From an uncultured Chloroflexia bacterium (GTDB lineage: Bacteria > Chloroflexota > Anaerolineae > Anaerolineales > Anaerolineaceae): 32,000 nucleotides of DNA. The stretch is from the NCBI GenBank assembly GCA_963704755.1, contig OY969938.1, forward strand, positions 2,520,001 to 2,552,000, in the 5' to 3' direction. The translations under genes and the position numbers were made by a program. A model generated the notes under the pieces. It made no database searches and had not been told where the DNA came from. It saw nothing but the letters and a program-made list of their open reading frames with translations. Below, piece by piece: positions 1 to 32,000 of the stretch. Every line of letters begins with the position of its first letter. Within the stretch, counting starts at the first letter, position 1.

Positions 1-87
1 GTCCGATAAACAGGAGGTTCAAATGATCACATTGAAACATACATGCAACCGGTTTGTCACGGCCGGTCCGGAAAGGTAGGCGGGGCT

Positions 88-1251
88 ATGGCAGCCAATT
101 CACCAACCCCATTGACCGCCCAGGAGCAGCGCACGGAACGCGCACGCGAAGCGCTGCGGGCGAACACTTTCCGCATCGCCCCGATAGGTGCGGATACCTG
201 GTCGGTAAAGAACGGCGACAAGGTGCCCTACACCGTCCGGCACGTGGAAAACAACTGGAACTGCACCTGCCCGGATTTCTCCCAATTCGGCCCGTCCATT
301 CGCTGCAAGCACGTCGAAGCGGTGCGCATCATTCAGGAGGAAAACGGTAACAGTGTCCCTACTATTGAGCCACCCATAGGCAACGAGGCCGAAAATGATT
401 CGGCCCGCATCCGCAATGAACTCAACAAACCACTGGATATGGCCCGCGTCAAGCGCCGCCAGGCTCCCGGCAAAGGGACGGTTCCTTACCTGGAAGGGTA
501 CGAGATGATCCAGCGCGCCAACGAGATCTTCGCGTTTGGCTGGTCTTTCGACCTGCTGAAGGATCCCACCATTATCCGCTGGCAAAAGACGCAAACCCAA
601 TACAGCCAACAGCAGCGTTGCAAAGTACCCGTCCTGGACGATCAGGGCCGGCCGCTGCTGGAAGAGGTCGGGATCGTCTGGATCACCGGGAAGGTCACGG
701 TCGAGCTAGACGGCAGGCCGATCTGCCATGCCGACGTAGGGCGCTGCAGCTTCACCGGCGACACCCCCGAGGCGCTCGACATGGCCATCGCCGGCGCTGC
801 TACGGATTGCCTGAAGCGCTGCCTGCGCCAGTTTGGCGACCAGTTTGGCCTGTCCCTTTACGACAGGGACGTGGCCCAGACGGCCGGGTTGGAGCGAGGT
901 AATGGGCATGCGAATAGTCACGCGAGCAGCTCCCCCGGTGGGAATGGCGGTTCCACCGCCCAACCTGCCGGTCGAACGACCCGCCAGACTCCCCCGGCGA
1001 AGTCGTCTGCACCTACGAGCGCTTTCGAAGCGGGTAAAGTGATCTTCACCCTTAAGCCCAAGACTCGCCCCGAGCTGTCCGGAAAAACGCTGGCCGAATT
1101 GCAAAGGCAGGCCCCGGATATCCTGGCCTGGCTGGCCAGCGATTACACCCCCACATCCGAGACTCAGGCGTTGAAAGATGCCGCCCGGCTGTTGGTCCAA
1201 TCCAAAGCCCGGGAGGACAAGGTCATCGCCGATCTTGGTTTCCGCAACTGA
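88..1251 (+). CDS. SWIM zinc-finger / Rad52-family single-strand annealing protein fusion
   Basis: ORF 43..1251. N-terminal CxCx12CxH SWIM signature (NCTCPDFSQFGPSIRCKHVEAV). Rad52/Rad22-like core follows (VPYLEGYEMIQRANEIFAFGWSF ... CLRQFGDQFGLSLYD), then an S/P/G/T-rich linker and a C-terminal helical tail. ATG 88 (MAANSPT) is preferred to ATG 43, but the start is uncertain. Confidence 0.75.
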   Translation: MAANSPTPLTAQEQRTERAREALRANTFRIAPIGADTWSVKNGDKVPYTVRHVENNWNCTCPDFSQFGPSIRCKHVEAVRIIQEENGNSVPTIEPPIGNEAENDSARIRNELNKPLDMARVKRRQAPGKGTVPYLEGYEMIQRANEIFAFGWSFDLLKDPTIIRWQKTQTQYSQQQRCKVPVLDDQGRPLLEEVGIVWITGKVTVELDGRPICHADVGRCSFTGDTPEALDMAIAGAATDCLKRCLRQFGDQFGLSLYDRDVAQTAGLERGNGHANSHASSSPGGNGGSTAQPAGRTTRQTPPAKSSAPTSAFEAGKVIFTLKPKTRPELSGKTLAELQRQAPDILAWLASDYTPTSETQALKDAARLLVQSKAREDKVIADLGFRN

Positions 1252-1277
1252 CTTTTCAACACCCAAAGGAGCAAGAC

Positions 1278-1682
1278 ATGTATCACACGATCATCCTGGC
1301 CGGCAACCTGGGAAATGATCCGGTCATGCGCTATACCCCCAACGGACAGCCGGTGACCACATTTTCTGTGGCGACCAACCGCCAGCACAACCCGGCGGAT
1401 GGCAGCGGGCCGGTTAAAGAAACCACCTGGTTTCGCGTGACTACCTGGGGCAAGCAAGCCGAGGTCTGCAACGAGTACCTGCGCAAGGGTACCAAGATCC
1501 TGGTCGAAGGACGATTGACGCCTGACCCGGAAACGGGTGGGCCGCGCATTTTCAACCGGCAGGACGGGTCGGCCGGCGCTTCTTACGAAGTCACGGCCAC
1601 CACCGTGCGTTTTCTGTCCGCTAAACAGAACGACGAAACCAACAACCCGGCCGCCAATTCCACGGATGACATCCCTTTCTAA
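1278..1682 (+). CDS. ssb: Single-stranded DNA-binding protein
   Basis: OB-fold SSB signature at the N-terminus (MYHTIILAGNLGNDPVMRYTPNGQPVTTFSVATN ... TTWFRVTTWGKQAE). Canonical acidic C-terminal tail ending DDIPF. AAAGGAG RBS lies 7 nt upstream of the ATG. Confidence 0.9.
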   Translation: MYHTIILAGNLGNDPVMRYTPNGQPVTTFSVATNRQHNPADGSGPVKETTWFRVTTWGKQAEVCNEYLRKGTKILVEGRLTPDPETGGPRIFNRQDGSAGASYEVTATTVRFLSAKQNDETNNPAANSTDDIPF

Positions 1683-1732
1683 ATAAACCATTCGCCGGGC
1701 CACCTGAAACGATAGCCGCAAAATACCCCGCG

Positions 1733-1767
1733 GGGGATGCCTTTCCCCTCGACGGGGAAGCATCCCC
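1733..1767 (+). terminator. Imperfect GC-rich stem-loop downstream of ssb (no clear T-tract)
   Basis: GGGGATGCCTTTCCCC-TCGA-CGGGGAAGCATCCCC inverted repeat read directly. It lacks a U-tail, so it may be an attenuator or RNA-stability element rather than a terminator. Confidence 0.35.
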
Positions 1768-1779
1768 TCCAAAAAGGAG

Positions 1780-2283
1780 GTGGATTTGGAAAAACAACTC
1801 TTAACAATACCTGCCGGCCTGGAAACCATTCCACACGTATCCATTGCCGGCTACGAATACCTGGTCGATTTTGGTCAATGCGCCAGACCTCGCTTTCACC
1901 GGGTGGATAAGGAGAAACGCTGCTCGTGTGGCGCCTCTTCCTGCCCGGCCATCGAGGCGGTGCGCGAGTATCTGCTGGGAGGGGGAGCACGTGCGCCAGA
2001 CCCGCTGCCGCCTTGCCCGGTCTGCGGCGCGAAAGTGCTCCGCGACCCGGCCTGGGATGGGCGCTTCACCCACGAGTTGGGCTGGCGCTGCAGCCAGGGC
2101 GGACTGGCCCACTTCCTCCAGCAGAAAATGGAGCGGGTGCGCCAGAACTTACGCGACCACCCCTATCTCCTCCCACCGGCGCCCGGTTATCCGGGGGTAC
2201 GCCGGGACGAGATCCTGGATTACGAAGACCTGATCGAAATCTATAAACAGGCCGCCGAAGAGGGGTATGATCCCACGGCGTGA
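1780..2283 (+). CDS. Hypothetical Cys-rich protein (SWIM-like CxCx4C plus CPVC zinc-ribbon-like motifs)
   Basis: 167-aa ORF with a GTG start (or TTG 6 nt downstream) just after AAGGAGG. Motifs RCSCGASSCPAIEAV and PPCPVCGAKV. Same strand and GC content as its neighbours. No family recognised. Confidence 0.55.
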   Translation: MDLEKQLLTIPAGLETIPHVSIAGYEYLVDFGQCARPRFHRVDKEKRCSCGASSCPAIEAVREYLLGGGARAPDPLPPCPVCGAKVLRDPAWDGRFTHELGWRCSQGGLAHFLQQKMERVRQNLRDHPYLLPPAPGYPGVRRDEILDYEDLIEIYKQAAEEGYDPTA

Positions 2284-2308
2284 CACACATACCACACGAC
2301 CCTGAAGG

Positions 2309-2349
2309 GGACGGAACTTCTCCTTCGGGGGCAGTCCGTCCTCTTTTTT
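2309..2349 (+). terminator. Rho-independent terminator
   Basis: GGACGGA (2309-2315) pairs with TCCGTCC (2335-2341) and is followed by the T-tract CTCTTTTTT. It lies between the stop of ORF 1780..2283 and the start of radC. Confidence 0.7.
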
Positions 2350-2362
2350 GGAGACGGACACC

Positions 2363-3070
2363 ATGGACGAAACGTCCCAAACACAACCGAATTTTCCTTA
2401 CCTGCAACCCAAAGTAAAGCTGCTACCCCTCAAAGAACAACCCGCTTACCGGGTTTCGATCAACGCCGAGACCTGCAACCTGGCCGAACTGCTGGCGGTG
2501 ATCATCGGCGGCAGCGAACAGATCGAGATTGCCGAACGCATGCTGGCCCGCTTCGGCTCGATCCGGCGGCTTTCCCAGGCTCACGTCAACGAAATCGGGG
2601 AGATCAAGGGGGTGGGCGCCGCCACGGCGCTGCGCCTCAAGGCATCCCTGGCGCTGGGCCGGAGGCTCCTGGAACCGGAGGAAGACCGGCCGGTAATTCA
2701 TTCTCCCGGTGATGCTGCCAGGATCCTAATGCCGGTACTGGCTCAGCGCGAGCAAGAGTACATGATCGTGATGCCTCTTGATACCCGTAACCGCATGTTG
2801 GATGTGGTCGAGGTGTACCACGGGAGTTTGAACGCCTCCATGGTCCGCATCGGAGAGCTTCTACGACCGGCCCTACAGCGAAATGCAGCATCGATTGTAG
2901 CTGCCCACAACCACCCTTCCGGTGACCCAACTCCCAGCCCTGAGGACATCAACCTGACTCGCTCGCTCGTACAGGCCGGCAAGTTGATGGACATCGAGTG
3001 CCTGGACCACCTGGTCATCGGCCAGGGACGTTGGGTATCGCTGAAAGAAAAAGGGCTGGGGTTTGGCTAA
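2363..3070 (+). CDS. radC: RadC-like JAB/MPN domain protein
   Basis: C-terminal JAMM-type motif AAHNHPSGDPTPSPEDINLTRSLVQAGKLMDIECLDHLVIG. N-terminal helix-hairpin-helix-like region (SQAHVNEIGEIKGVGAATALRLKA). ATG 2363 (MDETSQ) is preferred over the TTG at 2348. Confidence 0.9.
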   Translation: MDETSQTQPNFPYLQPKVKLLPLKEQPAYRVSINAETCNLAELLAVIIGGSEQIEIAERMLARFGSIRRLSQAHVNEIGEIKGVGAATALRLKASLALGRRLLEPEEDRPVIHSPGDAARILMPVLAQREQEYMIVMPLDTRNRMLDVVEVYHGSLNASMVRIGELLRPALQRNAASIVAAHNHPSGDPTPSPEDINLTRSLVQAGKLMDIECLDHLVIGQGRWVSLKEKGLGFG

Positions 3071-3081
3071 GGGAGGAACTC

Positions 3082-3498
3082 ATGAACGATGCAACGCACG
3101 AAAAACAAAGCCACCTCGAAACGACCTATGAGGCGCTCGTCGAACGGATAAAGGCCCGGGGAAACGATTCCGGCACAGTGCTGGCCGGCGTCACCTGGAG
3201 CCAACTGGCTGAGCTATTGGCCGGCGTCCTTCAGGAGCACGACATCGACCTCGGCGAGCTCGACGAAGAATGCCTGGACGCCTGTCTTCAGCAAGCCTGT
3301 GACGCGCTGCAAAGCCATGAATGCAATCCCTGGGAAGCAATCGCTCGGGCTGCCATGGAAAGCGTGCTTTTCTCAGCCGCTGACCCCGATTACGACGACG
3401 AAGGCCCGCTCACCGAAGCGTACGAGAACTGGACCCGCGCCGAGGACGGCTGGCTGGAAGCTGCCTACGAAGAGCGCTTCGAGCTCGACGATTTTTAA
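3082..3498 (+). CDS. Highly acidic small protein (138 aa), function unknown; candidate DNA mimic / anti-restriction protein
   Basis: ATG 3082 is preceded by GGGAGG. The ORF-track start at 2998 overlaps radC and is unlikely. I count 34 D/E against 7 K/R residues. The C-terminus is ...EAAYEERFELDDF. Confidence 0.65.
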   Translation: MNDATHEKQSHLETTYEALVERIKARGNDSGTVLAGVTWSQLAELLAGVLQEHDIDLGELDEECLDACLQQACDALQSHECNPWEAIARAAMESVLFSAADPDYDDEGPLTEAYENWTRAEDGWLEAAYEERFELDDF

Positions 3499-3563
3499 CC
3501 GCCATCATCCCGTGGGCGGCTGGTCATCCCGCCAGCCGTCCACAACCCAACTGGAGCAAACAC

Positions 3564-4100
3564 ATGCAAATCGACACAACCCACCTTATCCCCCTCTCGA
3601 TCCCGGTCCCGCCGGACCCACTGTTGGAACAGGCGCTGGGCTACAACCGCCAGGCGCGTTTTTTTGCCACCTGGTGGCAGCCGGAGGGTGACGAAGCCAT
3701 GTTCAGCGACGGTATCGTATCGGGTACCGGTCTATGGATCGGTTACCTGGCCTACGTGCAGCACGACCGGGTCTTCGCCGGGCTGGCTCATTATGACCTG
3801 GGCGGTTCGGACCGCCCGGCCAAACACTGGCTGGTGATCGACCGCCAGGAACGCAAGGCCTACATCGCCTGGCCAGCCGAAGCGCGCGAATTCCTGGCCC
3901 ACCAGTGGCCGCAGCGCGTGGTGTCACTGGATATCCCGGAAATGGAGCAACTGATACAGACCATCAACCGCTGGCTGGCCGAAAACAGCCGAGCAACAGT
4001 TGGCGACGCGCTGGCCTGGATGGAAGTCAACCAGCAGGCGGTCGATGCCTTGCTGGCCTGGCTGAACGAACCGGGCGATAACGGGAGGAGCTCAGCATGA
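3564..4100 (+). CDS. Hypothetical protein (178 aa, Trp-rich)
   Basis: ORF with a GGAG RBS. Its stop overlaps the dnaN start (ATGA overlap at 4097-4100), implying translational coupling. No recognisable motif. Confidence 0.65.
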   Translation: MQIDTTHLIPLSIPVPPDPLLEQALGYNRQARFFATWWQPEGDEAMFSDGIVSGTGLWIGYLAYVQHDRVFAGLAHYDLGGSDRPAKHWLVIDRQERKAYIAWPAEAREFLAHQWPQRVVSLDIPEMEQLIQTINRWLAENSRATVGDALAWMEVNQQAVDALLAWLNEPGDNGRSSA

Positions 4101-5236
4101 CCGACCTGACTCTCGAGAAAGCACCATTGTCGCAGGCGTTGGCGATCGTGACCCGCGTGGTCTCTGCACGGCCCACCCTGCCGGCGCTCGGTACGGTCTT
4201 GCTGAAAAACGAAGAGGGCCGCTTGAGGTTGGCCACAACCAATCTCGAAATCGGCCTTTCGTGCTGGCTGGATGCACAGCAGGATGGCGATTTCTCCATC
4301 GCGCTGCCGGCGCGCACCTTCAGCGACACGGTCAATGCCCTGGATGGCAAAGATACCGTCCAGATCCACGCCAACGGCGAGGGTAAAGTCAGTCTGAAAA
4401 GCGGCGGCGCTCGCACCGTGCTGATCGGCTTGAACGCGGACGAGTTCCCACCTTTGCCCGAAGTTACCGGCCAGGGTAACCTGGCCATAAGCCTGGTCGC
4501 TTCTGAAATGAAGGAAGCCATCCGGCAGGTAGCTTTTGCGGCGTCGATGGACGACGCCCGCCCGATCCTGCAATGCGTGCACGTGGAGTTGGATCAAGAA
4601 ACCCTGCGCCTGGTAGCCAGCGATGGCTTCCGGCTGGCGGTGCGTACACTGCATCTGCCGGAACCGCTGACCCAGCCGGTCCGATTTAACGTCCCGGCGG
4701 CTTCACTTAAAGAGCTGGCCAGGGTTTTACCGGACAGCCAGGAAACCTTTCGGCTCTACTGCCTGAAGAACCGCAACCAACTGGCCTTCCGGTTGGACGA
4801 CGTCGAACTCGTTACCCAGGTGCAGGAAGGTAACTTTCCAGACTACCGGGCGATCATTCCTAAGAGCAGCAAGCTCAAGGCAACGCTGGCCACCCAGGAA
4901 TTGCTCAACGCCTGCAAACAGGTGGAGATCATCGCGCGTGATGGCAACAACATCGCCATGTTCGCCTTTTCAGCCGCTACGGAAGGGAAAGGCAGCCTGG
5001 TCATCTCGGCCCAATCCGAAGAGACCGGGTCGAGCGAGATCGCGGTTCCACTACAGAAGCTGGAGGGGATCGACCTGGGCATTGCATTCAACGTCCGCTT
5101 TGTTAGGGACGTGTTGGAAGCGGTGAAATCCAGGGAAGTGACCTTCGAGGCTAATGCGGATAACACGCCGGCGGTGATCAAGCCGCTTGGCGGAGAGGAG
5201 TACTTGTATGTCGTGATGCCGATGCATAAAGGTTGA
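4097..5236 (+). CDS. dnaN: DNA polymerase III beta sliding clamp
   Basis: 379 aa, typical clamp length. N-terminus L..AL..V.RVVSARPTLPALGTVLLKNEEGRLRLATTNLEIGL. Middle RPILQCVHVELDQETLRLVASDGFRLA. C-terminus ...YLYVVMPMHKG. All are typical of DnaN. Confidence 0.9.
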   Translation: MTDLTLEKAPLSQALAIVTRVVSARPTLPALGTVLLKNEEGRLRLATTNLEIGLSCWLDAQQDGDFSIALPARTFSDTVNALDGKDTVQIHANGEGKVSLKSGGARTVLIGLNADEFPPLPEVTGQGNLAISLVASEMKEAIRQVAFAASMDDARPILQCVHVELDQETLRLVASDGFRLAVRTLHLPEPLTQPVRFNVPAASLKELARVLPDSQETFRLYCLKNRNQLAFRLDDVELVTQVQEGNFPDYRAIIPKSSKLKATLATQELLNACKQVEIIARDGNNIAMFAFSAATEGKGSLVISAQSEETGSSEIAVPLQKLEGIDLGIAFNVRFVRDVLEAVKSREVTFEANADNTPAVIKPLGGEEYLYVVMPMHKG

Positions 5237-5359
5237 CAAGGAGGGAATTTTCCAGAAGGTAAACCGTCTCTTTATATCTTCACACAATCCCTAAATTTTT
5301 GAGTAAACACACTTTCTTGTTTCTCAAAAGAACAAAATTTAAAGGCTTTTCCCATCCTT

Positions 5360-5398
5360 GGCTGTCCAAAAAGCAAATTTCTGATTTTTTGGACAGCC
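5360..5398. terminator. Bidirectional terminator-like hairpin at the left edge of cargo A
   Basis: GGCTGTCCAAAAA (5360-5372) pairs with TTTTTTGGACAGCC (5385-5398). A/T tracts flank both sides. It lies between the convergent dnaN (+) and the 2-TM gene (-). Confidence 0.6.
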
Positions 5399-5594
5399 CT
5401 TTCTGCACTAGCGATACAATTGAATTTACATAGGGGATGCTTGATTTTGAGGCTATTACTAAATATTTTTCTCACGAGTACTAATAAAACCAATTAACCT
5501 TCAAAAAAGTTTCAATCAGTTGATTTGAAAAGCCGGTAAATCCAAGAGTTATATTTTTATTGTGAAGCGATTATGACCATGCGATAAGCATTAA

Positions 5595-6383
5595 TTATTT
5601 ATATATCCAATTTGTAGAAAAATTTCTCTCTGCCAATTTGGAAATATAGGGAGAGAAATCAATTTGAAACCTTGATTCACATTTGGAATTGTCTTGTTGT
5701 GTCAAAACCAAAACCTTCCCTGTTTTGATGGGTTTAATACTTTTTCCAAATAAAACATACCACAAAGCTGGATCACATATTTGTCTTGCAGATACTACTT
5801 CTAAACAGGAAAGTTCTTGTCCTGGCTCAGATTCAATTGTAAAACCAACTTGAGAATCAAGAAAGCCATCTTGAATATCCATTTCAACAATCAGATTGCT
5901 AAGAACCGTTTTATGATCATACTTTCTGTCGAATGAGATATTCAAACATCTTCTTCCGCCAAACGGTATTACATTTATTGCAAAGATCATATTAGGATTA
6001 TCGTTCAAATACACCTTAAAGTTACTTAGTTTTCCCGGCCCTGACATAAGCGGCAATATATAAGTTTGGGAGTCCTTGCTGAAGGATAATGTAAGTGTCT
6101 TAATTAATTTCGCTTCTTTTCCAAGGCGATCAAGTATTATTAATTGGTCTTTGCATTCAAGAATGCCAATTTCGGTTTCTCTTGGCGAGATACTTATCTT
6201 TGTCGTTACAAGAATAACAATTAATACTAAACATGTTGTAGTAATTATTGATATAACCATTAACCAAACAATATCCTTAGAATAGGCTATAAAAAATGTG
6301 ATTGCATTTAAAAGGCCGGAAAATATGGTCAAACTGAAAGGAAAGTAATATTTTAGATTTTCTAAAAACACATCTCTATTCAT
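5595..6383 (-). CDS. Membrane-anchored protein: two N-terminal TM helices plus a soluble domain of about 195 aa of unknown fold
   Basis: 262-aa ORF. Hydrophobic stretches FPFSLTIFSGLLNAITFFIAY and IVWLMVISIITTTCLVLIVILVTT. GGGGGA RBS lies 5 nt upstream of the ATG, and the start is 11 nt after the stop of the 70-aa peptide ORF. Low-GC codon usage matches the rest of the cassette. Confidence 0.7.
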   Translation of the reverse strand: MNRDVFLENLKYYFPFSLTIFSGLLNAITFFIAYSKDIVWLMVISIITTTCLVLIVILVTTKISISPRETEIGILECKDQLIILDRLGKEAKLIKTLTLSFSKDSQTYILPLMSGPGKLSNFKVYLNDNPNMIFAINVIPFGGRRCLNISFDRKYDHKTVLSNLIVEMDIQDGFLDSQVGFTIESEPGQELSCLEVVSARQICDPALWYVLFGKSIKPIKTGKVLVLTQQDNSKCESRFQIDFSPYISKLAERNFSTNWIYK

Positions 6384-6394
6384 GAATCCCCCGC

Positions 6395-6607
6395 TTAAGA
6401 CGACCGATCCATATGACCACTATCTGAATACCAATCAGAGTGATCTGAATGATCCGGATAAGCCCCCTCCTCATTTTTGGTTGTAATTGCAATTTCATCT
6501 AATAGGCTTGAAATGATTTCTTGCAAAGCAGGTTTATTCTCAATGCAAATATCATTAATATCGATAATTGGTGAAGAAATAGTTCCAGATTTATTAAATT
6601 TCAACAT
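6395..6607 (-). CDS. 70-aa acidic peptide with C-terminal HSD-HSD-WYSD-SGH tail; candidate substrate or partner of the adjacent rSAM/SPASM enzyme
   Basis: Its ATG overlaps the last codons and stop of the rSAM gene (ATGTTGA, 6601-6607). The sequence ends ...EEGAYPDHSDHSDWYSDSGHMDRSS. Short ORFs are easy to over-call in AT-rich DNA, so confidence is moderate. Confidence 0.55.
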   Translation of the reverse strand: MLKFNKSGTISSPIIDINDICIENKPALQEIISSLLDEIAITTKNEEGAYPDHSDHSDWYSDSGHMDRSS

Positions 6608-7686
6608 TTTTTACGCCTTTCTAAAGAGAAGCGAATATGATCAAACAACATATAGTACGATCTGCAAAAATAGTCTTTTTCAAAGTTTCCGGAACCGAAA
6701 TATCCCAAATAACTACACCCCCCATGGCAAATAGAGAAATACCTGCAACCCAAACAGGATTGAATTCTATTATACATAATATTTTGAAAGTCAATTAATT
6801 GTTTTGAGCACAAGATTTCTTTTATATTAGCTTCAAACATATTACCCAGAAGTGTTTGGCTTTTACTCCAACGTCCACATATGTAAACATCCCCGGTAGC
6901 ATCGATCGCGAAATGATTAAATCCACAACTTCCAGAGAACTGGCAAAACTTTGGATGCCCAGTGAGCATGGACGAAATTATTGACTTAAAAGGTTCAATG
7001 GAAAACGTAAACTTTTCTAAGCAAATCCACTTATCATACAAACGACATAAGAACGAACCATATTCTTCTGGATCAACCAAAAGGTCCATATATTTTGTGC
7101 CATATCCAAAAATTGGGTTTAGCATTAAATTGAGATTGTTGTCTTTGAAAAAGTCAAAAAAAGAAGTTTCTCTTTTTATTGTTTCTTTAGTACAAACAGC
7201 AAGTATGCCGACTTTGCCGTCTCCTTTCCGTTCTTTAATATCCTTAAAATTCATAATGTTATCCAAAATAATTCTATTTTTTTGCTTGTCTATAGACGAT
7301 TGGGTACTTTGATGAAAAAGGTTTAATTCTTTTGGCCCATCATAACTTATCCCGACACCAAAATTGTTATTGAGAAAGAAATTTATGAACTCATTGTTAA
7401 GTAGAAGAGCATTTGTTTGAATCTTGTTTTGAAAGTTAATACCAGTAAATTGTTTTTGTAAGCAGACTACGTCTTCATAAAATTTTTTGCCCAATAATAA
7501 GGGTTCGCCACCATGCCATGTAAATGAAACTTTTCCCCCCAGCGGAAAATAGTCATTAATTTGTGAAAGCAGAACTTTAACGAAGTCAATATCCATCTTT
7601 TGGGGAGGTTCTCCTCGATTTTCATAACAATAACTACATTGCAAGTTACATGAATTGGTTACTTTGATTATGAAGGAGAGAGACAT
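6601..7686 (-). CDS. Radical SAM enzyme with C-terminal SPASM domain (peptide-modifying / anSME-like class)
   Basis: CX3CX2C cluster motif (VTNSCNLQCSYCYE). SAM-binding GGEPLL (WHGGEPLLLG). SPASM cysteines (CQFSGSCGFNHFAIDATGDVYICGRW ... CLGCRYFSICHGGCSY, i.e. CX2CX5CX3C). Confidence 0.9.
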   Translation of the reverse strand: MSLSFIIKVTNSCNLQCSYCYENRGEPPQKMDIDFVKVLLSQINDYFPLGGKVSFTWHGGEPLLLGKKFYEDVVCLQKQFTGINFQNKIQTNALLLNNEFINFFLNNNFGVGISYDGPKELNLFHQSTQSSIDKQKNRIILDNIMNFKDIKERKGDGKVGILAVCTKETIKRETSFFDFFKDNNLNLMLNPIFGYGTKYMDLLVDPEEYGSFLCRLYDKWICLEKFTFSIEPFKSIISSMLTGHPKFCQFSGSCGFNHFAIDATGDVYICGRWSKSQTLLGNMFEANIKEILCSKQLIDFQNIMYNRIQSCLGCRYFSICHGGCSYLGYFGSGNFEKDYFCRSYYMLFDHIRFSLERRKKC

Positions 7687-7916
7687 CGTTTAATTCTTTT
7701 TTATTCTTCAAAGGATTACATAATAGAATTCCATTATGGTACATGCACACTATCCAATATCCAGAAAATGACACAATATTTCATTTCGTTTTAGGTATTC
7801 CTTATAATACAATGATTATGCAGGGGCTGTTTTTTATAAATTGAGAAAAATTCACAGCCGGGTTAGCGCATATTACCTATTTCCTCAATATAATCCATAG
7901 TCAATATTTTCTTTCA

Positions 7917-9362
7917 TTATCGTGGATCATTAACCCTTAGATTTTCAATAAAGTGTAAGGTGTTTCCGCCTATGATGTTGAATTCAACATATTGCCCAAC
8001 CAAATTTCTACAACGGTTCCCTAAATAGCGCTTTGTCACTTCAGGCTGAACGCTGAAAACGGGTGATGTAATTTCTAGCAAGTAATTTCCATCGGATAAT
8101 TTCTCACCTTTGTTAGTAAATCCATTTGATGTAAATGCCCCATCACTTATATGCACGCTATCTTGTGCAAAATATCCTGTTTCTAGATTTCTTAAAGAAA
8201 GCATTAGTAATGTTTCGGGTGGCATATTACCCACCCCCCGGATGATCAACATATCGTCGTCGAAATAGTGTGCGATGTTCATCGTCGCATTTATTTCCCG
8301 CCCCTCTTCGGGCAACATCATTTCCATATCAGGCGGTAATGGCAATATTTCACCCATTCTGACAGGATTACCGTCATAATACCATCTACCATTTTTTTCC
8401 GTAAAACCTATACCTATTAAGTGTTCTAACCCCATAACGCATAATTGTTCATCAGAAAAATTGGAATACCTAGAGGCTTGGATAATTGTATATCCACGAT
8501 AAACCTCAAGCAATGGAATATTGAAGTACTCAGATACCCGAATAAAAACTAATGCTTCTGCAATATTGGCCTCAAATTCCCCTTCATAATCATCCCAAAT
8601 ACTTTCTGCATAATCATAGATGACTTGAGGGGTTATTCCTTCAATTGAAAAGCTGTGCCGTGGTTCAACAAAATAAAAATCCCCAAGTAGAGCAGAAAGC
8701 TCCCAAGTAAGTTGTCTCCCGTTTGATTTTTCCTGAACATAATACCTAACCATCTTAAAAACATCCTCAATCTTTACACCTTCAGAAGGCAAAAACCTTA
8801 TCAATGCCTCGGCGAAAAAACTGTTTTCTCCTATGCCATCCGTGGCTGTTGATCCAGGGCTCGTTGAATAGGAAATAAACGTTCCCCTTGGGACACTTAC
8901 CGGTAATAAACCCGTTGTAATAATACCTCGGGTGACTCCCAAAGATATGTTAGTTCTACATGCATCGAGGATAACAATATTAGTCTTATCTCCATAGTTT
9001 GCCATCCAATTTAATATACCAGATAACCCAACAGACTCTAATATAATTCTCTCCTGATTGGTATTACTTGCATCAATGGGGATCAAGTAATTCTGGCCAT
9101 GAAATTCAACGCCATGCCCTGCAAAATAGAATAAGCCGACATCAAAACCATTTAATTCTTGACCAAAATCGTATACACATTGTGACAAATCTGCATAGTT
9201 CAAATTGGGAAAAGGCCTGACCATGAAACCAATATTTTCAAGAACAGTAGAAATACCAAGTACATCATTGGCCGGGTTTTGTAATTGCCCCCAATTTTGA
9301 TAATTGTTGTTTCCAACTAGATATGCTAATCTTGTCACTCTTTGCCATCCTTGATTGAGCAT
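7917..9362 (-). CDS. Caspase-like (peptidase C14 / orthocaspase) protease with a C-terminal domain of about 240 aa of unknown function
   Basis: The catalytic His-Cys dyad is in canonical context: LFYFAGHGVEF and TNIVILDACRTN. The N-terminus AYLVGNNNY...L.NP.NDV is typical of C14 domains. Residues from about 240 to 481 have no motif I recognise. Confidence 0.85.
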   Translation of the reverse strand: MLNQGWQRVTRLAYLVGNNNYQNWGQLQNPANDVLGISTVLENIGFMVRPFPNLNYADLSQCVYDFGQELNGFDVGLFYFAGHGVEFHGQNYLIPIDASNTNQERIILESVGLSGILNWMANYGDKTNIVILDACRTNISLGVTRGIITTGLLPVSVPRGTFISYSTSPGSTATDGIGENSFFAEALIRFLPSEGVKIEDVFKMVRYYVQEKSNGRQLTWELSALLGDFYFVEPRHSFSIEGITPQVIYDYAESIWDDYEGEFEANIAEALVFIRVSEYFNIPLLEVYRGYTIIQASRYSNFSDEQLCVMGLEHLIGIGFTEKNGRWYYDGNPVRMGEILPLPPDMEMMLPEEGREINATMNIAHYFDDDMLIIRGVGNMPPETLLMLSLRNLETGYFAQDSVHISDGAFTSNGFTNKGEKLSDGNYLLEITSPVFSVQPEVTKRYLGNRCRNLVGQYVEFNIIGGNTLHFIENLRVNDPR

Positions 9363-9734
9363 GAATAATTCAAATTACCTCGGTAGCTTGCTTATCAGAA
9401 TAAATATGCATTAAGAAATCTTCACCTAAACCGTGTAATAGGCAACCATCCAAATTTAACAAGATTTTCATAAATTTGATAGGGGCTAATCAATTCTTGT
9501 CGTTCTTCTTTTGAATAACAATTCGGATTGTTCATTGTATTACTCTAGAATGCTGTATCTGCTATGTGCTTCATTCCCCCTGCCTGTGAAGACTTGGAAA
9601 TTTTTTGACTATTCCACAAAAAGTTATGAATCTCCAATATCTATTTTACAGGAAAAAGAATATTTGCACATAGAAAAGCATACATTGGAGTTTTGTTCAA
9701 ACCATCGTTAGTGGTTGATCGAATACAAGACATA

Positions 9735-9838
9735 GGAGGATTGACATACTACCATACAAAGACGCCTACCTGCACCAGCAAGTAGGCACAGTGATTCAAC
9801 TGCAAAAGCAGGGCAAAATCTTCATTGGCGCCTACCAA
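9735..9838 (+). pseudogene. Relic of the 5' end (RBS plus first ~31 codons) of a diverged homologue of gene X (11575..12627); start codon destroyed
   Basis: By hand alignment, 104 nt align to 11565-11668 with 14 mismatches. GGAGGATT..ACATACTACCATACAAAGACGCCTACCTG matches GGAGGATT..ACATGCAACCATACGAAGACGCCTACCTG, so ATG has become ATA. Confidence 0.8.
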
Positions 9839-9842
9839 AAGG

Positions 9843-9998
9843 ATTGCTTTCAACGTCCGCTTTGTGAGGGATGTGTTGGAAGCGGTGAAGTCCAGGGAAG
9901 TGACCTTCGAGGCCAATGCGGATAACACGCCGGCGGTGATTAAGCCGCTCGGCAGAGAGGAGTATTTGTATGTCGTAATGCCGATGCATCAAGGATGA
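9843..9998 (+). pseudogene. Relic of the 3' end (last 51 codons plus stop) of a diverged dnaN homologue
   Basis: By hand alignment, 156 nt align to 5081-5236 with 12 mismatches. Ten are synonymous third-position changes in the dnaN frame and two are non-synonymous (G->R, K->Q). The fragment has no 5' part and is out of frame with the preceding X fragment. Confidence 0.85.
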
Positions 9999-10003
9999 AA
10001 AAT

Positions 10004-10026
10004 GGGAGCCCTAATATGGGGCTCCC
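10004..10026 (+). terminator. Hairpin immediately after the dnaN relic
   Basis: GGGAGCCC-TAATAT-GGGGCTCCC, a perfect 8-bp GC-rich stem 6 nt after the relic stop codon. No strong T-tract. Probably the terminator of the donor dnaN. Confidence 0.45.
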
Positions 10027-10238
10027 AAGTCAGACCGGGTTCTCTTGTCTGCCACCCGTCGTTCGTTGTTATGCAGTAGGCATGATAGGCCTGCTGTCAA
10101 AAGAAGGTAAAACTTTGAGAGCAGGATTCTCTGCAAATGTAGAAAAGCTTGTAAACTGAGCAAAATCTAGGAAGTCAGGTTTCTTGTACTGCTGTTTGTT
10201 TACGTTTTTCCTAATTCTTGTAATTGTGCTGTAAGTTC

Positions 10239-11204
10239 TTAAATCTCTTTGCTTAAAGTATCTTTCTGAATTGCTACCTTTTCCATCTCTTGGCTTATTG
10301 TAGAAATAAACGTACTGTACGAATCTAAACTGTTATAAGCAAGGGTATATTGTTGAACAAGGCTTGCTAGATGTTTCCTAGCTTCGTCCGCCTTTCTTGC
10401 GTGCTTGGATTCTTCGTACCTATCACGGTTTTCTCGCCACTCATATTCCTGTCGACGCAGATAATCTGTTACATCGTCATATTCTTGCCAGGTATGCACG
10501 AAAGTGATGAGGTTTATTTCATCCCCCAAAATATTACGGATACTTTGCTCTTCATCTGATGGACAACAAATGACCCTTATGTCTTTATGACTGAAAATCA
10601 ATCCATCTGGATTTGTATATCGCCATTCTCGCTCCCACATGAAACCCTGCGAGGGGTGATTTTCTAGCAAAGGATAAAGAAGGGGATATATGGCAACAAG
10701 AGTATTAACTACTTTTGAATTAATATCCTCTTCGGGGGAAATAATAAGGCCATCATTATTTACTCGATGGATAAGATAATGGATGCTTTTTAATATATCG
10801 TCTTGCACATAAACTACTGGACGCGTTCCTATAGCAACCATTGCGCTTTTATCAAATCCTATTCCAAAACTTTGATTTGCTTTCCACCGTTCAATATTTC
10901 GATAACGAAAGAAATCCAGTGCAAAGGTTGGAGACTCGCTGAAGCAAACCACTTTTGCGTCAAATGTTCCACTCGAGTTGTACTCAGGGATGTTTGCCTG
11001 TAAATAACCATATCCTTCGGGAATTTCTGTAGTTGTACCTTTTCCTTGTAAAATGCTCCTTATTGCATTTTCGCCCGTCATATGAATAAGAAATGGAGAC
11101 ATATCAGGCTTTTCGATTGGTGTAAGTTGAAATGTAGGAGTATCAATTTTGTAATTTTTACTCCATTCAGACCAGCTAATTTGCCTTGATGTCGGTAATG
11201 GCAT
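10239..11204 (-). CDS. Abi-like (abortive-infection family-like) protein with C-terminal coiled-coil
   Basis: Motif series FLIHMTG ... VVCFSESP ... FGIGFDK ... RPVVYV ... GFMWEREWRY. From memory this resembles AbiGi-type and related Abi families. The C-terminal ~80 aa are charged and heptad-like. ATG 11204 (MPLPTS) is preferred; the ORF track starts at a TTG at 11240. Confidence 0.6.
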   Translation of the reverse strand: MPLPTSRQISWSEWSKNYKIDTPTFQLTPIEKPDMSPFLIHMTGENAIRSILQGKGTTTEIPEGYGYLQANIPEYNSSGTFDAKVVCFSESPTFALDFFRYRNIERWKANQSFGIGFDKSAMVAIGTRPVVYVQDDILKSIHYLIHRVNNDGLIISPEEDINSKVVNTLVAIYPLLYPLLENHPSQGFMWEREWRYTNPDGLIFSHKDIRVICCPSDEEQSIRNILGDEINLITFVHTWQEYDDVTDYLRRQEYEWRENRDRYEESKHARKADEARKHLASLVQQYTLAYNSLDSYSTFISTISQEMEKVAIQKDTLSKEI

Positions 11205-11574
11205 ATTTTTCCCTTTGTTATCGGTGAAGCAACCTTGCAATTAATTATACCGACTTCTGCTACTAGTTTGTCAGCCATGCTTTGATAAGTGAAAATCGCG
11301 CTTTTACTCCTGAAAACCGGGAATACTACTTATTAAAGCATGATTGACAGTCTACTACATAGCAGCCAAACAATATTTAAGGGCTGCTTGTGCAATAACC
11401 GGAATTCTAGCTGGGTATGTTCTAAAAAGCGTACCTAAACAGGCGGATTTCTATTCCTTGTTTTTTGGAAACCTGATTGAAAGAAACGGAGATACTATCC
11501 GATTCTACGAAACCTGGGTTAGCTTATGAACCTTGGAAAAATTTCAACGTAGTAAGTATCTATGGAGGATTCAC

Positions 11575-12627
11575 ATGCAACCATACGAAGACGCCTACCT
11601 GCGCCAGCGGGTAGGCGCCGTAATTCAACTGCAAAAGCAGGGTAAGATCGTCATTGCCGCCTACCAAGACGGCACCGGCCTGCCTACCCGGCAGGACTTG
11701 CCCAACCTCAGACCATCCGCCCACCCGCACGACTACGCGGTAGGCGATGCCGGCTACCTGGACTACGATGGCCAGGTCGGCGCGTTCATCTTCACCCCCA
11801 GGCCCGGCGCAGACTTACCCAAGGCGCTGGCTCATTACCAGGAGCTTTCCCTGGCAGAAGCGGTCGTGAACGTGGCGGCCCGGCAGGCGACCATTCAGGT
11901 GAACGACACGGAAATTACCTTCTCCGGCGTCCCGGCCTGGGAGCCGGGTCATACCCTGCTCAAGGAGCTCAACGAAGAACTGGCCCGGACCAACTCAGGA
12001 GTGATCGTCTGGAAGCTCACCTGGGACGAAAAAGGTATGGACTGGCAAGAGCGGCTCTTTCAAGGAGCGGCGCCCAGGCTGCGTAACGGTCAGGCGCTGG
12101 TCCACCTGAGCGGCTACGCCTATGATGAGGATCACGCCCTGGTGTATACCGGCGCGGTGGGGTACAAGACCAGCCTGGAGAGCATCCGGGCCACGCTCCT
12201 GACTGCCAAGCCGCTCACCCTGGCGCACGACGGCCAAGATGTTTTCCTGTCTGTGCTGGACCGCTACGAACAGGCCTGGCAGGCGCTGCCGGAATACACC
12301 AGTCACCACGCGGCTTTCATTGCACGCCAGGCACTGCCCGGCAAGTGGGATCCGCAGGATCCATTCGCTTACCTGCTGGTCTTTCGTTCCGCTGCCGGCG
12401 CGGAGGGGGAAATGCTGCGCCTGTTCGCCGAGCGGCTGAAAGAGACCCTGGAAATCCCGGTCCTGGACCGTTGGGCGCCGGAACTGTGGAATGCGGCCAG
12501 AGAACAAAGCGCCATCCACAACCTGGTGACCGCCGGCGACTGCCTGGCCGGCTGCCGCATCAGCCTGCAAGCCGACTGGCTAGGCCTGATCACCGAGCTA
12601 CTAAAACAGGAAGCGATTACGCTGTAA
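11575..12627 (+). CDS. Hypothetical protein X (350 aa), right flank of the cargo hotspot
   Basis: ATG 11575 is preceded by GGAGG. G+C content jumps sharply at this point. No motif recognised. The track start at 11533 is a TTG lying in AT-rich DNA. Confidence 0.75.
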   Translation: MQPYEDAYLRQRVGAVIQLQKQGKIVIAAYQDGTGLPTRQDLPNLRPSAHPHDYAVGDAGYLDYDGQVGAFIFTPRPGADLPKALAHYQELSLAEAVVNVAARQATIQVNDTEITFSGVPAWEPGHTLLKELNEELARTNSGVIVWKLTWDEKGMDWQERLFQGAAPRLRNGQALVHLSGYAYDEDHALVYTGAVGYKTSLESIRATLLTAKPLTLAHDGQDVFLSVLDRYEQAWQALPEYTSHHAAFIARQALPGKWDPQDPFAYLLVFRSAAGAEGEMLRLFAERLKETLEIPVLDRWAPELWNAAREQSAIHNLVTAGDCLAGCRISLQADWLGLITELLKQEAITL

Positions 12628-12679
12628 GCCAAATCAACTGAAGGCCGTCGCATGAAAACGGCGGCAAATCCACCATCCC

Positions 12680-12737
12680 GGAGGGGACGTACCTGGCTTC
12701 CCTCGCGGGGAGGTAGTGCGTCTCCTCCGCATTTTTT
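12680..12737 (+). terminator. Long hairpin plus T-tract between gene X and the MTase-helicase gene
   Basis: GGAGGGGACG (12680-12689) pairs with CGTCTCCTCC (12720-12729) and is followed by GCATTTTTT. It lies inside the unlikely N-terminal extension of ORF 12652. Confidence 0.5.
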
Positions 12738-12753
12738 ACAAGGAGACGCACAC

Positions 12754-15700
12754 ATGAGACCCCCTGCCATCGAAAAGATGGGGTACTACCCTACCCCGAA
12801 TACCGTTCTAGAACTGCTCAAAACCTGCGTGGCCCCCGGCGAAGTCCGCGGCCGGCTGCTCGACCCGTGCGCCGGGGAGGGCAAAGCCGCCGGTATACTG
12901 GGCCGGGCGTTCAACTGCCTGACCTGGGGCGCAGAACTCTCCCCAGGCCGGGCCGAGAAGGCCTCCCAGGTGATGGACCGCGTGTACAACACGGCCTGGC
13001 AAGCCTGTGGGCTGAACGACGAGACCATCACGGTCCTGTTCTTGAACCCGCCCTATGAGACCGATCGTTTCGACAGCCACAAGCGGCTGGAGTACGATTT
13101 CCTCAAATCCACCACGACCAAGTTGGTCCGCGGCGGGCTGCTGATCTACATCATTCCCCAGAAAGTACTGGGACTGGTGGAAGTGGCCCGCCTGCTCACC
13201 AACCACTACGAATGCTTGCAGGCTGCCCGCTTCCCGGATGGGGAATACGAGGCTTTCAAGCAGGTGGTGGTGCTGGCATACCGGCGTAAGGTGTACCGCA
13301 TTGCCAGCGATGAGGAAATCCTGGCGATCCAATCCCTGGCTACCCAGGACCTCCCGGTTCTGCAAGCACAACCGGAGCCGCTTTATCACCTGTCGGCCGC
13401 GCCCGAACGTGGTTCGAATGGCAAGCCGGCCTTGTTCAAGCGCAACGATTGGGAGCCGGAAGAAGTCGTCGAAGCAACCCGGGGATGCGGCGTCCAGCAG
13501 ACGAAAGAATGGCTGGACCTGCTCAACCCGGGCCGGGGGACGGCCGAACTGACCCGGCCGGTCATGCCGCTCAAACGTGGCCACATCGCCATGCTGATAG
13601 CCTCCGGCATGATGGGAACGGTGAAACTGGCCGACGAAAAAGGCCGCCCTATGTTGATCAAGGGCCGGGTGGTCAAGGTGGTCGAGAAAGTAGGCGAACA
13701 CGACGACGGCGAGACGGTCACCGAGACCTACCGGGACCGCTTCGTCACTACTGTGGCCGTGTTGAAGAAAAGCGGCATCGAGACCATCCAGGATGTCAAA
13801 GGGCTGGCAGAATTCATGCGCGCGAACGGTGACAAGATCGCCGCCCACGTGCTGGAGGCTTACCGGCCGCTGTACAACCTGGATCCGACGTCCGCCGAGA
13901 TGGCCATCCTGGACCACCTGGGCAATGGCCGTAAAGCCTTGCCGGGGCAGTCCGAACCGGGTTTGCTGCCCGCCCAACGGCACGCCGCCGCTGCGGTAGC
14001 GCGCTGCATCCGGCGCAACCGGGTGGCCAATATCCAGGCGGAAATGGGTGTTGGCAAGACGACCATCGCCTGTGGAACGATCGAACTGCTAAACGCCTAC
14101 CCGGCGCTGGTGCTTTGCCCGCCGCACCTGGTCCCCAAGTGGATCCGCGAACTGGAAGAGGTGATCCCCGGAGTGCAGGCGCGCGAGCTGCGCCGCATCG
14201 GCAAGACCGGGGATGCGACGACGGACGTGAACGACGTCGACCGGTTCCTGGCAGACTGGCATAGCGGCCGGCTGGGGTCGAAAGCGGTGGCCGTCATGGC
14301 CAACACCTCGGCTAAAATCGGCTCAGGTTGGGAGCCGGCCGTCGTGACGCGCAAGGTGCGGGACGTACTGACCGGCCAGATCGTCAGCGCCTGCACCTGC
14401 CCGGCCTGCGGTGCGGTGATCTACGATGACGAAGGTTTGCCGTTGACCGGCCCAGCCGAACTGGCCACCAAACGCCGCTTCTGCCGTGCGCGGGTGCCCG
14501 GCTGGGAGCTGGATGCCGTTGGCAGCCTGCAGAGGGACGACCAGGGCAACCCCACCTGGGGCCGGCGACCTTGCAATACGCCTTTGTTCCGCTTCGGCGG
14601 AGCCCGGCGCTGGTCGCTGGCCGAATACATCGCCAAGCACGCGAAAGGCGCGTTCAAGCTGCTGGTTGCCGACGAGTGCCACGAGTTCAAGGGCAAATCC
14701 TCGGACCGTGGCATTGCCTTTCACCAACTGGTCACTTCCTGCCGGGCGACTCTGACCTTAACCGGGACCTTCTTCGGCGGACGGTCTACGTCGATCTTCT
14801 GGTTACTGCATCGCCTGAACTACGGCGTCCGGCGCGATTTCGCCTACCACGACGAGAAGCGTTGGGCACGGCTGTACGGCGTGCTGGAAACACAGCGCAG
14901 CCGGCGCAGAAGTGACGAGGAGGACGAAGATGGCGTGTACACCGGCAACCGGCGTTACCGCAACCAGGCCAAAGAGCAGCCCGGCGTCAGCCCGGCCATC
15001 GTCAACCGTCTGCTGGATACCACCGTGTTTCTCAGCCTTAAAGACCTGGGCCTGGCGCTGCCGGACTACAAGGAGGAAGTCAGCGCCTTGACCATGCTAG
15101 AAGAGCAAGGGCAGCAGTACCGCCAGATGGATGGTTCACTCAAAGCCCTGGCACTGCAATCCAACCGCTACCTCTCGACCTGGCTGCAGTGGAGCCTGGC
15201 GCGGCCGAATTCCGCTTTCCGGGATGAAGCCGTGATCGTGGACGAACTGGACCGCAAAGGCAGGCTAGTCCGCACCGTTCCCTTGATGGAACTGCCGGCG
15301 ATCAACCCAGATAGTCACAAATGGCTGCCTAAGGAAAGCTGGCTGGCGAACTTCTGCCGGACCGAAAAGCTGCAAAACAGAAAGGTGCTGGTATACGTCC
15401 GCCAGACCGGTAAGCGCGATATCCAGGACCACCTGCTGGAAGCCCTGGAAGGAAATGGCCTGCGGGCAACCGTGCTCAGCGGAAACGTGGACCCGCGTAA
15501 GCGCGAGGAATGGATCGCCAAACGGGCCGGCCGGCTGGACGTGCTGATCTGCAACGCCGAGCTGGTCAAAACCGGTCTCGACCTGATCCAATTCTCCTCG
15601 GTGGTGTTCTATGAAATCACCTATTCCCTGTACACCTTATGGCAAGCTGTCCGCAGGGTGTGGCGGCTGGGCCAGATTCACCCGGTGCGGGCCGTGTTTT

Positions 15701-16068
15701 CGGTCTATGAAGGCACCATGGAAGCCCGCGCTCTATCGTTAATGGGGGCAAAAATGAAGGCTGCGCAGTTACTGTATGGAGATGAGGTCGGCGGAGCGAT
15801 CGTCCCGCAAGAAGACGGCGATCTGTTGACCGAGTTGGCCCGCGAGGTGCTCAACGGAGCAGACCTGCCCGACCTGCAAACCCTGTTCGCCGACGAGATG
15901 AAGGTCAGCAATAACCCACTGGGCAGCCTGACCACACCCAGTGCAACCATCCTGCCTTGCGAGAAGGTACTGACCTGGTCGGATTGGATGGCGGAGAGGG
16001 CTGTGGTGATGAGGAAGAAATCCAGGAAGGAGGTAGTTCCGGAGGGTCAGATGGGATTCGGTATATAA
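12754..16068 (+). CDS. N6-adenine DNA methyltransferase / SNF2-family helicase fusion with a Cys-rich insertion (DarB-like or conjugative-element anti-restriction-like architecture)
   Basis: MTase motif I LLDPCAGEGKA and motif IV FLNPPYE. Helicase Walker A AEMGVGKTT, motif II ADECHEFKG, motif VI QAVRRVWRLGQ. Cys cluster ACTCPACGAVIY...RRFCRA...RRPCNT lies between motifs I and II. ATG 12754 (MRPPAIEKMGYYPTP) follows AAGGAGA. Confidence 0.9.
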   Translation: MRPPAIEKMGYYPTPNTVLELLKTCVAPGEVRGRLLDPCAGEGKAAGILGRAFNCLTWGAELSPGRAEKASQVMDRVYNTAWQACGLNDETITVLFLNPPYETDRFDSHKRLEYDFLKSTTTKLVRGGLLIYIIPQKVLGLVEVARLLTNHYECLQAARFPDGEYEAFKQVVVLAYRRKVYRIASDEEILAIQSLATQDLPVLQAQPEPLYHLSAAPERGSNGKPALFKRNDWEPEEVVEATRGCGVQQTKEWLDLLNPGRGTAELTRPVMPLKRGHIAMLIASGMMGTVKLADEKGRPMLIKGRVVKVVEKVGEHDDGETVTETYRDRFVTTVAVLKKSGIETIQDVKGLAEFMRANGDKIAAHVLEAYRPLYNLDPTSAEMAILDHLGNGRKALPGQSEPGLLPAQRHAAAAVARCIRRNRVANIQAEMGVGKTTIACGTIELLNAYPALVLCPPHLVPKWIRELEEVIPGVQARELRRIGKTGDATTDVNDVDRFLADWHSGRLGSKAVAVMANTSAKIGSGWEPAVVTRKVRDVLTGQIVSACTCPACGAVIYDDEGLPLTGPAELATKRRFCRARVPGWELDAVGSLQRDDQGNPTWGRRPCNTPLFRFGGARRWSLAEYIAKHAKGAFKLLVADECHEFKGKSSDRGIAFHQLVTSCRATLTLTGTFFGGRSTSIFWLLHRLNYGVRRDFAYHDEKRWARLYGVLETQRSRRRSDEEDEDGVYTGNRRYRNQAKEQPGVSPAIVNRLLDTTVFLSLKDLGLALPDYKEEVSALTMLEEQGQQYRQMDGSLKALALQSNRYLSTWLQWSLARPNSAFRDEAVIVDELDRKGRLVRTVPLMELPAINPDSHKWLPKESWLANFCRTEKLQNRKVLVYVRQTGKRDIQDHLLEALEGNGLRATVLSGNVDPRKREEWIAKRAGRLDVLICNAELVKTGLDLIQFSSVVFYEITYSLYTLWQAVRRVWRLGQIHPVRAVFSVYEGTMEARALSLMGAKMKAAQLLYGDEVGGAIVPQEDGDLLTELAREVLNGADLPDLQTLFADEMKVSNNPLGSLTTPSATILPCEKVLTWSDWMAERAVVMRKKSRKEVVPEGQMGFGI

Positions 16069-16074
16069 TTAGCT

Positions 16075-16108
16075 TTGGCTCCGAGAAATTCTCGGAGCCA
16101 ATTTTTTT
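16075..16108 (+). terminator. Rho-independent terminator
   Basis: TTGGCTCCGAG-AAATT-CTCGGAGCCAA, a perfect 11-bp stem followed by TTTTTTT, 7 nt after the MTase-helicase stop. It also marks the switch from GC-rich to AT-rich DNA. Confidence 0.85.
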
Positions 16109-16219
16109 GTCACCGAATTGTTTTTCAGCGAGCAAATGCACATGGCTTGATGAGCAAAATTATCGCATCTTTCTCTACAAATAGCGGGCTAGCAAATCGG
16201 GTAAGATGAAGCTTCCATA

Positions 16220-16248
16220 TTGCTATTAATATATTCTCGACTTCTAAT
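16220..16248 (+). promoter_or_regulatory. Possible sigma70-type promoter for the HTH gene
   Basis: TTGCTA, 17 nt spacer, TCTAAT, located about 65 nt upstream of ATG 16312. This is a pattern match only. Confidence 0.25.
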
Positions 16249-16311
16249 GCACATAATTCGTCCCGCAAGGCTCAATCCTGGATGTCATAATCTGTTCCAA
16301 TAGGGACAATA

Positions 16312-16656
16312 ATGACACAGGAAAATGCCCAATGTTTCATCCAATGGCTGGACAAACAACTGGCGGATAATCGCTTAAACGATCATCAGTTAGCTCAAAA
16401 GGCGGGGATTTCACATTCGGTGATCAGCAAAGCCCGAAAAGGGATTTTGCCCAAGTGGGATGCCTGTGTTTCTATTGCACGGGCTTTAAACGTCGACCCT
16501 ATACAAATTTTCCGTATTGCAGGTTTACTCCAAAATCCGCCAGAATTGGATCCCAATTTCGAAGCGTTGAAATTTTCTTATGGTAAGTTATCACCAAAGT
16601 TTCAAAAAATAGTGATTCGTATAATTCAGATGCTCTCAGAAGAAACCTCCGATTAG
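16312..16656 (+). CDS. XRE/cI-type helix-turn-helix transcriptional regulator
   Basis: HTH_3-like core LNDHQLAQKAGISHSVISKARKGILPKWDACVSIARALNVDPIQIF. AGGGA RBS. Confidence 0.8.
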   Translation: MTQENAQCFIQWLDKQLADNRLNDHQLAQKAGISHSVISKARKGILPKWDACVSIARALNVDPIQIFRIAGLLQNPPELDPNFEALKFSYGKLSPKFQKIVIRIIQMLSEETSD

Positions 16657-16735
16657 ATCCTTTTTATCACCGCTAATTTCGGTCAGGAAAACGCTTCGAA
16701 ATAGATATACCCAATAAATAATCCAATAGGTGCAA

Positions 16736-16778
16736 ATTGCGGAAATCCGCAATAAGCTCGGAAATACAGCGGATTCCC
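16736..16778. promoter_or_regulatory. Operator-like palindromes with recurring GCGGA(A/T)T half-sites
   Basis: Perfect palindrome ATTGCGGA-AA-TCCGCAAT (16736-16753). It overlaps a second inverted repeat GGAAATCCGC ... GCGGATTCCC (16741-16750 and 16769-16778). ATGCGGAAAATG follows downstream. The sites lie between the HTH and response-regulator genes. Confidence 0.3.
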
Positions 16779-16948
16779 GAAGAATTCATGCGGAAAATGT
16801 CAGTATTCAACAAGTTTGGTTAGGTCTATACTTGCCAAAACAAACCAATAAATTACCAAACATAGTCTAAACATATTTCCTCTATCGCAGGGAAAGGGCA
16901 ATCAGAAAACAGCCGTTCCCTGAATAAATACTTTAAGAAAGGTGCTTT

Positions 16949-17593
16949 TTGGATTCGACCGTGCGAACAAATATCTTACTTGTCGACAATCATCCCCTTA
17001 TCTTAATCGGAATCCGATACCAACTTACTTCTTTTCCTGAATTTAATATCGTAGGAGAAGGTATTTCCCGCGAAGAAGTTCTACAAAAGGTCAATGAACT
17101 CGATGTCGATCTTGTAATAATTGGCCTCAATTTGCCCGGTGTCAATATCATTGACCTGATTAAAACAATCAAATGTATTCATCCGAGAATAAAAATTGTT
17201 ATTCTTTCTGCTTGTCGAGATCGAAGCACAATTATTGGATTGTTTACCGCTGGCATTGATGGTTATGTACTAAAAGATGAAGAAGCGGGTAATTTAGTAG
17301 ATGCCATCCATGCTGTACAAAATGGAAAAGATTGGCTGAGTCCAAGCATTGCTTCGCTTATTTTGGGGCGTTTCAAAAATGCTCGCACAAACCCAGGTTC
17401 AAATCAACTAACTGAAAAGGAACAACAACTGATCCACTTCTTTGCGGAAGGATTGACCACAATTGAAATATCTAGCCACATGAATTTGTCAGTTCGAGCT
17501 GTCGAAATGAGAATCACAAACCTCTACAAAAAAATTGGTTTGCGATCGCGGGCCAGTGTTGTTTATTGGGCCAAAGAAAATGGGATTCTTTAG
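16949..17593 (+). CDS. NarL/FixJ-family response regulator (REC plus LuxR-type HTH) with a degenerate receiver
   Basis: The REC fold is readable (ILLVDNHPLILIGI ... KIVILSAC ... GIDGYVLKD). The LuxR HTH is LTEKEQQLIHFFAEGLTTIEISSHMNLSVRAVEMRITNLYKKIGL. The expected phospho-acceptor context ..DLNMPG reads IIGLNLPG. The start is TTG 16949 or GTG 16961. Confidence 0.85.
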   Translation: MDSTVRTNILLVDNHPLILIGIRYQLTSFPEFNIVGEGISREEVLQKVNELDVDLVIIGLNLPGVNIIDLIKTIKCIHPRIKIVILSACRDRSTIIGLFTAGIDGYVLKDEEAGNLVDAIHAVQNGKDWLSPSIASLILGRFKNARTNPGSNQLTEKEQQLIHFFAEGLTTIEISSHMNLSVRAVEMRITNLYKKIGLRSRASVVYWAKENGIL

Positions 17594-17652
17594 ATTTTCC
17601 CGATCCAACAAATAGCTGACCATACCACCAAATTTATACAAGGGGCGTCAAA

Positions 17653-17913
17653 GTGCTTACAGGGGAAGAGAACGTTATTTCGGGTGGCAAATTACTAAAC
17701 GAAGGGGGATATTCGACCTCAATATTTGACCAAGAGATCAAGAATTTATCTCCATCAGACCAGGAAAAGGTGCGTGAGTTCTGCTTCGAATTGGCAATCG
17801 CTTTACGAAGGATAACCGGAATGAAGATCGATAAAGGACTCGAAACATTGCCGGAAATGATCCGCGAAGCGGTAGAAAATGCCAATGGAATTGAATCTAC
17901 CGACCAATCCTGA
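17653..17913 (+). CDS. Hypothetical small protein (86 aa, GTG start) overlapping the recombinase start
   Basis: The only support is an open frame on the same strand with a 35-nt overlap with the recombinase gene. No motif recognised. Confidence 0.35.
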   Translation: MLTGEENVISGGKLLNEGGYSTSIFDQEIKNLSPSDQEKVREFCFELAIALRRITGMKIDKGLETLPEMIREAVENANGIESTDQS

Positions 17914-19681
17914 CGAACTCAAGAATAAAATCCAAACCTTTCTTGGCGACATCGCGCGAAACCCCGGCCAGGAGATAGCCGGAATTTACACCCGGCTTTC
18001 GCGTATTGATCCGCATCACTACGGCTATTCGCTAGAAATTCAGCCGGATCGCTCTGAGGAATATGCCAAATCAAAGGGATGGCGCGTTTATGCTGTCTAT
18101 GAAGATCCGGCCAGAACTGGGCGTAACAGCCGGCGGCCGGGATTGCAGCAAATGCTTCAAGATGTACGTGCTGGGAGAATCACTGTAATCGTGGTGCACC
18201 GCCTGGATCGTCTATACCGCAATTTAGAATCACTACTGCGGTTTTTGAAGCTGATCAAGCGTTACAAGGTGCGCCTTGTATCTGTAACCGAACAGATCGA
18301 TACAGATAACTGGTGGGGGCGCCTGGTGCTTTACGTATTAGGCGCCTTAGCCGAAATGTACATCTGGCAAGCCTCCGCACGTACCCGGGAAGCAAAGTTG
18401 GAACGGGTCATGAAGGGCCTTTCGAATGCCTCATACCGCTTTGGATATTGCAACGGGTTATGCTCCACCTGTACCGACCCTAACGGAAAGGGTTATTGTC
18501 CCCGTTATGGGCAAAGCGACCGACAAGAAAGTGAACGTGGGCGTATCCCGGTACCACATCCAATCGAATCGCATGCCGTGCGATTGATCATAAAAAAGTA
18601 CAGCCAAGGCAACAGCGACCTGGATGTCGCCACTTTGTTGAACGAGAATTACTTTCGCCTTCCGGATCAAACCGAGGTCCATTTCCGCACAAAAGGTCGA
18701 CCAGGCAGTGTTCCACCTGGTCCCTTCAGTCGAGACAACGTGCGCGAAATCGTTCGCAGCCCGTATTATGTCGGCCTGGTCGCCCATTACCCTACCCGTC
18801 CTCTTGACATGGAAGATGACCCAGAAGATCCACGAAAAAAATCGATATCGCTGCCACTGGCTAACAAGCGTACTCCCCAACAGCTCGTCAAAGGTGTTCA
18901 CAAGCCTATCTATTCAAAATCGTTGTGGGAGTCAAATTTGCAGCTTCGGGAGGCCAAATCGAATATGAAATCCGGAACCCATAAACCGCGGGCCGAATAC
19001 CTGCTCACCGGCCTCGGGCGCTGCTGGGTATGTTATCAACATGGACAGTTGAAAGCCGGCTTGTGCGGTGTTCGTGGTGGTAGCGGCTTGGCTTATTATC
19101 GCTGTGCAACGATACGAGATAAAGTGAAAAGCAGTGGAGTAAAAGACACGGCAAAGGAATCCGACCTCAAGATCCAATCAGTTGAACCCGACGATAGGTG
19201 GGAGCATTTGCTGGATGAACATACCAACAATTGGAAAGCAGAGGTTGTAGAAGGCCAGATCGATCGACTGATGAGTCAATTGTTCATCCCTGAAAAATGG
19301 TATGACATGATCTATGCATATTACCTAAACGACAACGGCCTGGCCGAGTTCGAACGTGAGACATATAACCTGAGCCAGGAATTAGAACGACTACAGAAAT
19401 TGTATCTCAATGGATTTTTGAGCCAGGGGCAATTCGAAGAAAGAGCTCTTGAAATCACCACTTTGCTACAGGTTCAACAGCCTTCAGCGCAACCTGAGGT
19501 TAAGGAGATTCCCCCATTACTGCGCGATTTCAATGCCCTATGGAAATCCTTGAAATTGTGCGAGAAGAAAGCTTTACTGAGAGTGATGTTCGTGGCGATA
19601 TACTTTGATCAGGATGGGAAAATTAGAAAAATTTTAGGGAATAAACCTTTTGATCAGTTGGCCGATTTATATATTTCATAA
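17879..19681 (+). CDS. Large serine recombinase (phage-integrase / TnpX-type)
   Basis: N-terminal resolvase catalytic domain (IAGIYTRLSRID...YSLEIQ ... VIVVHRLDRLYRN ... GALAEMY). Recombinase domain and zinc-ribbon-like CWVCYQHG...YYRCAT follow, then a C-terminal coiled-coil. 600 aa. Confidence 0.9.
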   Translation: MPMELNLPTNPDELKNKIQTFLGDIARNPGQEIAGIYTRLSRIDPHHYGYSLEIQPDRSEEYAKSKGWRVYAVYEDPARTGRNSRRPGLQQMLQDVRAGRITVIVVHRLDRLYRNLESLLRFLKLIKRYKVRLVSVTEQIDTDNWWGRLVLYVLGALAEMYIWQASARTREAKLERVMKGLSNASYRFGYCNGLCSTCTDPNGKGYCPRYGQSDRQESERGRIPVPHPIESHAVRLIIKKYSQGNSDLDVATLLNENYFRLPDQTEVHFRTKGRPGSVPPGPFSRDNVREIVRSPYYVGLVAHYPTRPLDMEDDPEDPRKKSISLPLANKRTPQQLVKGVHKPIYSKSLWESNLQLREAKSNMKSGTHKPRAEYLLTGLGRCWVCYQHGQLKAGLCGVRGGSGLAYYRCATIRDKVKSSGVKDTAKESDLKIQSVEPDDRWEHLLDEHTNNWKAEVVEGQIDRLMSQLFIPEKWYDMIYAYYLNDNGLAEFERETYNLSQELERLQKLYLNGFLSQGQFEERALEITTLLQVQQPSAQPEVKEIPPLLRDFNALWKSLKLCEKKALLRVMFVAIYFDQDGKIRKILGNKPFDQLADLYIS

Positions 19682-20712
19682 CATTAAAAGTTTACAGAGA
19701 TTTAACATCCATATCGATATAATGGTCGATGATTAGCCATTCAACACATCAATAAAATAAGACGTCTTACTGAAAGGGTGGGCATTCTCGATTGAATAAA
19801 AATTACAGTGTTCCCATTTAGGAATGGGATCCATTAATGAGAAATTTTTGGAACCGAGTGATAACTCTGTTTAACCTGACTGCAAAAAATAAAAGAATAA
19901 AAAAAGCGCCGGGGTTGACTCATAAAATTTTGTCTGAATGTTGTGTGTTTTTACTTATTGCATGTATTCCCGAAACCCCTACTGTGACCACTCGCGTGAA
20001 TTCCGTTGATACTAATGTTCCCGAACCCAAGTCGATTGTAAAGGTCTTTTTACCCGGCAATATTCCTGTTTTTATGTCTACAAATTAGCTAAATTGCCTT
20101 GACCCTCAATTACTCGAGGGAGCGCTGGATGATAATAAAAGCAGCCTGCAGCATACAATAGTTTGAAAAGCAGAAAACGAAAGCAAAATGAATTAATCGC
20201 ATCTATCCTAAACAATAGGAAAGGAGCGTGGGGGAGTTCTTCACGTCTTGACACCTTCGAATCAACAGACGTAGGTGGAGCAACTGGCGAATTGGACTAC
20301 AGCCCCCCTGAAAGTATGTCGAGCAACTCGGAATTCGTAATCACCTGGCAGCAAGGAGGACAAAGCTACCAGATCTAATTTATTTCCTCATATATTTCCA
20401 ATGAGGAGGTTTTAGAGATAGTTGAGGGTTTCAGAAATATTGATCCATGATTTTTTAGGAAAATATTTGATTCCCATCAATAATGCCGTTGCTAATCCAA
20501 TGAATTTTTCGTGAACAACTCTTATGACTTCAACAAGTTAGAATAATGTATTATTTTCTAATAAAGCAAATCACAGAAGGACTATTTATTTATCGATAAT
20601 TTGATCCATACTGCAATGTTTTGCCCGCTGAATTATTATTTCACTGTAAAGTATCTTTAGAAGCAGTTGTAGTGAACAACTAAACAATCAATAGGAATAA
20701 ATATCGAAAGTA

Positions 20713-20744
20713 AAAAACTACCTACAACTCAACTGGTAGTTTTT
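20713..20744 (-). terminator. Bidirectional terminator hairpin just beyond the trailer end of the CRISPR array
   Basis: AAAAACTACC (20713-20722) and GGTAGTTTTT (20735-20744) form a perfect 10-bp inverted repeat. On the minus strand it sits 35 nt past the last degenerate repeat and is followed by a T-run. Confidence 0.55.
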
Positions 20745-20779
20745 CACTTTCAAATTGTTGTTTGTTAGGTTCAGTTTGG

Positions 20780-23700
20780 TGTGGTGTCCACGCTCCTCGT
20801 GGGGGGAGCGACTAGGCACCTCTGCTGGTAAGGTTATTGTTGGAATGTTTCAATCGTCGCTCCCCGTGGGGGGGGAGCGACCAAACAGCAGACCAACGAA
20901 TTTATTTTAGACACGGGTTTCAATCCACGCTCCCCGTGTGGGGAGCGACATCTCGCGCCGTTCGGCATCAATCCCCGATCCCGAGTTTCAATCCACGCTC
21001 CCCGTGTGGGGAGCGACCTGCCGCTTTCGAGGTTCCGTGCAGCCCTCCGATGTTTCAATCCACGCTCCCCGTGTGGGGAGCGACGTTACCCCCCTTCCAC
21101 TTTCCAGCTTCGGCTGTAGTTTCAATCCACGCTCCCCGTGTGGGGAGCGACTCTTCTAACGAAACAAATTTTTATAGATGTAATTATGTTTCAATCCACG
21201 CTCCCCGTGTGGGGAGCGACGATTTACCTCATCCCATGCCCGGCAAAGATCAATGTTTCAATCCACGCTCCCCGTGTGGGGAGCGACCACACCTCCATTA
21301 CGAGGATCGTAGACCCCAACACGTTTCAATCCACGCTCCCCGTGTGGGGAGCGACTTCTTTGGTCATAGATAAGGTATGCTTCCATTGGTTTCAATCCAC
21401 GCTCCCCGTGTGGGGAGCGACTTTGGGGGGAGCCTGTCTTACAAACCCACGACAAGTTTCAATCCACGCTCCCCGTGTGGGGAGCGACTAATCTAATCTA
21501 CATATTCGTACACGATTGTACCGTTTCAATCCACGCTCCCCGTGTGGGGAGCGACGGTTAATGGCAATCGTTCCATCATTGCAAAATTTGTTTCAATCCA
21601 CGCTCCCCGTGTGGGGAGCGACGTGGTCTCATCCGTGTAAAGGCTGGCCACTATCGGGGGTTTCAATCCACGCTCCCCGTGTGGGGAGCGACCACAGAGC
21701 CGACTTCGGCAGGTCTTTATGATTCTGTTTCAATCCACGCTCCCCGTGTGGGGAGCGACGTTCATGGTCGTGATGCCGTAAATCATATTTTCGGTTTCAA
21801 TCCACGCTCCTCGTGTGGGGAGCGACCGTGGTAACCCCCGCCAGTTCCGATTCTTACTCCATAAAAGTTTCAATCCACGCTCCCCGTGTGGGGAGCGACG
21901 GTTAATGGCAATCGTTCCATCATTGCAAAATTTGTTTCAATCCACGCTCCCCGTGTGGGGAGCGACCAGGTCTGGCAGGATGCGCGCCGGACCGCACAAG
22001 TTTCAATCCACGCTCCCCGTGTGGGGAGCGACTTCCACTTCTCAGATGTCCATCAATTAGACAGGTGTTTCAATCCACGCTCCCCGTGTGGGGAGCGACG
22101 GGAAGAGTAATACCAATCGCGGGCGGATTTGTAGTTTCAATCCACGCTCCCCGTGTGGGGAGCGACTCGACGTGAGAGCATATGTTATCAATGCACATCA
22201 GTTTCAATCCACGCTCCCCGTGTGGGGAGCGACTTCATCGTAATTCCACCTTTCCTAACTCGAAATAGTTTCAATCCACGCTCCCCGTGTGGGGAGCGAC
22301 CCAGTTCTGCGCCGCTTATGGCCCCATGTGCGGCCAGTTTCAATCCACGCTCCCCGTGTGGGGAGCGACCTGTATCCCATCCACCCCTTTTTTGATTACG
22401 CGCTGTTTCAATCCACGCTCCCCGTGTGGGGAGCGACGCCGGTGCGCCCGCCCATCCGCCTTGACCAAACCGGTTTCAATCCACGCTCCCCGTGTGGGGA
22501 GCGACAGACGATCGCGGAGCTTGTCATACGCGCATTTGTTTCAATCCACGCTCCCCGTGTGGGGAGCGACACCCAGGGCTGCAAATGATGGTCGAGCGGA
22601 TAATGTTTCAATCCACGCTCCCCGTGTGGGGAGCGACAGACGATCGCGGAGCTTGTCATACGCGCATTTGTTTCAATTCACGCTCCCCGTGTGGGGAGCG
22701 ACACCCAGGGCTGCAAATGATGGTCGAGCGGATAATGTTTCAATCCACGCTCCCCGTGTGGGGAGCGACCGAAAAGATGAGGCAGACCGCGCTTTATCTC
22801 TCTGTTTCAATCCACGCTCCCCGTGTGGGGAGCGACACCCGGCCCATCCCTATATCAGACCGGCTTTCAAGTTTCAATCCACGCTCCCCGTGTGGGGAGC
22901 GACGTTCGGCTCTCCAGAACCCTACTTTGACGTTGGTCGAGTTTCAATCCACGCTCCCCGTGTGGGGAGCGACAGGTTGTCGTACGCGGTTACAGTGGTG
23001 TCGTTGTTTCAATCCACGCTCCCCGTGTGGGGAGCGACGGGCAGTCGTCATCAAAGTGATTGTAATGGCGATGTTTCAATCCACGCTCCCCGTGTGGGGA
23101 GCGACATCACGGGTTCGAGACTTTCAATCTTATCAAATGTTTCAATCCACGCTCCCCGTGTGGGGAGCGACCTGCACGACAAGCCAGAATTACCACTACT
23201 TGAGGTTTCAATCCACGCTCCCCGTGTGGGGAGCGACTATATCGGGCGCAAACTCGCCACGGATTTGCAAGTTTCAATCCACGCTCCCCGTGTGGGGAGC
23301 GACTTTTCGTCATCGTGGTCAACGAAATCATCCACGATGTTTCAATCCACGCTCCCCGTGTGGGGAGCGACTTATATTTACGCCGGGTCGGGGATGCCGA
23401 TCTTGTTTCAATCCACGCTCCCCGTGTGGGGAGCGACACCGTATCCTCCGCGCCATCAGGTAACAATTTGATTGTTTCAATCCACGCTCCCCGTGTGGGG
23501 AGCGACAGCGGTCGCCGGCATGCATAACGTCTCAAACTGGTTTCAATCCACGCTCCCCGTGTGGGGAGCGACACCGGCGCCCAAAGCACGCACACCGCGT
23601 AAGAAAGTTTCAATCCACGCTCCCCGTGTGGGGAGCGACCAGGGAAAGCCCGACGCCGAAAACCGCGGCCAGGTTTCAATCCACGCTCCCCGTGTGGGGA

Positions 23701-26700
23701 GCGACCACGGTTGGCGGACCCTTGTTGCTGATAGGTTCGTTTCAATCCACGCTCCCCGTGTGGGGAGCGACTGCCCGCCCGATTGGGATGATAGGTTTCG
23801 AGGCCGGTTTCAATCCACGCTCCCCGTGTGGGGAGCGACCACACCGTCGCGATTGTGACGTAGACCGGCTTCGTTTCAATCCACGCTCCCCGTGTGGGGA
23901 GCGACGGGATTGCCCGCTGTTCTGGTTCGTCGGTTTTCTGTTTCAATCCACGCTCCCCGTGTGGGGAGCGACTACCCATATTGAGCTTAAAAAGCGGCAT
24001 CCCAAAGTTTCAATCCACGCTCCCCGTGTGGGGAGCGACAACCCGCTGCCGATCGTAGTCGCCATATCGTCTGGTTTCAATCCACGCTCCCCGTGTGGGG
24101 AGCGACCTGTTGTAACTAGTACCGCGGTAGTAATTAGCATGTTTCAATCCACGCTCCCCGTGTGGGGAGCGACCGACGTTATTGCACACGGTTCGACCGT
24201 CAAGGGCGTTTCAATCCACGCTCCCCGTGTGGGGAGCGACAAAGGCTTCTTCAAACTGTTCAAGTGGTGATTGGGTTTCAATCCACGCTCCCCGTGTGGG
24301 GAGCGACCAATGATGAGAATATTAAAGGTATTGAAGAAGAAGTTTCAATCCACGCTCCCCGTGTGGGGAGCGACTGGAGAATTTACCAGCATAGCCTCAG
24401 CCTGCCAATGGTTTCAATCCACGCTCCCCGTGTGGGGAGCGACCAAGACGAAGCTTGACAAAACTTGTACTCGGAGAAGTTTCAATCCACGCTCCCCGTG
24501 TGGGGAGCGACGGTCGCGGCGGAGATCGACCGGAGATTAGCCGAAGTTTCAATCCACGCTCCCCGTGTGGGGAGCGACGCGGGAGAAAAAAACAGAGCCG
24601 GTCCCAGGAGTTTCAATCCACGCTCCCCGTGTGGGGAGCGACGCCGGCGGCCAGCTCAGATTTCCCATTTTTCTTGGGTTTCAATCCACGCTCCCCGTGT
24701 GGGGAGCGACCCGGATGATCTTCTTCTCCCACGGCAGCAAGGTGTTTCAATCCACGCTCCCCGTGTGGGGAGCGACCGGGTAGGCAGGCTGTTGATCGAG
24801 CGCTTCGGGCGTTTCAATCCACGCTCCCCGTGTGGGGAGCGACAGGCGACCTGTTATGACAAACATCCTGACGGCTGCTGTTTCAATCCACGCTCCCCGT
24901 GTGGGGAGCGACCTCACCCAATCCGGATTGTCCAGGCCGGCCAAAGTATTGTTTCAATCCACGCTCCCCGTGTGGGGAGCGACTTGTTTGGCCAGTTGGG
25001 ATACCTTTCATCGGCCCGTTTCAATCCACGCTCCCCGTGTGGGGAGCGACGACTGTATTCTTCTGTACAAGCCGCGAACTACATGTTTCAATCCACGCTC
25101 CCCGTGTGGGGAGCGACAGCCGGGAACATGGCCGACTTCGCGGTATTGGAGTGTTTCAATCCACGCTCCCCGTGTGGGGAGCGACGCCGTGCGAAGATTG
25201 CTACAACACTGGATGGATAGTTTCAATCCACGCTCCCCGTGTGGGGAGCGACGAGAGGTTGCGCGACTTTGTCGCCGGATAGAGGGCGTTTCAATCCACG
25301 CTCCCCGTGTGGGGAGCGACATTCTACCGTCCGGTTTCAGCCGGCTCAGCAGCGTTTCAATCCACGCTCCCCGTGTGGGGAGCGACGCCATTTCAACGCA
25401 TCCTTTGCGCGTTCGTTGATGTTTCAATCCACGCTCCCCGTGTGGGGAGCGACACCGTGGGTTGCAGAACACTACCAGGACAGGAAGGTTTCAATCCACG
25501 CTCCCCGTGTGGGGAGCGACTATAGCACGACAATAAGGACAAAGCAAAATGAGAAGTTTCAATCCACGCTCCCCGTGTGGGGAGCGACCAGACAGAGATG
25601 GAGCGGATCGGCGATCTAAATGGTTTCAATCCACGCTCCCCGTGTGGGGAGCGACATACAACAGCGGGAGCTGCACTGCGTACCCTGGTTTCAATCCACG
25701 CTCCCCGTGTGGGGAGCGACACGGACCGGGCACTCGAACGAGGCGTGTCTCCCATGTTTCAATCCACGCTCCCCGTGTGGGGAGCGACTGCTCGCCCGGC
25801 CAAATCCCGGTCGCGCTCTTATGTTTCAATCCACGCTCCCCGTGTGGGGAGCGACGCGGATAACCCAGGGCAATCGACTGTGAAAGCGCAGTTTCAATCC
25901 ACGCTCCCCGTGTGGGGAGCGACCCGATGATTTCGCTGGGTACGATCAATACGATCCTGTTTCAATCCACGCTCCCCGTGTGGGGAGCGACCCGATGACG
26001 CTACGACAGTTCTGGCTGCGGCAGTAAAGGGTGTTTCAATCCACGCTCCCCGTGTGGGGAGCGACAAGGAGTAATTACCATGACGATCAGGCAAGACGTT
26101 TCAATCCACGCTCCCCGTGTGGGGAGCGACCCGATGACATGAAACGCGAGGCGCATGATCTGCGCGTTTCAATCCACGCTCCCCGTGTGGGGAGCGACTT
26201 GGCTGGGGTGGGACCTAAAAATACCCGACCTGGTTTCAATCCACGCTCCCCGTGTGGGGAGCGACTTGTACAACAGCAGGATATCGAGCAGCATCACTTG
26301 GTTTCAATCCACGCTCCCCGTGTGGGGAGCGACAAGGCACTGTCGGTTCTTCCGGAGCCGCATCGATGTTTCAATCCACGCTCCCCGTGTGGGGAGCGAC
26401 GGCGATCCCTTCGCCGTGATCGCGGCGCTCACTGGTTTCAATCCACGCTCCCCGTGTGGGGAGCGACCGGTATTGACATGCAAAAACTGGCCGACGATTA
26501 GTTTCAATCCACGCTCCCCGTGTGGGGAGCGACCGACAACCGCCGGGATATTTTGGGTGTACGACTGTTTCAATCCACGCTCCCCGTGTGGGGAGCGACG
26601 CGCAGGTAAAAACTACAATACAGATTCGTTCCAGGTTTCAATCCACGCTCCCCGTGTGGGGAGCGACTGGGCGAGCGGGGATCCGCAGGGAACGGGGTGT

Positions 26701-27601
26701 TTCAATCCACGCTCCCCGTGTGGGGAGCGACATGGACAGAGTTCTTGGAATTGACATCAGCCACTGGTTTCAATCCACGCTCCCCGTGTGGGGAGCGACT
26801 TGGGGTAACTGCCCAGGACTTGAGCGGCGAACAGTTTCAATCCACGCTCCCCGTGTGGGGAGCGACCAGAAACCGTCAATCAGGAGATTGGCATTCGCCT
26901 GTTTCAATCCACGCTCCCCGTGTGGGGAGCGACTATATGTTTTTACCGATTTCCACGTTGTTTGGGTTGTTTCAATCCACGCTCCCCGTGTGGGGAGCGA
27001 CAACCGGTTTCAGCGCATCGGCATCGACCTGACCCGTTTCAATCCACGCTCCCCGTGTGGGGAGCGACATGTCTGGATATCCATGCCGTCGTCTTGTGAC
27101 GGGTTTCAATCCACGCTCCCCGTGTGGGGAGCGACCGCCCACATTGGGATTACGTTACAGGAGATGGTATGTTTCAATCCACGCTCCCCGTGTGGGGAGC
27201 GACGTCCTCCCTGTTCTTAAAGAGTTTGCCTTTCTTGTTTCAATCCACGCTCCCCGTGTGGGGAGCGACATGAGCAGAAGTTGACCCATGCCCAAAAACG
27301 ATTGTTTCAATCCACGCTCCCCGTGTGGGGAGCGACTATAATTATCTGTATCGAACAAGGAGCGCAAAATGTTTCAATCCACGCTCCCCGTGTGGGGAGC
27401 GACTTGCCATCATCGTCTTTGCCGGCCGACCGGGAGTTTCAATCCACGCTCCCCGTGTGGGGAGCGACAGAATACTTCGGTGGTTTCATCACCGGGCCTG
27501 GTAGTTTCAATCCACGCTCCCCGTGTGGGGAGCGACGATCTGCTCGGCAGTGTTTTCCAGGTCAGCCGGTTTCAATCCACGCTCCCCGTGTGGGGAGCGA
27601 C
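20780..27601 (-). CRISPR. CRISPR array, type I-C repeat family, 102 repeats and 101 spacers
   Basis: I located every repeat by hand. The 33-nt repeat is GTTTCAATCCACGCTCCCCGTGTGGGGAGCGAC on the plus strand, which is GTCGCTCCCCACACGGGGAGCGTGGATTGAAAC on the minus strand (stem GCTCCCC/GGGGAGC, 3' ATTGAAAC tag typical of I-C). Spacers are 31-41 nt, mostly 33-35. The two repeats at the low-coordinate end are degenerate (20780-20812 with 8 mismatches; 20847-20881 is 35 nt). Single-base repeat variants occur at 21794 and 22670. Polarity is inferred from the repeat orientation, the trailer decay, and cas2 and the leader lying at the high-coordinate end. Confidence 0.98.
22506..22769 (-). repeat. Tandem duplication of a two-spacer block (2 x 132 bp) inside the array
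   Basis: Spacers AGACGATCGCGGAGCTTGTCATACGCGCATTT and ACCCAGGGCTGCAAATGATGGTCGAGCGGATAAT occur at 22506/22571 and again at 22638/22703. The repeat at 22670, inside the second copy of the block, carries a C->T variant (GTTTCAATTCACGC). Confidence 0.95.
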
Positions 27602-27770
27602 CGCAACATCTGGGTAAAAAAAATCTTCAGCCCCCAAATGTTGGCCGTTCTATCCTCATTGTACCCGTTCTTGCCGTTTCTCCACTCTTTTTTTTGCAAT
27701 TATTCGGTTATTAAGGTTCCAAATCCGCGCGAACCGATCCATAAAAATATGGGCACTTGCGGTTCGCGAT
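27602..27770 (-). promoter_or_regulatory. CRISPR leader (between cas2 and the first repeat)
   Basis: A/T-tract-rich 169 bp between the cas2 stop and the leader-proximal repeat. A TACAAT -10-like hexamer on the minus strand (27658-27663) lies about 57 nt upstream of the first repeat. The cas2-proximal part contains the hairpin CGCGAACCG (27728-27736) / CGGTTCGCG (27760-27768). Confidence 0.6.
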
Positions 27771-28061
27771 TCAGGCCATCAACGTACCTTCCAGGTCGGG
27801 GGTCTTTTTTGCACCCACATGTTCCACCTTCTTGCGCCAGTGGTCACCCAGGGAATAAAAGCGCAGGCTATCCTTATCCTGGTCGATCAATTCTTCCAGC
27901 CGGGCGCGCAATTGCACCAGGCAAGCCGGCTCGATCAGGCATTCGAACACTGAATTCTGCACTCTTATGCCGTAGTTCTGGCAGGCTTTAGCCACCTTGC
28001 GCAGCCTTTTCTTACCTGCTGCCGTCTCGGTATTGACATCATAGGTGATCAGCACGAACAT
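27771..28061 (-). CDS. cas2: CRISPR-associated endoribonuclease Cas2
   Basis: 96 aa. MFVLITYDVNTETAAGKKRLRKVAKACQNYGIRVQNSVFEC is the canonical Cas2 N-terminus. Last gene before the array. Confidence 0.92.
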   Translation of the reverse strand: MFVLITYDVNTETAAGKKRLRKVAKACQNYGIRVQNSVFECLIEPACLVQLRARLEELIDQDKDSLRFYSLGDHWRKKVEHVGAKKTPDLEGTLMA

Positions 28062-28070
28062 GAGCCCCTC

Positions 28071-29102
28071 TCAATTCCAGAAGAAAGGTGGGTATGCGTC
28101 CAGGTCGCCGCGCAGATGGCGCACCAACAGCATGGCCTGCACGTAAGGGATCAAGCCAAAAGGGATTTTCTCTTTCAGAAACGGGTGCACAATTTCCTCC
28201 TGCTTGCGCGCCTGCCAGGCCGTGAGAACGGTCTTACGGGTTTCGTCGTCCATCAGGATCCCGCCGCTCTCCTTTTGCACGAAACCCTTGCCGCTCACCT
28301 GCTTGCGGTTGACCAGCGAAAGCGCCAGCCGGTCAGCAAAGACCGGCCGCAGCTCCTCCATCAGGTCCAAGGCTAACGATGGCCGGCCCGGGCGTTCGGT
28401 GTGCAAGAAACCAACGTACGGGTCCAACCCAACCGTCTCGAGGGCCGTGACGGCCTCGTTGGTGAGCAGGGTATAGAAGAAGGAGAGCAGCGAATTCATC
28501 CGGTCCAGGGGCGGGCGCCGGTTGCGCTCCGTGAAGGTGAAATCGGCCTGCTGCTGCAAGATCAACTGGTCGAACACACCAAAGTATATTTTGGCAGCGC
28601 TGCCCTCGAAGGCCATCAACTCGGCGGTGCCGGTGCAATCGGGCAAGGCCAGAACGGTTTGGAGGAGGAACGCAGATGCCTTCTTCAATGCGGGCACGTC
28701 CACCAGCATGGCGTGGTCGCGAAGCGCGCGCTGCAGAACTTTGCGGCTGTTGGCCACCTTGCCAATGAGAAACGAAGCCGCGATGGCCGCACACGCGTCC
28801 TCTTTTGCGGAGATTTCGTACTGCCTCTTGCGCAAAAGCACATTGCCGCGCTGCTTTCCCGAGACGCGCGCCAGAAAGCGTCCATGCGGTGTGACGAAAC
28901 ACAAGCCGATATTGCGTTCAGCACAAGCGCCCATCAAGGCCGGGCTAACGCCCTGGTAGTTGAAGCAAACCACGTTTTCCAGGTTGTGCAGCGGCAGCCG
29001 GACCGGTTTTTCATCGTCCTTCTTGACCAGGATCGTTTCGCCATCCAGCGACAGGTAAGCCTCGGGCGAGGTGATGTAGAGAACATTTGCCAGGCGTTTC
29101 AT
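28071..29102 (-). CDS. cas1: CRISPR-associated endonuclease Cas1 (type I-C)
   Basis: 343 aa, in operon position between cas4 and cas2. N-terminus LYITSPEAYLSLDGETILVKK. C-terminal half NSLLSFFYTLL...VGLDPYVGFLHTERPGRPSLALDLMEELRP is typical of the Cas1 catalytic domain. Confidence 0.93.
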   Translation of the reverse strand: MKRLANVLYITSPEAYLSLDGETILVKKDDEKPVRLPLHNLENVVCFNYQGVSPALMGACAERNIGLCFVTPHGRFLARVSGKQRGNVLLRKRQYEISAKEDACAAIAASFLIGKVANSRKVLQRALRDHAMLVDVPALKKASAFLLQTVLALPDCTGTAELMAFEGSAAKIYFGVFDQLILQQQADFTFTERNRRPPLDRMNSLLSFFYTLLTNEAVTALETVGLDPYVGFLHTERPGRPSLALDLMEELRPVFADRLALSLVNRKQVSGKGFVQKESGGILMDDETRKTVLTAWQARKQEEIVHPFLKEKIPFGLIPYVQAMLLVRHLRGDLDAYPPFFWN

Positions 29103-29105
29103 GGG

Positions 29106-29777
29106 TTATTCTTTTTCGATCTCCTGCCGGATGTAAGCCGAGGCGGCCAGCCGTTTCTCCTGCAGGTCCGGCAGGCATAGGTCCGCCAGCGAGCAGGCGC
29201 GGCAGGCTTTGGACGTTTTGACGCGCGGCGTATACCCGCGAGCGAAATACGCGTGCATCTCGGCGCTCATCGAAGCCACCAGGGCGCGCAGGTCATCCGT
29301 GAGCGCAATCTCGACCCGGTGGCGGATTTCGCCATAGTAGAGAAAGCCTAGCGGCACGTCCACCGAGAGCATCTCTTCCAGGCAGACGGCCTGGGCGCAC
29401 AGTTGGGCCTGGTCGTAGGGTTCGGTTTTGGGCTGGCCGCGTTTGTATTCCACCGGGGCGGGCAGGTACAACCCTTCGCGCCCCGGCAAGTGGATGCCAC
29501 CATCAGCACGGGTGAACTCGATCACGTCGCACACGCCGGCCAGGCCCAACCGGTAGGAGCTAATGGGCACGGCCCGCGCGGTGACCACGCCGTTGCGCAG
29601 CTCGGTAAAAAAGGGATCATCCGTGCGTTTGTGCAACAGTCGGCCCTCGGCCGTGCGGGCATTCTCCTGCCACTGCCGCTCGACGTGGATCAGCGCCCAC
29701 TGCCGGCGGCAGAAAAGGAAATGCTGGATGCCGGAGAGGGGCAGCAGTTCTTCGGCGCTGTATTCGGATTTATTCAT
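29106..29777 (-). CDS. cas4: CRISPR-associated exonuclease Cas4 (RecB-like, Fe-S)
   Basis: N-terminal Cys (IQHFLFCRRQWAL). RecB motifs (GVCDVIEF, PVEYKRG). C-terminal CRACSLADLC cysteine cluster. Confidence 0.9.
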   Translation of the reverse strand: MNKSEYSAEELLPLSGIQHFLFCRRQWALIHVERQWQENARTAEGRLLHKRTDDPFFTELRNGVVTARAVPISSYRLGLAGVCDVIEFTRADGGIHLPGREGLYLPAPVEYKRGQPKTEPYDQAQLCAQAVCLEEMLSVDVPLGFLYYGEIRHRVEIALTDDLRALVASMSAEMHAYFARGYTPRVKTSKACRACSLADLCLPDLQEKRLAASAYIRQEIEKE

Positions 29778-29788
29778 TCCGCCGGTGT

Positions 29789-30649
29789 TTATTCACCCTC
29801 GATTTCTTCACACGCCAGGTCAGGGAGTGCATTTAAGACAACGTCGTAATCATCGATGGAATTCGGCTCCTCGATGCCCGGTTTCAGGTGTACTTCCAAC
29901 AAACGATGAACCTTGGCCGATGAATATTGCCCATTAGGACAGTTGTGCTCCCACCAGTAGACCCTGTAAACTTCCATGCTGCCTTCCGGTCGGGCAGAAG
30001 AAGCGTCGTTACGAAATAAGGTTATCAACGCCTTCTTGATTTCTTCAGCATCGTCATTGGAAAAACCAGTTAAGCTGGCCAGTTGCGGGTTCATACTGCC
30101 GTAAAACACATACACACCATGGTCCACGCGGTGTTTCATACCCATCGTATCGGATGCGCGTTTTGTGCCGTCACCTTCACCACTGACGCTCTTCGTAATC
30201 TGGGTACTGGTGACGCGGTCGAGCACAGGTGCCACTGAAAATGCCGGATGGATAGACACAGGCCCGCGAATACCGATCGATACTCCCGCAGCCTCGCCTC
30301 CACTAAAGGCAAAAACCTGCCCAAAAGCGCGCACATCCATCCATTCCTCACAAGCAGCTTCACGGAATTTAGTATCGTTTTTCATGTCTTCTTTTTTGAG
30401 CGTACCTTCAGCCCGCGATCGTAAACTGCGGTATGCATCCATGCGCTTGTCATCCGATTGAACGAAAATCGATTTACCTTCATCCATTAACCGATTACGA
30501 ATTTTCCGTTTGATGGCCACATCAGAAATTTCCCCTTTGCCGTCATAATCGTACCGTGGGCGATTCCCATTCAATGGGTCCCCATTCGGATTAGCATTTT
30601 TCACAGAAAGGATCACAGCAAAGTCAATTTTGTTGCTTAGGGTAGTCAT
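29789..30649 (-). CDS. cas7: Cas7 backbone subunit, type I-C (Csd2)
   Basis: ILSVKNANPNGDPLNGNRPRYDYDGKGEISDVAIKRKIRNRL is the Csd2/Csh2 family signature. ATG 30649 (MTTLSNK) follows AAGGAGA; the track start at 30673 is less likely. Confidence 0.9.
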   Translation of the reverse strand: MTTLSNKIDFAVILSVKNANPNGDPLNGNRPRYDYDGKGEISDVAIKRKIRNRLMDEGKSIFVQSDDKRMDAYRSLRSRAEGTLKKEDMKNDTKFREAACEEWMDVRAFGQVFAFSGGEAAGVSIGIRGPVSIHPAFSVAPVLDRVTSTQITKSVSGEGDGTKRASDTMGMKHRVDHGVYVFYGSMNPQLASLTGFSNDDAEEIKKALITLFRNDASSARPEGSMEVYRVYWWEHNCPNGQYSSAKVHRLLEVHLKPGIEEPNSIDDYDVVLNALPDLACEEIEGE

Positions 30650-30690
30650 TGTAGTAAATCTCCTTGTATACATATTGTGGATTTCAAAAA

Positions 30691-32000
30691 TTAGGCGATA
30701 TCGATCTCTTCGCTATCCTCTGTCGTGGCGCTTTTATCCTTTTTCTCCATAAGTTTCTGGCGCTGGCAGTAGAAGCCGAGTAGATATTCACCGGTTAAAG
30801 ATTTATTGGAGATGAAATCCTCCGTTGTAAAAAGGCTTTCAACATCCGAAATCAGGTTTTTATAGTAGCCAGCGCCATGCAATTTGACCATATAGGGTGA
30901 AAGCGCATCATGAATTTGTTTCCAGGTGCGGAACGGGCTTTGGGAGAACTGTTGCATGTACCTGGCGGCATTTGTTGCCCGCTTTTGCTCCCCTTTATAA
31001 AGGGCTCTTTCCTCCAGAACATCGGCAATAGCAAGCAACCTGCCATAAAGATAATCCCTTGAAGTTCTGTTTTCATCGAGCGGCATATCGAAATTCTCCT
31101 TTCCCTGCTTGAACTTTTTATAGAGTGCACAGGCTATACTCAAGGTTTTCTGCCATTCCCATTCACCCAATCCGGCCCGGTTCGAAGCCCGCCTTACAGA
31201 CGATTTAACCAGGTCTCTGGGGATAGGTTGGGCATCCACAATACAAGGCAGTAAGCGGGCTATCGTGGTTTTCCGCAATTTATCGTCCACCCTGCTTCCA
31301 AACGCTGCTTCAGCGATATCAGATGGTGCAGGAGCGCCAAAAAACGGAACGAATTTCTTCTTCCCACTTTCCTTGTCTACTACGTCACGGTAACGGTGCA
31401 GCCAGGCACAGGACGTGTGCCAGCCATCGATTCGGCCTAGAAAATCGGACCCCTTCAATTCACGATAATAGGTGATGGACAGGCGGCCAGGTGTGGCCGA
31501 ATCGACGGCCATAACAGCTACATCTTCCGTTTCGCCAAGCGACTTGCCATAACCGGCAATCCGGTTTTTTAGAGGTATCGCAATTTCCTGGGCGGTGTAG
31601 GCGTTCACCTCAGCTTCTGAGGCCGAATCACCAAATAGCAAGTCGATGGCATCATCTGTCGGTTGTGGCACTGATTTGCCAGAGGTAGCCCAGGCAACAA
31701 TGGCCAGGTCGCCTCTTCGATAACCCTGCCGGCTGATGAGCCAGGCCAAGGCATAATGGGCTTTTTGTGAAGCCTCAAGACTGACGCCACAGGCTTGCGT
31801 GTCCCGGATGAACCGGCCCCTAAAAGTAAACCCACCGGTGTCATTGGCCGAAATAATTTTGGCGCCATCACCTTCCCGACGTATGTATTTGGGATGATTG
31901 GTGGTGATGAAGCGCTCCTCTCCGGTGGCAAAACAGAGGCCCTTTTCACTCCGGTCGTTGAGGTAATAATCTGTCCAGCTACGCCACAAACTCTCGTCTC
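30691..32000 (-). CDS. cas8c: Cas8c large subunit, type I-C (Csd1), N-terminus truncated by the window edge
   Basis: It sits upstream of csd2. The frame stays open to position 32000 (the M at 31989 in the track is a TTG in an open frame). The motif CFATGEERFITTNHPKYIRREGDGAKIISANDTGGFTFRGRF matches my memory of Csd1. Confidence 0.8.
   Translation of the reverse strand, partial: DESLWRSWTDYYLNDRSEKGLCFATGEERFITTNHPKYIRREGDGAKIISANDTGGFTFRGRFIRDTQACGVSLEASQKAHYALAWLISRQGYRRGDLAIVAWATSGKSVPQPTDDAIDLLFGDSASEAEVNAYTAQEIAIPLKNRIAGYGKSLGETEDVAVMAVDSATPGRLSITYYRELKGSDFLGRIDGWHTSCAWLHRYRDVVDKESGKKKFVPFFGAPAPSDIAEAAFGSRVDDKLRKTTIARLLPCIVDAQPIPRDLVKSSVRRASNRAGLGEWEWQKTLSIACALYKKFKQGKENFDMPLDENRTSRDYLYGRLLAIADVLEERALYKGEQKRATNAARYMQQFSQSPFRTWKQIHDALSPYMVKLHGAGYYKNLISDVESLFTTEDFISNKSLTGEYLLGFYCQRQKLMEKKDKSATTEDSEEIDIA

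Follow-up and report, generated by a model that had tools for sequence, protein, structure and literature searches.

A candidate triceptide-type RiPP cassette and a separate caspase-like gene in a mobile-element cargo hotspot of an uncultured Chloroflexia bacterium

Triceptides and the cassette

The defining feature of triceptides is an Ω1-X2-X3 motif whose aromatic residue is linked to a Cβ (PMC11499958). The enzyme YxdB joins Tyr-C3 to Asp-Cβ and OscB joins Trp-C7 to Asn/Asp-Cβ, and dynobactin carries an unfused, His-containing three-residue ring (PMC11002830). In the triceptides characterised so far, cleavage takes place immediately ahead of the first cyclophane (PMC12912966).

Judged from its sequence, the three-gene unit at 5595-7686 of the DNA studied here (the window, a stretch of 32,000 nucleotides) is most likely a RiPP cassette of the triceptide (three-residue cyclophane) type, self-contained and horizontally mobile. 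Like the triceptides (made by 3-CyFE enzymes; the YxdB Y-x-D class and OscB/GrrM), it combines a radical SAM (rSAM)/SPASM enzyme that has no N-terminal RRE domain with an adjacent putative precursor, in which a leader is followed by a C-terminal core that repeats Ω1-X2-X3 triplets, and Asp at position 3 has precedent in YxdB and OscB (PMC11002830, PMC11499958). Unlike the triceptides, the cassette is mobile-element cargo, its enzyme lies under the cut-off of every curated 3-CyFE model, and its precursor gene is located downstream of the maturase gene and translationally coupled to it. The core also differs in its run of five back-to-back triplets, in which Asp is combined with a mixture of His, Tyr and Trp. 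Moreover, the cassette has no protease or exporter gene, and a conserved hairpin-anchored β-sandwich protein is encoded at that place in the gene order. A preliminary description of this DNA held that no described RiPP system has such a gene set, which was too strong, given that aromatic-x-Asp cyclophanes made by SPASM-rSAM enzymes are described (triceptides: YxdB, OscB; PMC11002830).

The low-GC block and its setting

The GC content is 0.30-0.39 over positions 5500-9500, versus 0.58-0.64 in the backbone. The four genes of this block (Table 1) have per-gene GC values of 0.32-0.385 and GC3 values of 0.25-0.33, and the values for dnaN are 0.59 and 0.74. The four minus-strand reading frames, the fall in GC, the gene overlaps and the hotspot relic given in the preliminary description were all recovered at the same positions, and the cargo hotspot of a mobile genetic element that it proposed is real. 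Loci L004/L005 have the backbone order of the window, with Rad52-like, SSB, RadC and dnaN genes, then cargo, then a 358-aa gene and a DUF6094-helicase gene. In self-BLAST, positions 9735-9838 repeat the 5' end of a 364-aa gene (11564-11667) with 86.5% identity, and 9843-10001 repeat the 3' end of dnaN (5081-5239) with 91.8%; the hotspot junction has therefore been tandemly duplicated, with its own cargo in each copy. The AbiGi-like gene in the second copy scores 19.1 bits with Pfam AbiGi, below the cut-off of 22.4, and is matched by PADLOC AbiGi with E = 4.6e-5. Further along, positions 20787-31989 hold a CRISPR-Cas locus of type I-C together with an array of ~100 units.

Table 1. Features of the low-GC block and its borders in the window
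Feature	Position	Strand	Basis or remark
dnaN of the mobile-element backbone	4097..5236	+	ORF call; left hotspot border
AT-rich spacer, dnaN stop to cassette 3' end	5237..5594	.	GC 0.335
Membrane-anchored accessory protein (2-TM)	5595..6383	-	ORF 6383->5595, 262 aa
Putative precursor peptide, 70 aa	6395..6607	-	Coupled to rSAM; leader and core motifs
Radical SAM/SPASM enzyme, predicted peptide maturase	6601..7686	-	ORF 7686->6601, 361 aa; Pfam
AT-rich spacer, caspase stop to rSAM start	7687..7916	.	230 nt, GC 0.30
Caspase-like (C14) protease	7917..9362	-	ORF 9362->7917, 481 aa; Pfam C14
Hotspot-junction relic	9735..10001	+	Copy of 364-aa gene 5' end fused to copy of dnaN 3' end
Second cargo, AbiGi-like gene in duplicated hotspot copy	10239..11240	-	Pfam and PADLOC

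We consider it probable that the block consists of two independent cargo units side by side, the triceptide-type RiPP cassette and a stand-alone caspase-like gene. The spacer between the caspase and rSAM genes, in which no convincing promoter or terminator match was found, is likely the junction of the two. In the spacer next to dnaN, a 73-aa ORF at 5272-5493 has no Pfam match and Rfam and tRNA searches gave none, so that it holds no recognised gene or RNA.

Maturase, peptide and membrane protein

The rSAM enzyme scores 44.7 bits for Radical_SAM (cut-off 29.5) and 37.0 for SPASM (cut-off 21.5) in Pfam. Its CX3CX2C motif is at residues 13-20, and C13, C17 and C20, as well as eight Cys of the SPASM region, are invariant in the four closest rSAMs. 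The best NCBIfam matches are DynA (222.7 bits over the full length, cut-off 450) and anSME (202.3, cut-off 349), with GrrM/OscB (114.8, cut-off 310) and YhhB (113.6, cut-off 445) further down. The nearest curated families are DynA, anSME and the cyclophane-forming GrrM/OscB, YhhB, AmcB, FxsB and XyeB, and the enzyme is under the cut-off of every curated NCBIfam/cyclophane family. The closest solved structures are those of anSME (4K36-39) and of the triceptide synthase ChlB (9GM3).

The start codon (ATG) of the peptide gene falls within AAATGTTGA and hence overlaps the stop codon of the rSAM gene, with a Shine-Dalgarno-like GAAAGG motif upstream. The leader contains NKPALQEIISSLL and a P-x-L-(R/Q)-E-(I/V) element that is also present in peptides beside related rSAMs and can be aligned across 11 peptides. 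In the acidic core, YPD-HSD-HSD-W-YSD-SG-HMD-RSS, the five aromatic-x-Asp triplets correspond to the Ω1-X2-X3 signature of triceptides, and the peptide looks like a RiPP precursor. Leader-homologous peptides with aromatic-x-Asp cores adjoin the closest rSAM relatives (L001, L008, L009/10, L011, L095, L116, L097 and others). In a ranking by the rSAM profile, a neighbouring small ORF on the same strand carries three or more aromatic-x-Asp motifs in all 6 top-scoring loci and in 10 of the 11 best; the six amount to four distinct loci, since they comprise the window and the duplicate pairs L001/L002 and L009/L010. Small ORFs with at least three such motifs make up 22 of 643 adjoining an rSAM gene versus 39 of 10,218 elsewhere in the same loci, a difference of ~9-fold. 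In the peptide family the triplet retains its aromatic residue and its Asp but is variable at position 2 (S, T, G, P, H, F, V, I, L), as suits a cross-link from position 1 to position 3.

It seems unlikely that the enzyme acts on this peptide with another chemistry, either oxidising Ser to formylglycine in H-S-D/Y-S-D as anSME (TIGR03942) would or making C-O/C-N links as with DarE and DynA. In the core of the window the middle residue is most often Ser, but the middle position is not conserved across the family, unlike the aromatic residue and the Asp. The enzyme shares with anSME, its second-best family and best solved structural relative, the fold class and two auxiliary clusters; unlike anSME, it stays at 202 against the cut-off of 349, no sulfatase domain was found in the 25 window ORFs that were scanned with Pfam, the peptide has no (C/S)-x-(P/A)-x-R sulfatase motif, and a dedicated small-peptide partner is conserved beside the enzyme. 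Dynobactin has a C-N plus a C-C link (PMC11002830) and DynA, the model for its maturase (DynE in PMC11002830), heads the NCBIfam list, yet the score is half of the DynA cut-off, the acidic, Asp-rich core is unrelated in sequence to those of dynobactin and darobactin, and there is no evidence of BamA-targeting features.

The 2-TM gene starts with an ATG 11 nt past the stop codon of the peptide gene, behind a GGGGGA sequence. The model of its product (pLDDT 86, pTM 0.74) has a TM hairpin (residues ~3-34 and 38-65) and then, at 72-261, an all-β sandwich with only weak similarity (TM 0.37-0.47) to ribophorin-type sandwiches and to the M1 aminopeptidase N-terminal domain. A positive-inside count was made for the topology, and the β-sandwich is probably cytoplasmic. 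No match was obtained in Pfam, NCBIfam, PADLOC or a PDB sequence search, and the protein belongs to an undescribed family. It is not a strict ORFan; a word-seeded search found only the protein itself, but an exhaustive phmmer search of 1.84 billion representatives yielded 15 distant homologues. The family is linked to cyclophane-type rSAMs in L093/94, L175, L118 and L092. Most aromatic-x-Asp loci are without it, which makes it an accessory protein rather than part of the core.

The succession of rSAM/SPASM enzyme, small peptide and 2-TM protein is a real conserved unit; the preliminary description had already read these three genes as one unit. L093/L094 have them in the same order, with a 70-aa peptide (…LLWSDYSAHSNWGQQG) and a 2-TM homologue, likewise in a low-GC island within high-GC DNA. 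In L175 the closest rSAM (45% identity) is directly 5' of the closest 2-TM protein (~35%), with a scaffold gap exactly at the expected position of the peptide gene. The order is permuted in L118 (peptide, 2-TM, rSAM), and in L092 the 2-TM gene overlaps an AmcB-like cyclophane rSAM gene.

The caspase-like gene and the proposed pathway

The caspase-like protein matches Peptidase_C14 of Pfam with 110.8 bits (cut-off 21.4; E = 1e-31). Like the bacterial C14 accessory proteins of the orthocaspase/paracaspase type, it has a MALT1/caspase-like N-terminal domain in structure searches and a His/Cys dyad, the integrity of which was claimed earlier and is confirmed by the invariance of His83 (AGHG) and Cys135 (DACR) in 11 homologues. 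Unlike in those proteins, the C-terminal domain of ~240 aa, a helical bundle plus a β-sandwich, matches no Pfam family, and a structure search with the whole model gave caspase-domain matches only. Nor is the protein linked to gasdermin, CRISPR type III, EACC1 or CHAT-type partners.

The preliminary description joined all four genes in one system, and its proposal of a mobile RiPP cluster included a caspase-fold leader peptidase. For the precursor, the maturase and the membrane protein the proposal fits well, and their genes occur together elsewhere; the caspase occurs apart from them. Full-length homologues with the C-terminal domain (41-63% identity) were found in four other contexts, none with an rSAM gene nearby, and an HMM scan of the ~165 rSAM loci fetched found no caspase of this family, which is equally absent from the 5 loci with the 2-TM family. 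In L004/L005 a 63%-identical caspase is the sole gene between dnaN and the 358-aa gene, in the same hotspot, and in the window the two units differ slightly in GC (0.385 versus 0.32-0.34). The caspase is thus, as far as gene neighbourhoods tell, separate cargo outside the RiPP cassette. These observations make it improbable that the four genes form a single RiPP pathway in which the protease removes the leader, even though the cassette lacks a protease of its own for the cut known from triceptides, and RiPP/bacteriocin-type genes lie within a few kb of caspase homologues in L003 (LanC-like; DUF3800 adjoining) and on a Clostridium plasmid, L176 (peptidase-ABC exporter with HlyD). Because caspase and cassette are co-oriented, 230 nt apart and without a clear terminator between them, they may be co-transcribed, or the protease may have been recruited locally.

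Also suggested earlier was a module for phage defence or abortive infection, with a membrane effector under the control of the protease, of a modified peptide or of both; this is very unlikely. The hotspot, the neighbouring AbiGi-like gene, the nearby CRISPR-Cas locus, a Dcm/NgoBV restriction-modification pair adjoining the caspase homologue of L006/7, a DruA gene in the L004 element, which lies beyond the 358-aa gene and the DUF6094 helicase as seen from the caspase, and a membrane protein that could in principle form a pore or disrupt membranes would suit it. However, the sole PADLOC match in the block is of the generic rSAM core (residues 7-122) to pVip, the cassette in other genomes is beside ordinary genes (glycosidase, ABC transporter, HEAT-repeat or tRNA synthetase) and not in defence islands, and all the hallmarks of a RiPP precursor are present in the peptide.

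In the two-unit reading, the precursor would be translated in coupling with the rSAM/SPASM enzyme, which would recognise the conserved leader helix (…P-x-L-Q/R-E-I/V…). We infer that, in each aromatic-x-Asp triplet, the enzyme removes a hydrogen from Cβ of the position-3 Asp and bonds this carbon to the aromatic ring of the position-1 residue. The core would in this way gain as many as five small cyclophanes, each with a mass change of -2 Da. The hairpin-anchored protein would then handle the product on the inner side of the membrane, most likely in self-protection or in delivery or retention of the peptide. The caspase-like protease, with its own C-terminal domain, would move as single-gene cargo between hotspots of one element family and between other accessory islands. 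Taken together, what is new here is an rSAM below all curated cut-offs and a 2-TM protein of an undescribed family; the kind of RiPP cassette to which they most likely belong is already described, and it would appear here as the cargo of a mobile element and not as a new defence system.

Class of the rSAM enzyme and its precursor peptides

Judged from sequence comparison, the cassette made up of the rSAM/SPASM, 70-aa peptide and 2-TM protein genes is most likely a triceptide-type RiPP pair of an uncurated clade, joined by an undescribed membrane-anchored accessory and mobile as a compact low-GC island. ORF calling recovered the four minus-strand genes that the preliminary description had placed in the block 5237-9734, and the block is A+T-rich as described, with a GC of 0.30-0.39 against 0.58-0.64 in the flanks. 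Gene by gene, GC is 0.32-0.385 and GC3 0.25-0.33, and dnaN has a GC3 of 0.74. The ATG of the peptide lies inside AAATGTTGA, overlapping the rSAM stop, the ATG of the 2-TM gene is found 11 nt past the peptide stop, and a Shine-Dalgarno-like purine-rich motif precedes each of these two starts. Promoter and terminator, Rfam and tRNA scans of the block gave no feature defining transcription units.

The rSAM exceeds the Pfam cut-offs for both Radical_SAM (44.7) and SPASM (37.0), and has no N-terminal RRE domain. The residues of its CX3CX2C motif (C13/C17/C20) and eight C-terminal Cys of the SPASM region are invariant in the four closest rSAMs. Full-length relatives are the dynobactin maturase DynA (NF041298, 222.7 bits against an equivalog cut-off of 450), the anaerobic sulfatase maturase anSME (202.3 bits), TIGR04083 and DarW. 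The enzyme is related as well to the cyclophane-forming families GrrM/OscB, YhhB, AmcB, FxsB and XyeB, and the solved structures nearest to it are those of anSME and of ChlB, a triceptide synthase. Among all curated NCBIfam models, the enzyme stays below every cut-off, including those of the cyclophane maturases (score/cut-off: GrrM/OscB 114.8/310, YhhB 113.6/445, AmcB 97.8/425, FxsB 86.2/370, XyeB 80.6/450). It is also rare; besides itself, the best matches among 5.8 billion proteins are 36-37% identical. A genome scan with the rSAM alignment returned mainly anSME-like genes of gut Bacteroidota, with one locus (L011) alone being informative.

Two assignments to known enzymes were rejected. 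An ordinary sulfatase maturase does not account for the gene: the anSME score lies under the TIGR03942 equivalog cut-off of 349.45, a dedicated peptide partner is conserved, and a Pfam scan of 25 window ORFs found no sulfatase domain. The match to the viperin pVip (NF038283, 47 bits against 180; PADLOC pVip, E = 2.7e-14) is confined to the generic rSAM core, residues 7-122 or 8-167, and the enzyme has a SPASM domain; we know of no viperin that carries one.

The core of the window peptide, YPD-HSD-HSD-W-YSD-SG-HMD-RSS, holds five aromatic-x-Asp triplets in 21 residues. All the best rSAM relatives (36-37%) have a small gene directly downstream, and a metagenome scan returned many more such peptides, upstream or downstream of the rSAM gene (Table). 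None of the peptides matched an NCBIfam or Pfam model, and many members of the family are on low-GC archaeal or candidate-phylum contigs. At least three aromatic-x-Asp motifs occur in 22 of 643 small ORFs adjacent to the rSAM gene on the same strand, against 39 of the 10,218 small ORFs at other positions of these loci. The positives are concentrated near window-like rSAMs, in 10 of the 11 top-scoring loci, a set that takes in the window itself and the duplicate pairs L001/L002 and L009/L010. Alignment of 11 peptides revealed a common leader element, I-x-x-P-x-L-(R/Q)-E-(I/V/M)-(I/V/L), and across the family the aromatic residue and the Asp are conserved while the middle residue varies freely. 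Related rSAMs at two other loci (L103, 1228-1431; L106, 1674-1874) are followed by a different peptide family, with the conserved C-terminus ...(D)DxxYANVYKYAFF, which is probably another uncharacterised cyclophane precursor family. At L163 (63-3290), three additional rSAM-like genes upstream of the rSAM and peptide pair suggest a more elaborate pathway at that locus.

Triceptides are built on Ω1-X2-X3 motifs, in which a SPASM rSAM joins the aromatic ring of residue 1 to the Cβ of residue 3 (PMC11499958). Examples with Asp in position 3 are known: YxdB links Tyr-C3 to Asp-Cβ, and OscB links Trp-C7 to Asn/Asp-Cβ (PMC11002830). The cassette resembles these systems in the CX3CX2C core and the SPASM domain with auxiliary-cluster Cys, and in an adjacent precursor whose core motifs agree with the published Ω1-X2-X3 definition (PMC11499958); it differs in that its rSAM fails all curated named cyclophane maturase models. 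The cassette may simply be a new member of the triceptide class, to which the characterised Tyr-x-Asp enzyme YxdB (WP_226048651.1) also belongs. Other chemistry on the same peptide is possible but unlikely. The retention of the aromatic residue and the Asp around a variable middle residue fits a 1-3 cross-link and argues against one such chemistry, Ser oxidation of the anSME type. In characterised triceptides, cleavage takes place immediately ahead of ring one and often follows a Pro (PMC12912966); the start of the window core reads ...EGAYPD.

The 2-TM protein and the three-gene cassette

In a word-seeded protein search the 2-TM protein was a seeming ORFan. This view was overturned by an exhaustive phmmer search of 1.84 billion representatives, which returned 15 full-length homologues with 21-35% identity; gene contexts were taken from exact look-ups of these matches. 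A metagenome scan with the 2-TM alignment gave no match. That the last three genes of the block form one unit, as had been proposed from their junctions, is borne out by their recurrence in the same order with the homologue P0186 (L093/L094), where an rSAM/SPASM gene is followed by a 70-aa peptide (...KLIIERILNQIADKKQDLLWSDYSAHSNWGQQG) and the 2-TM gene, and also at L175 and, permuted, at L118. The P0186 cassette is an island of GC 0.34-0.42 within DNA of GC 0.55-0.65. In L093 this island (6400-8800) has a GH114 glycosidase gene on one side and an ABC transporter operon of the phosphate type on the other, in surroundings of ~0.6 GC, and provides independent evidence for horizontal mobility of the three-gene unit. 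At L175, the gene for P0199, which belongs to the 90%-identity cluster of the closest 2-TM homologue (P0184, 35%), stands behind the gene of an rSAM that, at 45% identity over 233 aa, is the closest one found; a scaffold gap (719-797, ATGA-N10-TAA) separates the rSAM stop from the 2-TM start, at exactly the place where the peptide gene is expected. The order at L118 is peptide (...NYSDWSDYDAWDRGGD), distant 2-TM member (hhalign probability 91%) and rSAM. In L092, the 2-TM gene encoding P0185 overlaps the start of an AmcB-like cyclophane rSAM gene. The 2-TM family is absent from most other aromatic-x-Asp loci, and the protein is therefore a recurrent accessory rather than a core component. A HEAT-repeat protein gene comes after the cassette at L175.

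The structure model of the 2-TM protein (pLDDT 86, pTM 0.74) consists of a hairpin of two long helices followed by a β-sandwich of ~190 residues. Foldseek matches were generic only (TM 0.37-0.47), to ribophorin-type sandwiches and to the β-domain at the N-terminus of M1 aminopeptidases, and no member of the family has a match in Pfam, NCBIfam, PADLOC or PDB sequences. Counting K and R residues across the family gives 32 for the N-terminal segment, 10 for the loop and 37 for the stretch of 15 residues behind TM2, a pattern which suggests that both termini, and hence the β-domain, are cytoplasmic. A 194-aa protein at L095 (1624-2208) was considered as a further homologue and rejected, with no detectable homology; it has a hydrophobic N-terminal segment, sits after the precursor like the window 2-TM protein, and may be an analogous accessory.

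In the pathway that we propose, the rSAM would recognise the leader, as the comparative evidence suggests, and would then introduce up to five three-residue cyclophanes, at a predicted cost of 2 Da apiece, the 1-3 bond being the presumed chemistry. The β-sandwich protein would finally handle the product at the inner face of the membrane, where its predicted topology places it, and its role there may be to protect the cell from the product, to retain the product or to pass it on to an exporter of the host. The cassette contains neither a protease gene nor an exporter gene. We consider it unlikely that it constitutes, instead of an exported antibiotic pathway, a compact intracellular system carried by mobile elements, in which an acidic peptide, rich in His and Asp and cross-linked several times, acts on or through the membrane-tethered cytoplasmic β-sandwich protein, possibly as an addiction, exclusion or defence switch or as a metal-handling device; if true, the RiPP-based cargo of mobile elements would thereby gain a new functional class.

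The dnaN hotspot and the caspase gene

The block is found in an integrative mobile element with the backbone order Rad52-like recombinase, RadC, dnaN, [cargo], 364-aa gene, DUF6094 methyltransferase-helicase, LuxR-type regulator and large serine recombinase. A viral-contig scan with dnaN found no relative. Self-BLAST resolved a relic at 9735-10001 into two segments, one repeating the 5' end of the 364-aa gene (86.5% identity to 11564-11667) and one repeating the 3' end of dnaN (91.8% identity to 5081-5239); the dnaN | 364-aa junction has therefore been tandemly duplicated. One junction copy carries the block and the other an AbiGi-like gene, both cargoes being low in GC and different from each other. 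A duplicated junction with separate cargoes is the signature of a cargo-collecting recombination hotspot, and the duplication resembles the trace that would be left if two variants of the element, with different cargo, had recombined. Two more low-GC blocks (0.36-0.44) within the element, at 16000-17500 and 19500-21000, are probably further cargo and the element end. The element is followed by a CRISPR-Cas locus of type I-C, whose array counts ~100 units, each 67 nt long (repeat GTTTCAATCCACGCTCCCCGTGTGGGGAGCGAC).

Table. Positions of the features in the window and of the small peptide genes in the comparison loci (L-numbers)
Locus	Feature	Position	Remark
Window	2-TM protein gene	6383-5595, minus strand	cassette
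Window	70-aa peptide gene	6607-6395, minus strand	cassette
Window	rSAM/SPASM gene	7686-6601, minus strand	cassette
Window	caspase-like protease gene	9362-7917, minus strand	
Window	AbiGi-like gene	10239-11240	Pfam AbiGi 19.1, gathering cut-off 22.4; PADLOC AbiGi E = 4.6e-5
Window	LuxR-type response regulator	16949-17593	in first extra low-GC block
Window	large serine recombinase	17879-19681	between the two extra low-GC blocks
Window	type I-C cas genes (Cas1, Cas4, Cas7, Csd1/Cas8c) and adjoining very long CRISPR array	20787-27605 and 28071-31989	
L001	small gene downstream of rSAM		...GGYYPHSDSNHHDYNQYQAYSDHCEHHDYGD
L008	small gene downstream of rSAM		...GWDDYKYPDYFDHFDSPSW
L009/L010	small gene downstream of rSAM		...FTDWREDLQDYDDYYTDWLDW
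L011 (Woesearchaeota MAG)	two tandem precursor genes after one rSAM gene	7016-7598	aromatic-x-Asp cores
L095	metagenome-scan peptide		...NGWSDNAHSDYGWSEHSDFYSDRY
L116, L097, L114, L113/115/117/125, L111, L110/126, L127	further metagenome-scan peptide loci		

The protease scores 110.8 bits with Pfam Peptidase_C14 (cut-off 21.4), and its catalytic dyad is intact, as first described, with His83 and Cys135 invariant in 11 homologues. Structure modelling and structure search gave the N-terminal domain a MALT1/caspase-like fold, which in the model is followed by a helical bundle and a β-sandwich as the C-terminal part of ~240 aa. The structure search returned caspase-domain matches only, none of them informative for the C-terminal domain, and all the caspase-domain relatives in a viral-contig scan are devoid of this domain. 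The EACC1-associated caspase model NF047832 scores 44.1 against a cut-off of 140. With the C-terminal domain (7917-8645) as query, tblastn gave two matches, a plasmid-borne caspase and, in part only, a surface-adhesin-E-like sequence. The second match is weak: the β-sandwich part of the domain is 33.7% identical over ~80 aa to the product of a Polaromonas plasmid gene with a surface-adhesin E family annotation.

Full-length homologues of the caspase with its C-terminal domain (41-63% identity) occur in other settings. The element at L004/L005 has the same backbone (Rad52, SSB, RadC, dnaN ... 358-aa gene, DUF6094-helicase, then DruA), and the caspase is there the sole gene between dnaN and the 358-aa gene, oriented as in the window; relative to L004, an inserted 2.7 kb (5237-7916) separates the stops of the caspase and dnaN genes in the window. 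In L003 (5854-8852), the caspase follows a DUF3800 gene; its other neighbours are a LanC-like gene and a remnant of the helicase 3' end, and this remnant identifies a further hotspot of the same family of elements. The caspase gene therefore moves between hotspots of one element family. It stands ahead of a Dcm methylase and an NgoBV-type restriction enzyme in L006/L007, and a more distant homologue follows parA on a Clostridium plasmid (L176). The DruA (Druantia) gene beyond the DUF6094 helicase is at 7-1239 of L004.

None of these caspase contexts (L003, L004/L005, L006/L007 and L176) contains an rSAM gene, and a caspase-family HMM gave zero matches adjoining ~165 fetched rSAM loci or in any 2-TM-family locus. 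The four-gene system of the preliminary description thus fails to recur, in either direction of search, in the loci fetched from other genomes; its two cargo units have come to lie side by side in the hotspot by chance. Its reading as a mobile RiPP cluster fits the peptide, rSAM and 2-TM genes, which recur together, and is not supported for the caspase as leader peptidase. A four-gene RiPP pathway of the latter kind would draw on the adjacency of the genes, on the cassette having no protease of its own, and on RiPP-type genes at a distance of a few kb in two of the other caspase contexts; it is contradicted by the absence of any caspase/rSAM co-occurrence, and we regard it as very unlikely. 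An abortive-infection or other defence module, suggested by the hotspot setting, is highly improbable, given that it finds no database support and that the other homes of the cassette are not defence islands. The caspase with its C-terminal domain is an uncharacterised single-gene cargo, which may be a new single-gene defence protein and, as a candidate for defence, merits separate study.

Implications for RiPP systems and mobile cargo

Adjacency in a hotspot does not by itself make a system, and it was the comparison with a sister element that split an apparent four-gene operon into two units. Among the cyclophane-forming RiPP systems, the cassette belongs to a branch that is rare and uncurated, with members mainly in uncultured low-GC archaea and bacteria and with precursors that are strings of His/Tyr/Trp-x-Asp triplets. 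Its predicted product would carry up to five small rings fused in series in a 21-residue acidic core, and the membrane-anchored β-sandwich protein recurs with different cyclophane rSAMs. Two unrelated genomes of high GC each carry the 2.3-kb cassette as a separate low-GC island, and in one of the two the island occupies an integrative element's recombination hotspot. RiPP cassettes of this kind therefore travel as plug-in cargo beside defence genes.

Follow-up and report, generated by a model that had tools for sequence, protein, structure and literature searches.

Variable cargo sites of mobile elements are a main source of new defence systems, and the placement of several systems side by side at such a site has mostly been inferred and seldom observed. 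How, then, did two cargo cassettes come to lie next to each other between the genes dnaN and X (an uncharacterised gene) in a stretch of 32,000 nt from an uncultured Anaerolineae bacterium, referred to below as the window? Here the seam between the cassettes is still readable. The 264-base dead fragment at 9735-9998 is the place where cargo cassettes A and B were joined head to tail; it sits within the variable cargo site of a small integrative element found in Anaerolineae and in all likelihood is non-functional.

Structure of the element and its seam

The features on which the argument rests are the following (positions in the window).

43-1251, plus strand: Rad52-like single-strand annealing protein (Pfam Rad52_Rad22, E 4.6e-19; syntenic in 36 related loci)
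1278-1682, plus strand: SSB (Pfam SSB, E 1e-27; syntenic in 38 loci)
4097-5236, plus strand: full-length dnaN of the left flank (beta sliding clamp, 379 aa; three of three Pfam clamp domains)
5081-5236, plus strand: resident copy of the duplicated dnaN 3' segment, which begins at the I-A-F-N-V block (breakpoint p)
5240-9734, minus strand: cargo cassette A (33-40% GC; four main genes, all on the minus strand)
5595-6383, minus strand: cargo A, unknown protein of 262 aa
6395-6607, minus strand: cargo A, 70-aa protein
6601-7686, minus strand: cargo A, radical SAM/SPASM peptide-maturase-like protein
7917-9362, minus strand: cargo A, caspase-like peptidase C14
9735-9838, plus strand: X 5' relic (RBS and 31 codons, start lost (ATA), decayed; 87% identical to 11564-11667)
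9839-9842, no strand: joint, four bases AAGG, assignable to neither parent in alignments to both
9843-9998, plus strand: dnaN 3' relic (last 52 codons of a second allele; frame and stop codon intact)
10002-11563, minus strand: cargo cassette B (approx. 39% GC; a single candidate AbiGi-family gene, ORF 10239-11240)
10003-10027, minus strand: terminator hairpin of cargo B (9-pair stem with 7 G-C pairs, then TTTTTC)
11564-12627, plus strand: full-length X with its RBS, right flank (coding 11575-12627, 350 aa)
12652-16068, plus strand: DUF6094 methyltransferase-helicase fusion, next after X (Pfam; syntenic in 66 loci)
17879-19681, plus strand: large serine recombinase (right end of the element; Pfam Resolvase plus Recombinase)

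The backbone of the element thus reads Rad52-like protein, SSB, RadC, dnaN, [cargo], X, methyltransferase-helicase and serine recombinase; in another locus (L082), a serine recombinase occupies the same position and is followed by host genes. Profile searches recognised no relaxase, Rep protein or integron-type integrase in the backbone, and Rfam and tRNA scans were empty. X has 164 homologues, of which the named sources listed and nearly all genome loci belong to Anaerolineae/Chloroflexota. It matched nothing in Pfam, NCBIfam, PHROG or PADLOC, no PDB sequence, and nothing in phage or plasmid collections, and its AF2 model (pLDDT 86.8) has no PDB fold match. Repeats of AACGTTGG are located upstream of X. 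The contig that holds the window also carries an intact CRISPR array of 100 repeats; the sole spacer match to the element family (21 of 34 bases) was treated as chance.

Repeat alignments and base composition bear out the order given in the preliminary description, namely dnaN, cargo A, X fragment, dnaN fragment, cargo B and X. A repeat search and self-BLAST of the window pair 5081-5239 with 9843-10001 (159 nt, 92%, E 1e-61) and 9735-9838 with 11564-11667 (104 nt, 87%, E 1e-30). The mismatch counts reported earlier were also reproduced: 14 in 104 nt for the X piece and 12 in 156 nt for the dnaN piece (92% identity to resident 5081-5236), with ten of the latter being synonymous third-position changes and the other two non-synonymous in a codon comparison. 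The X piece does keep the RBS GGAGGA (9735-9740), and ATA replaces ATG at 9746-9748, as had been claimed; however, the coordinates given for resident X (11565-11668) were one base too high, since an offset of 1829 aligns the copies and 1830 fails. Homology to X stops at 9838 and homology to dnaN begins at 9843, so that X base +93 is joined to dnaN base -156. The intervening AAGG matches both parents poorly, and no usable microhomology is visible in the alignments at 9839-9842. A tblastn match that seemed to extend the dnaN relic upstream to 9693 was discarded as spurious, because it runs through stop codons.

The cassette boundaries are similarly sharp. The backbone has approx. 61% GC, compared with 33-44% for 5240-11563 in a composition scan, and each cassette has a low-GC composition of its own. 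Cargo A and cargo B each begin no more than 3 nt from a dnaN stop codon and each stop 11 nt ahead of an X start codon, and the terminator of cargo B abuts the dnaN relic, the T-run overlapping the stop codon of the relic. An independent boundary is provided by a related fragment (L073), in which homology to the window begins exactly at 11564 and other genes lie upstream.

The two halves of the seam have diverged differently

The preliminary description held that the dnaN fragment had accumulated its differences as part of a functional dnaN in a related element and that it was not a decayed local duplicate, and it proposed a dN/dS analysis, which agrees with that view. For the dnaN piece, the Nei-Gojobori method gives dS 0.37, dN 0.017 and omega 0.046 (Fisher P = 4e-6); because ten of the 12 differences are synonymous and omega is this low, the relic derives from another functional allele, one shaped by purifying selection, and not from local decay. 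The identity of its parent as a DNA polymerase III beta clamp is supported by the three Pfam clamp domains of the resident gene. Of the translated residues of the relic, 49/51 are identical to the resident C-terminus (96%), compared with 74% identity to the locus L002, and none of the conserved residues is changed. At the penultimate dnaN codon, the relic has Gln, the residue of the outgroups, whereas the Lys of the resident copy is derived.

The X piece lacks such a synonymous bias, with three codons differing synonymously as against eight non-synonymous differences (omega 0.42). It is altered at residues that are conserved across all homologues (M1, E5, R12, V26 and A28), and of the ten changes specific to its lineage, seven are G to A on the plus strand. 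The density of non-synonymous differences is 0.111 in the X half versus 0.017 in the dnaN half (P ~0.007). The X half is therefore more decayed than the dnaN half, an inequality that a single simultaneous event does not predict. In both arms, the mismatches between relic and resident copy are widely spread, covering bases 6-153 of 156 in the dnaN arm and bases 9-94 of 104 in the X arm.

The dnaN-X interval is an exchangeable cargo site

The suggestion that the dnaN-X interval is an exchangeable cargo site is well supported by the variable gaps, the more than 20 unrelated cargo types and the empty sites found within the family. Related elements, which the preliminary description had called for, have a variable stretch between dnaN and X in approx. 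55 Anaerolineae loci. Of 70 genome loci, 52 keep the order dnaN, gap, X and methyltransferase-helicase, as do further contigs, and dnaN is located upstream of X in 53 loci. Across the 52 loci, the gap measures 185-8937 nt, with eight empty sites, and its 82 ORFs fall into 45 sequence clusters; its GC content is lower than that of the flanks in 51 of the 52 loci (the exception is L008). These loci define a multi-copy family of integrative elements in Anaerolineae that had not been described before, with a hotspot that can be mined for cargo.

Exchange can be followed between lineages. In L028, L038, L040 and L035, the flanks are 95-98% identical and the cargo consists of an REase, AbiE, c5/c7 or a MerA-like gene; conversely, L056 and L057 share a cargo at 91.6% although their flanks are only 67-69% identical. 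Between L025 and L028, X is 96.9% identical and dnaN 76.3%, and left and right flanks have discordant ancestry. Thus, the site is exchangeable as proposed, but what is exchanged is not confined to the intergenic sequence: the crossovers of homologous exchanges fall within the final 110-155 nt of dnaN. The idea that the exchanged unit starts at the breakpoint was dropped for the L028 clade, where there is no divergence step at -150 and only the last 50 nt differ more in pairs with different cargo, whereas other lineages do show a step.

The cargo was initially called defence cargo, a term that may suit part of it. Among the relatives, the cargo includes PD-Lambda-3_B (E 2.9e-85), a ThsB-like TIR protein (E 9e-36), AbiEi/AbiEii, PIN/zeta and HEPN genes, as well as non-defence genes for MerA-like proteins, a sigma/anti-sigma factor and histidine kinases. 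Cargo A is not recognisable as a defence system: its caspase-like protease and radical-SAM maturase remained unmatched, with no defence-model match in Pfam, NCBIfam or PADLOC beyond the generic radical-SAM core, and it has no homologue in any related locus. For cargo B, it depends on sub-threshold similarity to AbiGi (Pfam AbiGi 19.1 bits, below the cut-off of 22.4; PADLOC AbiGi E 4.6e-5); the database gene call is of 321 aa (P0121), and homologues in many phyla carry PF10899.

It was further proposed that the window descends from two parents, dnaN-A-X and dnaN-B-X. This part did not find support, as the collections hold no relative with cargo A only or cargo B only. The nearest dnaN and X are 72% and 73% identical, respectively, at the protein level; in protein searches with X, cargo B and dnaN, L073 and the window itself were the sole matches above 73%. 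L073 is the only close fragment, and it carries other cargo. A metagenome scan with X yielded two distant loci only, and look-ups for exact matches to cargo B or to the X of the window gave no record. One locus, L074, holds an 83% homologue of cargo B but was rejected as a single-cargo allele, since this homologue adjoins an IS3 transposase and has no dnaN/X flank.

Seams in other lineages share a dnaN breakpoint

The same layout is found in two other lineages, in L079/L080/L081 and, in a modified form, in L046. In L079, the order is dnaN, an LTD/FGE-sulfatase gene, [X 5' of approx. 160 nt][dnaN 3' of approx. 143 nt], a HEPN gene and X; this seam is present in two assemblies (L079 and L080) that differ at 21 sites over 19.8 kb and also in a Logan assembly, and its relic is frameshifted and decayed in both halves. 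In L046, the intergenic region of an empty site and the X start are duplicated (195 nt, 92%) around an 8.5-kb insert. In this little-studied phylum, the same outcome has arisen three times or more. The architecture is restricted to loci with gaps of more than 4 kb, which fits a stacking of alleles. Protein-level relic scans found no further seam in any locus, and the DNA self-comparison covered the first 52 loci.

In all three seams, the break in dnaN falls into one stretch of 12 nt where the conserved I-A-F-N-V block begins (I329 in the window, N332 in L079 and F331-V333 in L046); the dnaN proteins of these lineages are 41-70% identical. The partner on the X side varies, being X codon 31, X codon ~54 or the 8.5-kb insert of L046, and no convincing microhomology or shared motif was found at the X-side breakpoints. 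The block from -156 to -127 is the most conserved 30-nt window in the last 300 nt of dnaN (47 sequences), and ordinary homologous crossovers also map into it in at least three further lineages. The 8-mer TTCAACGT marks both the dnaN block and a conserved region upstream of X, with 59 occurrences versus 14 expected. Recombination between these two copies of TTCAACGT was considered as the source of the seams and rejected, because the joints lie inside the X coding sequence and not upstream of X.

Origin of the seam

Any account of the origin has to accommodate what was observed, i.e., the structure of the seam, the allelic origin of its dnaN piece, the variability of the site and the repeated occurrence of this architecture. 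The parental alleles (dnaN-cargo A-X and dnaN-cargo B-X) and the pathway that joined them are what we infer from these observations. They are best explained, with a high degree of probability, by the stacking of two diverged alleles through one non-homologous end. Two element alleles with a synonymous divergence of ~0.3-0.4, one with cargo A and the other with cargo B, would have met in one cell. The usual exchange would be a homologous replacement, with crossovers in the conserved ~150 nt at the end of dnaN and in the X start; in this case, however, one end of the exchange would have been resolved non-homologously, joining X +93 to dnaN -156, and the incoming cassette would thereby have been added beside the resident one and not swapped for it. 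The expected product has one intact dnaN, one intact X, both cassettes, and truncated copies of the flanks back to back between them. The seam accordingly records an addition between what appear to be diverged alleles of the same element. A short-armed cassette fragment might have been closed into a circle, which a single homologous crossover then integrated, a linear fragment might have entered by homology-facilitated illegitimate recombination, or an unequal exchange might have occurred between two co-resident or tandem elements; these routes would yield the same product and are indistinguishable here. The homologous step, and exchange between diverged alleles, could plausibly be catalysed by the Rad52-like annealing protein that the element encodes, as Rad52-like recombinases promote exchange between diverged sequences (PMC3945230).

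The preliminary description spoke of an illegitimate or unequal crossover. An entirely random illegitimate joint is not tenable, since it does not predict three independent seams that break dnaN within 12 nt. This new observation makes it testable whether accidental recombination where homology ends or a directed process was at work. In the latter case, the dnaN block at codon ~329-333 might be a fixed DNA end or a site of recombination (a nicked or origin-like site, a recombinase pseudo-site, or the position back to which an incoming strand is trimmed), from which left-bounded cassettes are joined to variable downstream positions, and stacking would be semi-regular, not a rare accident. Such site-directed capture, which would refine the stacking of diverged alleles and does not exclude it, is possible but on balance unlikely. 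It would account for breakpoints at I329, N332 and F331-V333 in three lineages with a variable other side; three breakpoints in one 13-nt window of 1140 nt have a chance of ~4e-4 by an approximate scan-statistic estimate, the best-conserved stretch of the dnaN 3' end begins exactly at the breakpoint, homologous crossovers of at least three further lineages map into the block, and TTCAACGT is present both in it and upstream of X. However, there are three events only, the block encodes a conserved clamp motif, so that its conservation and the shared 8-mer may reflect coding constraint alone, and the X-side breakpoints have no sequence in common. Moreover, the backbone has no recognised relaxase, Rep protein or integron-type integrase, and in the L028 clade, the linkage between cargo and dnaN reaches only ~50 nt. 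That dnaN codons ~329-333 form a dedicated entry point, at which cassettes bounded by a dnaN tail are captured and added in series, is a doubtful proposition.

Three further explanations were considered. Illegitimate tandem duplication is common in bacteria, and a local duplication from dnaN -156 to X +93 would give the same X/dnaN joint; if one copy of the cargo was later replaced by homologous exchange, this could also explain why the dnaN half is fresher than the X half. Nonetheless, this order of events is very improbable, as it needs two rare events instead of one, and a crossover inside such a short arm would leave part of it identical to the resident copy, whereas the differences span both arms almost end to end. 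An assembly or read chimera can hardly be credited: a mixed sample with two alleles of one element could in theory give rise to a mis-join, but X +93 and dnaN -156 share no k-mer or other common sequence by which an assembler could bridge them, which argues against an artefact. In addition, the copies are 8-13% diverged and hence not collapsed repeats, the contig of the window is 4.87 Mb long and includes the intact 100-repeat CRISPR array, and the architecture recurs in the non-identical assemblies L079 and L080 and in the Logan assembly. It is equally hard to believe that the fragment has been kept for a small protein or a regulatory signal. Its dnaN half is open with unaltered conserved residues, and a 57-codon ORF (9825-9998, TTG start) runs in frame with it; yet no RBS-like sequence is visible by eye ahead of the TTG, the X and dnaN frames are out of register, the X start codon is lost, the L079 relic is frameshifted and decayed in both halves, and there is no Rfam match. 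The stacking of two diverged alleles remains the preferred reading.

Relation to known systems

P2-like phages and P4-like satellites (PMC9122126) carry variable hotspots of anti-phage genes that are flanked by conserved core genes. The dnaN-X site resembles them in having conserved flanks in fixed order, variable low-GC cargo, empty and occupied alleles, and near-identical backbones with different cargo, some alleles of which match PD-Lambda-3_B, ThsB-like TIR or AbiE. It differs in its Anaerolineae host, in its flanks (dnaN and the uncharacterised X), in a cargo that extends to MerA-like, sigma/anti-sigma and histidine kinase genes, and in the physical seam that records the stacking of two alleles. 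Hotspots of the SXT ICE are further variable cargo sites in mobile elements.

A close parallel for the seam itself might be the orphan arrays made by displacement, as described for T6SS effector-immunity modules of Vibrio cholerae (PMC5361080) and for rhs C-terminal displacement (PMC2935791), for which the proposed mechanism combines one homologous anchor with one illegitimate end. There, too, modules are added and leave truncated pieces of the conserved neighbour between them, as does the dnaN 3' relic ahead of cargo B and likewise in L079 and L046, and simple homologous replacement is the commoner outcome. However, the duplicated piece in those arrays is a variable toxin 3' end and a remnant of one flank only, whereas 9735-9998 holds both flanks (X 5' and dnaN 3') back to back, and the duplicated dnaN end is conserved, not polymorphic, with the same breakpoint in three lineages. 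Nor is there a polymorphic toxin 3' end with an immunity gene; the genes of both cassettes run antisense and bear no relation to dnaN.

Genomic islands accrete in tandem at the 3' ends of tRNA and protein genes through site-specific integration, and SCC composites form at rlmH via serine recombinases. Such accretion likewise leaves a duplicated target 3' end between inserts, and a serine recombinase is present in the element. Nevertheless, neither an integrase nor an att core is present in cassettes A and B, the repeats measure 104-159 nt at 87-92% identity, unlike short identical cores, and the seam includes the start of the downstream gene, so that it does not follow this pattern. If the dnaN entry point is real, it would represent an integron-like accretion of cargo without an integron integrase or attC sites. 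In integron arrays, promoter-less or self-contained cassettes similarly accumulate serially at one site. In the window, there is no IntI tyrosine integrase, and a repeat search found no attC-like repeat at the cassette ends, the repeats of the cassette region being the two flank copies only. The sole recombinase in the window is the large serine recombinase 8 kb away, and, unlike in integrons, every recognised cassette gene in the window is antisense to the flanks.

Structure of the seam

Self-BLAST of the window reveals two direct repeats, one of which (5081-5239 versus 9843-10001; 159 nt, 92%, E 1e-61) contains the last 52 codons and stop of dnaN, the sliding-clamp gene on the left of the cargo site, and the other (9735-9838 versus 11564-11667; 104 nt, 87%, E 1e-30) the ribosome-binding site and first 31 codons of X, the uncharacterised backbone gene on the right. 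The preliminary description had recognised the chimeric X/dnaN fragment correctly in its repeats, joint and layout; only its coordinates for the resident, full-length copy of X prove one base too high in the repeat alignment.

Features of the window
4097-5236: dnaN, 379 aa, all three clamp domains
Cargo A, minus strand: caspase-like peptidase, radical SAM/SPASM enzyme, 70-aa protein, unknown 262-aa protein
9735-9998: seam, an X 5' fragment and a dnaN 3' fragment
Cargo B, minus strand: single gene of the AbiGi family, below the cut-off in Pfam (PADLOC E = 4.6e-5)
11575-12627: X, 350 aa, uncharacterised
20917-27601: CRISPR array
27771-31989, minus strand: cas2, cas1, cas4, cas7, csd1

The X fragment carries ATA at the start-codon position. 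X homology extends up to 9838 and dnaN homology begins at 9843; the four bases in between match neither parent, and alignment to both parents showed no useful microhomology at the joint. The backbone has a GC content of ~61%, compared with 33-44% at 5240-11563. The terminator of cargo B abuts the stop codon of the dnaN relic, as expected if the cargo B cassette once directly followed a real dnaN.

Ancestry and decay of the two halves

Between the dnaN half and the resident gene there are 12 differences, 10 of them synonymous third-position changes and two non-synonymous (Nei-Gojobori dS 0.37, dN 0.017, omega 0.046; Fisher P = 4e-6). At the penultimate codon, the relic shares Gln with three outgroup elements and the resident gene has Lys; the second non-synonymous difference sits at a variable position. 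The excess of synonymous changes and the outgroup-like Gln indicate that the differences built up in two functional dnaN genes, as had been proposed.

In the X half, three codons differ synonymously and eight non-synonymously (omega 0.42). Changes were assigned to the relic lineage by three-way comparison with resident X and a 93%-identical fragment in the related locus L073; the ten so assigned affect the family-invariant or conserved residues M1, E5, R12, V26 and A28. Non-synonymous density differs between the halves (P = 0.007), and thus, compared with the dnaN half, the X half has either lacked a function for a longer time or accumulated mutations at a higher rate. Such unequal decay is not what one simultaneous event would predict. 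It is possible that the X of the donor was already decaying, L073 being such a degenerate copy, or that the X relic suffered strand-biased damage.

The X relic (9735-9838) carries a strand-biased mutation cluster adjoining the joint. Seven of its ten specific changes are G to A on the plus strand and none is C to T, with 27 G and 30 C available (P ~0.016 by our own two-sided binomial estimate). Deamination of the minus strand while it was exposed, or transcription starting at the cargo A promoter, might account for this bias. L073 (2204-3268), a degenerate element, is the sole close relative of the window X (92.8% over 627 nt); there, X breaks off mid-gene and runs straight into the methyltransferase-helicase 3' end, implying that ~3.5 kb has been deleted.

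The dnaN-X interval as a cargo hotspot

Nearly all X homologues are from Anaerolineae and related Chloroflexota. When one genome per species was scanned, 70 loci emerged, often several in one genome; 52 of them have both dnaN and X in the conserved order, with the methyltransferase-helicase gene behind. Between the dnaN stop and the X start lie 185-214 nt in eight empty sites and up to 8937 nt elsewhere. The GC content of the gap is below that of the flanks in all loci except L008, and the gaps contain over 20 gene sets that are unrelated to one another and, with few exceptions, run antisense to the flanks.

Cargo recorded between dnaN and X
PD-(D/E)XK nuclease: 11 loci
AbiEi/AbiEii: 7 loci
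MerA-like reductase: 5 loci
ThsB-like TIR protein
PD-Lambda-3_B (E = 2.9e-85)
PIN and zeta-like proteins, HEPN
DUF4209 protein with nuclease
Sigma/anti-sigma pair; histidine kinases

Backbones that are 95-98% identical carry different cargo, cargo can be closer than its flanks (91.6% versus 67-69% between L056 and L057), and the flanks themselves can differ in ancestry (X 96.9% and dnaN 76.3% identical between L025 and L028). Together with the variable gap, this discordance marks the interval as a true exchange hotspot, in agreement with the earlier proposal of an exchangeable cargo site. Judging from predicted gene content, it holds a mix of defence-like and other accessory genes. For the window, the label of defence cargo is unproven: cargo A had no match among catalogued defence systems beyond the generic radical-SAM core, its radical-SAM enzyme is peptide-maturase-like yet scores far under every NCBIfam cut-off, and cargo B is an AbiGi candidate below the cut-off, with homologues bearing the AbiGi domain in many phyla.

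Seams in other lineages and a shared breakpoint

When the first 52 loci were each compared with themselves at the DNA level and all fetched loci were scanned for relics at the protein level, seams appeared in three lineages only, namely those whose gaps are largest. L079 and L080 are separate assemblies with 21 differing positions in 19.8 kb, and L081 is a Logan assembly identical to L079; all three read dnaN, LTD/FGE-sulfatase gene (946 aa), X 5' relic (~160 nt), dnaN 3' relic (~143 nt), HEPN gene and X. The presence of the seam in genomes that differ from each other shows these structures to be real and heritable. The L079 X relic has kept its ribosome-binding site and ATG but is frameshifted, and both halves are decayed, so selection does not generally preserve dnaN relics. 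Its joint (X ...P-H-D-Y / N-V-R-F... dnaN) differs from that of the window (Q31 / I329), and the window dnaN relic is 92% identical to its own dnaN, whose protein shares only ~65% identity with the L079-lineage clamp (P0251); the two events were therefore independent. L046 represents a modified case, in which the empty-site intergenic region and first 21 nt of X are duplicated (195 nt, 92%) around an 8.5-kb block of histidine-kinase and response-regulator genes, with a 34-nt dnaN piece directly ahead of the second copy.

The dnaN relics start at I329 (window), N332 (L079) and F331-V333 (L046), all inside one 12-nt stretch of the I-A-F-N-V-(R/K)-F motif, and their left neighbours vary (X codon 31, X codon ~54 and the 8.5-kb block). 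By our approximate scan-statistic estimate, the chance of three independent breakpoints in one 13-nt window of a 1140-nt gene is ~4e-4. Across 47 sequences, the breakpoint is the first base of the best-conserved 30-nt stretch within the last 300 nt of dnaN, which ranks second over the whole gene. Among pairs with upstream dnaN at least 90% identical, a change-point test placed a jump in divergence at -123 to -109, counted back from the gene end, in at least three further lineages. Thus, ordinary homologous exchanges cross over inside the conserved block, and in those lineages, at any rate, the exchanged unit includes the dnaN tail; linkage extends only ~50 nt in the L028 clade. The joint, earlier read simply as an illegitimate or unequal crossover, must be amended accordingly: its dnaN-side breakpoint is recurrent and lies at the edge of a conserved recombination block. 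There are three candidate explanations for a non-homologous joint located exactly at the upstream edge of the block: the incoming strand may be trimmed as far as the homology limit and then end-joined, a protein may nick or break the DNA there, or the block may be a recombinase pseudo-site. We consider this recurrence the most interesting new point and worth following up.

The conserved block is marked by the 8-mer TTCAACGT, which also occurs in a conserved region 40-60 nt upstream of X; in dnaN, it may simply encode F-N-V. The region 40-110 nt upstream of X contains a palindrome, TTCTGT-N12-ACAGAA, followed by two AACGTTGG repeats (128 occurrences versus 14 expected across loci), and is likely an operator or iteron-type site. 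It is present in L007, L017, L020, L022-L025, L028, L035, L038, L040, L046, L050 and L061, and the window retains just a TTTCAACGTAG remnant at ~11543-11553.

Origin of the seam

The best-supported explanation is that two diverged element alleles recombined, homologously at one end and non-homologously at the other. The outline of the earlier two-allele model is right, with the parents inferred rather than found. One end of the exchange would have been resolved homologously and the other by a non-homologous joint of X +93 to dnaN -156, so that the incoming cassette was added, not swapped. This could have involved a circularised short-armed cassette integrated via one crossover, a linear fragment entering by homology-facilitated illegitimate recombination, or unequal exchange between co-resident or tandem elements; these routes yield the same product and are inseparable without close relatives. 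Judging by the analogous Rad52-like recombinases of phages (PMC3945230), the element's own Rad52-like protein could plausibly catalyse exchange when the arms are diverged. Arms that are short and diverged may also let stacks survive, whereas long identical repeats would recombine and lose a cassette.

A duplication followed by later replacement is unlikely because the differences between relic and resident run almost end to end in both arms. That the seam is an assembly chimera is very improbable: the window lies on a 4.87-Mb contig in which a 100-repeat CRISPR array was assembled through, no sequence at the joint is common to both parents, and the same architecture recurs in independent assemblies of a relative.

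As a cargo hotspot, the site is of the same kind as those described in P2/P4 elements (PMC9122126). The closest likeness to the seam is found in the orphan arrays of rhs and T6SS effector-immunity loci, where added modules leave truncated pieces of conserved genes and one-sided illegitimate recombination has been proposed (PMC5361080, PMC2935791). Unlike these arrays, the seam preserves pieces of both flanks placed back to back, the gene involved is a conserved one of housekeeping type and not a polymorphic toxin, and the breakpoint is fixed. The absence of IntI and attC rules out an integron, and site-specific tandem insertion is excluded because the cassettes carry no integrase and there is no short identical att core.

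Element backbone and neighbouring loci

Upstream, the backbone comprises a Rad52-like annealing protein, SSB, RadC, three small unknown proteins and dnaN; downstream, X is followed by a DUF6094 methyltransferase-helicase fusion, a second low-GC stretch, a large serine recombinase and a type I-C CRISPR-Cas locus. The recombinase right end also adjoins host genes in L082; at the other end, L077 and L092 have IS fragments or host genes immediately before the Rad52-like gene. These boundaries suggest that the element is integrative and compact, and its available parts showed no genes for conjugation or capsids.

Homologues of X have a conserved length of 350-355 aa and are almost restricted to Anaerolineae/Chloroflexota. 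The AlphaFold model of X is confident (pLDDT 86.8), and X had no match in Pfam, NCBIfam, PHROGs, PADLOC, PDB sequences or PDB folds. Some family members (L005, L039, L053) lack dnaN altogether, and hence the clamp gene itself is dispensable for the backbone; a 178-aa backbone gene stops ~40 nt ahead of X in L005 and L039, and in L053 only a 166-aa backbone gene was detected upstream, stopping ~135 nt ahead of X.

The second low-GC stretch (16069-17878; 37-46%), between the methyltransferase-helicase and serine recombinase genes, encodes an HTH protein and a LuxR-type response regulator. The genes at this position differ in relatives: L077 has GmrSD and a type I restriction subunit, and L079 has a TPR protein. 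The stretch may therefore be another site for cargo. The methyltransferase-helicase gene is itself interrupted in several relatives:

L046, 13141-14184: in-frame HINT/intein-like insert of ~350 aa
L030, 13146-14189: insert matching that of L046 in size and codon position
L076, 8573-10390: group II intron reverse transcriptase
L027, L032, L039, L055, L060: inserts of 2.4-5.5 kb

Five of ten contigs with the same X protein (L082-L085 and L087), which are independent metagenome contigs, terminate within a few bases of one point ~3 kb upstream of X, just beyond a trypsin-like cargo gene and a 254-aa gene. Their common end point suggests a repeat, probably conserved backbone, at which short-read assemblies break.

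The type I-C CRISPR-Cas locus, with 100 repeats, directly follows the serine recombinase. Its spacers gave no convincing match to the element family (best 21/34 bases). The repeat closest to the element is degenerate, and three spacers are duplicated, among them a two-spacer block at 22473-22604 that recurs at 22605-22736 (99%).
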